Source: an uncultured Gammaproteobacteria bacterium
GTDB lineage: Bacteria; Pseudomonadota; Gammaproteobacteria; Eutrophobiales; Eutrophobiaceae
Assembly (NCBI GenBank): GCA_951812995.1
Contig: CATOTD010000002.1
Location: forward strand, 707,468 to 771,467
Direction of reading: 5' to 3'
Length of the DNA stretch: 64,000 bases
This document shows positions 1 through 64,000 of the stretch, in pieces (position 1 is the stretch's first letter; the number at the start of each line of letters is the position of its first letter). Both the position numbers and the translations under genes were made by a program. The notes below the pieces were generated by a model, which made no database searches, was not told where the DNA came from, and saw only the letters and a program-made list of their open reading frames with translations.

Positions 1-2
1 AT

Positions 3-1745
3 TTGATCGCTATCGATACAGAAACAACCAGTCTTGATTATATGGCGGCCAGGATCGTCGGGATATCGTTTGCTGTCATCGCAGATCATGCTGCGTATGT
101 ACCACTGCAACATGATTATGACGGCGCGCCAGATCAGTTATCGCTGACAACGACACTGGCAAGACTCAAACCAATTCTTGAAGATGAAGACATCAAAAAG
201 ATCGGCCAAAATCTGAAATATGATCTTGAGGTGTTTGCCAATCATAATATTGCATTACGCGGTATCGCACATGACACCATGCTGGCATCGTATGTATTAA
301 ACAGTGCGGCTAACAAACATGATATGGACGCACTGGCGCGGCGTTATTTAGCCATTGAAACGATTCATTATGAAGATGTTGCCGGCAAGGGTGCAAAACA
401 GCGACCCTTTAACCAGATCAGCATCGATGTTGCGGCACCCTATGCGGCTGAAGATGCAGATATTGCGTTAAAACTACAGCGGGTACTCGGTGCCGAGCTC
501 GAACAACACGCAGGACTGAAGCGGGTTTATAGCGCGATAGAGATGCCGTTACTCACGGTACTTGCAAGCATTGAGCGTAATGGTGTGGCCATAGACTCGG
601 ACATGCTGATGCAACAGACACACGAACTCAAAACCAACATGCAAGAGATTGAGATCAAGGCCCACGATCTGGCTGGCGAGTCTTTTAATATGGCCTCACC
701 GAAACAAATTCAGGCTATTTTATACGACAAAATGGGAATGGACCCGCCTGTACGCGCCAAGACCCCTAAGGGGCAACTATCAACCGCTGAAAATGTCTTG
801 CAAGCGTTAGCTGAAAAGCATGAATTGCCAAGATTGATCCTGGAATATCGCGCCATGAGCAAGCTCTGCTCAACGTATACAGAAAAATTACCGCAACAAA
901 TAAACTCCGCAACCGGACGTGTACATACTTCTTATCATCAAGCCGTTGCAACAACCGGCCGTTTGTCATCGGCCCACCCAAACCTGCAAAATATTCCCAT
1001 TCGCACGCCAGTCGGCAGAAAGATTCGCCAAGCGTTTATTGCGCCTGCGGGCTATGTGATGGTGGCGGCCGATTATTCACAAATTGAATTACGCATCATG
1101 GCGCATTTATCTGGCGACAAGGGCTTATTAGCGGCGTTTGCCAACGGTCAGGATATACATAAAACAACCGCCGCTGAGGTATTTTCAGTGGGTCTTGACA
1201 AAGTAGACAATAATCAACGCCGCGCGGCCAAAGCCATCAACTTTGGCTTGATCTACGGCATGTCGGCCTTTGGTCTTGCCAAACAGCTAGGCATAGACAG
1301 GATTAAGGCGCAACAATACGTCGATCTCTATTTCAGCCGTTATCCCGGCGTAAAAACGTTCATGGATGCTACGCGCGCGCAGGCTCGGCAGAATAAGTTT
1401 GTGGAAACGGTATACCAAAGACGCTTATATTTACCGGAGATTAACGCCCGCAATGCAGCGCGACGACAATACGCGGAGCGAACCGCAATCAATGCACCCA
1501 TGCAAGGCACCGCGGCAGACATTATAAAACTCGCCATGATCAACATTGATAACTGGTTACAAAATACGGATATCGATGCAAGAATAATTATGCAAGTGCA
1601 TGATGAACTGGTGTTTGAAGTGGCAGTCTCGGCATTGGAGCCCTTTATTGAAGAGATACGTGCGCGCATGTCCAGCAACGATAAACTCAACGTGCCGCTC
1701 GAAGTGGATATTGGGTATGGCAATAACTGGGATGAAGCACATTAA
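3..1745 (+). CDS. polA: DNA polymerase I, C-terminal 3'-5' exo and polymerase domains; 5' end lies outside the window
   Basis: 580-aa ORF with Pol I motifs (YSQIELRIMAHLS, NFGLIYG, QVHDELVFE) and the typical ending NWDEAH. Confidence 0.95.
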   Translation: MIAIDTETTSLDYMAARIVGISFAVIADHAAYVPLQHDYDGAPDQLSLTTTLARLKPILEDEDIKKIGQNLKYDLEVFANHNIALRGIAHDTMLASYVLNSAANKHDMDALARRYLAIETIHYEDVAGKGAKQRPFNQISIDVAAPYAAEDADIALKLQRVLGAELEQHAGLKRVYSAIEMPLLTVLASIERNGVAIDSDMLMQQTHELKTNMQEIEIKAHDLAGESFNMASPKQIQAILYDKMGMDPPVRAKTPKGQLSTAENVLQALAEKHELPRLILEYRAMSKLCSTYTEKLPQQINSATGRVHTSYHQAVATTGRLSSAHPNLQNIPIRTPVGRKIRQAFIAPAGYVMVAADYSQIELRIMAHLSGDKGLLAAFANGQDIHKTTAAEVFSVGLDKVDNNQRRAAKAINFGLIYGMSAFGLAKQLGIDRIKAQQYVDLYFSRYPGVKTFMDATRAQARQNKFVETVYQRRLYLPEINARNAARRQYAERTAINAPMQGTAADIIKLAMINIDNWLQNTDIDARIIMQVHDELVFEVAVSALEPFIEEIRARMSSNDKLNVPLEVDIGYGNNWDEAH

Positions 1746-1855
1746 AAACGTGCCTGACTTCTGAACTCAGATAGCCGTCTGATTTTGCAAGCGGAGACCT
1801 TTGCACAAAACACCGCATCTGAATATTTTTTATCCCGGTAATGACTCAATTTTCA

Positions 1856-2162
1856 GCGACTGGGTTGGGTTGGGTCGGATCGAGCTGGGTCGAGCTGGGT
1901 CGGACTGGGTTTGGCCGAGCGTAGCCGGGTTGGGTTGAACGGGGTCGGGCTGGATTGAGTCGAGCCAGGGCCGGGTCGGGTTGAGTCGGATCGAGCGGGT
2001 TGAGTCGGATCGAGCATGGTCGGGTTGGGTTGATCTGGGCATGGGTCGGACTAGGTTGGGCCGAGCGTAGCTGGATTGAGCTGAGCGAGGTCGGGCGTGT
2101 TCGGGCCGAATTGGATTGAGTCGAGCCGGGTTGGGCTGGGTCAAGCTGGGTTGGGCCGGGTA
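1856..2162. repeat. G-rich array of degenerate GGGTYG/GAGYYG hexamer-like repeats, with a partial head motif GACCTTTGCAC upstream at 1796-1806
   Basis: Read directly: tgggttgggttgggtcggatcgagctgggtcgagctgggtcgg...; no stop codons in two minus-strand frames, which produces spurious ORFs 1830-2216 and 1846-2220. Confidence 0.8.
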
Positions 2163-2243
2163 CTGAGCCTGGATAATCTGCTTCATCTTGACAAATTGGG
2201 GTGGTAAAGTAGACACTCATTACCTATTAAAGGATAGGACAAC

Positions 2244-2582
2244 ATGAAACGGTTTTTAATTATCGCACTCGTTACGACTTCATTTACCGTAATGGCGGGC
2301 AATTCAAACTCTGGCGGTTTAGCGGCAGTACCAGAGCCGCCCGATCTACCGGACCCGCTGGTGTCAGGAGAAAATATCGAACCTGAGATTACGATTATCC
2401 GCAAAGAAGATGCCACGATTGAGGAATATCGCGCTAACGGTCAGCTTTATATGGTAAAAATAACCCCGGCTATTGGGCCTGCTTATTATTTGAAGGATAT
2501 TGATGGTGATGGCGAAATGGATCCAGCCCGCTATGCATTGGAAGATTTATCGATCCCACAATGGGTTTTGTTTACCTGGTAG
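2244..2582 (+). CDS. Small secreted protein with signal peptide; DUF2782-like conserved hypothetical between polA and thrB, as in Pseudomonas
   Basis: N-terminal signal peptide MKRFLIIALVTTSFTVMA; acidic C-terminus; the polA–thrB synteny position is recalled from Pseudomonas. Confidence 0.6.
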   Translation: MKRFLIIALVTTSFTVMAGNSNSGGLAAVPEPPDLPDPLVSGENIEPEITIIRKEDATIEEYRANGQLYMVKITPAIGPAYYLKDIDGDGEMDPARYALEDLSIPQWVLFTW

Positions 2583-2679
2583 TTTGTGACGGTTTAAGCA
2601 AACAATAAGCGCAATCGGACTGCTGCCACTTGTCGGTTCTCATCGGTTCGATCAGATAACACTCGGTCAGACAAATACA

Positions 2680-3633
2680 ATGTCGGTTTATACAAATGTG
2701 CTACCACACGAACTCAATGAGTTTCTGCAACACTACTCGCTTGGACAATTACAACAGTTCGCAGGCATTAGTGATGGCATAGAAAACACCAATTACTTCG
2801 TTACGACCAGCGGGGGTCAATATGTGTTGACCCTGTTTGAAGAATTTTCTATGGAGGAGCTACCTTATTTTCTTGAGTTGATGGCTTTTCTTACACAAGC
2901 AAACGTGCCCACGGCACACCCCGTTAAAGACAATCATGGTCATTATCTTCGCGTCTTGAACGGCAAACCGGCCGCGTTGGTAAAAAGATTGAATGGTGCC
3001 AGCATCGACATCCCGAATGAAACACAATGCCGCGCCATTGGTACGTGTATGGCGCGTATGCATGTTGCCAGCCGCGCCTTTAAGTTGGAACGCCACGCCA
3101 CGCGCGGCCGTGCCTGGTGCGAGCAAACCGCAGCACGGCTGATGCCAACATTAAATCAAGCAGAGCAAACCTTGCTACAACAAGAGCTCGCGTATCATGA
3201 GACGACTAAATTGAATGGTTTGCCGACCTCGGTTATTCATGCCGACCTGTTTCGGGATAACGCGCTATTCATTGGCGATGAACTGACCGGCATGATCGAT
3301 TTTTATTATGCGCACAATGGGTTTTCAATCTATGATCTGGCGGTGACCATCAATGACTGGTGCGTGCATGGCGATACCGAGTGTAATAAAAAAAATGCCG
3401 CCGCCATCTTGCAAGCCTACCAGGTAGTACGACCCATAACACAACACGAACGCGAGGCCTGGCAAACAGTATTACGTGCCGCCGCCTTGCGTTTTTGGCT
3501 ATCACGATTGCAAGATAAACATTTTCCCCGCAATGGCGAGATGACGCATACTAAAGATCCCGATGTGTTTAAACGTATTGTTGAACATCGTGCCAATCAC
3601 CCTGATGCGCTCATGGAGATGTGGCAACATTGA
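2680..3633 (+). CDS. thrB: Homoserine kinase, Pseudomonas-type (APH-like phosphotransferase ThrB)
   Basis: 317 aa; N-terminus MSVY..ELNEFLQHYSLGQL..GIENTNYFV and the HADLFRDN motif are typical of type II homoserine kinase. Confidence 0.85.
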   Translation: MSVYTNVLPHELNEFLQHYSLGQLQQFAGISDGIENTNYFVTTSGGQYVLTLFEEFSMEELPYFLELMAFLTQANVPTAHPVKDNHGHYLRVLNGKPAALVKRLNGASIDIPNETQCRAIGTCMARMHVASRAFKLERHATRGRAWCEQTAARLMPTLNQAEQTLLQQELAYHETTKLNGLPTSVIHADLFRDNALFIGDELTGMIDFYYAHNGFSIYDLAVTINDWCVHGDTECNKKNAAAILQAYQVVRPITQHEREAWQTVLRAAALRFWLSRLQDKHFPRNGEMTHTKDPDVFKRIVEHRANHPDALMEMWQH

Positions 3634-3658
3634 TCAGCATGGCGGCAACTTTTTAATT

Positions 3659-3973
3659 ATGGATGCGGCCCATTCCGTTTTCGCCTATGGCACGTTACAA
3701 ATACCCGAAGTAATGGAGCGGGTTACGGGTCTCAAGCATCCTGCTGCTCCCGCAAGATTAAACGGCTATCAACGGTTGAATATTAAAAATAAATCCTATC
3801 CAGGGATTATTGAAGCCCCGGCCCATTCTGTAGAGGGAATACTGTATAAGGGCGTGAGTGCGCAGGCATTAGCCGCCGCCTCGTATTCTTCCGGACCTTC
3901 CTCGACACATTCACAAAGTAAACTCAAAAACGAGCTGAGATCTGCAGCTTGCGCATCCTCCAAAGCATTGTAA
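3659..3973 (+). pseudogene. Gamma-glutamylcyclotransferase-like (AIG2/GGCT family) gene, 3' part apparently replaced by the convergent Fic locus
   Basis: Starts MDAAHSVFAYGTLQ..; the characteristic GGCT pattern is lost after ~aa 73, and the ORF tail is exactly antisense to the well-formed Fic C-terminus. Confidence 0.4.
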
Positions 3974-4668
3974 TACCGGTTACGATCATCGCGGCTAATA
4001 ATTGCAATCGGAAAACCATAGCGCATTAATATGAGATTCATTAACAACCTTGCCACGCGACCGTTGCCATCAATAAAGGGGTGGGTCATGACAAACCAGG
4101 TATGGGCAACCGCTGCATTGATCAACCCGTCAATGGTCAAGTTGGCATCTTGCACCACGCTGCTTGTGGCCAACCAAGTACCCAATGCTTGCATTTCACT
4201 TTGGATTGCCTCTGGTGCGGTCGGTTCATACTCCGAACCGCTTATCTCGACTTTGCTTGTTCGATAACGACCGGCCTGTTCACGGATGCCTTTAAGCACG
4301 CATTCATGAAGCTGGAGCATATCCATCCGTCTCTCTGATTGGCCGCTGATCCTTGACTAGCGCCTCTAAATAATCCAAGGCACCAGATAGATTGCGTACC
4401 TCGGCCTGATCTTTAAGCGGCTTTCCAGCTAGCGTGATCCCTTCTTCAACGACTAGACAAGTCTCTCCTTCGTCTAATTGATTGCCTTCGATCGCGTTGG
4501 AGTCATAGATATGTTTGAGTTTAAAAACTTGCGGATGCGATGTAGTTCATCAGTAGAAAGGCGGCCATTTTTCCGCATTTTTTCAACATGCCCTGCTAGT
4601 TTGCTCAAGTCTACTTTAATAGACGCTTTATAAAGATAAGACGTGTTTGCAATCTCAATATCTACCAT
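3796..4668 (-). pseudogene. fic: Fic/Doc family (AMPylase-type) gene split into three frames by two frameshifts
   Basis: The 176-aa C-terminal ORF carries the HPFIDGNGRVAR Fic motif. The middle frame reads HIYDSNAIEGNQLDEGETCLVVEEGITLAGKPL (classic Fic N-domain). The upstream 64-aa ORF (4474-4668) ends HRIRKF. Frameshifts lie at an A5/T5 run near 4521-4527 and at a 4-bp tandem duplication (ATCCATCC on plus, 4321-4328). Confidence 0.75.
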
Positions 4669-4863
4669 AAATTGATGCCTCGAATGTAGTTCTCAAAAAA
4701 CGGTCGCATTTATGATAGGCGCATTCTAAAAAGACGTGTCAATCACATACAAGCTACGATCTGTCACAATAGCTGTGACTTAACCCTCTCTTGCAACCGC
4801 AAGCAAGTAATGGCCGCATGTACAATGTCTGAAAATAACCAGGATTACTTGTCACCACCCGTA

Positions 4864-5799
4864 CTAAAATGTGTATCCAAACTCTTTTTCAAACTTGATT
4901 TTGAATTCATCCAGGGTAAAAAAATGATTCTGCGTACCATGTTGGGCTATTTTTATAGACGCTAATAATGAGGCAATTCGACCCGTTGTTTCCCAATCTA
5001 TTGCATTAACAAGCCCATAGAGCAAGCCCGCACGATAGGCATCACCACAACCTGTGGGATCGGTAACCGACGTTGATTCCACACAAGGAATGCTGATTTG
5101 TTTTTCCTTAGTATGGATGATTGAACCGTCACCGCCATACGTTACGATCAAGGCTTCAACCTGCGCTGTAATTTCAGTCGCTGTCAGGCGCAATTTCTCC
5201 TGCAACATTTGCCATTCATAATCATTGACTGTCACCCAAGTTGCCAGCTTGATAAATTGAGACAGTTCTTCGCCGCTAAACATGGGCAGACCCTGTCCCG
5301 GGTCGAAAATAAACGGGATACCAGCGGCCGCAAATTGTGCGGCATGTAGCAACATGCCGTCGCGACCATCAGGCGCAATAATGCCTAATTTACAATCATC
5401 GATAGCAGCGATCTTATTTTGATGTGATTCGTTCATCGCGCCTGGATGAAATGCGGTAATTTGATTATCGTCCATATCAGTCGTGATAAATGCCTGGCCT
5501 GTAAACGCATCATCAATCACTTTAATATATGTACGATTTATTTTTTTCTTGTCCATCCAATAGGCATAAGGATCAAAATCTTTGCCCACAGTAGCCATGG
5601 GCAAGGCCATTGAGTCATCCAGTAAACTCAGGCTATACGCAATGTTACCTGCACAGCCACCAAACTCGCGACGCATTTTTGGAACAAGAAATGAAACATT
5701 CAGAATGTGTACTTGCTCGGGAAGGATATGATTTTTAAACTGGTCGGGGAATACCATAATATGGTCATACGCCATCGACCCGCAAATTAATACATGCAT
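4864..5799 (-). CDS. PfkB-family carbohydrate/nucleoside kinase
   Basis: 311 aa; GG motif region and C-terminal DPTGCGDAYRAG anion-hole motif of the ribokinase/adenosine kinase superfamily. Confidence 0.8.
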   Translation of the reverse strand: MHVLICGSMAYDHIMVFPDQFKNHILPEQVHILNVSFLVPKMRREFGGCAGNIAYSLSLLDDSMALPMATVGKDFDPYAYWMDKKKINRTYIKVIDDAFTGQAFITTDMDDNQITAFHPGAMNESHQNKIAAIDDCKLGIIAPDGRDGMLLHAAQFAAAGIPFIFDPGQGLPMFSGEELSQFIKLATWVTVNDYEWQMLQEKLRLTATEITAQVEALIVTYGGDGSIIHTKEKQISIPCVESTSVTDPTGCGDAYRAGLLYGLVNAIDWETTGRIASLLASIKIAQHGTQNHFFTLDEFKIKFEKEFGYTF

Positions 5800-5922
5800 A
5801 GATAGAACTCTTTAATATTGGATTATTGGATCAGTCATAATGAAAAATATGTTATGTGGCGCAATATATCATTGTACCGGTTGGCTGTTAAATTTTTTTG
5901 CTCATCAAGCAAGATTAAATGT

Positions 5923-7231
5923 GGAGACCTCGAACAACGCTGATTCTGGATGGATTTTGACGCGAGCACCAGTCGTTGTCACCCGCATAGCGGGTGTGAA
6001 GGTCAAGGTCGGTGGTATTTGAGGCTGTGTTGCGCTGTTTGGGTCTGCCAGGGCGGGTATTTCCGGAATTTGGGCGGAGTCAGGCTGTGGCCTGTCGTCG
6101 CTCGTGGAAGATGAGACGGCGGAAGTTGTAGCTCAGGTTGGCCATGGTCATGCGGGCCTTCGCACGGGTTTGACCGATTGAGCGGATGGTCAGAGCCATG
6201 GGTCCCTTCTCGTACCCGAACACATGCTCGACGCAGGCCCGAATGGCTGACCGCGTGGCGTTGCCCCGGCGAATATGCCTGGCCATGGGTTTGCCGCGCG
6301 GTTTCTTGCGGTGAATGTGTGAACGGTACCCTTGCGCCTTCAGCCAAGCCTCATTCCTGGCCGAGCGGTACCTGGCATCGGCCCAAACAGACTTCGAGCT
6401 GTTTGTCTCGTCCAGAACCGAGGAGCGTTCATGCCCGTCGTAGCGAGCCGCATTCGTGCCAGTCTCACCCCGGATGAAGCGCCATTTGCGGTCAATGGAC
6501 ACGTGGTTCTTGTACCCAAAGTGCGGAACCGAAATATCGACAAGGCCAGTATCCTCCTCACCCTCCTTGGTCGTCTTGGCCTTTGAATACTTGACCGTCC
6601 AACGCGCATCGGTGTCTTTCTGCGCTGCCTTGGACAGATCATCGGGCCAGATGTCAGACGCGGCCTCACCTGCCTTGGCGCGCGCTTTCTCTTCTTTCGT
6701 CATCCGCTGGCGCGGGGCGGAGACCAACGTGGCATCCACAATCTGACCGCCGGTCGGTTTGTATCCCCGCGCGCACAGCTGAGCTTCAAACGCGGCAAAC
6801 AGGGCCTTGAAGACACCCGCCTAGGTCAGCTTCTCTCTGAAAAGCCAGATCGTCTTCTGATCAGGTGTCGGCTCCCCGATTTGAAATCCCAGGAACCGCA
6901 GCCAACTGAAACGGTCACGAATGAGAAACTCCATCCGCTCATCGCTCAGATTGTGCATCGAGGCCAAGACCAGCACCTTGAACATCACAACGGCATCATA
7001 GGGTGGGCGACCACCTTTGGGACGTTCCCCATAGCCAAGCGCTTCAACAAGAACTGGGCGAAACACTTCGAAATCAACGTGCCGCTCCAAAACCTCAAGC
7101 GGATCTCCCATCGCCGAAAGCCGCGCCAAATGATCCGTCAAATCAAACAATCCAGGTGCGTGCATAAACAAAATCCTCCCACACCCAATGAATCAGATCA
7201 CACCCAAAATGCACGGTTTTTAGAGGCTTCC
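5923..7231 (-). mobile_element. IS5-family (ISL2-like, DUF4096+DDE) element copy A; transposase ORFs 6821-7171 and 6080-6739
   Basis: Ends GGAAGCCTCTAAAAACCG / CGTTGTTCGAGGTCTCC (imperfect IR), shared with four other copies. The halves are separated by an in-frame TAG. This copy keeps the conserved C-terminal VEHVFG frame but has other changes (DTGY to DARY). Confidence 0.85.
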
Positions 7232-7549
7232 AGCTGTGTTGACTCCGTTTCAGCTTTTTTGAGTAGTCGGTTTTATCGCTTGGAAAGTATTACCGCTATC
7301 TGGCCCCAAGCACATTGAAAATATTCAGATGGCATACTTACAACAATAGCCTTGATATTTTGATACTATTACATTGAAATTATTGATAAATTTTAGAATA
7401 CTGAATAAAAAACCGTCCGCTGATTAGCTAAATAAAGGTACTGGGTTTGAATATGTTCCAAACTATTTTCCAGTGTTATTAAAATGAATGGATAAAACTT
7501 GGGAAAGTGCCAGTAAAAATTACATAATGAGTTGCTGTGATATTGCGTC

Positions 7550-8719
7550 ATGACTGAACAATCAATTGAATTTTTAATGTTTCTGATCTTCACGGGTGCG
7601 GGAATATTTGCAACGATTGCCTTGTATGCAAGACAAGCCATGATTGTTGCCTATATTGTGCTGGGTTTAATGCTCGGCCCATGGGGCGCAGGATTTATTA
7701 ATGATGCTGCGCTTATTAGCGATATATCTAATTTGGGCATTATCTTTCTATTGTATTTACTGGGGCTTGATCTATCGCCGCAACAAACCTGGAAAATGTT
7801 GCGTGCAGCCATGAAGATCACTATCGCTAGCTGTGCTGCATTTTTTCTGCTTGGATTTTTGATTGGTTTTGTGTTCGGTTATGCGTTATTACAAACACTT
7901 TTGATTGGTGCTGCTATGATGTTTTCCAGCACCATCATTGGCCTAAAGTTGTTGCCAACGACAACGCTGCATCACCAACATACCGGGCAGATAATAATCA
8001 GTATTTTATTGATTCAGGATCTAATCGCCATTGTGATTTTATTATTACTACAAGGTTATGGTAAAGGCGGCAACCTGGTAGTTGATATTGCAACTCAACT
8101 TTTATATCTGCCAGCGTTGATAGGCGTTGTTTATTTGCTGGCACGCTTTATTTTGTTCAAGTTAATAATGCGCTTTGATCAGATACATGAGTATATATTT
8201 CTGCTGGCGATTGCCTGGTGTCTGGGCATAGCTGAATTGGCTTATTATGTTGGCTTGTCACATGAAATTGGTGCTTTTATAGCAGGCGTAACACTCGCCG
8301 CCAGCCCGATTGCATTTTTTATAACCGAACGCTTAAAGCCGTTACGCGACTTCTTTTTGATCATTTTTTTCTTTTCATTGGGCGCGAAGTTTAATGTATC
8401 CATGATCGATGAGATTCTGTTTCCCAGTGTAATGTTGGCTGTTTTTGCACTTGTTCTAAAGCCGTTCATCTTCAGCAAGTTATTGCGCATGGAAGGTGAA
8501 AAAAAACATGTTTCTTTTGAAACAGGTATTAGGTTAGGTCAGATCAGTGAATTTTCCTTATTGATTGCTGTGGTCGCTGTTAGCTCCAATATTATAGACG
8601 CGCAGACATCGTCTTTGATCCAGCTTGCGACGCTTATAACATTTGTCGTATCGTCAAATATTATTGTGCTGAAATACCCGACACCTATTTCTGTCAGTGA
8701 TAGATTGCGCCGCGATTAG
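7550..8719 (+). CDS. Cation:proton antiporter (CPA1/CPA2 Na+/H+ exchanger family) membrane protein
   Basis: 389 aa, about 11-12 hydrophobic helices, typical Na_H_Exchanger N-terminus. Confidence 0.75.
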   Translation: MTEQSIEFLMFLIFTGAGIFATIALYARQAMIVAYIVLGLMLGPWGAGFINDAALISDISNLGIIFLLYLLGLDLSPQQTWKMLRAAMKITIASCAAFFLLGFLIGFVFGYALLQTLLIGAAMMFSSTIIGLKLLPTTTLHHQHTGQIIISILLIQDLIAIVILLLLQGYGKGGNLVVDIATQLLYLPALIGVVYLLARFILFKLIMRFDQIHEYIFLLAIAWCLGIAELAYYVGLSHEIGAFIAGVTLAASPIAFFITERLKPLRDFFLIIFFFSLGAKFNVSMIDEILFPSVMLAVFALVLKPFIFSKLLRMEGEKKHVSFETGIRLGQISEFSLLIAVVAVSSNIIDAQTSSLIQLATLITFVVSSNIIVLKYPTPISVSDRLRRD

Positions 8720-8736
8720 GAGCGGATTTTTTCTGT

Positions 8737-9222
8737 ATGATAAATAAAAAAATGAAAATTATCACTGGCATTATAGCGATCATTGCCATTTTTGGATTGT
8801 TTGTTATAGCAGATTATTTTGCATTGTTTGGGACAGAAAAAACGCTAAAAATTGAGTTTGTCGAAGTGCGATTGCGCACGCTTAATGCTGAAACAGGCAG
8901 TCTGGTTTTTGATGTGGGTGTGCGCTGTTTTCAAAAAGGAAATATGAATGCCTGTACAAGACGCGAGAGTCATCAAGCCGGGGTTGTTGCGGTACACATA
9001 CCGGTACGGCGCGTGATTGAATCAACATTATTATTTGACAAATCAGAAGAAATTATCCGGACCGCTGATCCTAAAATGCAGATCATGTTGTTGCATCAGA
9101 ATTATAATAATCCGATAAAAGCTATCCTGCTTGATGAAATCTATGCCCATAGCGGCATCGAATACACAGTAGCAATGCCACCTAGAAAATGGGATGCGCC
9201 GGAAGTCGAAACAGATGAGTGA
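8737..9222 (+). CDS. Hypothetical membrane-anchored protein
   Basis: 161 aa, single N-terminal TM helix (IITGIIAIIAIFGLFVIA); no recognisable motif. Confidence 0.5.
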   Translation: MINKKMKIITGIIAIIAIFGLFVIADYFALFGTEKTLKIEFVEVRLRTLNAETGSLVFDVGVRCFQKGNMNACTRRESHQAGVVAVHIPVRRVIESTLLFDKSEEIIRTADPKMQIMLLHQNYNNPIKAILLDEIYAHSGIEYTVAMPPRKWDAPEVETDE

Positions 9223-9838
9223 CGCACTTGATTATTTATTAGCGGTAAGAAAGGATGCCGTTGCATCTTATTTCCAGTTCCTGAAAAAAAGTGGCAAACA
9301 TCTTGATGAAAAAACACGTTCTTTGTTATCCGTCATTACTAAAGTTGATGCAAAAACCGAAGCCGGGTTCAAACAATACCTCATGCGTGCGTTAAGGGCA
9401 GGCAACAGTGCTGACGAAATCTTGGATGCGCTGTTGGTATGTATGCCAACATTGGGTATGAGCAAGATTATTTGGGCGGTCACGATAATCTTGCAAATGG
9501 ATATTCCTGAATTTAACCCCGCGCTAATCGGTAAAGAAAAACAGTGGCATAAATTAGCAAAGGTTGATGACATTGCAGAGGGCGTATCACGTTTCGACTA
9601 CGCTGGGCGCGCCTGTTTTGTCAATAAAATGGGTGATGGATTGCAAGTGTTCGATAGTCGTTGTCCGCATCAAGTGACGCATATCCCTTTATTGGCACTT
9701 GCCGACACAACGCTTACGTGTCCTAAGCATCAATGGAAATTCAATATTGAAAATGGTGAATGTATTGAAAAAGGTAATCGGCCGCTCAACAAAATTGATT
9801 ACAAGATCGAGGGTGATACGCTTTATGTCTATGCGTGA
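9194..9838 (+). CDS. Two-domain protein: N-terminal carboxymuconolactone decarboxylase-like (AhpD-fold, no catalytic Cys) and C-terminal Rieske [2Fe-2S] domain
   Basis: Rieske boxes CPHQ..(16 aa)..CPKH; the N-terminal helical region resembles the CMD family; start could instead be the Met at 9215. Confidence 0.65.
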   Translation: MRRKSKQMSDALDYLLAVRKDAVASYFQFLKKSGKHLDEKTRSLLSVITKVDAKTEAGFKQYLMRALRAGNSADEILDALLVCMPTLGMSKIIWAVTIILQMDIPEFNPALIGKEKQWHKLAKVDDIAEGVSRFDYAGRACFVNKMGDGLQVFDSRCPHQVTHIPLLALADTTLTCPKHQWKFNIENGECIEKGNRPLNKIDYKIEGDTLYVYA

Positions 9839-10019
9839 TTAACGTTACGATCCAGTGGCTATGCGACAACTGACTAAAAGTAGCGCTCGTATAATGGCTA
9901 TAACAAACGTTGCCAATAGGTTTGCGCAATGTTTATGCCGACTACAGCCGCCGTTCGCACTATGTTTATAGTTTGACCTTGTGGCAGGTTTGCAAGATCA
10001 GTGATTCAACATTATTTGC

Positions 10020-10067
10020 GACCTTTGCACTAAAGTGATGTTTACCCACACCCGAGTCCGCCCGACC
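10020..10067 (+). repeat. Head motif of the dispersed repeat family (GACCTTTGCACTAAAGTGAT + gtttacccacacccgagtccgcccgacc) immediately followed by IS256 copy 1
   Basis: 20-mer identical to 15565-15584; see findings. Confidence 0.8.
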
Positions 10068-10074
10068 TTATATG

Positions 10075-11427
10075 ATAACGTAAATTATCTTTCGCAAATT
10101 TGAAGAGGCGGTTTTCCTTTATCTGGTTAAATAAAAAGTGACATAACCATTTATTTGACCAGGAGAAGAGTCGCCATGAGCGATGATACAAACAAGCACT
10201 TGAACAATGTAGTCCCTATTGATGCACAGGAACTGCAGGGCCATCTCAACAAAGTGGTACTGAAGACTGTGGAAGACACCCGCAACCAGATTCTGGACGC
10301 TGAGGCTGATGCGCTGGTGGGTGCTGATCGATATGCACGCACTGAGACGCGCAAAGACGACCGGTCTGGTAGCTACACCAGGAAGCGCCACACCAGGGCC
10401 GGAGAGCTTGAGTTAAAGATGCCGAAGCTACGCAAACAGACCTTTGAGATGGCCATCATAGAGCGATACCGGCACCGTGTAGCGTCTGTCGAAGAGGCGC
10501 TGATCGAGATGTATCTGGCAGGTGTTTCAGTACAACGTGTAGAAGACATTACCGCAGCATTGTGGGGTACCCGTGTCAGCTTAGGGACTATTTCAAAGCT
10601 CAACCAGCGTATCTATGGGCAGATTGAAGAGTGGCGTAATCGCCCCATAGAGGGTGATTTCCCTTATGTATACCTGGACGGTGTTGTGCTCAAACGCAGT
10701 TGGGGCGGTGCAGTGAAGAACGTTTCTGTTCTAGTCGCCATAGGTGTTGGGGACGATGGCTACCACCGCATTCTAGGGATTGTTGAAGGTACTAAGGAGG
10801 ATAAGGTGGGATGGTCAGGATTCCTGCGTCATTTAAAGGCACGCGGTCTCAAGGGCATCAGGTTGGTGCTCAGTGATGCCTGTCTTGGGCGCAAGGAGTC
10901 GATCGGTGACTTCTACCCTGAAGCTGGCTGGCAGTGTTGTATTGTGCACTTCTACCGCAACGTCTTCAGTCATGTGTCTCGTGGTCGTGTCAAAGAAGTC
11001 TCTCGCATGTTGCAGGCTATCCATGCATCTGAATATCTGGAATCAGCCAGGCATAAGGCCACAGAGGTCGAGAAGAAACTCAGGGACATGAAGTTATCGA
11101 GTGCGGCGGATTGGCTGGGTAGTGCATGGAAGAGACCCTGACGTATTATCGGTTTCTGGCAGAGCACTGGATTCGCATTCGGACTAACAATCCTTTGGAA
11201 CGAATCATCCGAGAAATCAGGCGGCGAACACGAGTAGTGGGAGCATTCCCGGATGGCAACTCGGCGTTGATGTTTTGTGCGGCAAGGCTTAGACACATCG
11301 CGGGGAGCTAGTGGGGAACGCGGAAATATCTGAACATGGATTTGCTCCAAGAGATGGATAAAGAAAAGGATTTTCAGGTAGCGTAACAACCAGATTTAAG
11401 GGAAAGCCAAATCAGAAAGTGCGAAAG
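10075..11427 (+). mobile_element. IS256-family element copy 1; transposase frameshifted (ORFs 10155-11141 and 11126-11311)
   Basis: Mutator-type transposase (MTRRRVAMSDDTNKH..). Left end GATAACGTAAAT..ATCTTTCGCAAAT and right end ..CAGAAAGTGCGAAAG are shared by three copies. Copy 1 has a 1-bp deletion relative to intact copy 2 near 11126. Confidence 0.85.
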
Positions 11428-11531
11428 ATTATTGACACTACCGCTGGTTGAGACCTCCACGCCCTACATTTCCTGAAACAACGCGACAATGTCACAGGTG
11501 GTATTGCCTTTGGCATAGAGACTGAGAATCT

Positions 11532-12830
11532 GGAGACCTCGAACAACGCTGATTCTGGATGGATTTTGACGCGAGCACCAGTCGTTGTCACCCGCATAGC
11601 GGGTGTGAAGGTCAAGGTCGGTGGTATTTGAGGCTGTGTTGCGCTGTTTGGGTCTGCCAGGTCGGGTATTTCCGGAATTTGGGCGGATTCAGGCTGTGGC
11701 CTGTCGTCGCTCGTGGAAAATCAGACGGCGGAAGTTGTAGCTCAGGTTGGCCATGGTCATGCGGGCCTTCGCACGGGTTTGGCCGATTGAGCGGATGGTC
11801 AGAGCCATGGGCCCTTTCTCGTAGCCGAACACAGGCGCGGATGGCGGAGCGTGTCGCGTTGCCCCGACGAATATGCCTGGCCATGGGTTTGCCGCGTGGC
11901 TTCTTGCGATGGATATGTGAGCGGTACCCTTGCGCTTTGAGCCAGTCTTCGTTCTTGGACGACCGATATCCAGTATCGGCCCAAACCGCCTTCGAGCTGT
12001 TTGTCTCGTCCAGAACCGAGGAGAGTTCATGCCCGTCGTAGCGAGCCGCATTCGTGCCAGTCTCACCCCGGATGAAGCGCCATTTGCGATCAATGGACAC
12101 GTGGTTCTTGTACCCAAAGTGCGGAACCGAAATATCGACAAGGCCAGTATCCTCCTCACCCTCCTTGGTCGTCTTGGCCTTTGAATACTTGACCGTCCAA
12201 CGCGCATCGGTGTCTTTCTGCGCTGCCTTGGACAGATCATCGGGCCAGATGTCAGACGCGGCCTCACCTGCCTTGGCGCGCGCTTTCTCTGCTTTCGTCA
12301 TCCGCTGGCGCGGGGCAAAGACCAACGTGGCATCCACAATCTGACCGCCGGTCGGTTTGTATCCCCGCGCGCAGAGCTGAGCTTCAAACGCGGCAAACAG
12401 GGCCTTGAAGACACCCGCCTAGGTCAGCTTCTCTCTGAAAAGCCAGATCGTCTTCTGATCAGGTGTCGGCTCCCCGATTTGAAATCCCAGGAACCGTAGC
12501 CAACTGAAACGGTCACGAATGAGAAACTCCATCCGCTCATCACTCAGATTGTGCATCGAGGCCAACACCAGCACCTTGAACATCACAACGGCATCATAGG
12601 GTGGGCGACCACCTTTGGGACGTTCCCCATAGCCAAGTGCTTCAACAAGAACTGGGCGAAACACTTCGAAATCAACGTGCCGCTCCAAAACCTCAAGCGG
12701 ATATTCCATCGCCGAAAGCCGCGCCAAATGATCCGTCAAATCAAACAATCCAGGTGCGGGCATAAACAAAATCCTCCCACATCAAGTGAATCAGACCGTA
12801 CCACAAAATGTACGGTTTTTAGAGGCTTCC
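11532..12830 (-). mobile_element. IS5-family (ISL2-like) element copy B; ORFs 12419-12769 and 11612-12337
   Basis: Same ends as copy A; in-frame TAG between domains and an 11-nt deletion that frameshifts the conserved C-terminus. Confidence 0.85.
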
Positions 12831-13192
12831 AGATGGGTGCTTCTTGACCAGTGCTGGCGCCAAGCTACCCTTTCTGTCGCGGGGTGTTTCCAGCTCGAAT
12901 GCGCCCTCTTCAGTGCGTAGCATTTTATGACTGCGACCATTGCGGTTATTGGATTTTCCTGCCTACTCATGTCTGGCATAGCCAAGGTGTTCATCGAACT
13001 CGGCATTCAGTGCCGCCTCAATGCTTACCCTGGTCAATGCCTGACGGAACGTATACAGGTCTTCTTCGGTTTTGATGCCCCTGGCAGTTTCACGTGCCAG
13101 TGATTTGATTGCTTCGGGTTGCATGTGCTTATCCTCAGCCCCTTCGGGGCAATAATCAATGATAAGCAGTTACATAGTTTTTGGGGCTGTCT
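12831..13192 (-). mobile_element. N-terminal fragment of a second IS256-like element, interrupted by IS5 copy B
   Basis: Minus-strand translation MQPEAIKSLARETARGIKTEEDLYTFRQALTRVSIEAALNAEFDEHLGYARHE-stop is a typical IS256-family transposase N-terminus; the segment is duplicated at 49804-50165. Confidence 0.75.
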
Positions 13193-13314
13193 TTGCAAAG
13201 GTGGCAATCTGTTGATTGCGACCACCGCCATCATTTGCCTGATCCTCCCGGATATCCTCAGCAATGACCCATCTAACATGTACGGCATAGGCGTTCCCGT
13301 ATACAATACGCGCC

Positions 13315-14412
13315 ATGTCCGGCAATACATTTGGAAAATTATTCACCATCACCAGTGCTGGTGAAAGCCATGGCTTTGGTTACGTCTGCATTGTTGATGG
13401 CTGTCCGCCAGGATTAGGCCTATCGGAAGCCGATATACAACACGATCTGGATCGTCGTAAACCGGGTAAGTCGCGGCATGTGACCCAACGTAGGGAATCC
13501 GATACGGTCAAAATCATATCGGGGGTGTTTAAGGGTGTGACGACGGGTACGCCGATAGGACTTCTGATTGAAAACGAAGATCAAAAATCAAAAGACTACA
13601 ACAACATTAAAGCGATGTTCCGACCCGGGCATGCCGATTATACTTACCAACAAAAATTTGGGATCCGTGATTATCGTGGTGGTGGCCGTGCCTCTGCGCG
13701 TGAGACCTGTATGCGTGTCGCCGCCGGTGCTATTGCCAAGAAATATCTGCAAGCGCAATTTGGGTTAGTTATTCGTGCTTATCTTGCGCAAATTGGGACC
13801 ATCAAAATCGATCTTAAAGATTGGGATGCGGTAGAAAACAATACATTCTTTTGCCCTGATCCTGGGCGTGTTGCAGAGTTAGATCATTATATGGACGCGC
13901 TCCGTAAAGCAGGAGAATCTATAGGGGCGCGTATTAATATTGTTGCTGAAAATATACCGATTGGCTTAGGTGAGCCGATATTTGATCGCCTAGATGCTGA
14001 TATCGCCAAGGCAATGATGAGTATCAATGCGGTCAAAGGTGTGGAAATAGGCGCAGGGTTTGATGCAGTGGAACACAAAGGATCCGAGCATCGCGATGAA
14101 ATGACACCGACCGGTTTTATGGGTAATAATGCCGGTGGTATTTTAGGGGGCATCTCATCGGGCCAGGATATTTTAGTCAGTATCGCGCTGAAACCCACTT
14201 CTAGTATCCGCTTGCCAGGCAAGACGATAAATGAATCAGGACAGGCGGTTCAGGTTATTACCAAGGGTCGACACGATCCTTGTGTCGGTATTCGAGCGAC
14301 ACCGATTGCCGAGGCAATGTTGGCATTGGTCTTAATGGATCATGTCTTAAGGCATCGTGCACAATGCGCGGACGTTAAGTCTGAAACTCTGATTACGCCT
14401 CCATCCAAATAA
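13315..14412 (+). CDS. aroC: Chorismate synthase
   Basis: 365 aa; N-terminus [18 protein letters not shown] matches AroC. Confidence 0.95.
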
Positions 14413-15578
14413 TGATTAACGTTGCCGGCTTGCCTTACTGGCGACTGTCCGGTTTTTATTTTCTGTTTTTTATTACCATCGGCTGTTTTATGCCGTATTG
14501 GTCGCTTTATCTCAAATCAATAGGCATGACTGCTGAGGACATCGGGATTCTTTCTGCGGTCGTTGTCGCAACAAAAATATTTTCCGCGTTTCTCTGGGGC
14601 TGGATCGTTGACCATACCGGTAAGCGTATGCAAGTAATACGTTATACCTCATTATTATCGATGTTGTCGTTTTCACTGGTGTTGTTTTACCAGGATTTCT
14701 GGTCGTTATTTATCATTCTTTTTATGTTTTCAATATTCTGGAGTGCCGCTTTACCTCAACTTGACGCAGCCACTTTATCTCATCTCGGCAAAGAGAGTGA
14801 TAGTTATACCGTGGTGCGTATATGGGGGTCGATCAGTTTTATTATCGCTGTACTTGCCCTAGGCCAATTTTTTGATCGCCAACCTATAGATTATTTATTA
14901 CCCATTATTATTTTTACCATGGCGCTGGTTTGGATACATTCTTTATTTATCCCGAAGATGCGCGCTGCACGCGAACAGTCGAATGGCCTGACATTCAAGT
15001 CTATCTTGTGTAAGCCGCATGTTATTACGTTAATGGTTGTGTGTTTTCTGGTCCAGGCAAGCCATGGTCCGTATTACACATTTTTTTCTATTTACCTTGA
15101 AGATCATGGTTACTCCAATAGTTTTATCGGTACGTGCTGGGCATTAGGCGTTTTTGCTGAGGTTATAATCTATATTTTTATCCATAAGGTTATAGGTCGT
15201 TTTGGATTGCGAAAATTAATGATCCTCACATTGATATGCGCAACGGCGCGCTGGTTGTTGATCGCATTTCTTGTAGAAAATATATTGATATTATTATTTG
15301 CGCAATGTTTACATGCCGCTACATTTGGCATTTATCACGCCGTCGCGATTCAATATATTCATCGTGAATTCAAGGGCGCACACCAGGGGCGTGGCCAGGC
15401 ACTTTACAGCAGTATCAGCTTTGGTGCGGGTCTCGCATTAGGCAGTTTGATCAGCGGCTATCTTTGGGATCTGATTGGTGCCATGCAGACTTTTCTTTTT
15501 GCCGCCACACTCAGTGCGACAGGTGTCATCGTTGCCTGGATTGGATTGCAAGCGCATGAATCAAGACCTTTGCACTAA
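14412..15578 (+). CDS. MFS transporter (HcaT/PPP-like family), conserved downstream of aroC
   Basis: 388 aa, 12 predicted TM helices; last codons and stop are supplied by the repeat head motif. Confidence 0.8.
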   Translation: MINVAGLPYWRLSGFYFLFFITIGCFMPYWSLYLKSIGMTAEDIGILSAVVVATKIFSAFLWGWIVDHTGKRMQVIRYTSLLSMLSFSLVLFYQDFWSLFIILFMFSIFWSAALPQLDAATLSHLGKESDSYTVVRIWGSISFIIAVLALGQFFDRQPIDYLLPIIIFTMALVWIHSLFIPKMRAAREQSNGLTFKSILCKPHVITLMVVCFLVQASHGPYYTFFSIYLEDHGYSNSFIGTCWALGVFAEVIIYIFIHKVIGRFGLRKLMILTLICATARWLLIAFLVENILILLFAQCLHAATFGIYHAVAIQYIHREFKGAHQGRGQALYSSISFGAGLALGSLISGYLWDLIGAMQTFLFAATLSATGVIVAWIGLQAHESRPLH

Positions 15579-15912
15579 AGTGATACTTGACCATACCCGT
15601 CTCGACTCAACCCAGCTTGACCCAGCCCGGTCAAGCTCGATCCAACCCGACCATGCCCGACTCGACTCAACCCAGCTCGACCCAGCCCGGTCAAGCTCGA
15701 TCCAACCCGACCAAGCCCGACCCGACTCGACTCAGCCCGGTCCAGATCGACCCAACCCCGACCTGTCTTGACTCAACCCGACTCAGCCCGGTCCAGCTCG
15801 ATCCAATCCGACCTGTCTCGACTCAGCCCCGGCTCGACTCAGATCTACCACGACCCGATCACATCCAGCCCGACCCGTCTCGACCCGACCAAGCCCGACC
15901 CGACTCAGCCTA
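15565..15912 (+). repeat. Dispersed repeat element: head GACCTTTGCACTAAAGTGATACTTGACCATACCCG followed by ~320 bp of degenerate C-rich CGACYC/CAACCC/CAGCCC hexamer-like repeats
   Basis: Read directly; C about 45%, G about 17%; stop-free in all three plus frames, producing artefact ORFs 15475-15771, 15587-15964 and 15768-15968. Confidence 0.85.
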
Positions 15913-15920
15913 TATTCGGG

Positions 15921-16319
15921 CTAGCCTGGGTCTTTATTCATCATATGATTCGCCGTGCGCGTGAATGAGGACATGAGCTGTTCCTTGAACATGGTGTCAA
16001 CACGCATCTCTGCCAACGCTTTGTGCATACACATCAACCATTGATCCCGCTCTTCGGTACCAATCGGAAAAGGCAAATGCCGGGCACGTAGCTGCGGGTG
16101 GCCAAAGGCGGCAACATAACGATCCGGCCCACCCATCCAACCACTGAGAAACATAAAAAACTTTTCGCGCGAATGCTTAAGATCTTTTGGATGTAAATTA
16201 CGGATCAACGTTGCCTCAGGCAAAGTATCCATGTTGTCATAAAATAATGTCACTAACTGCTGCAATCCTTCATCCCCACCAATGCGATCATACGGTTTTT
16301 TAATGTTTGTCTCGTTCAT
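15921..16319 (-). CDS. glbO: Group II truncated haemoglobin (trHbO/GlbO)
   Basis: 132 aa; YDRIGG..LVTLFYDNM..HPQLRARHLPFPIG motifs typical of 2-on-2 haemoglobins. Confidence 0.8.
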   Translation of the reverse strand: MNETNIKKPYDRIGGDEGLQQLVTLFYDNMDTLPEATLIRNLHPKDLKHSREKFFMFLSGWMGGPDRYVAAFGHPQLRARHLPFPIGTEERDQWLMCMHKALAEMRVDTMFKEQLMSSFTRTANHMMNKDPG

Positions 16320-16418
16320 AATCGAAACTTAAGTAAAATCATAATATTCGTACTATTTTTACAATACGGATCAGACATAAACAAATCGTGAAGAGGACGC
16401 TTAAAATCAAACACGCGC

Positions 16419-16913
16419 TTATTCATTGATGATCACGTTAGTGCCTTCAGCAACCAAATCAAATAATTCGATTATATCTGCATTGCGCATGCGTACACAT
16501 CCTCGTGAACCAGGCTGCCCCATCAAGACATCATCAGGTGCCCCATGGATATAGATATAGCGATCATGGCTGTCCAGGTTTTTGCCATTATTCTGTCCTT
16601 TGTTCCTCCCTTCTTCGATGCCGCTTAACCAGAGTATGCGCGTGAGTATCCAGTCTCGTTCAGGGTGTCGTTCTCGTAAGGCTGGCGCATAGACTTCACC
16701 CGTCGCGATCCTGCCTATAAAAACAGCGTTGACGGCGCAACCTGCGCCAATTTTTTCGGCAATGATATGTTTGCCGCGCGGTGTGCATTCACTGTCCATT
16801 GCCTCGCCTGCACCATTTTTTGCAGTCGAGATAAGATATTGCAAACGTCTCTGATCGGCATTATCCATAAGTGTTAGTAATTGAGAGCTTATTGATATTT
16901 GAATATACATTTT
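16419..16913 (-). CDS. L,D-transpeptidase (YkuD domain) protein
   Basis: Catalytic HGAP..SRGCVRM motif; start taken at the internal Met MYIQ to avoid overlapping the upstream gene. Confidence 0.75.
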   Translation of the reverse strand, partial: KMYIQISISSQLLTLMDNADQRRLQYLISTAKNGAGEAMDSECTPRGKHIIAEKIGAGCAVNAVFIGRIATGEVYAPALRERHPERDWILTRILWLSGIEEGRNKGQNNGKNLDSHDRYIYIHGAPDDVLMGQPGSRGCVRMRNADIIELFDLVAEGTNVIINE

Positions 16914-16920
16914 GTTTGAC

Positions 16921-18405
16921 TCAATTATCCACTCTGACCGTGTATGCCAGCGAATCAAAATTGCCATCTGTATTGAGCACATAGCCCTGTATATTTTTTC
17001 GCATCGCCAGCACATTATCTTCATACCATAATGGAATATAAGGCAACTCATCAAAGAGTATTTGCTGCAGTTCGCGATAATATGCGGCCTGTTTAGCTAA
17101 TGTGGGCTCAATCTCTGCGGCCTCAATAATGGCATCGACACGCGCGTTCATAAAGCGACCACGATTAGCACCATGCGGCGGTATCGCAGTACTATGAAAA
17201 ACATAGCGAAAGATATCCGGCATCTTCAAACCTACCCAAGACAGGCTATACATCTGAAAACGCCCCGATTTTATATCGCCATAAAATGTACCCCAATCGT
17301 AACTGCGAATATCGACCTTGATGTGTACAGACTTTAGTTGATCCTGAATAATAGTCGCAAGCCGCAAACGAAACGGATCATTTGACGTTTTATAACTCAG
17401 CTCAAGTGGTGTTGCGGCATCATAACCTGCTTGCTTGAGTAATTTTTTTGCCTGCGCCGGGTTATACTCAATGCCGATAAGCCGAGGATGCCCGGCCCAA
17501 TGATCTGGCGAAAATAATGCGCCTGCTTTACGGGCCGACTCACCCATCACAAATTTAATGATTGCATCTCGATCTATGGCATGGGCAATCGCAGTTCTAA
17601 TAGTGCTATTGCCCGTTTTCGCATCTTCCAGATTAAAACCGATATAGCTAAATGTATTGCCTGGTTTTCTCTGTACCTGAATATATTCTTTCTCATCCAA
17701 CCATTTAACCATCTCCGGCAATAGATTACTTTGCACCAGATCAATCTCGCCGCGTAATAATTTTAGTACTCTGACTGTCGGATCTTTTAGGGTAATGAAC
17801 GCCAGCGTTTGCTGGTCACTATTTCGAATTAATGTTAATCGGGCCTCATCTTCCCATTCGGAAAATCGCATCGGACCACTGCCGATGGGTTGCTTGCTGA
17901 AGTTGTGCTTCGTATCAATTAATTTTTTCGGCAAAATGCCGATGACTAAACGCCCTGGAAATAGTGGATCAGGCTGTGATAATTGAAAATCAATCGTATC
18001 GTCATCAAGCAGATCCATTGCCGCTATCATCTGCAACGATCCTCTATGCGGCGAGGCATTTTCTGCCTTCAAGATTGATTCATAGGTTGCCTTAATATCA
18101 GCGGTCGTAAGGCGCGATCCATCATGGAATTTTCTATGCTTATTGCCGAGTTTAAATCGATAATGATTACGTGCGAGTTTTTCCCAGCTTGCCAAGTGAG
18201 GTACCACGTTAAATTGTGCGTCAAAGTCGACGAGGCTTTGATAGATTAGACGTGTTATTCGGTAAGAGACCGCATCCGTAGCAAAACGCGGGTCGAGTGT
18301 GACGGGTGCCGTATTCAAACCAAAGGCTATGGTGCTTCTGCTGGTTTGTGCACAACCCGTGATAACGAGTGATACACAACACAATAAGAGTGTTTTTAAT
18401 ATCAT
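16921..18405 (-). CDS. ABC transporter substrate-binding lipoprotein, family 5 (peptide/nickel type), orphan
   Basis: 494 aa; lipoprotein signal MILKTLLLCCVSLVITGCAQ; SBP_bac_5-like sequence; no permease genes adjacent. Confidence 0.75.
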   Translation of the reverse strand: MILKTLLLCCVSLVITGCAQTSRSTIAFGLNTAPVTLDPRFATDAVSYRITRLIYQSLVDFDAQFNVVPHLASWEKLARNHYRFKLGNKHRKFHDGSRLTTADIKATYESILKAENASPHRGSLQMIAAMDLLDDDTIDFQLSQPDPLFPGRLVIGILPKKLIDTKHNFSKQPIGSGPMRFSEWEDEARLTLIRNSDQQTLAFITLKDPTVRVLKLLRGEIDLVQSNLLPEMVKWLDEKEYIQVQRKPGNTFSYIGFNLEDAKTGNSTIRTAIAHAIDRDAIIKFVMGESARKAGALFSPDHWAGHPRLIGIEYNPAQAKKLLKQAGYDAATPLELSYKTSNDPFRLRLATIIQDQLKSVHIKVDIRSYDWGTFYGDIKSGRFQMYSLSWVGLKMPDIFRYVFHSTAIPPHGANRGRFMNARVDAIIEAAEIEPTLAKQAAYYRELQQILFDELPYIPLWYEDNVLAMRKNIQGYVLNTDGNFDSLAYTVRVDN

Positions 18406-19730
18406 TCTCTTACAAAAACAGCGACCGATTCTACATGTGTTGTATGGGGAAACATATCCATGACACCTGCTATTGTGAACTTAAACCCTTGCTCATTAAC
18501 CAATATACCTGCATCGCGCGCCAGCGTTGCGGGATTACATGAAACATAGACTATGCACGCCACTTTTCTTGTATCCAGTGCGGCCATGATTTCTTTCGCG
18601 CCAGTGCGTGCTGGATCGAGTAATATCTTATTATAAGGTTTATTTATGAATCCATTGACATCATTTAACCTGGCAAGATCCGCAACATAAAACTCGATAT
18701 TATCAATATTATTTTTAGCGGCATTATCCCGCGCACGCTCAACCAGGCTCGCTTCGCCGTCCACACCCATGACAGACCGTGCTTTGCGTGCAAGCGGCAA
18801 GGTGAAATTGCCAACGCCACAAAATAAATCCAGAATATCGTCTGCTTTATCAGGCTGTAGTAATTCAATGACCTGCTTGATCATCTTTTGATTCATCTCG
18901 GCATTAATCTGAATAAAGTCTACTGGCTTGAAATAAAGGGTGATGTCATGATCATCAAGCCTATAAAACAGATATTCCCCTCCGCTGCTTAAACGATGAA
19001 CGCTATCATAACCGCTGGGCTGCAAGAATAATGTTAGCTTATGTGCCGCTTCAAAGGCGTTGAGTTTTGTAATATCGTTGTCGGTAAAATCAGCCAGATG
19101 TCTTAATACCAGGGCCGTGCCATTATCACTCACAGCCGCTTCAATCTGCGGGATCTGATTATAGATACTCAGGCTTTCAATCAATCGCTGTAATGCTGAA
19201 AACTTTAACCCAAGGTCTGGATGCAATACTTTGCATTCTGTTATATCGGCCACATAAGGGCTATGTTTTTCTCTGAAACCAACCAGCACTTTTTCTTTTT
19301 TAAGGACATATTTAACGGCGAGGCGCGTTTTATGACGATAGCCAAAACTAGCCCCTTTTAATGGTGGCAATACTGATGCAGGTCGCACCTTGCCAAGGTG
19401 CTGAAACTGATCCAACAACACACTTTGTTTATGTGCTAATTGCGCACTCGGCATCATGTGTTGCAAACTACAACCCCCACAATAACCAAAATACCGACAC
19501 TCTGGCTCTACGCGCTGTTCGTTGGCGCTTATGATATTTTCCGCCACACCTTGATCGAACCTGGCGCGTTTACTAAGGTATCTAAATTCAACTTGTTCGC
19601 CAGGCAGTGCGTTTTCGATAAAAACCGTCTTGCCATTGATATGCGCGACACCGCGACCTTCATGCGACAAAGATTCAATGTCTGCTGTAAACAGCCCAGC
19701 CGGTATCTTATTACGCCGTCGTTTACGCAT
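18402..19730 (-). CDS. rlmD: 23S rRNA (uracil1939-C5)-methyltransferase RlmD (RumA)
   Basis: 442 aa; TRAM domain; Fe-S cysteines CRYFGYCGGCSLQH; SAM-methyltransferase fold; C-terminal catalytic Cys region. Confidence 0.9.
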   Translation of the reverse strand: MRKRRRNKIPAGLFTADIESLSHEGRGVAHINGKTVFIENALPGEQVEFRYLSKRARFDQGVAENIISANEQRVEPECRYFGYCGGCSLQHMMPSAQLAHKQSVLLDQFQHLGKVRPASVLPPLKGASFGYRHKTRLAVKYVLKKEKVLVGFREKHSPYVADITECKVLHPDLGLKFSALQRLIESLSIYNQIPQIEAAVSDNGTALVLRHLADFTDNDITKLNAFEAAHKLTLFLQPSGYDSVHRLSSGGEYLFYRLDDHDITLYFKPVDFIQINAEMNQKMIKQVIELLQPDKADDILDLFCGVGNFTLPLARKARSVMGVDGEASLVERARDNAAKNNIDNIEFYVADLARLNDVNGFINKPYNKILLDPARTGAKEIMAALDTRKVACIVYVSCNPATLARDAGILVNEQGFKFTIAGVMDMFPHTTHVESVAVFVRE

Positions 19731-19752
19731 GGATAAACACTATTTGCGGCGC

Positions 19753-20529
19753 TTAAGCTGGCCAGGCCGCAAGAAATATTTTCAGGTGTGATTTTGTCTC
19801 ATTATCCAACATGCTACGGACTTGTTGACATTCATCGTTATAGGTCTTTTCTGTTAAATTGCCGCGTATTAATTCATAGCGCAGATACACCAGATAAGTG
19901 TTCAACACATCCGTTTCACAATAATTACGTATTGTTTCTATGTCGCCATTTACATAACAGTCCCAAACCTGCTTGCCGCTCATGCCCATCTTCCCTGGAA
20001 AACCCAGCACACTTGCAATCTTATCCAGTGATGCCTTCGCCGTTGGCATATAGCCCGATAACACATCCATTAAATCGGTATGGCGGCTATGGAAGCGACT
20101 TAAATAATTATTCCATTTGAAATTCCGATCAGTTTCGCCATTTTCCCAATAACGCTGCGCCACCACTTTGTGTAACAGCGACCGATAATGTAAGACCGGC
20201 AAATCAAAACCACTGCCATTCCAGGACACAAGCGTCGGGGTATAACGTTCAATACCGTCAAAGAATCGTTGCATAATGTCTGCCTCGCTTGCATCAACAT
20301 CGCCCAGAGACCAAACACTAAATTTGTCCTGCGTTCTTAATACCAGCGAGATCGCAACAATCTTATGCAAATAGTGCTGTAAAAAATCAGACTTGCCCTC
20401 TGTTTCTTGACGACGTTGGTTAAACATCAATTCAGCCGCGTCTTTCGCGTTTAGCCCTGCCAGGTTATACAGCTTCTTGCCCGACTCAATGTCAGGTACG
20501 GTTTCAATATCAAAAACAAGTATGTTCAT
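19753..20529 (-). CDS. Predicted 3'-5' exonuclease, PolB-exonuclease-like (RNase H-fold)
   Basis: 258 aa; MNILVFDIETVPD N-terminus with exo motifs; matches the DNA_pol_B_exo2-type family. Confidence 0.7.
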   Translation of the reverse strand: MNILVFDIETVPDIESGKKLYNLAGLNAKDAAELMFNQRRQETEGKSDFLQHYLHKIVAISLVLRTQDKFSVWSLGDVDASEADIMQRFFDGIERYTPTLVSWNGSGFDLPVLHYRSLLHKVVAQRYWENGETDRNFKWNNYLSRFHSRHTDLMDVLSGYMPTAKASLDKIASVLGFPGKMGMSGKQVWDCYVNGDIETIRNYCETDVLNTYLVYLRYELIRGNLTEKTYNDECQQVRSMLDNETKSHLKIFLAAWPA

Positions 20530-20544
20530 TATTTTTTAGAATGC

Positions 20545-20814
20545 TTAGTCTAATAAAATGCTTGTCTCAGCAAAATTTAATTCCAGTTTACAAGGCCTTG
20601 TGGAACAAACACTATTATCTTTAAATTCATATAATCGGTAATAGTCTTTCACGTCATCATTAAAAACGACTTTTATATGATCGTAATAACCGGCAAAATT
20701 ATTCTTGGACAAGAAACCATTTATATTGTTAGCGATTGATTGCGCTGCTTTTTCCCGTATATTATTTTTTTGTGCCTCGCCGTTGGTTGCTAATTGACGG
20801 GTTATTTCTGTCAA
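20545..20814 (-). CDS. Hypothetical small protein (AT-rich islet, gene 2 of 2)
   Basis: 89 aa; 4-bp ATGA overlap with the upstream ORF; strongly AT-rich versus flanks. Confidence 0.45.
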   Translation of the reverse strand: MTEITRQLATNGEAQKNNIREKAAQSIANNINGFLSKNNFAGYYDHIKVVFNDDVKDYYRLYEFKDNSVCSTRPCKLELNFAETSILLD

Positions 20815-21305
20815 TAACGCTTCATGTAGTGTTGCAAGAGAGGGGCCCCGAACAGATATGTTTCTCCTCTTTTTACAAACGTCTTTGTATTAAAAGCGAC
20901 CGGCTTGGATAAATGTAACTTGGGTATTTCTATGATTAAAGTTCTTCCCTCTAATTGCAGAACAAGCTCAGAGAGTTTGATAAAATATTTATAGTGCGCC
21001 ATGAGCGATTGTTCAACTTCACTAGCGCCAATTGGAATATCCCCTAGAATATATGCGTACTCAGACAAATTGAATGTTTCCTGATTTTCTGCCTCAGCGA
21101 CAACATATTCATCTTTCTCACGCATATTGTGCAGTTGAGAATAATTTTTTTCAAACGTCTCTTTTGAATAAATATGTGCTTTAAGATATGTATACCCGCT
21201 AACAACAAGCACTGATAGTACGAATAAAATAAATAAAACAATATTGAAACATAAAATTATTTTTTTCATAGCTTGAGCCATAGCCATGGTTATTTTGAAA
21301 CCCAC
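20811..21305 (-). CDS. Hypothetical membrane-anchored protein (AT-rich islet, gene 1 of 2)
   Basis: 164 aa; N-terminal TM helix IILCFNIVLFILFVLSVLVV; no recognisable domain. Confidence 0.45.
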   Translation of the reverse strand: MGFKITMAMAQAMKKIILCFNIVLFILFVLSVLVVSGYTYLKAHIYSKETFEKNYSQLHNMREKDEYVVAEAENQETFNLSEYAYILGDIPIGASEVEQSLMAHYKYFIKLSELVLQLEGRTLIIEIPKLHLSKPVAFNTKTFVKRGETYLFGAPLLQHYMKRY

Positions 21306-22244
21306 TCAGGCAGGAAAAATATTGGTCGACAAATACCTGTCACCCCGATCACAGACAACCGAGACAATCATCGCATTTTCGACTTCTGCGGACAACTGCA
21401 ACGCAGCCGCCATTGCGCCACCTGCCGAAATGCCAGCAAAAATACCTTCCTTTGCGCCAAGTTCGCGGGTCATTTTTTCTGCCCGTTCTTGACCAATATC
21501 GATAATACGATCGACACGGGGCGGTTCATAAATCTTTGGCAGATATTGTGCTGGCCAACGCCGGATGCCGGGTATCTTGGAGCCTTCTTGCGGTTGCACA
21601 CCAATAATTTGTATATCTGGATTTTGCTCTTTTAAGTAACGCGAGGCGCCCATGATGGTACCTGTCGTGCCCATGGAACTGACAAAATGCGTAATCATGC
21701 CATTCGTATCATGCCAAATCTCCGGGCCGGTGCCTTCGTAATGCGCACGCGGATTATCCGGATTGGCAAATTGATCGAGTATTCTGCCTTTCCCTTCAGC
21801 TTCCATTGCGCGTGAGACATCAATGGCTTGTTCCATACTGCCGGCGGCGGGCGTTAATACAATCTCGGCACCAAAGGTCTTCATCACCGCACGGCGTTCG
21901 ACACTCATATTATCGGGCATGATCAAGATCATGCGATAACCACGGACAGCCGCCATCATGGCTAATGCAATACCGGTATTGCCGCTGGTGGCTTCTATCA
22001 ATGTATCACCAGGTTTTATGTCGCCGCGTTCTTCTGCGCATTTGATCATGCTAAGCGCTGGACGGTCTTTGACGGAACCGGCCGGATTATTGCCTTCCAT
22101 CTTGCCCAAGATCACATTACTCGTCTTACCCGGCAGACGTTGCAGTTTTATTAATGGCGTATTACCAATAAAAGATTCCAAGGTCTTAAAATCAGGCAGC
22201 TTATTTTGTTTGTGACCCACAGCCATTTTTTCAACGACATCCAC
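21306..22244 (-). CDS. cysM: Cysteine synthase B (O-acetylserine sulfhydrylase B)
   Basis: Aligns closely with E. coli CysM along its length (KMEGNNPAGSVKDRPALSMI, EATSGNTGIALAM, HFVSSMGTTGTI, GIRRWP). Confidence 0.9.
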   Translation of the reverse strand: MDVVEKMAVGHKQNKLPDFKTLESFIGNTPLIKLQRLPGKTSNVILGKMEGNNPAGSVKDRPALSMIKCAEERGDIKPGDTLIEATSGNTGIALAMMAAVRGYRMILIMPDNMSVERRAVMKTFGAEIVLTPAAGSMEQAIDVSRAMEAEGKGRILDQFANPDNPRAHYEGTGPEIWHDTNGMITHFVSSMGTTGTIMGASRYLKEQNPDIQIIGVQPQEGSKIPGIRRWPAQYLPKIYEPPRVDRIIDIGQERAEKMTRELGAKEGIFAGISAGGAMAAALQLSAEVENAMIVSVVCDRGDRYLSTNIFPA

Positions 22245-22716
22245 CGTCAGGCACGATTGTTTTTGCCAAGATCAGGGCATCTTCACGCCCCATCTTTGCA
22301 GGATAATAATTGCGCCGCACCCCTATCTCGGCAAAGCCATGTTCAAGATAAAGCCGGATAGCGGGAAAGTTTGATGGCCGAACTTCGAGGAAGATCGTGT
22401 TTGCATGGTGTTCTACTGCCAAGTCTAATAGATGTGCCAACAGTTTTGTGCCAAGACCAAGTGACTGATAAACAGAATGGATACACAAGTTTAAAAGATG
22501 CGATTCACCCGCAACGACTGACATGATGCCATAACCTGCCAAGATGCCATCGCGTTCTACAACCCAACAACAATAGCCAACATGCAAACAATCCTTAAAG
22601 ATAGTCGGTGTCCAAGGGTAATGATAGGCTTGCTCTTCAATCGCCATGATAAGTTCAAGGTCTTCTTCCTGCATCGGCCTCAGCGCTACTGCTGCCTCTT
22701 TGAGGACGGCGTTCAT
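22231..22716 (-). CDS. rimI: Ribosomal-protein-alanine N-acetyltransferase
   Basis: 161 aa; GNAT fold; RimI-like motifs (IEEQAYHYPWT, LLNLCIHSVYQSLGLGTKLL). Confidence 0.8.
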   Translation of the reverse strand: MNAVLKEAAVALRPMQEEDLELIMAIEEQAYHYPWTPTIFKDCLHVGYCCWVVERDGILAGYGIMSVVAGESHLLNLCIHSVYQSLGLGTKLLAHLLDLAVEHHANTIFLEVRPSNFPAIRLYLEHGFAEIGVRRNYYPAKMGREDALILAKTIVPDGGCR

Positions 22717-23420
22717 GTCATTGCCTTATAGGTTTGCATTGCGAATTTAAGATCTGCCCATACCTTGCGTTTTTCGCGCGGCGACCGCAGTAGATAGGCC
22801 GGATGGTAGGTCACAACAACCGGCAGATCACTGCCTGGGCACGGGTAACAGTGCCCACGCATCTTGCCAATAGGCGTGTCCGACTTTAACAAATTTTGTG
22901 CCGCTACCCGCCCTACTGCCAATATTATTTTTGGTTTTATTAAACTTAGCTGTTGCCGTAGATAAGATTCACAGGCGATGACTTCATCGGGTTTAGGGTC
23001 GCGATTATGCGGTGGTCTGCATTTTAATATATTGGCAATAAATACTTGTTTTCTGCGTAAACCGATTGCCAACAGCATTGCATTTAATAATTGTCCAGCT
23101 CGACCCACAAACGGTTCTCCCTGACGATCTTCATCCGCACCAGGTGCTTCACCAATCACAAACCAGTCCGCATCAGGATCCCCAACGCCAAACACAGTTT
23201 GGGTACGTGATTCATGCAAACTGCATTGCTGACATATAGCCACTTTTTGTGCCAGACTGTTCAATTCAGCAGTGAATACAGGCATTATGTTATCTGGTTT
23301 TAGTATACTTTCTGTGTTGTCTTCTATGCTGATATTTTGTCTCGTAGCAACAGGCGCTTTTTTGTCTAACCAGACGGCAATGTCCATTTCCTGCAGATAT
23401 TGTCGTTGATGTGATTTCAT
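22713..23420 (-). CDS. Uracil-DNA glycosylase family 4 (phage-type, Fe-S containing)
   Basis: GEAPGADEDRQGEPFVGRAGQLL motif; cysteines near the N-terminus. Confidence 0.8.
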   Translation of the reverse strand: MKSHQRQYLQEMDIAVWLDKKAPVATRQNISIEDNTESILKPDNIMPVFTAELNSLAQKVAICQQCSLHESRTQTVFGVGDPDADWFVIGEAPGADEDRQGEPFVGRAGQLLNAMLLAIGLRRKQVFIANILKCRPPHNRDPKPDEVIACESYLRQQLSLIKPKIILAVGRVAAQNLLKSDTPIGKMRGHCYPCPGSDLPVVVTYHPAYLLRSPREKRKVWADLKFAMQTYKAMT

Positions 23421-23429
23421 AATCGTAGA

Positions 23430-24965
23430 TTAGACCTGTGGGTGTGCCCGCTCGCGTTCGCTAAACACTTTATTCAGTGCATTGATATAGGCCTTGGCAG
23501 AGGCGGTTACAATATCGGTATCCGCACCCAAACCGTTGACAATACGCCCATTCTTATCAACACGCACGGTTACCTCACCTTGCGAGTCAGTCCCTGTAGT
23601 GATGTTATTTACTGAATAGAGTTGTAAATTACAACCACTCTTGACCAGACTTTCGATGGCTTTGAAGGTCGCATCAACCGGACCACTGCCTTCGGCACTG
23701 GCCTGTTTTTTCACGCCATCGATAAAAAACGTAATCTCTGCCTTGGGTGCTTTGCCTGTCTCAATATTCGCCTTAAGTGATATGAATTTAATCCATTCAT
23801 CAGCCCCTTCCTGGATAGCATCACTGACCAGAGCCTGTAAATCATCATCGAAGATCTCATGTTTTTTATCCGCTAATGCCTTAAATCGCGCAAATGTTGC
23901 ATTCAAGTCTGCTTCGTTATCAAACTTGATGCCCAGATCTTCCAGCCGTGTACGAAATGCATTACGCCCAGAGTGTTTACCTAAAATCATGCGGTTGGCA
24001 TTACAGCCAACATCTTCTGCACGCATGATTTCATAGGTCTTGCGACTTTTCAAAACACCGTCTTGATGGATACCTGCTTCATGGGCAAAGGCATTCGCAC
24101 CCACAATGGCCTTATTCGGTTGCACTGGAAAACCCGTTATCGTCGAAACCAGGCGCGAGCAGTGCATGATTTGGGTGGTATCGAGGGTCGTATCACAACT
24201 AAAAATATCTCTGCGTGTACGAACGGCCATCACCACTTCCTCAAGCGCCGCATTACCCGCACGTTCGCCTAAACCATTAATCGTGCATTCCACTTGCCGA
24301 GCACCATGCAAGACAGCCGCTAACGAATTACCGACCGCCAAACCAAGATCATTATGACAATGTACGGAAAAAACAGCCTTGTCGGCATTTGGAATATTGT
24401 CAATCAATCGGCCCACCAAATCACCAAAAAACTGTGGCAAGTTGTATCCAACGGTATCCGGGATATTAATCGTCGTGGCACCAGCATCAATGACGGCTTC
24501 AATGACACGGCATAAAAAATCAAATTCTGACCGTCCGGCATCTTCAGGCGAAAACTCAACATTGTTGGTATAGTTTCTGGCACGCTTTACCGAATGCATC
24601 GCCTGTGCCACGACTTGATCGGGTTCCATGCGCAATTTTTCGCGCATGTGGATAGGTGAAGTGGCGAGGAATGTATGGATGCGGGATGATCGGGCCGACT
24701 TCAATGCCTCGGCGGCACGATCAATGTCCTTGTCCAGTGCCCGCGCCAAACCACACACGGTACTGTCTGTGATTAACTCAGCGACGGCCTTTACTGCCTC
24801 AAAGTCGCCTTCGCTCGCAACCGGGAAACCAGCTTCTATGATATCGACACGCATTTTCTCCAACGCCTTGGCAATACGAAGTTTTTCATCCTTCGTCATT
24901 GAGGCCCCCGGGCTTTGCTCACCATCGCGCAAAGTCGTATCAAAAATAATTAATCTATCGTTCAT
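23430..24965 (-). CDS. leuA: 2-isopropylmalate synthase
   Basis: 511 aa; N-terminus [23 protein letters not shown]; HMGL-like TIM barrel plus LeuA dimerisation domain. Confidence 0.95.
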
Positions 24966-25204
24966 TTACTCTACTACTCCAAAACGTAATGCCCAGTCAG
25001 GTTAAGCGATTAGGCAATTCAAACAAGAAACGCGCGTACTAAATAGACGCAATATGACAACTTATTTTAAAAAATAGATATGCCCCTCAGGGCAGGAGTA
25101 GTAACGGGTACAGCCGCATAACTTGTGCGTTTGTACACGTATACTGTGAAATACGATGTGTATAAATATTCATTATCGAAAATATAGCGGCATTCAAATC
25201 AAAT

Positions 25205-25957
25205 TCAAGTGTTTCTTTCATCCCCGTCGTTGATCTTTCTCGACGCACGATGCTTATGTAATAAAAATAATGTCATGATGGGGCCTGAAGCAGCATACGA
25301 TAATGTTATGATACATAAAACCAGCGGTGGTTCGACCGCGATAAAGACAAAGACCGGAATAACAACCAACACGGCCATGAATGGGACTTTGCCCTTGAGA
25401 TCGAACTGTTTGAAGCTGTGATAACGAATATTACTGACCATCAAAATACCCATTAGAATCGTAAGCGGCAAACAAAATACAATCACGGCCCTATCTTCGA
25501 TGAAACCGTAACTGCTACCAAACCAGATCATGCCGGCCAAAACGGCCGCCGCCGCAGGACTCGGCAGTCCTTGAAAAAAACGTTTGTCAATATTGGCAAC
25601 TTGTGTATTAAACCGGGCCAGTCTTAACGCGGCTGAGGCCGTATAGACAAATGCCGCCAGCCAACCCAATTTCCCAATATCGGACAAGGTCCATTGATAC
25701 ATTATCAATGCCGGTGCCAGGCCGAAGGAAACCATATCGGATAAACTATCGTATTGCATACCAAAATCGCTGGTGGTGTTGGTTAGACGTGCAATACGTC
25801 CATCCATGCCATCTAACACCATAGCGACAAAGATAGCGATTGCTGCCGGTTCAAATTGTTTATTCATCGCCGCAACGATGGCATAAAAACCCGCAAATAA
25901 CGCGCCTGTCGTGAACAGGTTGGGCAACAAATAAATGCCACGTCTATGACTTGTCAC
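25205..25957 (-). CDS. pssA: CDP-diacylglycerol--serine O-phosphatidyltransferase (CDP-alcohol phosphatidyltransferase family)
   Basis: 250 aa; LPNLFTTGALFAGFYAI..DGMDGRIAR motif. Confidence 0.85.
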   Translation of the reverse strand: MTSHRRGIYLLPNLFTTGALFAGFYAIVAAMNKQFEPAAIAIFVAMVLDGMDGRIARLTNTTSDFGMQYDSLSDMVSFGLAPALIMYQWTLSDIGKLGWLAAFVYTASAALRLARFNTQVANIDKRFFQGLPSPAAAAVLAGMIWFGSSYGFIEDRAVIVFCLPLTILMGILMVSNIRYHSFKQFDLKGKVPFMAVLVVIPVFVFIAVEPPLVLCIITLSYAASGPIMTLFLLHKHRASRKINDGDERNT

Positions 25958-26125
25958 GCTGTTCTATTCTCATATATCGGTCTTGGTAACTCCGTGTAGC
26001 CCAAAATGATGCCACTGCCACACCATCATTAAGATACGGTAAAACCGCATAATAGCGTATTTTCCCAACTTCTAAAACGCATACCGAGACATGAATTTGA
26101 GTCGTTGATCAAGCAGTACCATTGC

Positions 26126-26310
26126 GGGCGGCTAGCCAGCGGGTGGCGGACGGTTCACTGCCAGCCCCGGTCAACATAACAACAAGCCAGCGGATAGTGG
26201 GCGGCTCACTGCCGACCCTGGTCAACCCAATGACAGGCCAGCGGGATGCTGGTAAGGCTGAGTATTATGGCGAACCAGTGGCGGATGGCTCACTACCGAC
26301 CCCGGTCAAT
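26126..26310. repeat. Three direct copies of a ~40-bp unit (CCAGCGGRTRGTGGSGGMYGGYTCACTRCCRRCCCYGGTCAAY); the third carries a 31-bp insert
   Basis: Units start near 26136, 26196 and 26237/26279; located between the catalase 3' end and the pssA start. Confidence 0.7.
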
Positions 26311-26342
26311 GCGTATGCGTCGGCCTTGCCTTGCGCGCCCGT

Positions 26343-27776
26343 TTACATGCCCAAGGCCTTTGCAACCCCCGCCCCATACTCTGGGTCGGCCTTGGCACAG
26401 TGTGCGATATGACGTTGTTTCACCGCATCGGTCACGCCTGTCATTGCCGCTGCCGTGTTATTAAATAACGCTTGCTGTTGCGCGGGTGTCATCAGACGAA
26501 ATAGCGCCCCAGGCTGTGAGAAGTAATCATCGTCATCCTCACGATGATCCCAGTGTGCGGCAGTGCCAGACAACGCCAGTGGTGGTTCAGAAAAATCCGG
26601 TTGTTCGGCCCACTCGCCCTGATTGTTTGGTTCATGGCCTACTGTGCCGCCAAAATTACCATCGACTCGCATCGCCCCATCACGATGATAGCTATGCACA
26701 GGACAACGAGGCGCATTCACTGGTATCTGCAGATGATTCACGCCCAAACGATACCGCTGCGCATCGCCGTAGGAGAATAATCTACCCTGTAACATCTTAT
26801 CGGGCGAAAAACTGATACCAGGCACTACGTTTGCCGGATTAAAGGCTGCTTGCTCAACTTCTGCAAAGAAATTTTCCGGATTTTTGTTTAACTCCATCGT
26901 ACCCACTGCAAGCAAAGGGTAATCGGCATGGGGCCATATTTTAGTCAGATCAAACGGATTGAATGGACAATTTTGTGCCTGCTCATCTGTCATGATCTGA
27001 ATCTTTAAGGTCCAGGATGGATAATCGCCATTCTCGATAGACTCATATAGATCACGTTGATGACTCTCACGATCTTGACCAATCAACACGGCTGCTGCTT
27101 CATTATCAAGATTCTCAATACCTTGCTTGCATTTGAAGTGAAATTTCACCCAAATCCGTTCGTTTTTATCATTAATCATGCTAAAGGTATGACTGCCGAA
27201 ACCGTGCATATTGCGATACGTTTTTGGTATGCCTCGATCACTCATCACGATGGTGACTTGATGTAGTGCTTCTGGCAAAGATGTCCAAAAATCCCAGTTA
27301 TTTTGCGCGCTACGCATGTTAGTGCGTGGGTCGCGCTTAACAGCATGATTCAAATCTGGAAACTTCAATGGATCCCGTAAAAAAAATACCGGCGTATTGT
27401 TGCCAACTAAATCCCAATTCCCTTCTTCGGTATAAAATTTAACGGCAAAGCCACGAATATCGCGTTCTGCATCAGCCGCACCACGTTCACCCGCAACGGT
27501 CGTGAAACGAGCAAACAGCGCGGTTTTTTTACCGACTTCCGAGAAAATACTGGCACGCGTGTATTGTGTAATATCATGCGTAACAGTAAACGTACCATAC
27601 GCACCCGAACCTTTTGCGTGCATGCGGCGCTCCGGAATGACTTCGCGATCAAAATGCGCCAGCTTTTCAAGAAACCAGACATCCTGTAATAATTGCGGGC
27701 CACGCGACCCGGCCGTCAATACGTTTTGATTATCAGCAACCGGACAACCCGCCGCTGTGGTTAATTTTTTGCTCAT
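26343..27776 (-). CDS. katA: Monofunctional haem catalase (clade 3, KatA-like)
   Basis: Start at [10 protein letters not shown]; catalase core motifs RERIPERVVHAKG-like ([12 protein letters not shown]), FDRERIPER region. Confidence 0.9.
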
Positions 27777-28022
27777 AGATAGTCTCCAAATGTTTAGGAA
27801 AAATACTACAAAATGCACAAGTATATTGATAATTGATTTTTTGTATTACGCTAATAGTAGAAAATTATTAGTATTCAGGGTTATACAATCTGCATTTGCT
27901 CATCTTGGCATGCGTCCATGCTTGATGTTTTTCTTACAATTTACCACCACTGATAATTGCGGTTATTTAGCATTGCCAGGCCCGCACTGATAGACTCTCG
28001 TCTATAACGCCTAATACCATAA

Positions 28023-29378
28023 ATGAACGACATTATTGAACAAGATCCTGAATTGACTGTTATCGACTCATTGCATGAGGCACTCGCACAGAACGACCAC
28101 GAACTTGCGCGTAGTGTCGTGGCCGAGTTGCATCCATCTGAGATTGCCGATGTCATTGAAAGCCTGCCAAGTCGGGCGCGCGATAACGTTTGGCACTTAA
28201 TCAATCCCGCACAGGAAGGCGATGTGCTCTCTCATTTACAAGACTCAGTGCGATCTGAATTCCTTGAACAAATACCGCCCGATAAACTCGCGGATGCGAC
28301 TAAAAATCTCGATGCAGATGATGTTGCAGATATATTGCAAGACTTACCAGATGCGCTTGCCAACAACGTCCTGCACGCAATGGATGAACAGAATTTACAA
28401 CGTCTGGCATCCGTTCTGACTTACCCTGAAGATACCGCGGGCGGCTTGATGAATATTGATGTGATCTCCGTACGTGCTGATGTATCGCTGGAGGCCGTTG
28501 CACGCTACATGCGCTTGTTGGCGGATATACCACCCAAAACTGACAACCTGATGGTTGTTGATCGCGACAATCATTATCTAGGCGTATTGCCCTTGACAAA
28601 ATTATTGGTCAAAGCACCAGAGACCACTGTGGATACCTGGATGGAAGAGGAACCTTGTCTGCCGACCAACATGCCTAAAGCAGAAGTGGCAAAAATTTTC
28701 GAACAACGCGATCTGGTCTCTGCTGCTGTCATTGATGACGAAGGCCGTCTACTAGGGCGTATCACCATCGATGACGTTGTTGATGTGATCCAGGCAGCCG
28801 CCGAACAAGCCGTCCGCAGCATGGCCGGCTTAGGTGAAGATGATATGTTTTCACCCGTATTAGTCACCACAAAACGGCGCGCTATCTGGCTCGGTATCAA
28901 TCTCATGACGGCCTTTCTTGCGGCCTGGGTCATTGGTCAGTTTGAAGACACCATCCGCGAACTTGTCGCACTCGCTGTACTCATGCCGGTGGTCGCGGGC
29001 ATGGGCGGCATCGCGGGCAGCCAAACCTTGACCATCGCCATTCGCGGTATTGCGCTAGGGCAAATCGTTAAAGCCAATATCAAACCACTGCTGAAAAAAG
29101 AACTCACTGTCAGCATCTTCAATGGGATGCTCTGGTCATGCGTCGTAGCCGGCATCGTCATCGTCTGGTTTGATAATCCATTCCTTGGCTTGATCATTGG
29201 CATTGCCATCATCATCAACCTCATCATCGCCGCCTTTGCGGGTGCTATCATTCCGCTGGCACTCAGACGCTACGGCATTGATCCGGCGATTGCAGGTGGC
29301 GTGATCTTGACCACGGTAACGGATGTTGTCGGGTTTATGTCATTTCTGGGTCTTGCGACTATTTTTCTTGTTGCCTAG
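28023..29378 (+). CDS. mgtE: Magnesium transporter MgtE
   Basis: 451 aa; MgtE N-domain, tandem CBS domains and a C-terminal five-helix MgtE membrane domain. Confidence 0.9.
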   Translation: MNDIIEQDPELTVIDSLHEALAQNDHELARSVVAELHPSEIADVIESLPSRARDNVWHLINPAQEGDVLSHLQDSVRSEFLEQIPPDKLADATKNLDADDVADILQDLPDALANNVLHAMDEQNLQRLASVLTYPEDTAGGLMNIDVISVRADVSLEAVARYMRLLADIPPKTDNLMVVDRDNHYLGVLPLTKLLVKAPETTVDTWMEEEPCLPTNMPKAEVAKIFEQRDLVSAAVIDDEGRLLGRITIDDVVDVIQAAAEQAVRSMAGLGEDDMFSPVLVTTKRRAIWLGINLMTAFLAAWVIGQFEDTIRELVALAVLMPVVAGMGGIAGSQTLTIAIRGIALGQIVKANIKPLLKKELTVSIFNGMLWSCVVAGIVIVWFDNPFLGLIIGIAIIINLIIAAFAGAIIPLALRRYGIDPAIAGGVILTTVTDVVGFMSFLGLATIFLVA

Positions 29379-29479
29379 ATAACATGTTTGTTTAGTCCAC
29401 AAGTAATGCGCTATGGCATGACACTGGATGCCGACGCAAGCACTGCCTATAATGCGTTATAATAACTAGGGGAGGCACT

Positions 29480-30391
29480 ATGAAGTTTGATAATATTCTA
29501 CAAGCGATCGGTAACACACCGCATATCGCAATCAATAAACTCTTCCGCGACGATCTTACGGTATGGATGAAAACAGAGAGCTTTAATCCCTGTAGCAGCA
29601 TTAAAGATCGTATTGCAAAAGCCATGATCGAAGATGCAGAAGCGCAAGGACTCCTGCACAAGGACACGGTGATTATCGAACCCACTTCGGGTAATACCGG
29701 TATTGGATTGGCGCTGGTCGCAGCAGTCAAGGGTTATCGTCTGATACTGACCATGCCGGAATCGATGTCGATTGAAAGACGGAAGTATATGCAAGCACTG
29801 GGTGCCGAACTCGTGTTGACACCAAAAGAATTGGGTATGGGCGGCACGATTGCGAAAGCAAAGGAAATACTCGCTGAGCACCCGCATGGATGGATGCCGC
29901 AACAGTTTGAAAATCCAGCGAATGTCCAAATACACAAAGACACGACCGCACAAGAGATCCTGGCCGATTTTCCAGACGGCATTGACTACATGATTACGGG
30001 TGTGGGCACGGGTGGACATATCACGGGTTGTGCCGAAGTTTTGAAGGCACGGTTTCCAAGTCTGCAAGTCTTTGCGGTTGAACCCGAAAAATCCCCCGTG
30101 ATTAGTGGCGGCGAAAAAGGCTTACACCGACTGCAAGGCATTGGTGCTGGTTTTGTGCCTGACATACTTGACGTAGATATCCTGGACGGCACCATTCAGG
30201 TTTCCGAAGAACATTCGTTTGCAATGGCACGGCGCTGTGCGAAAGAAGAAGGCATCTTTATTGGCATCTCTTCTGGCGCAACACTGGCCGCAGTAAAACA
30301 AAAAGAAAATGACATGATCGCTGGCAGTCGTGTCTTGATCTTCAGCTATGATTCTGGCGAACGCTATCTTTCGATAGCAGATTTATTCTAG
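29480..30391 (+). CDS. cysK: Cysteine synthase A family protein (PLP-dependent O-acetylserine sulfhydrylase paralogue)
   Basis: Aligns with CysK ([43 protein letters not shown]). The lysine-loop region reads NPCSSIKDR rather than the canonical sequence. Confidence 0.8.
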
Positions 30392-30473
30392 CCTGGATAT
30401 GACGAGACCACTGCACAAAACAGCGCACCGCGAGAGGTATTTATAATAATGATACTTATATAAGGGGAAAATA

Positions 30474-30761
30474 ATGTTACATAAAATAATCATTGCGGTC
30501 TTAGCCGTGCTGATAACTTTACCGGTTGCAGCCGACAGCTTTCGTTTGCGTTCTGGCAAATTGCTGTATACCGGAATGCACGAAACGGAGCTGTATCGCC
30601 TGGTCGGGCCGCTCAAGCGACACGTCACAGAGGGTTCTGTTTACAACAAAAGGAAACGCAATTGGGCTATCCGTGAATGGTTGCAATATCGATTAAAAAA
30701 TAAAGATGTTTATATTTGGCTGGAGAACGGCAAAATAGCGGAGATTGAAGCGCGGCGGTAG
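30474..30761 (+). CDS. Small secreted protein, DUF2845-like
   Basis: Signal peptide MLHKIIIAVLAVLITLPVAA; pattern SGKL..G..E..L...GP...EW.Y...V...NGKI.EIE. Confidence 0.55.
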   Translation: MLHKIIIAVLAVLITLPVAADSFRLRSGKLLYTGMHETELYRLVGPLKRHVTEGSVYNKRKRNWAIREWLQYRLKNKDVYIWLENGKIAEIEARR

Positions 30762-30774
30762 GGTGTGGGCTGAC

Positions 30775-31120
30775 ACCCGACATTGTGCCTACAAGAGGTC
30801 AGATGCAGCATGTTATTAGCCAGCCCCTCAACACCCTGTTTGATTACCCGCAGGATATGCACAAGGCAATCTATACCACCAACGCCATTGCATCGCTCAA
30901 CAGCGTCATCAGGAAAGCCATCAAAAAACGTAAGTTGTTTCCAACCGACGACGCTACCAGAAAGGTGAGCTATCTGGCGATTCAAGATGCATCAAAGCAG
31001 TGGACTATGCCGATTAAATATTGGCAACCAGCGATGAATCGCTTTATGATCGAATTCGAAGACCGACTAAAGGACTTCGTTTAAGCAACGGCAGTTACAC
31101 AGAATTTGGGAAAGGCTCGG
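30775..31120 (+). mobile_element. C-terminal fragment of the second IS256-like element
   Basis: ORF 30785-31084 ends ..LFDYPQDMHKAIYTTNAIASLNSVIRKAIKKRKLFPTDDATRKVSYLAIQDASKQWTMPIKYW.., near-identical to 57860-58198; element end ..GGCTCG abuts a partial head motif at 31121-31137. Confidence 0.8.
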
Positions 31121-31145
31121 CTTTAGTGCAAAGGTCGCATTCATT

Positions 31146-33354
31146 TCAATCTTGCAAGCCATAACTTTCCCATAATTCCTTTGCCAATACATAAGCCTTT
31201 TTACGTTCTTCACGTGTCATGCGAGATTCTATCTCATCACGTAATGCTTCGGCTGGTTTGTATCCACTGGCAGCAACAATGCCTATCCATGCGTAGGCTT
31301 GAATAATATTTTTTTCGACAATGATGCCATCATAATACAATTTGCCCAGATGATATTGAGCCATTATATGTTTCCCCCGGGCTGCTTTGACAAACCATGT
31401 CAACGCGGCGGACGCATCTTGCGGCACACCTAATCCTTCTTGATACATATTCAGCAGGTTTTTTTGTGATTTTGCAAACCCTTGTTTTGCAGCCTTGCGA
31501 TACCATGCAATCGCCGCCGTGTAATCTGGAAGCCTCTAAAAACCGTGCATTTTGTGGTACGATCTGATTCACTTGATGTGGGAGGATTTTGTTTATGCAC
31601 GCACCTGGATTGTTTGATTTGACGGATCATTTGGCGCGGCTTTCGGCGATGGAATATCCGCTTGAGGTTTTGGAGCGGCACGTTGATTTCGAAGTGTTTC
31701 GCCCAGTTCTTGTTGAAGCACTTGGCTATGGGGAACGTCCCAAAGGTGGTCGCCCACCCTATGATGCCGTTGTGATGTTCAAGGTGCTGGTGTTGGCCTC
31801 GATGCACAATCTGAGTGATGAGCGGATGGAGTTTCTCATTCGTGACCGTTTCAGTTGGCTGCGGTTCCTGGGATTTCAAATCGGGGAGCCGACACCTGAT
31901 CAGAAGACGATCTGGCTTTTCAGAGAGAAGCTGACCTAGGCGGGTGTCTTCAAGGCCCTGTTTGCCGCGTTTGAAGCTCAGCTGTGCGCGCGGGGATACA
32001 AACCGACCGGCGGTCAGATTATGGATGCCACGTTGGTCTTTGCCCCGCGCCAGCGGATGACGAAAGAAGAGAAAGCGCGCGCCAAGGCAGGTGAGGCCGC
32101 ATCTGACATCTGGCCCGATGATCTGTCCAAGGCAGCGCAGAAAGACACCGATGCACGTTGGACGGTCAAGTATTCAAAGGCCAAGACGACCAAGGAGGGT
32201 GAGGAGGATACTGGCCTTGTCGATATTTCGGTTCCGCACTTTGGGTACAAGAACCACGTGTCCATTGATCGCAAATGGCGCTTCATCCGGGGTGAGACTG
32301 GCACGAATGCGGCTCGCTACGACGGGCATGAACTGTCCTCGGTTCTGGACGAGACAAACAGCTCGAAGGCAGTTTGGGCCTATACCAGGTACCGCTCGGC
32401 CAGGAATGAGGCTTGGCTGAAGGCGCAAGGGTACCGCTCACATATCCATCGCAAGAAGCCACGCGGCAAACCCATGGCCAGGCATATTCGTCGGGGCAAC
32501 GCGACACGCTCCGCCATCCGCGCCTGTGTTCGGCTACGAGAAAGGGCCCATGGCTCTGACCATCCGCTCAATCGGCCAAACCCGTGCGAAGGCCCGCATG
32601 ACAATGGCCAACCTGAGCTACAACTTCCGCCGTCTGATTTTCCACGAGCGACGACAGGCCACAGCCTGACTCCGCCCAAATTCCGGAAATACCCGCCCTG
32701 GCAGACCCAAACAGCGCAACACAGCCTCAAATACCACCGACCTTGACCTTCACACCCGCTATGCGGGTGACAACGACTGGTGCTCGCGTCAAAATCCATC
32801 CAGAATCAGCTTTGTTCGAGGTCTCCATCTTGACTGATGCCGAGATTATTTTCATACATAACACCTAGGTCATGTTGCGCACTCGCCGTACCTTTATCTG
32901 CGGCCTTGCGATACCATTTGGCGGCCTCTTTATAATCTTGTTTAACACCAATGCCTTCATGAAACATATACGCTAAATTTGCTTCGGCCTCAGCATTGCC
33001 CTGTACGGCAGCATTGCGCGCCCACTTCAGTGCCAACCAATAGTCTCGCTTAACGCCAAAACCGAGAATATATAACTGTGCCAATCTTATCTGCGACTCT
33101 GCAACACCTTGTTCTGCGGCCTTTTGAAACCAGCTTGCAGCTTGCGTATAATCCCGTTCAACACCCAGGCCTCTTTCATACATTAAGCCAAGATAGTTTT
33201 GCGCGCGACTATTGCCGGCCTTTGCCAACGGTGTAAATTGAGCCCATGCTGTTTTATATTCATGCGCATTATAGGCCTCAACAGCAAGGTCAAATTCAGA
33301 TTGCCCGCAGGCAGACAACATCACCAGCAAAAATATTAAGCCATTTTTTTTCAT
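31146..33354 (-). pseudogene. Sel1-repeat lipoprotein gene split by IS5-family copy C (N-part 32827-33354, C-part 31146-31527)
   Basis: N-part has a lipoprotein signal MKKNGLIFLLVMLSAC and Sel1 repeats. Removing the IS and one copy of the 4-bp duplication ATCT restores the continuous Sel1 repeat ..GISQDYTAAIAWYRKAAKQG.. Confidence 0.85.
31528..32826 (+). mobile_element. IS5-family (ISL2-like) element copy C with a 4-bp target-site duplication ATCT (31524-31527 and 32827-32830)
   Basis: Ends GGAAGCC...GGTCTCC; ORFs 31589-31939 and 32021-32746; in-frame TAG and C-terminal frameshift. Confidence 0.9.
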
Positions 33355-33676
33355 TGGATATAAAAATACGACATCCTGTTAAATAAATGTGTCCTGTTGA
33401 GAGCAAGTCCAACAACAATTTTAAGATGTCGCCTGTCATGTTGTTAAGTGCCCGCTAGCATCCAGACTTGCGTGAGATCGCGCATAATGTATTTGTATTG
33501 TAGCGAATATCGAAAAAAACGATATGAACTTTGCGGCCTGGTTTACGGGCTAGCTTGTGGTCTGGCGACGCAGGCATAATAATGCTGAAACTGGTAAAAT
33601 GAGCGGGCATTGGCAGCTTGATGTTTTAATAATTGTTAATATTGCAACCAGGTTCATAAATCATTACAGGACTACC

Positions 33677-34300
33677 GTGTCGATATTTAGTGTAAAAAAT
33701 CTTGAATGTATTCGTCGCGACAAGGTTTTATTTCAAGGATTGGACTTCATGCTTGAAGATGGTGATCTGCTCCAGATTGATGGCATCAATGGCAGCGGCA
33801 AAAGCACGCTGTTGCAATTATGTGTTGGGCTGATACGGGCAACGACTGGCACTATCTTTTGGAACGCTGAAAACATTATTGACTGCCGCTATCAATTTCA
33901 ATCAAACATCAGTTATATTGGACATGCTGATGGCATCAAAGCCGATTTGACAGTACAAGAAAATATAACACTCATGCACAGCTTATCTGGCAGCCCGGCA
34001 GCCGTTGATTATCCATCCATACTGAAACTAATTGGCGTTGCAGGAACAGAAAAAGTGTTCGTAAAGCGACTATCTGCCGGTCAAAGGCGGCGTATTGGTT
34101 TAGCACGTCTTTTTATGACACCGGCAAAATTATGGTTGCTTGATGAACCCTTTAATACACTCGACAAATATGGAAAGACAATCATTGAACAGTTAATCGT
34201 CCAACACTGCGCTACCGGCGGCATGGTAATTTTTGCGGCGCACCAGTTGCTGGAAATGGCTGACTACACATTGCAACATATTCATCTAGGTCATCATTGA
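33677..34300 (+). CDS. ccmA: Cytochrome c biogenesis haem exporter ATP-binding protein CcmA
   Basis: Walker A GINGSGKSTLL; CcmA-like N-terminus from a GTG at 33677 preceded by AGGA. The long ORF from 33557 is probably an over-extension. Confidence 0.8.
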   Translation: MSIFSVKNLECIRRDKVLFQGLDFMLEDGDLLQIDGINGSGKSTLLQLCVGLIRATTGTIFWNAENIIDCRYQFQSNISYIGHADGIKADLTVQENITLMHSLSGSPAAVDYPSILKLIGVAGTEKVFVKRLSAGQRRRIGLARLFMTPAKLWLLDEPFNTLDKYGKTIIEQLIVQHCATGGMVIFAAHQLLEMADYTLQHIHLGHH

Positions 34301-34310
34301 TTATCTTATA

Positions 34311-34985
34311 ATGCGTGCATATCTGAATATTTTTTTTGTCATTGTGCGACGTGATTTGCTATTGGCCTTTCGCAACAAGGCAGAATGGACTAACCCGTTA
34401 TTGTTTTTTATTATTGTTATTATGCTGTTCCCGCTGGCTTTTGGATCGGATCCAACCTTATTAAAACAACTCACCGCAAGTATAATATGGGTGGCGGCAT
34501 TACTTTCAACCTGCCTGTCACTCGAAACTATTTTCCGCACAGATTTTGAAGACGGGTCTATTGAACAGTTTATTCTGTCGCGATATCCATTGCTATTGAC
34601 TGTCAATGCGAAAATTCTGGCACACTGGATAAGCGCCGGGATCCCGTTAATACTCATCGCCTTAGTCACAGGTTTTGTCCTGTCGCTATCCAACCAGACC
34701 ATGTTTGCACTTTGCACCACCCTCCTGCTTGGTACACCAATATTGAGCTTGATAGGGGCCATTACCGCTGCCTTAACAATCGGTCTGCGCGGCGGTATGT
34801 TACTAAGCCTGCTGATTTTACCTTTGTACATACCGGTGCTTATATTTTCCATGCTGGCAATTCAAAATGCCACTGTCGGTCAAAGTATCACTGCGGAAAT
34901 TTATTTTCTGGCGGGCATACTCGTACTTGCGCTCACGCTCGCACCCATAGCGACTTCAGTGGCATTACGAATCAGGTTGAGTTAA
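34311..34985 (+). CDS. ccmB: Haem exporter permease CcmB
   Basis: 224 aa, six TM helices, CcmB family. Confidence 0.9.
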   Translation: MRAYLNIFFVIVRRDLLLAFRNKAEWTNPLLFFIIVIMLFPLAFGSDPTLLKQLTASIIWVAALLSTCLSLETIFRTDFEDGSIEQFILSRYPLLLTVNAKILAHWISAGIPLILIALVTGFVLSLSNQTMFALCTTLLLGTPILSLIGAITAALTIGLRGGMLLSLLILPLYIPVLIFSMLAIQNATVGQSITAEIYFLAGILVLALTLAPIATSVALRIRLS

Positions 34986-35743
34986 TGAATATGCCACGTT
35001 GGATGCATCAATTTGCTTCGCTGAAGTATTTCTATACATTGTCCCGCTGGTTGCCACGCTGGCTTGCGCTTGCCTGCCTGGTCTGCTTTATCAGCGGTCT
35101 TTATGGCGGGCTGATATTGGCCCCGGCAGACTATCAACAAGGCGACAGCTTCAGGATCATATATATTCATGTCCCCTCTGCCTGGTTATCACTCTTCATC
35201 TACATGATCATGGCAACAGCGGGCGGTATAGGACTTATCTGGCGCATCAAAATTGCAGAAATCATTGCCCGTAGTAGCGCACCGATTGGCGCATCATTTA
35301 CTTTTTTGGCTTTGGTCACGGGGGCAATTTGGGGTAAACCCATGTGGGGTACCTGGTGGGTTTGGGATGCGCGACTAACCTCAGAGTTGATCTTATTGTT
35401 TTTATATTTGGGCTACATCGCTTTACAATCGGCCTTTGAAGATCGGCGGGTTGCGGCACAGGCGGGCGCGATCCTGGCATTGGTGGGTGTTGTTAATATC
35501 CCTATCATCCATTATTCAGTCGAATGGTGGAATACCCTGCATCAAGGGCCTACCTTAACCAAGTTCGATAAACCTTCAATCCATTTGAGCATGTTAATAC
35601 CACTATTATTAATGCTACTAGGATTCAAAACTTTTTATCTAGCAACGCTTCTAATCAGAGTCCGCAGTGAAATACTGGAATATGAGTGTAACAGTGCATG
35701 GGTCAGGGAATTAATCAAAGGCATCAACAATGACGTTAAATGA
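34985..35743 (+). CDS. ccmC: Haem exporter protein CcmC
   Basis: Start at MNMPRW; CcmC WGxxWxWD motif (WGTWWVWDARLT). Confidence 0.9.
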   Translation: MNMPRWMHQFASLKYFYTLSRWLPRWLALACLVCFISGLYGGLILAPADYQQGDSFRIIYIHVPSAWLSLFIYMIMATAGGIGLIWRIKIAEIIARSSAPIGASFTFLALVTGAIWGKPMWGTWWVWDARLTSELILLFLYLGYIALQSAFEDRRVAAQAGAILALVGVVNIPIIHYSVEWWNTLHQGPTLTKFDKPSIHLSMLIPLLLMLLGFKTFYLATLLIRVRSEILEYECNSAWVRELIKGINNDVK

Positions 35744-35909
35744 ATTTATTGCTATGGGTGGGTACGGCCTTTATGTCTGGTCGTCATACAGCATCTGTGT
35801 TGTCGTATTACTCATCAACATGATCCAGCCGATTATGAGAGAACGTAAAACCATTGCTGAACTAAAAAAGCGCTTTCAATCCCAACAAGATAATAGTGCA
35901 GGCAATTAA
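35730..35909 (+). CDS. ccmD: Haem exporter protein CcmD
   Basis: 59-aa ORF below the ORF-track size cutoff (MTLNEFIAMGGYGLYVWSSYSICVVVLLINMIQPIMRERKTIAELKKRFQ..); single TM helix; overlaps ccmC end and precedes ccmE. Confidence 0.8.
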   Translation: MTLNEFIAMGGYGLYVWSSYSICVVVLLINMIQPIMRERKTIAELKKRFQSQQDNSAGN

Positions 35910-35911
35910 TC

Positions 35912-36370
35912 ATGTCGCCGAGAAGAAAGCGGATTGCCGCTGTTTGTTCAATACTTGCCGGCATGACGCTCGCTACAACATTGATACTGACCGCCTTTGA
36001 AAAAAACTTATTGTACTTTTACAGCCCGACCCAGATAGCCAATGGTGAAGCACCCACTACCCGATCCTTTCGCATCGGCGGCCTGGTCATGGCCGATAGT
36101 GTCAAGCGCAATAATGACAGCCTGGAAGTCAGCTTTACGCTCACCGACACGATCCACCAGATAGACGTTGTCTACAACGGTATACTGCCGGATCTTTTTC
36201 GCGAAGGCCAAGGCATTGTTGCCAATGGCAAGCTCGAAAGCGACAAGCACTTCAAAGCCGATGAAGTCTTGGCAAAACATGATGAGAATTACATGCCGCC
36301 AGAAGTTGCGCTTGCGTTAGAAGCAGCCAATGCGAAGATGCCGCAACAAAAATACAAAACCGCACGATGA
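35912..36370 (+). CDS. ccmE: Cytochrome c-type biogenesis haem chaperone CcmE
   Basis: 152 aa; N-terminal membrane anchor; FRIGGLV motif; the ...HDENYMPPE region matches the expected position of the haem-binding His. Confidence 0.9.
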   Translation: MSPRRKRIAAVCSILAGMTLATTLILTAFEKNLLYFYSPTQIANGEAPTTRSFRIGGLVMADSVKRNNDSLEVSFTLTDTIHQIDVVYNGILPDLFREGQGIVANGKLESDKHFKADEVLAKHDENYMPPEVALALEAANAKMPQQKYKTAR

Positions 36371-38361
36371 TTCCTGAACTTGGTAATTTTTCCCTCATCC
36401 TGGCACTAGCCATGGCTATCATCCAGACTCTGTTCCCTATTACAGGGGCTGCGAATGGCAATCTGGCATGGATGTCGCTCGCGCGACCGGCAGCATGGTT
36501 GCAATTTTTATTTGTTACCCTCTCTTTTATTATCCTGATCTATTTATTTTTAACGAATGATTTCTCTGTCTCCTATGTCGCTCAAAACTCAAATTCGTTA
36601 CTGCCCGCCATTTATCGATTCTCCGCAGTCTGGGGTGCGCACGAAGGTTCATTGTTACTCTGGGTGTTCATACTGAGTCTATGGACGGTCGCCGTCAGTT
36701 TTTACAGTAAGCGATTGCCACTTTATTTTCTTGCGCGTGTCATTGGTGTTATGGGCTCGGTCAGTGTCGGATTCTTGCTGTTTATGTTATTCACCTCAAA
36801 TCCATTCGATCGCCTGTTGCCGACACCAGCAGACGGTAGCGATCTGAATCCTTTATTACAAGATCCAGGGCTCATTATCCATCCGCCTATGTTATACATG
36901 GGTTATGTTGGTTTTTCTGTCGCGTTCGGCTTTGCCATTGCGGCACTTTTAGGCGGCAACCTTGATACAAACTGGGCACGCTGGTCAAGACCCTGGACAC
37001 TCTTGGCCTGGCTATTTTTAACATTGGGCATTGCTTTGGGTAGCTGGTGGGCTTATTACGAATTAGGCTGGGGTGGTTGGTGGTTTTGGGATCCCGTAGA
37101 GAACGCATCATTTATGCCCTGGTTGATCGGCACGGCATTGATCCACTCGTTTGCCGCAACAGAAAAACGCGATGTCTTTAAAAACTGGACTATCTTACTG
37201 GCTATCTGCGTCTTTGCGCTTAGCTTACTCGGCACCTTTCTGGTGCGTTCTGGCGTATTAACATCAGTACATGCCTTTGCCACCGATCCTGAACGCGGCA
37301 TATTTATACTGGTATTGCTCGGCTTTTTCGTCGGCGGCTCATTGTTGCTCTATGCCCTACGCGCACCAACAACAACAAGAAGCGGCCAATTCAAGTTGTG
37401 CTCACGAGAAACATTTTTATTATTCAACAGCGTCTTGTTATTAGTTGCCATGTTGACCGTATTGCTCGGAACACTCTATCCGCTGATTGCAGAGACGATC
37501 GGTGTCGGCAAATTATCGGTTGGCGCACCCTACTTTAATGCCGTCTTTATTCCGATCATGATGCCAATTATCATTATGATTGGAATCGGTGCTATCGTGC
37601 GCTGGAGACAAGATGATGCTGTGCGTGTCTGGAAACAGTTGCGTATTTTATTTGTCGGCAGTATCTGCATTGGTACTGCTTTGGGAATACTATTTTTTGA
37701 TGATCATTTATTCAGAACCAGTGTCGGCATAGTGGCTGCATTGTGGGTATTGACTACCAGTTGTTCAGCATTGTTGGCAAGGATAAAACAGCATCAACAC
37801 AAACTACTGGCACTACGCATGATTCCGCGTGGTTTTTATGGCATGACGATTGCCCATATTGGTTTTGCAGTAACGATTATCGGGATCACGATCACGAGCC
37901 AACACAGTGTTGATATTCATCAACGCATGGCACCTGGCGACAGCATTGAGTTTGCCGATTATAGTTTTCAACTAGAAGCATTGCGCCCCGTATCAGGGCC
38001 AAATTTTCAGGCAACAGAAGCCGTTGTCAAGGTCATGAAAAACGGCATATACATCACCAAGCTGCGTTCACAAAAAAGAATCTATAGCGTACGCAATATG
38101 CCTATGACCGAGGCCGGTATTCATTCAAACCTGGTGCGCGATATTTATATTTCGCTGGGCGAACCACTAGAAAATAATGCGTGGAGTATACGTCTTTACC
38201 ATAAACCATTTGTGCGCTGGATCTGGTTAGGTGCGATCTTTATGGCCATAGGCGGTTTATTGGCTGCAACTGACAGACGTTATCGGTTTAACATACAACA
38301 TCAAAAAACGGTGTCTTTGCCAAGATCATCAGGGTCGCCCGTGTCGGCAAACATAAAATGA
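36367..38361 (+). CDS. ccmF: Cytochrome c haem lyase subunit CcmF
   Basis: 664 aa polytopic membrane protein with the WGGWWFWDPVEN tryptophan-rich motif. Confidence 0.95.
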   Translation: MIPELGNFSLILALAMAIIQTLFPITGAANGNLAWMSLARPAAWLQFLFVTLSFIILIYLFLTNDFSVSYVAQNSNSLLPAIYRFSAVWGAHEGSLLLWVFILSLWTVAVSFYSKRLPLYFLARVIGVMGSVSVGFLLFMLFTSNPFDRLLPTPADGSDLNPLLQDPGLIIHPPMLYMGYVGFSVAFGFAIAALLGGNLDTNWARWSRPWTLLAWLFLTLGIALGSWWAYYELGWGGWWFWDPVENASFMPWLIGTALIHSFAATEKRDVFKNWTILLAICVFALSLLGTFLVRSGVLTSVHAFATDPERGIFILVLLGFFVGGSLLLYALRAPTTTRSGQFKLCSRETFLLFNSVLLLVAMLTVLLGTLYPLIAETIGVGKLSVGAPYFNAVFIPIMMPIIIMIGIGAIVRWRQDDAVRVWKQLRILFVGSICIGTALGILFFDDHLFRTSVGIVAALWVLTTSCSALLARIKQHQHKLLALRMIPRGFYGMTIAHIGFAVTIIGITITSQHSVDIHQRMAPGDSIEFADYSFQLEALRPVSGPNFQATEAVVKVMKNGIYITKLRSQKRIYSVRNMPMTEAGIHSNLVRDIYISLGEPLENNAWSIRLYHKPFVRWIWLGAIFMAIGGLLAATDRRYRFNIQHQKTVSLPRSSGSPVSANIK

Positions 38362-38891
38362 TCCGTTATTTATTACCGTTAGGGTTGTTCATAGGCCTAA
38401 TCATACTCTTTGTTTTTGGTCTACAAAATGATCCTCGGCGCGTGCCGTCTCCACTCATAGGCAAACCTGCACCCATATTCAATCTGCCCACATTAGAATC
38501 CGCCGATGTTAAATTGCGGCTGGATGATTTAAAAGGCAAAGTGTCCTTAATCAATGTCTGGGCCTCATGGTGTGCCGCCTGTCGTATAGAGCATCCCTTA
38601 CTGATAGACGCGGCAAACAAGAACGCATTAAATCTATACGGGCTGAATTACAAAGATAAACGTGAAGATGCCAGGCGCTGGTTACATCAATTAGGCGATC
38701 CTTATATTAAAAGTGCCTTTGATCAAAGCGGCAAAACCGGTATTGATTATGGTGTCTATGGCGTACCGGAAACCTTTGTGCTGGATGATGCGGGCATCAT
38801 TCGTTATAAACATATTGGCCCACTCAGTAAACAAGACATGGATGACATAATATTGCCGTTGATAAAGCAGCTTGAAGCCACTGCCTCATGA
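38358..38891 (+). CDS. ccmG: Thiol:disulfide interchange protein CcmG/DsbE
   Basis: Thioredoxin motif WASWCAACRIEHP; N-terminal anchor. Confidence 0.9.
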   Translation: MIRYLLPLGLFIGLIILFVFGLQNDPRRVPSPLIGKPAPIFNLPTLESADVKLRLDDLKGKVSLINVWASWCAACRIEHPLLIDAANKNALNLYGLNYKDKREDARRWLHQLGDPYIKSAFDQSGKTGIDYGVYGVPETFVLDDAGIIRYKHIGPLSKQDMDDIILPLIKQLEATAS

Positions 38892-39373
38892 CAACATTCA
38901 TTCGTTATGGTCTGATTATACTACTGCTGTTGGTAGGCAAGCCGGTTATTGCTGCTGATAGCCCGGTAGCATTTACTAACCCGCTGCTACAAGAGCGATA
39001 CTATGCACTGATCGGCGAGATTCGTTGTCTTGTTTGCCAAAACCAATCGTTGGCCGACTCACATGCAGATCTGGCACAGGATCTGCGTCTTGAAATTTAT
39101 CAAATGCTGTTAGCCGGTGCGCAGGATGAACAGATTATTGCATTTCTGGTTGAACGCTATGGTGACTTTGTACTGTATCGTCCACCACTGACAAAAAGCA
39201 CCTGGCCGCTTTGGTTTGGTCCTTTTTTATTATTGCTGTTCGGCACTGTCATCGCCATCATTATGATTAAAAAATACGGCACAGATAAGGCCACTAATAC
39301 CAAACTGACTGAATCACAACAACAACGTTTGACTACAATACTAACCGAAGACAGTACTCAGGAGAGATCATAG
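38888..39373 (+). CDS. ccmH: Cytochrome c-type biogenesis protein CcmH
   Basis: LRCLVCQNQSLADS motif; C-terminal TM helix. Confidence 0.9.
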   Translation: MTTFIRYGLIILLLLVGKPVIAADSPVAFTNPLLQERYYALIGEIRCLVCQNQSLADSHADLAQDLRLEIYQMLLAGAQDEQIIAFLVERYGDFVLYRPPLTKSTWPLWFGPFLLLLFGTVIAIIMIKKYGTDKATNTKLTESQQQRLTTILTEDSTQERS

Positions 39374-39375
39374 CC

Positions 39376-40266
39376 ATGCTTGAATTTTGGTTAATCGCAG
39401 GCCTGTTGCTGTTTATACCAATGATTGTAATCGTCAGCGTCTTACTCAAAAAACCAGACATCAGGCAAACGGAAGTACACGCTTTGGACAGCTACAATCA
39501 ACGTCTGCTTGAATTGGAAACCGATGTGACGAACGGATTGATAAACGACCGTGAAATTGAAAGCATAAAAAAAGAACTGCAACTATCAATACTGAATCAA
39601 GACAAGATTACTGATAAGCAGATTGGAAAGACTGTCAAGCGAAAAAAAACCATACTGACAGCGTGCATCGTGATTTTGTTATTGCCTGTATTTACCATCA
39701 GCTTATACCAACATCTAGGCAATCCGAGACTTATTCAGCAAGCAGCACTGCTTGATGCATTAAATACGGATGCAACGGATGCAACACAATCAGCCGCCAT
39801 AGAAAAGATGTTGGCAATGCTGGAAGAACATTTGATCTACAATGCAGATGATGTTGATGGCTGGCTAATGCTGACAAACGCATATATATCACTTGAACGC
39901 TATCTGGAAGCACTTGGCGCAATCAAAAACCTCTATCGTCTTAAAAGCAATGACCCTACCGTAATGCTACGTTATGCGGACATTTTGTCTGTCGTGAATA
40001 ACGGTGTCTTGCAAGGCAAACCCACCGAGCTGATTGATAAAGCGATGCAGATTGATCCAGAAAATAGTACTGGACTTTGGCTAGCAGGCCTTGCTGCGAT
40101 TCAGCGCGGAGAGATAAACAATGCCATCCGCTATTGGGAAAATCTGCTAGCCCGATTTGCAGGGGGTATGGAATCTAAAAAACAAATTCAAGATTATATT
40201 AAACTGGCGCGTGATCAATCCATTAATGCAGATCGTACCAACGACAATGGAACAAGCAGCGAATAA
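39376..40266 (+). CDS. ccmI: Cytochrome c-type biogenesis protein CcmI (CycH), TPR-containing
   Basis: N-terminal TM helices followed by TPR-like repeats; position directly after ccmH. Confidence 0.8.
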   Translation: MLEFWLIAGLLLFIPMIVIVSVLLKKPDIRQTEVHALDSYNQRLLELETDVTNGLINDREIESIKKELQLSILNQDKITDKQIGKTVKRKKTILTACIVILLLPVFTISLYQHLGNPRLIQQAALLDALNTDATDATQSAAIEKMLAMLEEHLIYNADDVDGWLMLTNAYISLERYLEALGAIKNLYRLKSNDPTVMLRYADILSVVNNGVLQGKPTELIDKAMQIDPENSTGLWLAGLAAIQRGEINNAIRYWENLLARFAGGMESKKQIQDYIKLARDQSINADRTNDNGTSSE

Positions 40267-40626
40267 AATCAAGATGGCTGTCGGCCTATCAGCATCATTA
40301 TTTAAGGCATCTAATGGCAAGGATATTGGCCAACACGTTATCACGCCATAATCAGGTTAAGCGTATTGCACGAATGACAAACAATGATCACCCCCAACCA
40401 GAATCGAACAATCTGAAAAGGATTGTCGCTTCAATACTAACGGATATAACTATCTCATGACTGCTTATAGGGATTAAGATGCGATCATAAAAAACTCACT
40501 GCAACGACTATATCCACAATCGCAGGCGTTGTTATCCTTAAATAATATTGCACCGCTAATTCATATTAACGATAATCGCCATTCTTTAAATACTGAACGC
40601 ATACATTAAGGTTAGTGCATAATTCT

Positions 40627-42291
40627 ATGGCTCAATATGTATACACCATGAACGGCGTTGGCAAGATCGTGCCGCCTAAACGCCAAATACTGAAAGACAT
40701 TCATCTCTCATTTTTCCCGGGTGCCAAGATTGGTGTTCTGGGTCTAAATGGTGCTGGCAAGTCTACATTACTCAAGATTATGGCGGGCATTGATACCGAT
40801 ATTATCGGTGAAGCTCGGCCTATGTCGTCCATAAAAATAGGCTACCTGCCACAAGAACCACAGCTTGATCCAAAGAAAGATGTACGCGGCAATGTTGAAG
40901 AAGGTCTACGCGAACCACTTGATGCCTTAGCCGAATTAGCCGAAGTTTACGCGGCTTATGCTGATGCTAATGCCGATTTCGATGCCTTGGCTAGCAAACA
41001 GGAACGGCTTGAAGGTATTGTAGCCGCCTGGGATGCAGAAAATCTGGAAAATACCCTGGAAATAGCAGCGGCAGCACTACGCTTGCCGCCTTGGGATGCT
41101 ACAATTGACACATTGTCAGGCGGTGAAAAACGGCGTGTTGCGCTTTGTCGTTTGCTACTGTCCCGCCCTGATATGCTGTTATTAGACGAACCCACGAACC
41201 ACCTTGACGCAGAATCTGTTTATTGGTTGGAACGCTTTCTTGCAGATTTTGCTGGCACTGTTGTCGCCGTAACCCATGATCGCTATTTTCTCGATAACGT
41301 TGCCGGGTGGATATTAGAACTCGATCGAGGTGCAGGTATTCCGTTTGAGGGTAATTATTCAGAATGGTTGGAAAACAAGGAACAACGTCTCCAATCTGAA
41401 GAAAAGGCTGGATCTGCAAGACAAAAAGCCATGGCACAAGAACTCAAATGGATCCGCACAGCACCGAAGGGACGTCATGCAAAGAGCAAGGCACGGCTCA
41501 GTCGTTTTGAAGAGATGAACACACAGGAATTTCAAAAGCGTAATGAGACAAATGAAATTTACATTCCGCCTGGTGAGCGCTTAGGTGATGTTGTGATTGC
41601 GTTAAATAATGTCAGTAAAAAGTTTAATGACCACATCCTGTATGAAAACCTGAGCCTCAATATCCCCAAGGGCTCTGTTGTTGGCATGATTGGTGCTAAC
41701 GGTGTCGGCAAATCTACCCTCTTGCGCATGATAGCCGGGATGGAGCAAGCTGATAGTGGCGAAATACGGCTGGGTGATACCGTAAAAGTCGCCTATGTGG
41801 AACAAAGCCGCGAAAGTCTGGATGATAAGAAAACAGTTTGGGAAGCGATCACAGATGGCCTTGACAATATTACCATTGGCAAGTATGTCATCAATTCTAG
41901 GGCCTACGTCGGACGCTTTAATTTTAAAGGCACCGACCAGCAAAAATACGTGGGCGATCTGTCAGGTGGTGAACGCGGTCGATTACATTTGGCGCACACC
42001 TTAAAACAGGGGGCTAATGTCTTGTTGCTTGATGAACCTTCCAATGATCTTGATATAGAAACCTTGCGGGTCCTGGAAGAAGCCATACTAGCCTATCCTG
42101 GCTGTGTGCTTGTCATATCACACGACCGTTGGTTTCTAGATCGTATTGCCAGCCATATTCTTGCCTTTGAAGACGATGGCGAAGTCATTTTTCAAGCAGG
42201 TAATTTCAGTGAATATCATCAGGATTTTTTCAATCGTAGGGGCACTGATTCACAACCGCAGCGCATGAAATATAAGCGCTTAAAGACTTGA
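40627..42291 (+). CDS. ettA: Energy-dependent translational throttle protein EttA (ABC-F ATPase)
   Basis: Near-collinear with E. coli EttA from MAQYVYTMNGV; two ABC cassettes (GLNGAGKST, GANGVGKST); ends KYKRLKT. Confidence 0.95.
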   Translation: MAQYVYTMNGVGKIVPPKRQILKDIHLSFFPGAKIGVLGLNGAGKSTLLKIMAGIDTDIIGEARPMSSIKIGYLPQEPQLDPKKDVRGNVEEGLREPLDALAELAEVYAAYADANADFDALASKQERLEGIVAAWDAENLENTLEIAAAALRLPPWDATIDTLSGGEKRRVALCRLLLSRPDMLLLDEPTNHLDAESVYWLERFLADFAGTVVAVTHDRYFLDNVAGWILELDRGAGIPFEGNYSEWLENKEQRLQSEEKAGSARQKAMAQELKWIRTAPKGRHAKSKARLSRFEEMNTQEFQKRNETNEIYIPPGERLGDVVIALNNVSKKFNDHILYENLSLNIPKGSVVGMIGANGVGKSTLLRMIAGMEQADSGEIRLGDTVKVAYVEQSRESLDDKKTVWEAITDGLDNITIGKYVINSRAYVGRFNFKGTDQQKYVGDLSGGERGRLHLAHTLKQGANVLLLDEPSNDLDIETLRVLEEAILAYPGCVLVISHDRWFLDRIASHILAFEDDGEVIFQAGNFSEYHQDFFNRRGTDSQPQRMKYKRLKT

Positions 42292-42338
42292 TACAGGAAG
42301 TCATACCGCTAATTGTACCGCTATATTGAAAACATACG

Positions 42339-43184
42339 ATGGGATACACTATAGAGATGGATGATAAAAACAAAATCATTACCCGGTTTGAGGCGACAGA
42401 TGATGCGCCGCAAAGTATATCTACCCAGCATGGAGAAATAGCCTGTTATTCAAACCGATCACCCCACAAGACAGATATTACCCATAACAAAAATGCGGTA
42501 AATGAAGATGCCTTAGGCATCATTCCAATCGCTGCAGACACAACCGTGCTGGTTATTGCCGATGGACTTGGCGGTATGCCTGCTGGCGAGCAGGCCTCAC
42601 AAATCATGATCGAATGTTTAATGTCCGCCTTAAACAATACCGGCATAGTCGTGCGTGAGGCCATCTTAAATAGCATTGATAAAGCGCACAAAACAATACT
42701 GGATCTGAAGATCAATGCGGGCACAACTGTATCTATTGTTGAATTAACGGGTCATAAATTAAGGACTTATCATGCTGGAGATTCCTCAATTTTGCTTATT
42801 ACAAATCATGGCAATATCAAGTATCAGACACTTTTTCATTCACCCGTTGGCTACGCACTTGCCTGCGGGGTGCTGAATCAAGAACAGGCTATGCGTCACC
42901 CGGAACGCAATTTCATATCAAATTATGTGGGTTGTGCAGGCCTGTATGTCACTATGAGCGGCATTATCGAACTTGATCCAAATGACACCATCATGCTTGC
43001 GAGTGATGGTCTGACTGACAATCTATACGATAAAGAAATCTGCACGTTTATGCGTCATGGATCTTTGTTGGAAGGCACTAAAGAACTTATATCGCAGTGT
43101 AATAAAAATATGCACGAATCCCGGCCCGACCGACTGTGTCATCCTGATGATCTAACATTAATCGCCTTTCGACAACATACTTGA
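42339..43184 (+). CDS. PP2C-family (PPM) serine/threonine protein phosphatase
   Basis: ADGLGGMPAGEQAS and DG(L)TD motifs; no cognate kinase gene in the window. Confidence 0.75.
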   Translation: MGYTIEMDDKNKIITRFEATDDAPQSISTQHGEIACYSNRSPHKTDITHNKNAVNEDALGIIPIAADTTVLVIADGLGGMPAGEQASQIMIECLMSALNNTGIVVREAILNSIDKAHKTILDLKINAGTTVSIVELTGHKLRTYHAGDSSILLITNHGNIKYQTLFHSPVGYALACGVLNQEQAMRHPERNFISNYVGCAGLYVTMSGIIELDPNDTIMLASDGLTDNLYDKEICTFMRHGSLLEGTKELISQCNKNMHESRPDRLCHPDDLTLIAFRQHT

Positions 43185-43575
43185 CTGTCGGTCCAGCCCG
43201 ACCCGACTTGACTCACGACCGCCCCGACTCCGCCCGTCTCAACCCAGCTCAACTCACGACCGCCCCGACTCCGCCCGGCCCAGCTCAACCCGACCCTAAC
43301 CAACGCCGTCCGCCTCAACCTAGCTCAACTCAACCCCGGTCCGACTTGACTCACGCCCGCCCCGACTCCGCCCGGCCCAGCTCACCCCGACCCAACCCAG
43401 CCCTAACCAACGCCGTCCGCCTCAACCTAGCTCAACTCAACCCCGGTCCGACTTGACTCCGCCTGGCTCAACTCAACTCACGGCCGTCCCGACTCCGCCC
43501 GACCCAGCTCAACCCGGCCTGGCCTGACTCAACTCAACCCGACCCGACCCAGTCCGACCCGGCCCGACCCAGCCA
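43179..43575 (+). repeat. Dispersed repeat element: ACTTGAC junction overlapping the PP2C stop codon, followed by ~390 bp of C-rich CGACYC-type repeats with an internal ~100-bp higher-order duplication
   Basis: Segments 43275-43350 and 43373-43458 are near-identical; the last ~15 codons of ttcA are encoded inside the array. Confidence 0.8.
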
Positions 43576-44403
43576 AGCCGCACGATCTGACGATGCACCA
43601 CCTTGATCTTTACCGAGCTGCTGAAATGAAAAAGCCGTTGTATCCAATAAATGTGATGGCACAATATTTTGCATACTGGTAAAAATAGTTTCTACTCGAC
43701 CGGGTTGTTGTTTGTTCCAATCTCTCAACATTTGCTTGATAGCCTGACGCTGCATATTGTCCTGCGACCCGCAGAGTGTACACGGTATGATAGGAAAGGC
43801 CGCGGCCTCTGCATAGGCTTTTATATCGGCCTCTGCACAATAGACCAACGGTCGAATAACGATGTTTTCTCCGTCATCACTGCGTAATTTCGCCGGCATT
43901 GATTTCAACTTGCCACCATAAAACATATTCAGAAATAGTGTTTCAATCATATCTTCGCGATGATGCCCCAACGCTATTTTCGTATACCCTTGCGCTTTAG
44001 CAAAACGATAGATAATCCCCCGGCGCAACCTTGAACATAATCCACAATAATAGGTCTTATCTGCGGGGATAACGCGCTTGACGACACTATAGGTGTCTTC
44101 TTCAATGACATGATATTCAATGCCAAGTGCATCCAGATAATCAGGCAGTACCTGTGCTGGAAAACCCGGCTGCTTTTGGTCGAGATTGACCGCGATCAAT
44201 TCAAAATCAACGGGTGCGCTGCGTTGCAGGCTTTGCAAGATATCCAACATCGTATATGAATCTGCACCGCCCGACAGGCACACCATAATCCGATCACCGG
44301 CTTCAATCATATTAAAATCGGCAATAGCACGTCCTGCATGACGACGTAAACGCTTGTGTAGTTTATCGTGGTGATACTTTTCTTTATGCAGTGCTGTAGC
44401 CAT
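43534..44403 (-). CDS. ttcA: tRNA 2-thiocytidine(32) synthetase TtcA
   Basis: Start [15 protein letters not shown]..; PP-loop CLSGGADS and the CxxC cysteines typical of TtcA. Confidence 0.9.
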
Positions 44404-44405
44404 TA

Positions 44406-44783
44406 TCAGCGCTGCCCGCCAGCACACGGATAGTTTTTATTAAGTGCTTCAACGACTAAATTTTGCGCTTCATCTTCTGAGCGTGTCGATTGTGCTTGCA
44501 AATAGGCCATTACATTCTCTGTTGCCGCTTCTAGGCGAACCACCTGTGGATCTATACAAAAAATAGGGGCACTCTGCTCTTGTTGCTGGATGCCTAATAT
44601 AGTTTGCACTAAGCCGAAAACGTAGCGCATACAATACTGATTTGGCTTGCCCGGGCTGTATCCTTCTGCACAAGCGGCTAATAGTTCACCGGCGGTTATT
44701 AATGGCGGCTCTTCTGCCTCGGCCGATACTATTTTCGAATTAAACAATCCCGTGCTTATTAAGGAACCTCTGATTAATTCCAT
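44406..44783 (-). CDS. Hypothetical protein; apparent start codon and first 8 codons are supplied by the left end of the adjacent IS5/InsH-like element (likely 5'-truncated gene)
   Basis: Minus-strand ATGGAATTAATCAGAGGTTCCTTA lies inside the IS inverted repeat at 44757-44783. Confidence 0.4.
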
Positions 44784-45963
44784 AATTTGCCATAATATGC
44801 GATAATACCGCAATGTTTTAAGTGGAGGGTCAAAAGATGCAACAAAAAAGCTTGGCAGTATCTGGATTCGAGAAATACCGCAAGCAGACACGCAAAGAGA
44901 TATTTCTCGAAGAGATGAATCAGCTCATTCCCTGGCAAGCGCTGACTGCAGTAATTGAGCCTCATTACCCCAACCCCCGGGGTGCTGGTCGCCGTCCGGT
45001 GGGCCTGGAACGCATGCTGAGAATTGACTTCCTGCAACACTGGTTTGCCTTATCTGATCCTGCCACAGAAGCGGCTTTATATGACACACCTGCCATGCGG
45101 TGTTTTGCCCAGATAGACTTAGGTCAGGAACGCATGCCAGATGCAACCACCCGCTGTCAATGCCGTCATCTACTGGAGGAGAACAACCTCGGAGTTGCCC
45201 TGTTTGATGCTGTTGCCGTCTATCTGGAGGAAAACGGCATGAAAGTATCCAAAGGCACTATTGTTGATGCGACCATCATCAATGCGCCTACCGCCACCAA
45301 GAACAAAAGCAACACCCGTGACCCTGATAGGCATCAGACCAAACAAGGCAAGCCATGGTACTTTGGCATGAAGGCACACATCGGTGTGGATAGCAAAACC
45401 AAACTGATACACTCGGTTGTTGCCACACCAGCCAATGTCCACGACTCACAGGTACTTGGAGACCTACTGCATGGAGAAGAGACCCGTCTTTGGGGAGATA
45501 GTGCCTATGCGGGTCAGCAATCCGTACTCAAGGATAATGACCCCAAGGCAAAAGACTACACCCAGGTCAAAGGCTCACGTCACCGCAAACTGACCGAACA
45601 GGACAAGGCTAAAAACCGGCACAAATCCAAAGTCCGTGCCAAGGTTGAGCATGTCTTTCATATCATGCAGCGACAATATGGATTTACCAAAGTCAGATTC
45701 AAAGGGCCAGGCAAGAATGCGGACCACCTGTTTGCCCACTGTGCCCTGATTAATCTTATGCTATCAAAGAAACAATTATTACGGCTATCAGTGGCTTAGT
45801 ACGCCTGGAATAGGGGCGATAGCTGAAAACCAGTAGGCCGGGACAAGAGAAATGAAAGAGCGTAATGAGCAAGACGTTCAATGCTCGCTACTATCGAGCA
45901 CAGTGATGCCCACTTGCTTGAAAATCCTTACCTTAATTGATCAGATGTTCCTTAAAATTAAGG
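44756..45963 (+). mobile_element. IS5-family (IS5/InsH-like group) element, ~1.2 kb; transposase 44822-45799 looks intact
   Basis: 325-aa DDE transposase closely resembling E. coli IS5 InsH. Terminal IRs: left ttaaggaacctctgattaatt, right (reverse complement) ttaaggaacatctgatcaatt. Confidence 0.8.
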
Positions 45964-46150
45964 GAATGATATACTTATTGACCCCAGAATCAACATATTG
46001 GCTACTTTTTTACTAAATCCACCCACTTATAACGTCTTGCTAATTCACGCTTTGGTGGCGGGTTAGCTGGCATCTTTTGCTTGCTGGCACCAGATGAGGT
46101 CGCTTGTTTGATAAATCAACCTAATCGTTCTTGTTCTTTTTTATTCATTT

Positions 46151-47147
46151 TTAGTTTTCAATAACATCCTGGAGGAGTCCCCAATTTTTCCATTGGTTTG
46201 GAATTAGGTCGGCACCAGCACCAGTATATACCATCCAGCGGGCTTTGAAGTTTTGAGAATTTTTATTGGCGACAATGCCGCCGAATAGGTTCTTTTTATG
46301 ATTCGCTTTTATGTAGGATCGCAAGCCGTCTACTTTTGCTCTTGCGTCTGTGATTGTGTTTCCGTTTTTCGGATCAAACAAACCAATTTTTCCGTCTTTA
46401 AACTTTACGATAAAATCTACATAAAACGGCTTCCGTTCTCCGTTTTCTTCATAGGGCACGGCAAAAAATGTTGCGTCTCGGTCGCCGTTCTTAAACCACC
46501 ATTCAATTTGATCTGATTTTTCAAGGAATTTGATAAACGCTTCTTCGGTTTTCCATTTGTTATCATAATAAAACGGCTGCATCGCTGATAATTCTGTTTT
46601 TAACTCTGTGAAGTTTCCGCAATAGTTCAAAATTTCTGGCAATTCCCAGTCGGCTGATTTTTGTAGTTCCGCTTCTCGTTTTTGAGTTTCAGCAATGTAT
46701 TTTTCTTTGGTGCTATCAATGACATTGATGAAATGTCGGCTATTTTTCGGACTTAATACAATATTTATGATTTCAGCAAAGCGGTTGGTATATGCCATAC
46801 CAAGACGCATTCTAAAAAAGTAATAAATTGCTTCTTTCAGTCTGCCGATTGAGCGATCTTCGGGATAAAAAGGCGATAAATTATTTTTTACAAAAAAGTC
46901 ATAGAGCTTTTGTAAATCAGCTTCATTTTCGGTATTGATTTTGGCTTCGCCCTTGATTTCTTTATTTGCCAATTTATCAACGTCTTCTGCCTTATAATCA
47001 GAAATTAAAGACTGTTCTAGTTTTTGCCCTTTGGTTTCAATTTTCTTTTCGAGGTCGTATTTTTTAGCCTCATCTAAAAAGATATTGATAAATTTTGGGC
47101 TTAAACGAGTCTTTTCTCGTTGTCGCAAGCGATAAACAGATGTAATT
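46151..47147 (-). pseudogene. C-terminal fragment of a restriction-enzyme-like (type III Res-like helicase/endonuclease) gene, truncated by IS256 copy 2
   Basis: Low-GC ORF; PD-(D/E)xK-like ..FYVDFIVKFKDGKIGLFDPK..; its ATG is the reverse complement of the IS256 terminal ..ATAACAT. Confidence 0.5.
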
Positions 47148-48502
47148 GATAACATAAATCATCTTTCGCAAATATGAAGAGGCGGTTTTCCTTTATCTGG
47201 TTAAATAAAAAATGACATAACCATTTATTTGACCAGGAGAAGAGTTGCCATGAGCGATGATACAAGCAAGCACTTGCACAACGTAGTCCCTATTGATGAA
47301 CAGGAACTGCAGGGCCATCTCAACAAAGTGGTACTGAAGACTGTGGAAGACACCCTTAACCAGATGCTTGATGCTGAGGCTGATGCGCTGGTGGGTGCTG
47401 ATCGATATGCACGCACTGAGACGCGCAAAGACGACCGGTCTGGTAGCTACACCAGGAAGTGCCACACAAGGGCTGGAGAGCTTGAGTTAAAGATGCCGAA
47501 GCTACGCAAGCAGACCTTTGAGATGGCCATCATAGAGCACTATCGGCACCGTGTAGCGTCAATTGAAGAGGCACTGATCGAGATGTATCTGGCAGGTGTT
47601 TCAGTACAACGTGTAGAAGACATTACCGTAGCATTGTGGGGTACCCGTGTCAGCTTAGGGACTATTTCAAAGCTCAACCAGCGTATCTATGGGCAGATTG
47701 AAGAGTGGCGTAATCGCCCCATAGGGAGTGATTTCCCTTATGTATACCTGGACGGTGTTGTGCTCAAACGCAGTTGGGGCGGTGCAGTGAAGAACGTTTC
47801 TGTTCTAGTCGCCATAGGTGTTAGGGACGATGGCTACCGCCGCATTCTAGGGATTGTTGAAGGTACTAAGGAGGATAAGGTGGGATGGTCAGGATTCCTG
47901 CGTCATTTAAAGGCACGCGGTCTCAAGGGCATCAGGTTGGTGCTCAGTGATGCCTGTCTTGGGCGCAAGGAGTCGATCGGTGACTTCTACCCTGATGCTG
48001 AGTGGCAGCGTTGTATTGTGCACTTCTACCGCAACGTCTTCAGTCATGTGTCTCGTGGTCGTGTCAAAGAAGTCTCTCGCATGTTGCAGGCTATTCATGC
48101 ATCTGAATATCTGGAATCTGCCAGGCATAAGGCCACGGAGGTCGAGAAGAAACTCAGGGACATGAAGTTATCGAGTGCGGCGGATTGGCTGGACCAGTGC
48201 ATGGAAGAGACCCTAACGTATTATCGGTTTCTGGCAGAGCACTGGATTTGCATTCGGACTAACAATCCTTTGGAGAGGATCATCCGAGAAATCAGGCGGC
48301 GAACACGAGTAGTGTGTGCATTCCCGGATGGCAACTCGGCGTTGATGCTTTGTGCGGCAAGGCTTAGACACATCGCGGGGAGCTAGTGGGGAACGCGGAC
48401 ATATCTGAACATGGATTTGCTCCAAGAGATGGATAAAGAAAAGGATTTTCAGGTAGCGTAACAACCAGATTTAAGGGAAAGCCAAATCAGAAAGTGCGAA
48501 AG
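47148..48502 (+). mobile_element. IS256-family element copy 2; intact 385-aa transposase (47229-48386)
   Basis: Only copy without the 1-bp deletion; same ends as copies 1 and 3. Confidence 0.9.
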
Positions 48503-48504
48503 CT

Positions 48505-49803
48505 GGAAGCCTCTAAAAACCGTGCATTTTGTGGTACGATCTGATTCACTTGATGTGGGAGGATTTTGTTTATGCACGCACCTGGATTGTTTGATTTGAC
48601 GGATCATTTGGCGCGGCTTTCGGCGATGGGAGATCCGCTTGAGGTTTTGGAGCGGCACGTTGATTTCGAAGTGTTTCGCCCAGTTCTTGTTGAAGTGCTT
48701 GGCTATGGGGAACGTCCCAAAGGTGGTCGCCCGCCCTATGATGCCGTTGTGATGTTCAAGGTGCTGGTCTTGGCCTTGATGCACAATCTGAGTGATGAGC
48801 GGATGGAGTTTCTCATTCGTGACCGTTTCAGTTGGCTGCGGTTCCTGGGATTTCAAATCGGGGAGCCGACACCTGATCAGAAGACGATCTGGCTTTTCAG
48901 AGAGAAGCTGACCTAGGCGGGTGTCTTCAAGGCCCTGTTTGCCGCGTTTGAAGCTCAGCTCTGCGCGCGGGGATACAAACCGGCCGGCGGTCAGATTGTG
49001 GATGCCACGTTGGTCTTTGCCCCGCGCCAGCGGATGACGAAAGAAGAGAAAGCGCGCGCCAAGGCAGGTGAGGCCGCATCTGACATCTGGCCCGATGATC
49101 TGTCCAAGGCAGCGCAGAAAGACACCGATGCGCGTTGGACGGTCAAGTATTCAAAGGCCAAGACGACCAAGGAGGGTGAGGAGGATACTGGCCTTGTCGA
49201 TATTTCGGTTCCGCACTTTGGGTACAAGAACCACGTGTCCATAGACCGCAAATGGCGCTTCATCCAGGGTGAGACTGGCACGAATGCGGCTCGCTACGAC
49301 GGGCATGAACTCTCCTCGGTTCTGGACGAGACAAACAGCTCGAAGGCGGTTTGGGCCGATACCAGGTACCGCTCGGCCAGGAATGAGGCTTGGCTGAAGG
49401 CGCAAGGGTACCGCTCACATATCCATCGCAAGAAGCCACGCGGCAAACCCATGGCCAGGCATATTCGTCGGGGCAACGCGACACGCTCCGCCATCCGCGC
49501 CTGTGTTCGGCTACGAGAAAGGGCCCATGGCTCTGACCATCCGCTCAATCGGCCAAACCCGTGCGAAGGCCCGCATGACCATGGCCAACCTGAGCTACAA
49601 CTTCCGCCGTCTCATTTTCCACGAGCGACGACAGGCCACAGCCTGACTCCGCCCAAATTCCGGAAATACCCGCCCTGGCAGTCCCAAACAGCGCAACACA
49701 GCCTCAAATACCACCGACCTTGACCTTCACACCCACTATGCGGGTGACAACGACTGGTGCTCGCGTCAAAATCCATCCAGAATCAGCGTTGTTCGAGGTC
49801 TCC
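48505..49803 (+). mobile_element. IS5-family (ISL2-like) element copy D, inserted 2 nt after the IS256 copy 2 end
   Basis: ORFs 48566-48916 and 48998-49723; in-frame TAG plus C-terminal frameshift. Confidence 0.85.
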
Positions 49804-50165
49804 AAATGGGTGCTGCTTGACCAGTGCTGGCGCAAAGCTACCCTTTCTGTCGCGGGGTGTTTCCAGCTCGAATGCGCCCTCTTCAGTGCGTAGCATTTTA
49901 TGACTGCGACCATTGCGGCTATTGGATTTTCCTGCCTACTCATGTCTGGCATAGCCAAGGTGTTCATCGAACTCGGCATTCAGCGCTGTCTCAATGCTTA
50001 CCCTGGTCAATGCCTGACGGAACGTATACAGGTCTTCTTCGGTTTTGATGCCCCTGGCAGTTTCACGTGCCAGTGATTTGATTGCTTCGGGTTGCATGTG
50101 CTTATCCTCAGCCCCTTCGGGGTAATAATCAATGATAAGCAGTTACATGGTTTTTGGGACTATCT
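49804..50165 (-). mobile_element. N-terminal fragment of the second IS256-like element (duplicate of 12831-13192)
   Basis: About 97% identical to 12831-13192; joins the right end of IS5 copy D. Confidence 0.75.
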
Positions 50166-51646
50166 ATAAAATTTTTGGGAATTATATACTTGACTCCAAC
50201 TTCACTACAAAATACAAACACAATGATTTGTTAGTTTTTTCAAGTAACAAGCTCACCATGCTCACCTGTTACCTTATGCAATTTTTCAATTGCACTCCAT
50301 TTTGGGTTAAACCATCTTTTCTTGTCTTTCGTTTGCACGCAACGACAATAAAAAGGTTTTTATCGGTTTTTTATCTTTGTTGAATACTGCAATATCAAGC
50401 GGATACTCTTTTTTGGTATCAGATGGCCTTACTTTTACACGCCACTGTGGTCGTGTTTGTAATTGTTCTTTGGGGTATCCGTAATCTTCGACAAGTGTTT
50501 CGGAAAAGACTTGTACTGCTTCTACTTCTTCTGGCGTAGCTTTTACTTCTTCACCACTTATATAGTCTTTGATGTAACCTTCTCTCATTATCGTCCTGTA
50601 TATCCGCATTCTATTTCCATTGCTTTGCTCATGCTAGCACCTCGCGATAGGTAATCCGTTTACCTATCGCGTTGCTTATAAGTGATTCTATACGTTGATT
50701 GGTTGGTAACTTACATGGTCCGTTATTCAGTCTAAAAGTCACTTCGTTCACATAGCGATGTAAGTGTTTAGTGCTGGCATGAGGCCATACCCCATACAGA
50801 CCGCGTTTGAGTAAAGCCCAGACACTTTCAATGCTATTGGTATGAATGTTGTTTGAACCCACATATTCTCCCGTACTATGGGTTACCGTACCATGCTGAT
50901 AAGCAGACTGTAAATGCTGATATGACCTGTGTTCATCTGTGTAAATGGTGGCACCATATTCCACTGAACAGCCAATCTCTTTGTGCAGGGTCGGTATATC
51001 AGTTGATGGGATAGGCTTAGCCCTTGTGCGGCCACCGTGCTCACGCATTCCGACCACTACCTGCTTGCCAGCTACGCCACGGCCTGTGCGGACTTTCTTG
51101 TGTTTGTGTTTGTTATGTTCCTTCCCACCGATATAGGTCTCATCAATCTCAACAATGCCAGAAAGTAAATTATCTGTATTATCGTTACAGGTTTCACGAA
51201 TGCGAGCCTGCATAAACCAGGCGGTCTTTTGAGTTACTCCGATTTGTTTAGATAACTGCAAGCTAGATATGCCCTTGCGCGAGGTGACAGTTAAGTAAAT
51301 AGCATACAGCCATTTATGTAGTGGTACATGAGAACGTTCAAAGATAGTGCCGGTTCTCACTGTAAACTCACTCTTGCAGTCCCGGCATAAGTAATATCCT
51401 GTCCGCTTTCCTTTGCGCGGGGTAATACGCTTAAATTCCCCATAATGAGGACAGGATATGTAATCTCCCCAGCGTTGTCCCTCAAAATACAATCTAGCGG
51501 CTTCAGCATCCGGAAACTGGCGAAATAACTCAAATGTGGATATGGTATTGTCTTTCATTGATGACCCTCCGTTTTATTGCATTTTTATGTTAGATTATAT
51601 GGGTTATTTATTGGATTCAAGTATATAATTCCCAAATTTTTATAAG
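50164..51646 (-). mobile_element. IS1595-family element bounded by ~34-bp imperfect inverted repeats; transposase 50629-51558 plus a 100-aa ORF
   Basis: Transposase has an N-terminal Zn-ribbon (CPHYGE..CRDCK) and an ISXO2-like DDE domain. IRs: ctataaaatttttgggaattatatacttgactcc (50164-50197) and its reverse complement at 51613-51646. Confidence 0.75.
50307..50609 (-). CDS. HSDR_N-like (restriction endonuclease N-terminal fold) small ORF inside the IS1595 inverted repeats; passenger gene or captured fragment
   Basis: ..EEVEAVQVFSETLVEDYGYPKEQL..YPLDIAVFNKDKK.. resembles the HSDR_N/HSDR_N_2 domain but ends early. Confidence 0.4.
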   Translation of the reverse strand: MRIYRTIMREGYIKDYISGEEVKATPEEVEAVQVFSETLVEDYGYPKEQLQTRPQWRVKVRPSDTKKEYPLDIAVFNKDKKPIKTFLLSLRANERQEKMV

Positions 51647-51659
51647 CATCTATTCTCTT

Positions 51660-51950
51660 TTAACAAATATATTGCGTATTTATAAGTATATAATTCCCTT
51701 TTTTTAATATCTCCCTCTCCTCCCTAAGTATCCGATTCTCACGCAGATGCCGAGCCTTCTCAAGCGCAAAGCTCCGCTCTGTATCCAAATCAACTTCACT
51801 CTCATGGTATGTGGCTATCCACCTGTTTAAGCGCGACAGACCAACACCCAAATCTTCCGCAACCTGACGACGCGACAAACCGCTCGTCAAAGCAATGTGT
51901 ACCGCATCCTGACGAAACGCGTCCGTCCTTACTGTTCTTATTGTACCCAT
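51660..51950 (-). pseudogene. IS3-family orfA (HTH transposase subunit) remnant, cut just after the A7 slippery site by the IS1595 insertion
   Basis: ..GLSRRQVAEDLGVGLSRLNRWI.. HTH; minus-strand TTAAAAAAAGG frameshift motif at 51697-51707. Confidence 0.7.
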
Positions 51951-52033
51951 AATTCTATCTCCTTTACTGCACGTTATACTCTATTTCGTGCGGCATTAAA
52001 CCGTGACAGGTCCAACCCGACTCAAAGTGTCAT

Positions 52034-53332
52034 TCAGGTATCATTCGTGCCTGGGATATTGATAGTTTGTCCGACTCGAATCAGGTTACTTTTCAAATCA
52101 TTGTGCCTGCGCAAGCTGTCTGTACTAACGCGATACTGTTGCGCAATAGTAGACAGTGTTTCACCACGTTCTATAATATGTTTGCGTGATGCCAATAAGG
52201 TACCTTCTGGCGCAAAATCCCGAAAATAACCACGCAAACCCGTCATTATTGCATTGACCATATTGGTTCGGTGGCGCGCACTCAATAATTTCTGTTCTTC
52301 CTGTGGATTTGAGATGAATGCAGTCTCGATCAAGATTGAAGGAATATCGGGTGACTTTAATACCGCAAACCCGGCTGATTGCACACTGCGTTTATGTACC
52401 CTACCAAGACTTTTCAAACTCTTTAATACCCGGTCGGCAACATCAATACTCGCTTCAAGGCTGGCCGTTTGTGATAAGTCCAGTAACACAGAAGCGAGCA
52501 CATCATCTTTGTCGTCCAGGCTAACGCCGCCAATCAAGTCAGATGCGTTTTCTGATGCCGCCAACCATTTTGCAGCTTCACTACTCGCCCCTTTTTTAGA
52601 CAAAATATACACTGAGGAGCCACGCACTTTTGGATCATGGAAGGCATCTGCGTGTATAGACATAAGCAAATCTGCTTTATGTTCACGTGCTTTATTTATA
52701 CGTTTGCGCAAGGACATATAGTAGTCCCCCTGACGAATCATGACCGCCCGCATACCCCGTTCTCTATTTATGATGTCCGCCAGTTGTTTTGAGATATTAA
52801 AAACAACATCTTTTTCATAAACCCCACTTGGTCCTTTGGCACCTGGATCTTCACCACCATGTCCAGCATCAATGGCAATAATGACATCACGCGGCCGGTT
52901 GCTTGTGTCGGCTTCGCGTACAGTATTTGATTTTACTTTCTGGGTATCAGCATCATAAATATCCACAACCAAACGATGCCCGTATTGTGAATTGGGCTTT
53001 AATTGGAAACTTTTATATTTAACATTTTTTTTGAGATCCAGAACAATGCGCAGATCATGACCATTACGAATCCCTGAACGCATCGCTTGCAGATACTTAT
53101 CATTCGCGCCGGGCTGGACGAGAACCTTGGCCATGGTCGTTTGTTTCAGATCAATTACAGTTCGATAAGGTGCCGTTAGCAGAGACAACTCATGCTCCAC
53201 CGGGCCACTAACATCAAACACAATACGGGTGCTGTCAGGTGCAGCCCAAACCCTTACGTTGCCGATCGTCACGGGCTTGGCAAAGGCCGATGATGATAAA
53301 AAGATGACTATACAAAATAAGCCTAATCGCAT
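52034..53332 (-). CDS. amiB: N-acetylmuramoyl-L-alanine amidase with C-terminal LysM domain
   Basis: Amidase_3 catalytic region (AIDAGHGGEDPGA, SIHADAF), AMIN-like N-domain, LysM at the C-terminus; nnr–tsaE–amiB order. Confidence 0.9.
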   Translation of the reverse strand: MRLGLFCIVIFLSSSAFAKPVTIGNVRVWAAPDSTRIVFDVSGPVEHELSLLTAPYRTVIDLKQTTMAKVLVQPGANDKYLQAMRSGIRNGHDLRIVLDLKKNVKYKSFQLKPNSQYGHRLVVDIYDADTQKVKSNTVREADTSNRPRDVIIAIDAGHGGEDPGAKGPSGVYEKDVVFNISKQLADIINRERGMRAVMIRQGDYYMSLRKRINKAREHKADLLMSIHADAFHDPKVRGSSVYILSKKGASSEAAKWLAASENASDLIGGVSLDDKDDVLASVLLDLSQTASLEASIDVADRVLKSLKSLGRVHKRSVQSAGFAVLKSPDIPSILIETAFISNPQEEQKLLSARHRTNMVNAIMTGLRGYFRDFAPEGTLLASRKHIIERGETLSTIAQQYRVSTDSLRRHNDLKSNLIRVGQTINIPGTNDT

Positions 53333-53588
53333 TTTGCTACCTCAAAAGCGGCACTTTATTTATATTCATTTGATAAGCGTCAATAGTTTCACTTTTTATT
53401 TAAAAAAGCAATATATATCCATGTTTTATATGAATAATAGTATATTTTATTGGAGAGTCAACTGGTATGAGGAAAGACTTGTCAGCAACGTTTACAGGCC
53501 GAGACCTTTGCAGAAAATACCGCATTTGAAGATTTTTTATCCCGTCTATGGCCGACGGCAATGGTTCAATGTTCAGCCACTGGGCATG

Positions 53589-53675
53589 GTCAAGCGGAGT
53601 CGGGTCGGGTTGAGCGGAGCCGGGTCGGGTCGGGCTAGGTGTGGGTTAGTCAAGTATCGCTTTAGTGCAAAGGTC
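53589..53675 (-). repeat. Dispersed repeat element on the minus strand: head GACCTTTGCACTAAAGCGATACTTGAC overlapping the tsaE stop codon, followed by a short C-rich array
   Basis: Plus strand reads gtcaagcggagtcgggtcgggttgagcggagccgggtcgggtcgggctaggtgtgggttagtcaagtatcgctttagtgcaaaggtc. Confidence 0.8.
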
Positions 53676-54120
53676 CGAGGCCCTGTAAAATGATCTCGCC
53701 TGCGGGTGAGCAGGATTTAATTTCTATCCCTCGACCAACATCACAATCGGTAAGCGACAAGATTATATCGGCTGGCGGAAGTACGGTTTTGCCTTGTTCT
53801 GGCCACTCAAAAAAACAGATCGCGCAGCTATCACAATAATCGCGGATACCGATTACCTCAAGCTCTTCAGGGTCATTTATTCTATATAAATCAAAGTGAT
53901 AAATATCATGTCCGGCAACAACATAAGACTCAAGTAAGGTATAGGTAGGGCTTTTAACATGACCCGCATAACCCAATGTATTTAATACACCTCGAACCAA
54001 AGTCGTCTTGCCGGCACCCAAATCACCCCGTAGATAAATCCTCTCCCCACCCTGTAAACCACCCGCTACTTTAGCACCCAAGGCCAGCGTTTGTGCTTCA
54101 TTTTCCAAGATAAGGCGCAT
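53662..54120 (-). CDS. tsaE: tRNA threonylcarbamoyladenosine biosynthesis ATPase TsaE
   Basis: P-loop GDLGAGKTTLVRG; 152 aa. Confidence 0.9.
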   Translation of the reverse strand: MRLILENEAQTLALGAKVAGGLQGGERIYLRGDLGAGKTTLVRGVLNTLGYAGHVKSPTYTLLESYVVAGHDIYHFDLYRINDPEELEVIGIRDYCDSCAICFFEWPEQGKTVLPPADIILSLTDCDVGRGIEIKSCSPAGEIILQGLGPLH

Positions 54121-55622
54121 TAAATAAGGTTTACCAAGTGCCGCAGATGTGGCATCAAATCCATTGCCAATAATCCACGTTCCCCGCTATTGGCGGCACG
54201 ATCTGCCGCAGTGGCGTGTAAACAAACACCCATTTTTGTAGCCTGATCAATCTCAATATCCTGCGCCATTAAACCCGCAATAACACCCGCCAAGACATCG
54301 CCCATACCGCCTGATGACATACCAGGATTGCCAGCATCACACACAAATACAGCACCCGCCGTATCTGCGATTAAGGTCCCGCTACCTTTAAGCACGACCG
54401 GACCCCGGAACTTCTCATGCAAGAGATCTATTGCGCAGAACCTGTCGCGCTCGATAGTTTGCGGATCGGTTTTTAATAAGCGGGCCGCCTCGCCAGGATG
54501 CGGCGTAATCACCCAATTACCGGCCGATTGGTCGTCACCTTCGGCCAATAGGTTTAATGCGTCTGCATCAATCACTAACGGGAGATCCGATTCCATAACG
54601 TGGGCTAATAACCATCTAGCCCATGTCGACTGTCCTAACCCCGAGCCTATCGTTACCACATCAGCACGTTTAATCAATGGCAATAAATCAGCCAGCGTCT
54701 CAACACCATGCGCCATGATCTCCGGCCTTGCTACACTCAACAGACCAGCATGGGATGCGCGTGTCGCAACACTAACCAGCCCGGCACCCACACGTGCGGC
54801 TGCCTCTGCGGCCATCCGCGCGGCACCGAGATAACCTGCATCACCACCGACAACCAGTACATGTCCAAAGTGGCCTTTATGTGCATGACGCGGACGCGGC
54901 TTAAGTGCGCGATCAAACGCGCTGAGTTGCAGGCGTGATACCAGCGGGCCTGCCAGGCGTTGGTAGGCCGTTGCCGGCACAGCCAGATCATCGAATAGAA
55001 TCTTGCCCGAGTATTCCAGACCCTGACCGGTAAACATCCCGCGTTTCAAACCCACAAAGGTCGCGCTGACATCCGCATTGACGGCAACATTCATAACTTG
55101 ACCAGTGTTGGCATTTAAGCCTGATGGAATATCAATGGCCAGCACAGCAATAGCGGCGTTATTCACCGCCGTGATGACATCAGAGATATGCCCTTCGACG
55201 TTGCGGTCAAGCCCGGTACCAAACACGGCATCCACAATCACATCAATATTACACAATGCCGCAGATGTGAACGCAGATGATTGCACATTGTTCGCGAGTA
55301 AGGATTGATAGGCCGTTGCCGCATCGCCTTGCAGCGTTGCTGGATCAAGCAAATGAAAAACAACAACCTCCATACCCGCGGCTGATGCTAGATTGGCAAG
55401 CACATAGCCATCGCCCGCGTTATTACCACCGCCGCAAATAACAGCAATCGATCGGGCCTGCGGCCAGTGCTTTTTAAGACATTGATAACTGAACTTTGCA
55501 GCACGTTGCATCAGCGCATAACCCGAGATCCCGGCATCTTCTATGGCGATATGATCGATCTCTCTTACCTGCTCGGCAGAATATAAATTGATGGGCCAAT
55601 TTTCGTTTAATTCAGACATCAT
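54120..55622 (-). CDS. nnr: Bifunctional NAD(P)H-hydrate repair enzyme Nnr (epimerase/dehydratase)
   Basis: 500 aa; YjeF-N and YjeF-C (carbohydrate kinase-like) domains. Confidence 0.9.
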   Translation of the reverse strand: MMSELNENWPINLYSAEQVREIDHIAIEDAGISGYALMQRAAKFSYQCLKKHWPQARSIAVICGGGNNAGDGYVLANLASAAGMEVVVFHLLDPATLQGDAATAYQSLLANNVQSSAFTSAALCNIDVIVDAVFGTGLDRNVEGHISDVITAVNNAAIAVLAIDIPSGLNANTGQVMNVAVNADVSATFVGLKRGMFTGQGLEYSGKILFDDLAVPATAYQRLAGPLVSRLQLSAFDRALKPRPRHAHKGHFGHVLVVGGDAGYLGAARMAAEAAARVGAGLVSVATRASHAGLLSVARPEIMAHGVETLADLLPLIKRADVVTIGSGLGQSTWARWLLAHVMESDLPLVIDADALNLLAEGDDQSAGNWVITPHPGEAARLLKTDPQTIERDRFCAIDLLHEKFRGPVVLKGSGTLIADTAGAVFVCDAGNPGMSSGGMGDVLAGVIAGLMAQDIEIDQATKMGVCLHATAADRAANSGERGLLAMDLMPHLRHLVNLI

Positions 55623-56164
55623 TAAATTTTGAAAACATGCGCTCGATAAAATTTCAATTCATTGATCGAATCGCGTATATCGTCCATGGCCAGGTGGGTA
55701 GATTGTTTTTGATATGTATGAATATCGGGTGCCCAACGTCTGCTGATCTCCTTGATGGTGCTGACATCCAGATTCCGATAATGAAAATAGGCTTCCAAGT
55801 TTGGCATCAAACGGTGCATAAAACGGCGATCCTGACATATACTGCTACCGCACATGGGTGATTTCCCTTGCGCTACGTACTTATTTAAGAAAGCCAATGT
55901 TAAACTTTCAGCTTCAGCAACGTTATATGGACTATGCTTTACCCTTTGTACCAAACCGGATTGATTATGCTGGCGTGTGTTCCACGCATCCATTTTATCC
56001 AGTATTGCATCTGTCTGGTGGATTGCCATGATGGGACCCTCGGCAAGAATATTGAGCTGTGAGTCGGTAACAATGGTAGCAATTTCTATAATGCGATCAT
56101 GATCAGTATCGAGTCCGGTCATTTCCAGATCAATCCAAATGAGGTTGTTTTCAGAATCCGACAT
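55622..56164 (-). CDS. orn: Oligoribonuclease
   Basis: 180 aa; DEDDh exonuclease motifs ([10 protein letters not shown]...). Confidence 0.95.
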
Positions 56165-56279
56165 AAAAATATATCCTGTTTTTTTAATAATTGGATCTTA
56201 ACCACTATTTAATGATTATTAACACTCTATAACGACTTAACGATAAAATAGACTTGAATTTTACGGAGATAAAAACCGC

Positions 56280-57524
56280 GTGAACCTTTTTACAATCATC
56301 TTTTTAACAAGTTTGAGTGCCAGCATCATAGCGCAGTGGTACCTTATACGACGACATATCAGCCATATTCGCGCTAATCGCGAGAATGTACCTGCTACCT
56401 TTAACGACAAAATTTCGCTTGCAGCCCATCACAAGGCCGCTGATTATACACAGGCCAAGGTTAAAACAGGATTCGCAGATCTCGTCATCGGTTCGGTATT
56501 CTTATTGATATGGACGCTCGCAGGTGGATTGCAACTGCTAGACAAGGGATGGCGTGCATTTGGCTTCGGCGATATTTGGACTGGCACCGGATTCATGCTA
56601 AGTGTTTTCGCCATCATGACAATACTTGAACTGCCAATGTCGATTTATCGTACATTCCAATTAGAACAATCGTTCGGCTTCAATAAAATGACACCCAAAA
56701 TATTTATTGCCGATCTGCTTAAAAATGCTGTGGTCGGGCTATTGATAGGAACACCATTACTATTGCTGATCTTATGGATAATGGAAAACAGTGGCGGTGG
56801 CTGGTGGATCTATGTCTGGCTTACCTGGTTGAGTTTTAGTGTGATCATGATGTGGGCTTACCCGGCGTTTATTGCACCGCTGTTTAATAAATTCAGATCA
56901 TTGGATAATGAAGCATTGAGAACGCGCATAGAAAATTTACTGATCCGCAATGGTTTTAAGAGTCAGGGTATCTTTGTAATGGATGGCTCTACCCGTTCAA
57001 CGCATGGCAATGCATATTTCACGGGTCTTGGCGCGAACAAGCGTATCGTCTTTTTCGATACGCTGGTTGACGAACTCAGTCACGCTGAAATTGAGGCCGT
57101 GCTTGCCCATGAGCTAGGACATTTCAAGTGTAATCATATTCGTAAACGAATCTCGATACTGGGCGGCGTATTCTTACTTGGTCTTAGCTTACTCGGTTGG
57201 TTGATTAATGAATCCTGGTTTTATAGTGGCCTCGGAGTCGCGCAACCATCACACTATATGGCATTGATGCTATTTGTCATGGTAGCGCCCGCCTTTACAT
57301 TTTTTCTACAACCGTTGTTCTCATTTATTTCTCGTCAACATGAATTTGAAGCGGATGATTTTGCGGCTGATCAGGCACAAACGGAAAACCTGATCTCTGC
57401 ATTAGTCAGCCTCTATCGTGAAAATGCAAACACCTTAACGCCAGATCCACTGTACTCCTCTTTTCATGATTCACACCCACCTGCACCCATCAGAATTGCA
57501 CACTTACAGGGTAAATGTGCGTGA
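56280..57524 (+). CDS. M48-family zinc metallopeptidase, Ste24/HtpX-like, polytopic membrane protein
   Basis: HELGHFKCNH (HExxH); multiple TM helices; 414 aa, typical of bacterial Ste24 homologues. Confidence 0.8.
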   Translation: MNLFTIIFLTSLSASIIAQWYLIRRHISHIRANRENVPATFNDKISLAAHHKAADYTQAKVKTGFADLVIGSVFLLIWTLAGGLQLLDKGWRAFGFGDIWTGTGFMLSVFAIMTILELPMSIYRTFQLEQSFGFNKMTPKIFIADLLKNAVVGLLIGTPLLLLILWIMENSGGGWWIYVWLTWLSFSVIMMWAYPAFIAPLFNKFRSLDNEALRTRIENLLIRNGFKSQGIFVMDGSTRSTHGNAYFTGLGANKRIVFFDTLVDELSHAEIEAVLAHELGHFKCNHIRKRISILGGVFLLGLSLLGWLINESWFYSGLGVAQPSHYMALMLFVMVAPAFTFFLQPLFSFISRQHEFEADDFAADQAQTENLISALVSLYRENANTLTPDPLYSSFHDSHPPAPIRIAHLQGKCA

Positions 57525-57817
57525 GACGATGCAGACTTCTGTTACCGGGTTGTTTGGCAGTGCTTTTGTTAATGAGTGCGTTAGCACAGGCTTTTGACAG
57601 CGGCAACGGAAAGACGCTACATGATGAAAATTGTGTACGTTGCCATAACGCATCAATATACACACGACCCGATAGGGAAATAAAAAACTATCCGCTATTG
57701 CGCAAACGTGTAGCGCAATGTGAAGTAATGGCAGAACTCATGTGGTTTGATGAAGAGGTCGATGCGGTAACAGTGTATCTGAACAATGCGTTTTATCATT
57801 TCAATACAAAAAAATAA
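57515..57817 (+). CDS. Small periplasmic putative mono-haem c-type cytochrome
   Basis: Signal peptide then CVRCH (CxxCH) motif; overlaps the M48 gene end by 10 nt. Confidence 0.5.
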   Translation: MCVRRCRLLLPGCLAVLLLMSALAQAFDSGNGKTLHDENCVRCHNASIYTRPDREIKNYPLLRKRVAQCEVMAELMWFDEEVDAVTVYLNNAFYHFNTKK

Positions 57818-57824
57818 AAATTAA

Positions 57825-58373
57825 CGAGCCTTTGCCGAATTCTGTGTAACTGCCGTTGGTTAAACGAAGTCCTTTAGTCGGTCTTCGAATTCGATCATAA
57901 AGCGATTCATCGCTGGTTTCCAATATTTAATCGGCATAGTCCACTGCTTTGATGCATCTTGAATGGCCAGATAGCTCACCTTTCTGGTAGCGTCATCGGT
58001 TGGAAACAACTTACGTTTTTTGATGGCTTTCCTGATGACGCTGTTGAGCGATGCAATGGCGTTGGTGGTATAGATTGCCTTGCGCATGTCCTGCGGGTAA
58101 TCAAACAGGGTGTTGAGGTTCTGCCAATGACTCTGCCAGGAACGGCTGGTCTTAGGGTATTTGGCATCCCATTCGTCACCAAAGACATCAAGCACCAACA
58201 GTGCTTCCGCCTCCGTAGCTGACTGGTAGATTTGCTACAAGTCGACTACAACCGCCTTGTAGTCCTTCCAGGTAACATACTGCATCGCGTGCCTGATCCT
58301 ATGCACAATGCATCGCTAGATGCGGGTTTGCGGGTAGACGGTATTGATGAGATCAGGAAAACTCTTGAGCCCG
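57825..58373 (-). mobile_element. C-terminal ~550-bp remnant of the second IS256-like element, with internal stops, truncated by IS256 copy 3
   Basis: Minus-strand translation ..DVFGDEWDAKYPKTSRSWQSHWQNLNTLFDYPQDMRKAIYTTNAIASLNSVIRK.. contains stops; end ..CGAGCC matches 31120. Confidence 0.8.
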
Positions 58374-59727
58374 GATAACGTAAATCATCTTTCGCAAATT
58401 TGAAGAGGCGGTTCCCCTTTATCTGGTTAAATAAAAAGTGACATAACCATTTATTTGACCAGGAGAAGAGTCGCCATGAGCGATGATACAAACAAGCACT
58501 TGAACAATGTAGTCCCTATTGATGAACAGGAACTGCAGGGCCATCTCAACAAAGTGGTACTGAATACTGTGGAAGACACCCTTAACCAGATTCTGGACGT
58601 TGAGGCTGATGCGCTGGTGGGTGCTGATCGATACGAACGCACTGAGACGCGCAAAGACGACCGGTCTGGTAGCTACACCAGGAAGTGCCACACAAGGGCT
58701 GGAGAGCTTGAGTTAAAGATGCCGAAGCTACGCAAGCAGACCTTTGAGATGGCGATCATAGAGCGCTATCGACACCGTGTAGCGTCAATTGAAGAGGCGT
58801 TGCTCGAGATGTATCTGGCAGGTGTTTCAGTACAACGTGTAGAAGACATTACCGCAGCATTGTGGGGTACCCGTGTCAGCTTAGGGACTATTTCAAAGCT
58901 CAACCAGCGTATCTATGGGCAGATTGAAGAGTGGCGTAATCGCCCCATAGGGAGTGATTTCCCTTATGTATACCTGGACGGTGTTGTGCTCAAACGCAGT
59001 TGGGGCGGTGCAGTGAAGAACGTTTCTGTTCTAGTCGCCATAGGTGTTAGGGACGATGGCTACCGCCGCATTCTAGGGATTGTTGAAGGTACTAAGGAGG
59101 ATAAGGTGGGATGGTCAGGATTCCTGCGTCATTTAAAGGCACGCGGTCTCAAGGGCATCAGGTTGGTGCTCAGTGATGCCTGTCTTGGGCGCAAGGAGTC
59201 GATCGGTGACTTCTACCCTGATGCTGAGTGGCAGCGTTGTATTGTGCACTTCTACCGCAACGTCTTCAGTCATGTGTCTCGTGGTCGTGTCAAAGAAGTC
59301 TCTCGCATGTTGCAGGCTATTCATGCATCTGAATATCTGGAATCTGCCAGGCATAAGGCCACGGAGGTCGAGAAGAAACTCAGGGACATGAAGTTATCGA
59401 GTGTAGCGGATTGGCTGGGTAGTGCATGGAAGAGACCCTAACGTATTATCGGTTTCTGGCAGAGCACTGGATTTGCATTCGGACTAACAATCCTTTGGAG
59501 AGGATCATCCGAGAAATCAGGCGGCGAACACGAGTAGTGTGTGCATTCCCGGATGGCAACTCGGCGTTGATGCTTTGTGCGGCAAGGCTTAGACACATCG
59601 CGGGGAGCTAGTGGGGAACGCGGACATATCTGAACATGGATTTGCTCCAAGAGATGGATAAAGAAAAGGATTTTCAGGTAGCGTAACAACCAGATTTAAG
59701 GGAAAGCCAAATCAGAAAGTGCGAAAG
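58374..59727 (+). mobile_element. IS256-family element copy 3; transposase frameshifted (58455-59441 and 59426-59611) by the same 1-bp deletion as copy 1
   Basis: Same ends as copies 1 and 2. Confidence 0.85.
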
Positions 59728-59729
59728 CT

Positions 59730-61028
59730 GGAAGCCTCTAAAAACCGTACATTTTGTGGTACGATCTGATTCACTTGATGTGGGAGGATTTTGTTTATGC
59801 ACGCACCTGGATTGTTTGATTTGACGGATCATTTGGCGCGGCTTTCGGCGATGGGAGATCCGCTTGAGGTTTTGGAGCGGCACGTTGATTTCGAAGTGTT
59901 TCGCCCAGTTCTTGTTGAAGCACTTGGCTATGGGGAACGTCCCAAAGGTGGTCGTCCGCCCTATGATGCCGTTGTGATGTTCAAGGTGCTGGTGTTGGCC
60001 TCGATGCACAATCTGAGTGATGAGCGGATGGAGTTTCTCATTCGTGACCGTTTCAGTTGGCTGCGGTTCCTGGGATTTCAAATCGGGGAGCCAACCCCCG
60101 ACCAAAAAACGCTCTGGCTTTTCAGAGAGAAGCTGACCCAGGCGGGTGTCTTCAATGCCCTGTTTGCCGCGTTTGAAGCTCAGCTGTGCGCGCGGGGATA
60201 CAAACCGACCGGCGGTCAGATTGTGGATGTCACGTTGGTCTTTGCCCCGCGCCAGCGGATGACGAAAGCAGAGAAAGCGCGCGCCAAGGCAGGTGAGGCC
60301 GCATCTGACATCTGGCCCGATGATCTGTCCAAGGCAGCGCAGAAAGACACCGATGTGCGTTGGACGGTCAAGTATTCAAAGGCCAAGACGACCAAGGAGG
60401 GTGAGGAGGATACTGGCCTTGTCGATATTTTGGTTCCGCACTTTGGCTACAAGAACCACGTGTCCATAGACCGCAAATGGCGCTTCATCCGGGGTGAGAC
60501 TGGCACGAATGCGGCTCGCTACGACGGGCATGAACGCTCCTCGGTTCTGGACGAGACAAACAGCTCGAAGGCGGTTTGGGCCGATACCAGGTACCGCTCG
60601 GCCAGGAATGAGGCTTGGCTGAAGGCGCAAGGGTACCGCTCACATATCCATCGCAAGAAGCCACGCGGCAAACCCATGGCCAAACATATTCGCCAGGGCA
60701 ACGCGACACGCTCCGCCATCCGCGCCTGTGTTCGGCTACGAGAAAGGACCCATGGCTCTGACCATCCGCTCAATCGGCCAAACCCGTGCGAAGGCCCGCA
60801 TGACCATGGCCAACCTGAGCTACAACTTCCGCCATCTGATTTTCCACGAGCGACGACAGGCCACAAGCCTGACTCTGTCCAAATTCGGAAATACCCGCCC
60901 TGGCAGACCCAAACAGCGCAACACAGCCTCAAATACCACCGACCTTGACCTTCACACCCGCTATGCGGGTGAGGCCGAGCGAAACTCGCTTCGTCCTCGT
61001 CCCAAAAACCAAGTTGTTCGAGGTTTCC
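59730..61028 (+). mobile_element. IS5-family (ISL2-like) element copy E, variant subtype; 385-aa fused ORF 59791-60948 (CAG in place of the TAG) but C-terminal frameshift and a diverged right end
   Basis: Junction with IS256 copy 3 is identical to the copy 2/copy D junction; right end GGTTTCC rather than GGTCTCC. Confidence 0.85.
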
Positions 61029-61059
61029 AACTTGTCAGACACTACTTTTGACAATAGCT

Positions 61060-61230
61060 CTCAACTTTGGCACAGACTTTGGATTGGTTCTTGTTTTTAG
61101 CCTTTTCCTGTTCCGTTTTATTCACAGATAGATAGCAACGGCATCAAACTGGACTGCTCCCAGCTTGTTCTTTGCCATAAGTAGAAGTAAATAAAATGAC
61201 GGTGTAGAACCCTCCCAACGCCTGGATACC
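61060..61230 (-). mobile_element. Diverged remnant of an IS5/InsH-like transposase gene
   Basis: Minus-strand MAKNKLGAVQFDAVAIYL-stop resembles the ..NNLGVALFDAVAVYLEE.. region of the InsH-like transposase. Confidence 0.5.
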
Positions 61231-61236
61231 GGTGTG

Positions 61237-63297
61237 TTACTCATCCTCACCCATCTTGGCAAAAATTGGCTCAAATAGCGGTTCTAGCAAGGTAAAACCA
61301 TCGGAAGTCATATGGACTTTTTCATAGTACAAAGGCTTTTGCCAATGGTGGGCTACGGGGCATATATCCTCACCGCATAAGATACCCGTAGGGTCAAGCA
61401 CATCCACATTGCCTAGGGGTTGGCTGATACCAGCTATGCGCTCATTTACCCATTTGTTGCGTGCCAGGTGCTCACTGGTTTTGATGGATTTGGAGTTTAG
61501 TTTGTGCTTAAGATTGATGGCATTCAGATTTCCATGCCTAGCCCTTTTGTAGAAAATGTCTGTCCTAAAGGGCTGTTCGGGGACGGTCAGTAATACATAC
61601 ACTTTGGCACCTTGACTAGAAAATGCCTTAATCGTTTCTTCAAGCTTTTCGGTGAATAGTTGGATACCCTCAGGCTTTGAGAGTTTTTCATTAGGCGCCT
61701 CAAGGTGGCGAATATGATCGGGATATACTCGCCACCTTGATATTAAAATTACTGCGGTTTGTTTAGTTGTTTTTGCCAGGGCTTGTTGCTTTAGTTCGTA
61801 GCACTTTTTATTGTGGGCAGGTGCTACCCTGGGAAATGATATATACGTATTAACCAAAGCAGCACAGGATCCCCAAATAAACCCTGCCCCCTTTTTGTGA
61901 TGCTTTTTAGCCCAGTTATTAATACTTTTGTAGGCGACACGAGCGTGACTATCTCCCACCAAGATAAAATCAAGCTTGGTGTTCTTTTCCCAGCTAGAAA
62001 TGCCATCTAACTCCCCTAAAGGGCAAAGCTCGTTTCTGTTGTAAAATGGACCGCAATATTCGTGTGTCCGTATCTTGGCAGCATCCATGAAAACCGTATG
62101 AGGCACTTTATCTAGTTGTTCACCTGTAATCTGAGGGATTATATAAGAGATTCTATCTAATGCTACCATCCCTCCTAAAACCAGAACACCCGATGCCATT
62201 GCCACAATTCTTGCCCCTTTGAACTTAAACCTCCTAAAGGGTTTCTCCACTAAAAAGTAGCTAACCACCGCCAGCAATAAGGCAAACCCTGTATATTTCA
62301 GTATCTCTAGGTCTGCGGTGAGACCGCCATAGGTATAGTTATCAATCCGCACCAGGGCAAACAGCGGTTGATGCCACAAATAGAAGCTATATGAAACCAG
62401 CCCCAGCCCCACAAACGGCTTAGAGGTAAGCAAGCGGGTGGTTAGCTCACCACTTGCGCCACTAAATCGTATAATCAACATGGTGCCTGCTACCGGTATC
62501 AGGTTTAGCAGCGGTGGGTGGTCTAGCTCGCCTTCATAAAAGTAAATGGGCAAAATGATCATCAGCAAACCCACGGTGGGTAGTAGCTTAGCCAGCCGGT
62601 TATGCGAGTTGGTATCAGGCGGATGGGTGAGTTCTAACTTGGCTAGTAATGCCCCTGCCCCCAGCTCCCAAAAGCGAGTGGGCAGCAAGAAAAACACCTC
62701 ATTGGGGTAATAAGTGCTGAGAAACTGGGCGGCCAATAGGCTGGCAAGCGATAATCCCGCTATAACCCCAAACAGATATCCGCGATAAAACCGCCACACC
62801 ACCCACAACAATGGGGCAAACACCAAGTAAAACTGCGCCTCCACCCCCAAAGACCAAGTATGAAGCAATGGCTTGAGTTTAGCAGGCGATGCCCAGTAGC
62901 CATCTTCAAACAAAAACCAAAAGTTAGAAACAAACCCCAAAGCCGACCACACAGAGCCTACGTATTCCTCAACCATTGCATAGGGCATCAAATACCCCAC
63001 AAAGGGCAAGGTGACTAACACCACCAACACCAAGGCGGGAACCAGGCGTTTGATTCTCCTAAGCCAAAAACCCCTAAGACTGAAACTCCCCGCAGCGACT
63101 TCTTGCAGAATAATAGAAGTAATGAGATAACCCGAAATAACAAAGAATATGTCTATGCCGATGAAACCACCCTTAAATGGATTCCACTTATCAAGGGCAT
63201 CCACAGTCAACTCACCATGAAACAACACCACTGCCATAACGGCTATGGCTCTTAGCCCATCTATTTCAGGGCGATATTTGATTGGATTGGATGACAT
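61237..63297 (-). CDS. OafA/YrhL-like O-acyltransferase: acyltransferase family 3 membrane domain plus C-terminal SGNH hydrolase domain
   Basis: 686 aa; 10-11 TM helices in the N-terminal half with a conserved early His; soluble C-terminal domain; flanked on both sides by IS remnants. Confidence 0.8.
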   Translation of the reverse strand: MSSNPIKYRPEIDGLRAIAVMAVVLFHGELTVDALDKWNPFKGGFIGIDIFFVISGYLITSIILQEVAAGSFSLRGFWLRRIKRLVPALVLVVLVTLPFVGYLMPYAMVEEYVGSVWSALGFVSNFWFLFEDGYWASPAKLKPLLHTWSLGVEAQFYLVFAPLLWVVWRFYRGYLFGVIAGLSLASLLAAQFLSTYYPNEVFFLLPTRFWELGAGALLAKLELTHPPDTNSHNRLAKLLPTVGLLMIILPIYFYEGELDHPPLLNLIPVAGTMLIIRFSGASGELTTRLLTSKPFVGLGLVSYSFYLWHQPLFALVRIDNYTYGGLTADLEILKYTGFALLLAVVSYFLVEKPFRRFKFKGARIVAMASGVLVLGGMVALDRISYIIPQITGEQLDKVPHTVFMDAAKIRTHEYCGPFYNRNELCPLGELDGISSWEKNTKLDFILVGDSHARVAYKSINNWAKKHHKKGAGFIWGSCAALVNTYISFPRVAPAHNKKCYELKQQALAKTTKQTAVILISRWRVYPDHIRHLEAPNEKLSKPEGIQLFTEKLEETIKAFSSQGAKVYVLLTVPEQPFRTDIFYKRARHGNLNAINLKHKLNSKSIKTSEHLARNKWVNERIAGISQPLGNVDVLDPTGILCGEDICPVAHHWQKPLYYEKVHMTSDGFTLLEPLFEPIFAKMGEDE

Positions 63298-64000
63298 TTA
63301 ATGTTTAAGGTATATCTGATTAATTAAGGCACTATCTCCCCAAAGACGGGTCTCTTCTCCATGCAGTAGGCCTCCAAGTACCTGTGAGTCGTGGACATGG
63401 GCTGGTGTGGCAACAACCGAGTGTATCAGTTTGGTTTTGCTATCCACACCGATGTGTGCCTTCATGCCAAAGTACCATTGCTTGCCTTGTTTGGTCTGAT
63501 GCCTATCAGGGTCACGGGTGTTGCTTTTGTTCTTGGTGGCGGTAGGCGCATTGATGATGGTCGCATCAACAATAGTGCCTTTGGATACTTTCATGCCGTT
63601 TTCCTCCAGATAGACGGCAACAGCATCAAACAGGGCAACTCCGAGGTTGTTCTCCTCCAGTAGATGACGGCATTGACAGCGGGTGGTTGCATCTGGCACG
63701 GGTTCCTGACCTAAGTCTATCTGGGCAAAACACCGCATGGCAGGTGTGTCATATAAAGCCGCTTCTGTGGCAGGATCAGATAAGGCAAACCAGTGTTGCA
63801 GGAAGTCAATTCTCAGCATGCGTTCCAGGCCCACCGGACGGCGACCAGCAGGGGTTGGGGTAATGAGGCTCAATTACTGCAGTCAGCGCTTGCCAGGGAA
63901 TGAGCTGATTCATCTCTTCGAGAAATATCTCTTTGCGTGTCTGCTTGCGGTATTTCTCGAATCCAGATACTGCCAAGCTTTTTTGTTGCATCTTTTGACC
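63298..64000 (-). mobile_element. Second IS5/InsH-like copy, partial (runs off the window end), with a 5-bp frameshifting deletion and a ~430-bp internal deletion that retains the right terminal repeat
   Basis: 63329 onward matches copy 1; 63298-63328 matches copy 1's right end (45931-45963); 5-bp deletion near 63865. Confidence 0.8.

What the first reader, a model, noticed from the sequence alone, without database searches (positions are those of the whole stretch)
15565..15912. Dispersed intergenic repeat family: conserved head plus variable C-rich hexamer array
A conserved head (GACCTTTGCACTAAAGYGATACTTGACC) followed by 60–390 bp of degenerate CGACYC/CAACCC/CAGCCC hexamer-like repeats occurs at 15565-15912, 43179-43575 and 53589-53675 (minus strand). 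A head with a short tail occurs at 10020-10067, and a headless inverted array at 1856-2162. Partial heads occur at 1796-1806 and 31121-31137. Arrays are C about 45% and G about 17% on the strand that continues the upstream gene's mRNA, and they sit at gene 3' ends. This does not look like REP/BIME, CRISPR or any IS. C-rich, G-poor unstructured RNA is the classic Rho utilisation (rut) signature, so these may be evolved Rho-dependent terminators or a novel MITE-like element.
Basis: partly seen in the sequence, partly recalled or inferred. Interest (0 to 1): 0.75.

Follow-up and report, generated by a model that had tools for sequence, protein, structure and literature searches.

The report
IS5-type MITE carrying C-rich minisatellite
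The dispersed "head plus C-rich array" repeat is best read as a small non-autonomous transposon with IS5-family ends whose interior is an expandable 5-base repeat array; this is an unusual variant of a known kind of element, and there is no evidence here that it is an evolved terminator.

Summary
The array unit is a degenerate pentamer, C-R-R-C-Y, with 10/20/60/107-nt higher orders. It is not a hexamer.

The "head" is a terminal inverted repeat (TIR). GACCTTTGCACTAAAG is identical to the left end of a 1,202-bp IS5-family insertion sequence in Arenicella MAGs. It shares the 12-nt GAGACCTTTGCA with ISNme1 of Neisseria and with the BrickBuilt MITE of Porphyromonas gingivalis, which is built as leader + minisatellite + tail.

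One copy is complete (53501-53677, minus strand). It has both TIRs and a 5-bp flanking direct repeat, which matches the 5-bp target duplications of the related elements. The other five copies lack a head or a tail, or are cut by IS256.

The MFS and TsaE genes read into the head and use its TAA as their stop codon. Orthologous MFS loci in relatives lack the element.

Each array carries its own recent internal duplications. Nothing similar turned up in Rfam, plasmids, metagenomes, viral contigs or protein databases.

The rut/Rho idea fits the base composition only. Orientation is 3:1 among the informative copies, and one array is G-rich downstream of polA.

Verdict: a new variant of a known kind, of moderate interest.

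The parts
53501..53677 (-). Copy F, the only complete element. Head with TIR at 53648-53677, array at 53589-53647, tail with TIR at 53501-53588.
   Evidence: The two TIRs pair as GACCTTTGCA...TGCAAAGGTC. The tsaE ORF (53662-54120, minus strand) ends at the TAA inside the head.
53678..53682 (-). GGCCT, head-side copy of the putative 5-bp target-site duplication of copy F. The other copy is at 53496-53500.
   Evidence: Read. Related elements have 5-bp duplications: AGCGT in L019 and ACTAT in L020. The call is ambiguous, because the site restored by excision is a 17-nt palindrome, TTTACAGGGCCTGTAAA.
53496..53500 (-). GGCCT, tail-side copy of the putative target-site duplication of copy F.
   Evidence: Removing the element and one GGCCT gives ATT TTA CAG GGC CTG TAA (…ILQGL*). 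That length matches TsaE homologues that end …ILKQL*.
15565..15912 (+). Copy C. Head at 15565-15592, 320-nt array at 15593-15912, no tail.
   Evidence: A 60-nt higher-order repeat occurs 2.5 times at 92% identity. The MFS ORF 14412-15578 ends at the TAA in the head. Its C-terminus is GLQAHESRPLH*, against GLKDN* in relatives.
43179..43575 (+). Copy E. Degenerate head (only ATACTTGAC is retained), about 390-nt array at 43187-43575, no tail.
   Evidence: A 107-nt higher-order repeat occurs 2.1 times at 88% identity. The PP2C ORF 42339-43184 stops at the TGA in ACTTGAC. The convergent PP-loop ORF 43534-44427 ends inside the array.
1794..2165 (-). Copy A. Tail with canonical TIR GAGACCTTTGCAC at 1794-1856, 309-nt array at 1857-2165 (G-rich on the plus strand), head missing.
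   Evidence: (D20). It lies between polA (3-1745, +) and a DUF2782 gene (2244-2582, +).
10020..10076 (+). Copy B. Head plus the first ~25 nt of array, and beyond that an IS256-family element.
   Evidence: (D5/D6). The head-to-array junction ACCCACACC is shared with copy F.
31120..31136 (-). Copy D. A 17-nt head remnant (GACCTTTGCACTAAAGC) that abuts the end of an IS256 fragment at 30821-31119. It begins 9 nt after the stop codon of a Sel1-repeat ORF.
   Evidence: (I10).
10077..11420 (+). IS256-family insertion sequence that truncates copy B. It is not part of the family and is listed only for the boundary.
   Evidence: transpos_IS256, 327 bits for the paralogous copy.

Best explanation
The family is a non-autonomous derivative of an IS5-family insertion sequence, that is, a MITE. 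Its ends are the IS-type terminal inverted repeats GAGACCTTTGCAC(W)AAA(S). Its interior is a strand-asymmetric minisatellite built from a degenerate pentamer, C-R-R-C-Y.

- **Shown:** the anatomy (head/TIR, array, tail/TIR); identity of the head to a real IS5-family TIR; one complete copy flanked by a 5-bp direct repeat; absence from the one orthologous site examined in relatives; and recent tandem duplications private to each array.
- **Inferred, mobility:** copies were moved in trans by an IS5-family transposase that recognises these ends. No such IS lies in the window.
- **Inferred, array dynamics:** arrays grow and shrink in place by replication slippage or unequal recombination.
- **Inferred, decay:** most copies are now immobile relics. 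They have lost a head or a tail, been cut by IS256, or had the terminal GA replaced at the head end.
- **Visible effect on the host:** insertion at the extreme 3' end of genes, where the head supplies new stop codons. MFS and TsaE both now end in ...PLH*.
- **Terminator effect:** any terminator-like effect of the C-rich RNA would be a by-product.
For: - **The head is an IS end.** Head positions 3-18 are identical to the left TIR of a 1,202-bp IS in Arenicella MAG locus L019. That IS carries IS5-family transposase fragments (NF033581, DUF772) and a 5-bp TSD, AGCGT. A 78-bp MITE with the same TIRs and a 5-bp TSD occurs in a Thiomicrorhabdus MAG, L020.
- **Published precedent.** GAGACCTTTGCA/TGCAAAGGTCTC are the TIRs of ISNme1 (IS5 family) and of BrickBuilt, a MITE made of leader + imperfect tandem repeats + tail. 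Many BrickBuilt copies lack a leader or a tail (PMC4596501).
- **Complete copy.** 53501-53677 has both TIRs and flanking GGCCT repeats.
- **Conserved tail.** It is present in two copies.
- **No coding content.** The ORFs that run through the arrays have no Pfam match.
- **Insertion.** The MFS C-terminus differs from 11 homologues exactly where the element begins. Orthologous loci in relatives with 81-83% amino-acid identity lack both TIR and array. Excision of copy F restores a TsaE C-terminus of typical length.
- **In-place expansion.** Within-array higher-order repeats are 88-100% identical: 60 nt x2.5, 107 nt x2.1, 19 nt x2.1, 20 nt x1.9. The best matches between arrays are only 72-81% over 42-63 nt.
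Against: - Only one of six copies is complete, so the TIR-plus-TSD evidence rests on a single case. That TSD is ambiguous because the flank is palindromic.
- All four heads lack the canonical terminal GA (they have AA, GC, CG, GC), while positions 3-18 are invariant.
- Copies B, C and D share about 23 nt upstream of the head, GGNTTGCAAG..TGAWTCAA. TTTGCAAGCG/TTTACAGGCC also lies just outside both tail TIRs. The true boundary may therefore be further out, or copies may have spread by something other than clean transposition.
- No IS with these TIRs is present in the 64 kb. The resident 1.3-kb IS5-family element shares only the terminal GGAGACCT.
- The rest of the genome could not be retrieved.
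Confidence: 0.68

Rival explanations
1. The arrays are selected Rho-utilisation (rut) cassettes. Once the head's stop codon releases ribosomes, the C-rich, G-poor RNA rich in YC dinucleotides loads Rho and ends transcription at gene 3' ends. The element may still be mobile; in this reading the terminator function is what maintains it.
For: - C/G ratios are 2.2-3.1, sustained over 60-390 nt, and fall in the top 0.3-2% of 78-nt windows.
- There are about 30 YC dinucleotides per 100 nt, against 11 in the window overall.
- The array RNAs fold no better than shuffled sequence (z -1.8 and +2.7).
- Head-bearing copies follow a co-oriented ORF, and the head holds stop codons used by three ORFs.
- That C-rich, G-poor, unstructured RNA marks rut sites is established knowledge, not something tested here.
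Against: - Orientation is uninformative for the two longest plus-strand arrays, which lie between convergent genes.
- Among the informative copies the count is 3 co-oriented to 1 opposed. Copy A is G-rich on the polA transcript.
- Copy F lies between the co-directional tsaE and amidase genes. The same pair is adjacent in a relative. If they are co-transcribed, a terminator there would be polar on the amidase gene.
- Relatives with compact genomes manage without the arrays.
- The 15.6-kb array contains a 9-bp hairpin in each 60-nt unit.
- The composition is a property of the pentamer itself, so it is not independent evidence of selection.
Confidence: 0.15
2. The arrays are an independent host minisatellite or structural DNA element, for example one that forms G-quadruplexes or i-motifs. 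The IS5-type TIRs are remnants of insertions that target the arrays or happen to lie beside them. In this reading the arrays are not the interior of a MITE.
For: - Three of the four arrays lack a canonical head or lack a tail.
- All 19 canonical G4 motifs in the window, counting both strands, lie on the G-rich strand of the arrays.
- The region is an IS nest. IS256 has twice inserted into copies of the element.
Against: - The head-to-array junction is conserved in sequence across copies: ACTTGAC followed by ACCCACACC/ATACCCG in B, C, E and F.
- The array-to-tail junction CCCAGTSGCTGAA is conserved in A and F.
- In the complete copy the array lies inside the two TIRs.
- No array occurs without at least one of these junctions.
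Confidence: 0.1
3. The arrays encode low-complexity protein segments, either as C-terminal extensions or as small ORFs.
For: The C-rich strand carries long open frames: 125 aa at 15587-15964, 124-128 aa at 1830-2220 (minus strand), and 91 aa at 43181-43456.
Against: - A 5-nt period is incompatible with a codon-based repeat.
- The open frames follow simply from a T/A-poor composition.
- Head stop codons separate the arrays from the upstream ORFs.
- There are no Pfam matches.
- There are no homologues among 5.8 billion clusters. Only four low-complexity chance hits were found among 1.84 billion representatives.
Confidence: 0.02

Closest known systems
BrickBuilt MITE of Porphyromonas gingivalis (Klein et al. 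2015, Mob DNA 6:18, PMC4596501)
   Same: - The architecture matches: leader + variable imperfect tandem-repeat array + tail, closed by short IS5-type TIRs.
- The TIR consensus GAGACCTTTGCA/TGCAAAGGTCTC is the same 12-mer.
- Many copies lack a leader or a tail.
- It has a limited host range.
- No transposase remnant is present.
   Different: - The BrickBuilt repeat unit is 23 nt, not a 5-nt degenerate C-R-R-C-Y unit.
- No strong C/G strand asymmetry is reported for BrickBuilt.
- Its leaders and tails are much longer (up to 285 and 318 nt).
- It is always intergenic, 49-591 nt from coding sequences, whereas copies here fuse to stop codons.
- The host phylum is different.
- No homology beyond the TIR was demonstrated here.
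ISNme1/Arenicella-type IS5-family insertion sequences and their small MITEs (e.g. Neisseria ATR; the 78-bp element in L020)
   Same: - The terminal inverted repeat is identical: 16 of 16 nt against the Arenicella IS left end, and 12 nt against ISNme1.
- The relatives have 5-bp target duplications, and the complete copy here has a 5-bp flanking repeat.
   Different: - There is no transposase.
- The interior is replaced by a minisatellite.
- The head-side terminal GA is not conserved.
- No autonomous partner was seen in the window.
Rho-dependent terminators / rut sites
   Same: A long untranslated stretch that is C-rich, G-poor, dense in YC dinucleotides and poorly structured, placed directly after stop codons.
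   Different: - Known rut sites are not dispersed repeats with IS ends or a 5-nt periodicity.
- Function was not tested here.
- Orientation relative to transcription is not consistent across copies.
REP/BIME, CRISPR and MIRU-type interspersed repeats
   Same: Like REP/BIME and MIRU, the elements are dispersed, mostly intergenic and sit near gene 3' ends. MIRU loci also vary in the number of tandem units.
   Different: - There is no REP-type palindromic unit.
- There is no repeat-spacer organisation.
- The unit is 5 nt, not 24-100 nt.
- IS5-type TIRs are present.

Membership tests
MITE (non-autonomous DDE-transposon derivative) | Terminal inverted repeats matching those of an autonomous IS | tested here: met
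   Copy F has GACCTTTGCA...TGCAAAGGTC at its two ends. Head positions 3-18 equal the left TIR of the IS5-family IS in L019 and L024. The same 12-mer is published for ISNme1.
MITE (non-autonomous DDE-transposon derivative) | Target-site duplication flanking complete copies | tested here: inconclusive
   The single complete copy is flanked by GGCCT on both sides. This agrees with the 5-bp TSDs of L019 and L020. However, the flank is palindromic, a 3-bp reading (TCG) is also possible, and there is only one case.
MITE (non-autonomous DDE-transposon derivative) | Small size, no transposase gene, several copies | tested here: met
   The element is 177 bp when complete, and the longest relics are about 400 bp. 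Six copies or remnants lie in 64 kb. The array ORFs have no Pfam match.
MITE (non-autonomous DDE-transposon derivative) | Cognate autonomous IS in the same genome | not testable with these tools
   No such IS is present in the window: all six GACCTTTGCA sites belong to the element. The rest of the genome could not be fetched.
MITE (non-autonomous DDE-transposon derivative) | Empty orthologous sites in relatives | tested here: met
   Orthologous MFS 3' ends in L053 and L055-L059 carry no TIR and no array. These relatives share only 81-83% amino-acid identity, so this is weak evidence of recent insertion.
BrickBuilt family (P. gingivalis) | 23-nt tandem repeat with BrickBuilt leader and tail sequences | tested here: not met
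   The repeat unit here is 5 nt, with 10/20/60/107-nt higher orders. Only the 12-nt TIR is shared. The architecture is the same, but this element is not a member.
Rho-dependent terminator (rut site) | C-rich, G-poor, weakly structured untranslated RNA of about 80 nt or more | tested here: met
   C is 0.46-0.53 and G 0.17-0.18. C/G is 2.2-3.1 in 78-nt windows. Folding z-scores are -1.8 and +2.7.
Rho-dependent terminator (rut site) | Rho-dependent 3' ends, sensitive to bicyclomycin | not testable with these tools
   No transcript data are available.
Rho-dependent terminator (rut site) | Consistent sense orientation relative to the terminated transcript | tested here: inconclusive
   Three informative copies are co-oriented (B, D, F) and one is opposed (A). 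Two copies lie between convergent genes and carry no information.
REP/BIME or CRISPR | Palindromic 20-40-nt REP units, or 24-48-nt repeats alternating with unique spacers | tested here: not met
   TRF and autocorrelation show contiguous 5/10-nt periodicity with no spacers. Rfam gave no hit.

The most novel reading that the evidence does not exclude
The MITE-borne (C-R-R-C-Y)n arrays could be portable, self-expanding, orientation-dependent transcription or replication barriers. The C-rich transcript would act as an idealised Rho-loading site. The G-rich strand holds every canonical G-quadruplex motif in the window and would act as a structural roadblock. Together they would form mobile bidirectional terminators that settle between convergent genes. 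This would be a new functional class of bacterial MITE.
Probability: 0.1. Interest if true: 0.75.

Novelty: new variant of a known kind. Interest (0 to 1): 0.4.

Why it matters
It gives a second, phylogenetically distant example of a bacterial MITE with IS5-type ends and a minisatellite interior; the first is BrickBuilt in Bacteroidota. That suggests this architecture recurs. The array here is unusual in three ways: it has a degenerate 5-nt unit, extreme C/G strand asymmetry, and G-quadruplex potential.

The element has also rewritten the C-termini and stop codons of housekeeping genes. That matters for annotating MAGs with heavy IS loads.

If the arrays do load Rho or form G4 structures, they would be a natural system for studying mobile terminators. 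None of that is shown here.

Tried and rejected
- **Neisseria-type uptake sequences.** The motif GCCGTCTGA near 1770 suggested a Neisseriaceae genome. No DUS or USS dialect occurs in the window.
- **Rfam.** No match at gathering thresholds over the whole window, and none at E<=1 on two element loci. There are no tRNA or tmRNA genes.
- **Genome-collection scan with the 16-mer head.** It returned 52 hits. Most are chance matches inside genes. Only the Arenicella, Thiotrichaceae and Thiomicrorhabdus hits are IS or MITE ends.
- **Metagenome scan with the 20-mer head.** One chance hit.
- **Viral-contig scan with an array 16-mer.** 35 chance hits, and no periodic arrays in 319 kb.
- **blastn against plasmids.** No match for the array or for the complete copy.
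- **Protein searches with array ORFs.** Nothing real.
- **Fetching the source genome.** Proteins 100% identical to the window's sit on an 811,639-bp contig, but every exact-protein look-up failed.
- **The resident 1.3-kb IS5-family IS as the parent.** Its ends share only GGAGACCT with the element's TIR, so it is not convincing.
- **An outer TIR related to the inverted repeat downstream of tsaE in relative L060.** The similarity is 10 of 13 nt, and the window has 35 matches at that stringency. The left flank also aligns as native tsaE coding sequence. Treated as chance.
- **Copies A and C as two halves of one split element.** Their flanks are inverted relative to each other, not direct, so this was rejected.
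Full report

Yes, with corrections.
- The 28-nt head GACCTTTGCACTAAAGYGATACTTGACC is exact at 15565-15592 (+). It has one mismatch at 53648-53675 (-). None is expected by chance.
- Its first 16-20 nt recur at 10020 (+) and 31120-31136 (-).
- With IS copies and arrays masked, GACCTTTGCA is the commonest 10-mer in the window, at six copies.
- C-rich arrays follow at 15593-15912 and 43187-43575 on the plus strand. Arrays at 53589-53647 and 1857-2165 are C-rich on the minus strand. Composition is C 0.46-0.53 and G 0.17-0.18.
- A periodicity scan over about 520 kb (this window plus loci fetched from other genomes) flagged only the three long arrays in this window.

**2. Corrections to the description**

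*The repeat unit is a pentamer, not a hexamer.*
- The match fraction is about 0.5 at lags 5, 10, 15 and 20, and 0.16-0.25 at lags 2, 3, 7 and 8.
- The in-phase profile is C (0.82), R, R, C (0.79), Y. Between 88% and 92% of positions fit it, against at most 76% in shuffles.
- The strict pattern (CRRYY)x6 occurs 16 times, always inside arrays, with none expected.
- Higher orders sit on top of the pentamer: 10 and 20 nt generally; a 60-nt unit x2.5 at 92% (15589-15736); a 107-nt unit x2.1 at 88% (43252-43463); 19 nt x2.1 at 100% (1977-2015); and 20 nt x1.9 at 94% (53593-53630).
- The best matches between arrays are only 72-81% over 42-63 nt. Each array has therefore expanded locally and recently.

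*There is a conserved tail.*
- Positions 1784-1837 match 53491-53544 at 87% (D20).
- The tails align from the array junction CCCAGTSGCTGAA to ...GGGATAAAAAATMTTCARATGCGGTRTTTTSTGCAAAGGTCTC.
- The tail ends in the inverted copy of the start of the head.

*The short copies are truncated.* The copy at 10020 and the remnant at 31120-31136 are each cut by an IS256-family element.

*The head at 43179 is degenerate.* Only ATACTTGAC is retained.

**3. What the head is**

Scanning one genome per species with the 16-mer head returned mostly chance hits inside genes. Four loci from Arenicella MAGs, one from a Thiotrichaceae MAG and one from a Thiomicrorhabdus MAG had the motif as GAGACCTTTGCACTAAAG at the edge of a repeat.
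- In L019 it is the left end of a 1,202-bp element. The right end is the inverted copy (GAGACCTTTGCGCTAAAC). The element is flanked by a 5-bp duplication, AGCGT. It carries ORFs that match the IS5-family transposase model NF033581, with homologues annotated as IS5-like.
- L024 holds an internally deleted 718-bp copy.
- L020 holds a 78-bp MITE with the same ends and a 5-bp duplication, ACTAT.
- In a 12-sequence alignment, positions 3-11 (GACCTTTGC) and 15-17 are invariant. Positions 3-18 of all four window heads equal the Arenicella left TIR.
- A full-text search for GACCTTTGCA found Klein et al. 2015 (PMC4596501). That paper lists GAGACCTTTGCAAAA/TTTTGCAAAGGTCTC as the TIRs of ISNme1 (IS5 family, Neisseria). 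It lists GAGACCTTTGCA/TGCAAAGGTCTC as the TIRs of BrickBuilt.
- BrickBuilt is a P. gingivalis MITE made of a leader, 1-22.8 imperfect 23-nt tandem repeats, and a tail. It has 19 copies, many lacking a leader or a tail.

The architecture seen here is therefore a known kind.

**4. Evidence of insertion**
- Copy F (53501-53677, minus strand) has both TIRs, which pair in the predicted fold. It is flanked by GGCCT at 53678-53682 and 53496-53500.
- Removing the element and one GGCCT gives ATT TTA CAG GGC CTG TAA, that is ...GEIILQGL*. This aligns in length with TsaE homologues that end ...GESILKQL*. With the element in place, TsaE ends ...ILQGLGPLH*, using the TAA in the head.
- The MFS transporter likewise ends ...GLQAHESRPLH* at the head's TAA, where 11 homologues end GLKDN* or similar.
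- Orthologous MFS loci from relatives (81-83% identity, GC 0.40-0.42) have no TIR and no array.
- The PP2C ORF stops at the TGA in the ACTTGAC remnant of the head. The Sel1-repeat ORF stops 9 nt before a head.

**5. Context and the Rho hypothesis**
- Copies C and E lie between convergent genes: MFS and globin, and PP2C and a PP-loop ATPase. Either orientation would put a head next to a co-oriented 3' end, so these two copies are uninformative.
- Copy F lies between the co-directional tsaE and amidase genes and is co-oriented with them. The same two genes are adjacent in a relative.
- Copies B and D follow co-oriented ORFs.
- Copy A lies between the co-directional polA and DUF2782 genes in the opposite orientation, so polA read-through meets G-rich RNA.
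- That gives 3:1, which is not a significant bias.
- In composition, the arrays are what a rut site should look like. C/G is 2.2-3.1 in 78-nt windows (top 0.3-2%). There are about 30 YC dinucleotides per 100 nt against 11 overall. They fold no better than shuffled sequence (z -1.8 and +2.7).
- These properties follow from the pentamer itself, so they are not independent evidence of selection. The 15.6-kb array also has a 9-bp hairpin in each 60-nt unit.
- I rate a genuine terminator role at about 0.15. It is not excluded and cannot be tested here.

**6. Distribution**

Nothing comparable was found in any of the following:
- Rfam;
- PLSDB plasmids;
- JGI metagenomes, using the 20-mer head;
- IMG/VR;
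- protein databases queried with array-encoded ORFs.

Proteins identical to the window's come from an 811,639-bp NCBI/ENA contig. That record could not be retrieved. Genome-wide copy number, the presence of an autonomous partner and strain polymorphism therefore remain untested. The window contains no IS with these TIRs. Its abundant 1.3-kb IS5-family element shares only the terminal GGAGACCT.

**7. What remains unexplained**
- (a) All four heads replace the canonical terminal GA with AA, GC, CG or GC, although the next 16 nt are invariant. Both tails keep GAGACC.
- (b) Copies B, C and D share about 23 nt upstream of the head, GGNTTGCAAG(AT|CG)..CA(G)TGAWTCAA. B and C match at 19 of 23 positions (p about 0.007 against shuffles). 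TTTGCAAGCG and TTTACAGGCC lie just outside the two tail TIRs. TTGCAAG occurs 22 times in the window, four of them within 25 nt of an element end.
- In copies C and D this stretch is in frame and encodes G-L-Q. MFS homologues natively have GL[KQE] at that point. I therefore cannot tell whether it is native flank (a target preference, perhaps for sequences that resemble the IS's own end) or part of a longer leader.
- (c) The site restored by excising copy F is a 17-nt palindrome, which makes the TSD call ambiguous.
- (d) All 19 canonical G-quadruplex motifs in the window lie on the G-rich strand of the arrays.

**8. Verdict**

This is a decaying family of non-autonomous elements with IS5-type ends whose interior is a strand-asymmetric pentamer minisatellite (confidence about 0.68). 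It is a new variant of a known kind: a MITE containing a minisatellite, as in BrickBuilt. It is not a categorically new element, and nothing here shows it to be a terminator. Interest is moderate.

Noticed in passing
window 5909-7235 (-), 11516-12834 (-), 31524-32840 (+), 48500-49807 (+), 59725-61040 (+): Five copies of a ~1.3-kb IS5-family insertion sequence, 95-98% identical. Its ends are TGGAGACCTCGAACAAAGC and CTGGAAGCCTCTAAAAACCG. The transposase frame is broken in some copies: DUF772 sits in a 116-aa ORF at 31589-31939, whereas the ORF at 59791-60948 is 385 aa.
   Followed up: partly
window 10077-11420, 47147-48495, 58373-59720; fragments at 30821-31119, 57825-58123, 12815-13170 and 49788-50140: Three IS256-family copies plus fragments. 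An IS256 copy directly followed by the 1.3-kb IS5 element recurs as a block at 47147-49814 and 58373-61039 (spacing 11,225-11,226 nt). A similar pairing occurs at 10077-12834. Insertion sequences make up roughly a quarter of the window.
   Followed up: partly
window 44750-45955 and 63327-64000: A third IS type: a classic IS5-group element with a 325-aa DDE_Tnp_1 transposase and TIR TTAAGGAACMTCTGATYAATT. There is one full copy. A second, truncated copy runs off the end of the window and is fused at 63327 to an unrelated ORF.
   Followed up: partly
window-wide, both strands (arrays at 1857-2165, 15593-15912, 43187-43575): Every canonical G-quadruplex motif (G3+N1-7 x4) in the 64 kb, 19 overlapping matches in all, lies on the G-rich strand of the long arrays. 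With looser loops (N1-12), the short 53.6-kb array scores as well.
   Followed up: partly
L060 3498-3633 (a relative's tsaE-amidase spacer): In the closest available relative, the 455-nt spacer after tsaE holds a different inverted-repeat element, CGTTTGTCAGGGCCAGTTG...CAAATGGCCCTGACAAACG (19-nt arms, 98 nt apart). A second 22-nt inverted repeat there overlaps the tsaE 3' coding end. This intergenic site seems prone to acquiring repeats.
   Followed up: partly
window 26134-26244: A 51-nt tandem repeat, x2.2 at 78% identity. It is unrelated to the arrays and lies where ORFs 26122-26412 (+) and 26343-27818 (-) overlap.
   Followed up: no
window as a whole, compared with L053 and L055-L059: The window has a GC content of about 0.46 and is full of insertion sequences. 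The nearest relatives, at 81-83% MFS identity, have GC 0.40-0.42, tightly packed or overlapping genes and no IS in the loci examined. Gene order after the MFS gene also differs. This pattern would fit a lineage undergoing IS expansion.
   Followed up: no
window 11421-11515: The 95 nt between the IS256 copy and the inverted 1.3-kb IS contain TTGAGACCTCCACGCC. This looks like a solo IS5-type end, a remnant of another insertion.
   Followed up: no

What the first reader, a model, noticed from the sequence alone, without database searches (positions are those of the whole stretch)
53649..53675. Repeat head motif supplies the C-terminal codons and stop codon of two unrelated genes
The MFS transporter ends ..RPLH-stop, encoded by aGACCTTTGCACTAAag (15565-15578). 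tsaE ends ..GPLH-stop, encoded by the same motif on the minus strand (53662-53675). The PP2C stop (43182-43184) lies in the ACTTGAC junction, and the last ~15 codons of ttcA are inside the 43179-43575 array. The element therefore inserts into, or is selected at, the extreme 3' end of ORFs and rewrites their C-termini.
Basis: seen in the sequence. Interest (0 to 1): 0.6.

Follow-up and report, generated by a model that had tools for sequence, protein, structure and literature searches.

The report
Mosaic repeat rewrites gene 3' ends
A small non-coding repeat found only in this bacterial lineage sits directly against the ends of housekeeping genes and supplies their last few codons and stop codons, which is real but has been described before for similar repeats in other bacteria.

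Summary
GACCTTTGCACTAA occurs four times exactly in 64 kb. Its TAA, read in the same frame, ends the MFS transporter (RPLH*) and TsaE (GPLH*).

The motif is the end of a non-coding mosaic element. It has inverted GACCTTTGCA termini, distinct 'head' and 'tail' segments, and a 60-400 bp core of degenerate 5-nt repeats (C 47-51% on one strand).

- No orthologue ends in PLH (0 of 119 for each of three proteins).
- MFS orthologues end GLK[DN]* at 381-382 aa; the window protein has 388 aa.
- TtcA orthologues end AWLLGxQD* at 282 aa; the window protein has 289 aa and its tail is read from the array.
- In relatives, tsaE's stop lies about 20 nt from a conserved downstream promoter block. In the window the 171-bp element sits between them.
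- PP2C keeps a normal C-terminus; only its stop codon lies in the element.
- The globin, a PLP-enzyme gene and a Sel1 gene also stop inside element modules.

Best explanation: a MITE-like mobile repeat that survives only at extreme 3' ends, and whose stop-rich head closes interrupted reading frames.

Coxiella QMITEs are a published precedent. This is a new family of a known kind, of modest interest.

The parts
53491..53689 (-). The one complete element, lying between tsaE and amiC. Tail terminus 53491-53512 (TTTACAGGCCGAGACCTTTGCA). Tail segment to about 53592. Pentamer array about 53593-53648. Head 53649-53675. Right terminus 53666-53689 (TGCAAAGGTCCGAGGCCCTGTAAA). CCGAG is a direct repeat at 53499-53503 and 53675-53679. 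The tsaE stop (TAA) is at 53662-53664.
   Evidence: The termini pair as a roughly 22-bp stem in RNA and DNA folds. The conserved amiC promoter block follows the element.
53662..54120 (-). tsaE. Its last codons GGA CCT TTG CAC TAA (GPLH*) lie in the head motif.
   Evidence: Pfam TsaE E 3.9e-37; orthologue alignment; 0 of 119 homologues end in PLH.
15546..15932 (+). Element filling the gap between the convergent MFS and globin genes. TTGCAAG box 15546-15552. ATGAAT box 15557-15562. Head motif 15565-15578 (MFS stop TAA at 15576-15578). Head to 15591. C-rich array 15589-15912, with a 60-nt higher-order duplication. Right module CTAGCCTGGGTC 15921-15932; its CTA (15921-15923) is the globin stop (TAG) on the minus strand. 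There is no tail segment.
   Evidence: MFS orthologues are 6-7 aa shorter. Globin homologues end HM.NQ plus 1-4 residues.
14412..15578 (+). MFS (PPP-family) transporter of 388 aa, ending ..GLQAHESRPLH*.
   Evidence: Pfam MFS_1_like E 6.5e-115; orthologues end GLK[DN]*.
43177..43580 (+). Array element between the convergent PP2C and ttcA genes. Only the ATACTTGAC junction of the head remains (43177-43185; the PP2C stop TGA is at 43182-43184). C-rich array 43186-43580, with a 107-nt higher-order duplication. No tail. The ttcA stop is at 43534-43536 on the minus strand, so the last 10-14 ttcA codons are array sequence.
1784..2206 (+). Element downstream of polA (stop at 1743-1745). Tail terminus TTTGCAAGCGGAGACCTTTGCAC 1784-1806. 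Tail segment to about 1860. G-rich array 1861-2165. AGCCTGGAT module 2166-2174. The far flank 2184-2206 is partly inverted relative to the left flank. No recognisable head. polA itself is untouched.
9987..10072 (+). Orphan head: GGTTTGCAAGATCAGTGA box, motif at 10020-10033, and a 32-nt array stub. It is cut off by an IS256-family insertion at 10073.
31120..31160 (-). Head truncated after TAAAGC by the right end of an IS256-family element (31119). Motif at 31123-31136. TTGCAAGATTGA box upstream, whose TGA (31146-31148) is the stop of the Sel1-repeat gene (..YGLQD*).
30389..30432 (+). Degenerate tail terminus GAGACCACTGCACAAAACAGCGCACC (30405-30430), preceded by TAGCCTGGAT. The TAG (30389-30391) is the stop of a PLP-dependent enzyme gene (29480..30391).
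   Evidence: nhmmer E 0.027; sequence; AGCCTGGRT occurs three times, always at element boundaries; Pfam PALP.

Best explanation
The motif is the terminal inverted repeat of a lineage-specific, non-coding, MITE-like mosaic element.

Structure (shown). From one end to the other the element has:
- a terminus (...GACCTTTGCAC);
- a 'head' (TAAAGYGATACTTGAC);
- a variable array of degenerate RRYCC pentamers;
- a 'tail' of about 80 nt;
- the inverted terminus (TGCAAAGGTC...).

Origin and placement. The tsaE/amiC copy lies between tsaE and a promoter block that is conserved in relatives, which marks that copy as an insertion. Mobility of the family as a whole is inferred from this and from the dispersed, related copies. 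In a compact genome the only tolerated sites are the few bases between a stop codon and the next functional signal, plus the dispensable last codons of a gene. Surviving copies therefore abut or overlap 3' ends (inferred).

How reading frames are closed (shown). The head carries stops early in two of its three frames: TAA at bases 12-14, and TGA at bases 18-20 in the MFS and orphan copies (TAAAGTGAT) but not in the tsaE copy. The ACTTGAC junction holds a further TGA in the TAA frame, which matters only where the TAA is missing, as at PP2C. An interrupted frame is therefore closed within a few codons, giving the shared xPLH* tail. A frame that enters the array, which has almost no stops, runs further; this is the TtcA case (+7 aa).

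Later change (inferred). Slippage or unequal exchange expanded the arrays. Deletion or recombination between arrays removed a head or tail at three loci, which are also synteny breakpoints. IS elements landed in two heads.

Effect on the proteins. The new tails are probably neutral by-products rather than functional tags.
For: Repeat family:
- There are four exact copies and three degenerate copies of the terminus, and four arrays, in 64 kb.
- The one complete copy has termini that pair as a roughly 22-bp stem.
- Two tails align at 78% identity over about 100 nt.

Arrays:
- They show strict 5-nt periodicity: autocorrelation about 0.5 at lags 5, 10 and 15, against about 0.17 off phase.
- Composition is A .22, C .47-.51, G .17, T .12, and arrays share 12-20-mers.
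- Recent 60-nt and 107-nt internal duplications are present.

Non-coding: array ORFs have no Pfam match and the window has no Rfam match.

Insertion relative to relatives:
- 15 relatives have 18-30 nt between the tsaE stop and a conserved block (TTGACA..ACTATTATTCATATAAAACATGGATATAGGTTGC). The window has the same block, but after the element.
- None of 55 related loci has the motif or an array.
- The head 20-mer is absent from 185,579 species genomes.

C-terminal changes: MFS +6-7 aa, TtcA +7 aa, TsaE with a unique PLH end, PP2C unchanged.

Synteny breaks exactly at the arrays.

Against: - Only one copy has both termini, and no unambiguous target-site duplication recurs. CCGAG flanks the complete copy only.
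- No parent IS is established. Similarity to an IS256-family end (14/15 with one gap) had 6 of 500 shuffles scoring as well, before any correction for about 20 comparisons. Similarity to the IS5-like ends is not significant.
- No empty site at the DNA level is available, because the nearest relatives are only 60-84% identical in protein.
- Sequences just outside GACC are also shared between copies (TTGCAAG in 4 copies; ATGAAT in 3). Yet they encode residues conserved in orthologues: L of GLK in MFS, IL of GExIL in TsaE, N of HMxN in the globin. The true element boundary is therefore uncertain by about 15 nt. Either the ends include these boxes (needing coincidence or selection) or the element targets such sequences.
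- The sample is seven termini from one 64-kb window.
Confidence: 0.62

Rival explanations
1. Targeted insertion. The element (core ACCTTTGCA...TGCAAAGGT) integrates into the loop of pre-existing palindromic hairpins that sit at gene ends, such as REP-like or terminator-like structures. Its position at 3' ends would then reflect target choice rather than selection alone.
For: In the complete copy the arrangement is: outer inverted (TTTACAGG / CCTGTAAA), middle direct (CCGAG at 53499-53503 and 53675-53679), inner inverted (ACCTTTGCA). This is the signature of a 5-bp target duplication inside a palindrome.

Removing the element and one CCGAG restores ATT TTA CAG GGC CTC GGC CTG TAA. That gives TsaE ..ILQGLGL* at 150 aa, a length seen in 18 of 119 orthologues, with the conserved IL and the normal distance to the -35 box.

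The flanks of the MFS/globin element are also inverted copies (ATGAATCAAGACC / ATGAATAAAGACC). So, partly, are the flanks of the polA element.

From my own knowledge: IS1397 and ISKpn1, IS110/IS1111-family elements and class C group II introns target REP or terminator hairpins.
Against: No unoccupied TTRCARG..CYTGYAA hairpin exists in the window (0 found).

The same reconstruction fails at MFS/globin, where it gives long overlapping read-through ORFs.

Flank sequences are shared between unrelated loci: polA TTTTGCAAGCGGAG against tsaE/amiC GTTTACAGGCCGAG (10/14), and ATGAAT in three copies. That fits long element termini as well as it fits a target family.

No direct repeat is seen at the other copies.
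Confidence: 0.22
2. The arrays and motifs are host signals kept by selection, not selfish DNA. The C-rich, G-poor strand downstream of a stop would act as a Rho-utilisation (rut) site, giving a polar terminator or insulator. The G-rich strand would form G-quadruplexes.
For: On the head-sense strand the C/G ratio is 2.5-3.0 and there are about 30 YC dinucleotides per 100 nt. The window averages are 1.04 and 11.3.

All nine canonical G4 motifs in the window lie in the arrays.

The head-sense C-rich strand follows MFS, PP2C and tsaE. amiC keeps its own conserved promoter after the element.
Against: Orientation is not consistent. polA, globin and ttcA transcripts would carry the G-rich strand.

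Fifteen relatives manage without the element at tsaE.

Array length varies from 60 to 400 bp with recent duplications, as expected of unconstrained minisatellites.

No intrinsic-terminator feature lies in the element. No expression data are available.
Confidence: 0.1
3. The shared C-terminal xPLH tail is itself functional, for example as a degradation or sorting tag given to several proteins by the element.
For: Two unrelated proteins end in PLH in the same frame of the motif.
Against: There are only two cases. The chance that the second uses the same frame is 1 in 3.

Other genes stop in different modules with different tails: HT*, GSG*, DPG*, LQD*, and LF* for the PLP-enzyme gene, whose stop is the TAG of the TAGCCTGGAT module.

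The two proteins are a membrane transporter and a cytoplasmic ATPase, with no common biology.
Confidence: 0.03
4. The arrays grew in place by slippage from short seeds at each locus, and the motif similarity reflects segmental duplication rather than transposition.
For: Higher-order tandem duplications occur inside arrays. Three of four arrays lack one or both termini. The Sel1 and orphan heads carry an upstream GLQD*/GLQDQ* reading that resembles the MFS-family C-terminus GLKD*/GLKDN*, as if flanking DNA had been copied along with the head.
Against: Seven termini lie at unrelated loci with different flanks. The complete copy has inverted termini. No further MFS-like sequence lies next to the orphan copy.
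Confidence: 0.05

Closest known systems
QMITE1 / QMITE2 of Coxiella burnetii (Wachter et al. 2018, PMC5896051)
   Same: Both are non-coding, TIR-bounded repeats in a gammaproteobacterium rich in IS elements. Copies overlap the 3' ends of functional genes by 1-50 bp, and one extends a protein (EnhC, +33 aa) and supplies its stop. Both are hot-spots for IS insertion: IS1111 in Coxiella, and two IS256-family ends in heads here.
   Different: There is no sequence similarity. The QMITE descriptions read here do not mention an internal pentanucleotide array. The IS families differ.
BOX elements of Streptococcus pneumoniae, and mosaic repeats such as E. coli BIMEs and neisserial NIMEs (from my own knowledge)
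   Same: All are modular: two different end modules with partial inverted complementarity enclose a middle module present in a variable number of tandem copies. All are intergenic and usually lie 3' of genes.
   Different: The middle unit of BOX is a defined 45-nt boxB present in 0-8 copies. Here it is a degenerate 5-nt unit repeated 12-80 times, with strong C/G strand asymmetry.
Correia elements (Neisseria), RPE (Rickettsia), ERIC/RU elements (Enterobacteria; Delihas PMC2229807 and PMC2759123, listed but only their abstracts seen)
   Same: All are small inverted-repeat elements that can lie within or at the ends of ORFs and contribute coding sequence or stop codons.
   Different: These are fixed-length elements without an internal minisatellite. 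Correia elements have a TA target duplication. RPEs insert in frame inside genes rather than at the extreme 3' end.
Short tandem intergenic repeats: cyanobacterial STRR heptamers, TAACTGA repeats of Beggiatoaceae, mycobacterial MIRU (from my own knowledge)
   Same: All are tandem arrays of short units in intergenic DNA. MIRU units overlap the stop and start codons of neighbouring genes. The Beggiatoaceae examples come from the same broad group (Thiotrichales) as this window's nearest relatives.
   Different: Unit length and sequence differ (5 nt RRYCC here). Those arrays are not enclosed by inverted-repeat termini.

Membership tests
Bacterial MITE | Small (under about 600 bp) and non-coding | tested here: met
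   The complete copy is 171-199 bp and the others are 390-425 bp. Array ORFs have no Pfam match. No Rfam family matches.
Bacterial MITE | Terminal inverted repeats | tested here: met
   In the 53491-53689 copy the termini TTTACAGGCCGAGACCTTTGCA and TGCAAAGGTCCGAGGCCCTGTAAA pair in both RNA and DNA folds. The other copies keep only one terminus or partial termini.
Bacterial MITE | Multiple dispersed copies | tested here: met
   Seven termini and four arrays lie at six loci in 64 kb.
Bacterial MITE | Target-site duplication | tested here: inconclusive
   A 5-bp direct repeat (CCGAG) flanks the one complete copy. No direct repeat is seen at the MFS/globin or PLP-enzyme/Sel1 pairs. The flanks are inverted rather than direct.
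Bacterial MITE | Termini shared with an autonomous IS in the same genome | tested here: inconclusive
   IS256-family right end CGAGCCTTTGCCGAA against tail CGAGACCTTTGCAGAA: 14/15 with one gap, 6 of 500 shuffles, uncorrected for about 20 comparisons. IS5-like ends share GGAGACCT only, which is not significant.
Bacterial MITE | Presence/absence polymorphism or demonstrated mobility | not testable with these tools
   The source genome and close relatives are not in the searchable collections. The nearest relatives are 60-84% identical in protein.
REP / BIME | 20-40-nt imperfect palindrome units in alternating orientation, associated with a RAYT transposase | tested here: not met
   No free palindromic unit of the flank type was found. 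No RAYT-like ORF appeared among those scanned. The core is a unidirectional pentamer array, not a set of palindromes.
Intrinsic (Rho-independent) terminator | G+C-rich hairpin followed directly by a T-run on the transcribed strand | tested here: not met
   No terminator-like site lies inside 53491-53689 on the tsaE strand. The long terminal stem is not followed by a T-run.
Rho-dependent terminator (rut site) | At least about 70 nt of C-rich, G-poor, weakly structured RNA downstream of the stop | tested here: inconclusive
   Composition fits on the head-sense strand: C/G 2.5-3.0 and 30 YC per 100 nt. The fold is no more stable than shuffles (z = 0.01). However, half of the adjoining genes would transcribe the G-rich strand, and no transcript data exist.
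MIRU-type VNTR / STRR-type short tandem repeats | Head-to-tail copies of one defined unit (40-100 nt for MIRU, 7 nt for STRR) without enclosing inverted termini | tested here: not met
   The unit is a degenerate 5-mer, and the arrays are enclosed by head and tail modules with inverted termini.

The most novel reading that the evidence does not exclude
The element is a hairpin-loop-targeting mobile cassette. It would integrate, with a 5-bp duplication, into palindromes that overlap stop codons. It would carry a polar C-rich (rut-like) / G-quadruplex array, so that each insertion both installs a strand-specific transcription barrier and gives the upstream protein a new C-terminal tail. That combination of targeting and payload has not been described for bacterial MITEs.
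Probability: 0.1. Interest if true: 0.6.

Novelty: new member of a known kind. Interest (0 to 1): 0.3.

Why it matters
The case shows, with orthologue controls, a selfish repeat changing the C-termini of conserved housekeeping proteins in one lineage: TsaE, TtcA, an MFS transporter and a truncated haemoglobin. It is also a warning for annotation. Stops and tails at these genes are repeat-derived, and the arrays produce spurious 90-130-aa ORFs.

The arrays are the only G-quadruplex-prone, strongly C/G-skewed DNA in the window, and they coincide with synteny breakpoints. They may therefore drive rearrangement in this IS-rich genome.

The general phenomenon is already documented (Coxiella QMITEs, Correia elements, RPEs). 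The value here lies in a clean new example and an unusual architecture, not in a new principle.

Tried and rejected
- Finding the source genome or more copies. The exact-protein contig look-ups failed. The head 20-mer had no match in genome contigs. It had one chance match in an AT-rich, probably eukaryotic, metagenome contig. The 18-base head pattern (GACCTTTGCACTAAAGYG) had none in viral contigs. The cluster look-up gave no names.
- Rfam: no family in the window.
- Coding arrays: rejected, no Pfam match.
- Literature search for the motif or array strings: only unrelated primer hits.
- A degenerate head hidden in the PP2C 3' end (CGCCTTTCGAC against GACCTTTGCAC): rejected. That DNA encodes the conserved DDLTLIAF end of the PP2C domain.
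- A duplicated MFS pseudogene next to the orphan head: rejected by tblastn.
- Free REP-like hairpins as empty targets: none found.
- Parent IS by terminal similarity: the IS5-like ends are not significant and the IS256-like end is only suggestive.
- Intrinsic terminator inside the element: none.
- My first reconstruction, with a 3-bp TCG duplication, was replaced by the 5-bp CCGAG repeat after re-indexing the sequence. A 4-bp GGCC alternative would give a 148-aa ancestral TsaE and cannot be excluded.

Full report
**1. What is there**

The 14-mer GACCTTTGCACTAA occurs exactly at 10020(+), 15565(+), 31123(-) and 53662(-). Near copies lie at 1796(+) and 53503(+). By my own arithmetic, about 0.0005 exact copies are expected in 64 kb.

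ORF 14412..15578(+) is an MFS_1_like transporter and ORF 53662..54120(-) is TsaE. Both run into the motif in the same frame:
- MFS ends AGA CCT TTG CAC TAA, that is RPLH*.
- TsaE ends GGA CCT TTG CAC TAA, that is GPLH*.

Public gene calls give the same protein ends (P0001, P0121, P0241).

The PP2C stop (43182-43184) lies in ATACTTGAC. This is the same 9-10-mer that joins the motif-bearing 'head' to the array in the MFS and tsaE copies. ttcA reads its last 13-14 codons from the array.

**2. Anatomy of the element**

Extending the copies shows a mosaic element.

- Head: GACCTTTGCACTAAAGYGATACTTGAC.
- Core: degenerate pentamers (GACCC, AACCC, AGCTC, GACTC, GGTCC and similar).
  - Periodicity is strict at 5 nt: autocorrelation is about 0.5 at lags 5, 10 and 15, and about 0.17 off phase.
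  - Composition is C 47-51% and G 17%.
  - There are recent internal duplications of 60 and 107 nt.
- Tail: about 80 nt, ...CCCAGTSGCTGAA.ATTGA...GGGATAAAAAAT.TTCA.ATGCGGT.TTTT.TGCAAAGGTC. It ends in the inverted copy of the motif.

One copy is complete (53491-53689). Its termini pair as a roughly 22-bp stem. The other copies are partial:

| Locus | What is present |
|---|---|
| 1784-2206, after polA | tail and array |
| 15546-15932, MFS/globin | head, array and a short CTAGCCTGGGTC end |
| 43177-43580, PP2C/ttcA | junction and array only |
| 9987-10072 | head, cut by an IS256-family element |
| 31120-31160 | head, cut by an IS256-family element |
| 30389-30432 | degenerate tail terminus 8 nt after a PLP-enzyme gene (nhmmer E 0.027) |

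Nothing in the element is coding or matches Rfam.

**3. The orthologue test**

*TsaE.*
- The nearest relatives are Thiotrichaceae and other gammaproteobacterial MAGs (60-68% identity, G+C 0.38-0.41).
- Their tails after the conserved GExIL vary in length (3-8 residues). None of 119 homologues ends in PLH.
- In those relatives the stop is followed, after 18-30 nt, by a conserved block: TTGACA..ACTATTATTCATATAAAACATGGATATAGGTTGC.
- The window has this block too, but only after the element. This marks the element as an insertion.

*MFS.*
- Orthologues (up to 83% identity) show the same aroC-MFS order.
- They end ..AWxGLK[DN]* at a modal 381-382 aa. The window protein is 388 aa, ..AWIGLQAHESRPLH*.
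- Nucleotide homology to the nearest orthologue ends right after GGA, the Gly380 codon.

*TtcA.* Orthologues (84% identity) end ..DAWLLGxQD* at a modal 282 aa. The window protein ends ..[15 protein letters not shown] at 289 aa.

*PP2C.* Homologues align to within 1-3 residues of the window protein's end (DDLTLIAFRQHT*). It is not rewritten.

*Further cases.*
- The globin (15921..16319, -) ends HMMNKDPG*. Solved homologues end HM.NQ plus 1-4 residues. Its last codons GAC CCA GGC TAG lie in the element's right end.
- The TAG of a recurrent TAGCCTGGAT module is the stop of the PLP-enzyme gene.
- The Sel1 gene stops in a TTGCAAGATTGA box just upstream of a head.

PP2C is the exception.

**4. How it most likely works**

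*Shown.* This is a dispersed, non-coding repeat family with inverted termini. One copy lies between a gene end and a conserved promoter. Three to four proteins carry repeat-encoded tails that no orthologue has.

*Inferred.* The element is, or was, mobile. Copies persist only where they do no harm, which in practice means the few bases after a stop and the dispensable last codons.

The head has stops early in two of its three frames:
- TAA at bases 12-14.
- TGA at bases 18-20, present in the MFS and orphan heads (TAAAGTGAT) but not in the tsaE head (TAAAGCGAT).

The ACTTGAC junction adds a TGA in the same frame as the TAA. It serves only where the TAA is absent, as at PP2C. An interrupted ORF is therefore closed quickly. 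A frame that enters the array, which has almost no stops, runs further, as in TtcA.

The arrays then expand by slippage.

Three long arrays lack a terminus and coincide with breaks in synteny. Relatives have ttcA followed by an M50 peptidase gene, and MFS followed by an EAL or DUF992 gene. This suggests deletion or recombination between arrays.

**5. What remains unresolved**

Sequence just outside GACC is also shared between copies:
- TTGCAAG or TTACAGG lies 4-23 nt upstream of GACC at six termini.
- ATGAAT occurs at three termini.

Yet this sequence encodes residues that are conserved in orthologues: L of GLK, IL of GExIL, and N of HMxN.

In the complete copy the pattern is outer inverted (TTTACAGG / CCTGTAAA), middle direct (CCGAG twice) and inner inverted (ACCTTTGCA).
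- This fits a 5-bp target duplication inside a pre-existing hairpin.
- Removing the element then restores a plausible TsaE end, ..ILQGLGL* at 150 aa.

Against this reading:
- No empty hairpin of that type exists in the window.
- The same reconstruction fails at MFS/globin.
- Flank similarity across loci fits long termini equally well.

I therefore give 0.62 to 'MITE-like repeat filtered by selection' and 0.22 to 'hairpin-targeted insertion'.

A functional role is possible but unsupported by orientation. The evidence for it is a rut-like C-rich strand (C/G 2.5-3.0; 30 YC per 100 nt against 11) and the fact that all nine G4 motifs of the window lie in the arrays.

No parent IS could be established.

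**6. Comparison with known systems**

The closest published case is Coxiella burnetii QMITE1 and QMITE2 (PMC5896051). [quoted passage not shown]

In architecture the element resembles BOX, BIME and NIME mosaic repeats, which have distinct end modules around a variable tandem middle. That comparison rests on my own knowledge.

It fails the definitions of REP/BIME, intrinsic terminators, and MIRU- or STRR-type arrays.

The head 20-mer is absent from 185,579 species genomes, from viral contigs (18-base version of the pattern) and, apart from one chance hit, from 241 million metagenome records. The family is therefore new, but its kind is known.

**7. Verdict**

- Novelty: a new member of a known kind.
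- Interest: 0.3.

Noticed in passing
5909-7209, 11528-12834, 31524-32827, 48503-49807, 59728-61039: Five copies of a 1.3-kb G+C-rich (about 0.58) repeat with ends CTGGAAGCCTC...GAGGTCTCCA. blastn shows 64-69% identity to IS5/IS4-family transposase genes on alphaproteobacterial plasmids. The 241-aa ORF I scanned has no Pfam match, so the real transposase frame is probably different or disrupted.
   Followed up: partly
10073-11427, 47147-48499, 58373-59724: Three copies of an IS256-family IS (Transposase_mut; 385-aa ORF intact in the 47-kb copy). In each one the right end (...GTGCGAAAG) abuts a copy of the 1.3-kb IS5-like element, in either orientation. This suggests that one IS targets the end of the other.
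   Followed up: partly
10066-10073 and 31119-31120: Two IS256-family ends are inserted into element heads: one after 32 nt of array, and one inside the head after TAAAGC. This parallels the IS1111 hot-spots in Coxiella QMITE2.
   Followed up: yes
57825-57840 (rc) compared with 53500-53515: The extreme right end of a second IS256-type element (CGAGCCTTTGCCGAA) resembles the element's tail terminus (CGAGACCTTTGCAGAA): 14/15 with one gap, 6 of 500 shuffles, uncorrected. It may point to the mobilising transposase.
   Followed up: partly
2166-2174, 15923-15931, 30390-30398: AGCCTGGRT occurs three times, all on the + strand and all at element boundaries. With the preceding T it supplies the TAG stop of the PLP-enzyme gene. 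Through the GGCTAGCC palindrome it supplies the TAG stop of the globin on the other strand.
   Followed up: partly
31146-31160 (-), 9987-10004 (+), 15543-15552 (+): The box upstream of three heads reads G-L-Q in the frame of the adjoining ORF: Sel1 ..YGLQD*, orphan ..AGLQDQ*, MFS ..IGLQ... MFS orthologues end GLKD*/GLKDN*. The heads may have carried a piece of the MFS 3' end with them, or this may be coincidence. No further MFS-like sequence flanks the orphan copy.
   Followed up: partly
15587-15964 (+), 1830-2216 (-), 1846-2220 (-), 43181-43456 (+): The arrays have almost no stop codons and produce spurious ORFs of 91-128 aa with no family match. This is a likely source of false 'hypothetical protein' calls.
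   Followed up: yes
window-wide; arrays at 1861-2165, 15589-15912, 43186-43580: All nine canonical G-quadruplex motifs (four G3+ runs with loops of 1-7) in the 64-kb window lie inside the arrays.
   Followed up: yes
L001-L015, about 20-110 nt downstream of tsaE; window 53400-53465: A strongly conserved non-coding block (TTGACA..ACTATTATTCATATAAAACATGGATATAGGTTGCTTTTTTAAA..CTTGAAACTATT) lies between tsaE and amiC across relatives that share only 60-68% TsaE identity. It is more conserved than the proteins' own tails. It is probably the amiC promoter or leader, or an unrecognised regulatory RNA.
   Followed up: no
44828-45506 and 63327-64000: A 99-100% identical inverted duplication of about 675 bp (two adjoining blocks), unrelated to the element. 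I did not examine it.
   Followed up: no
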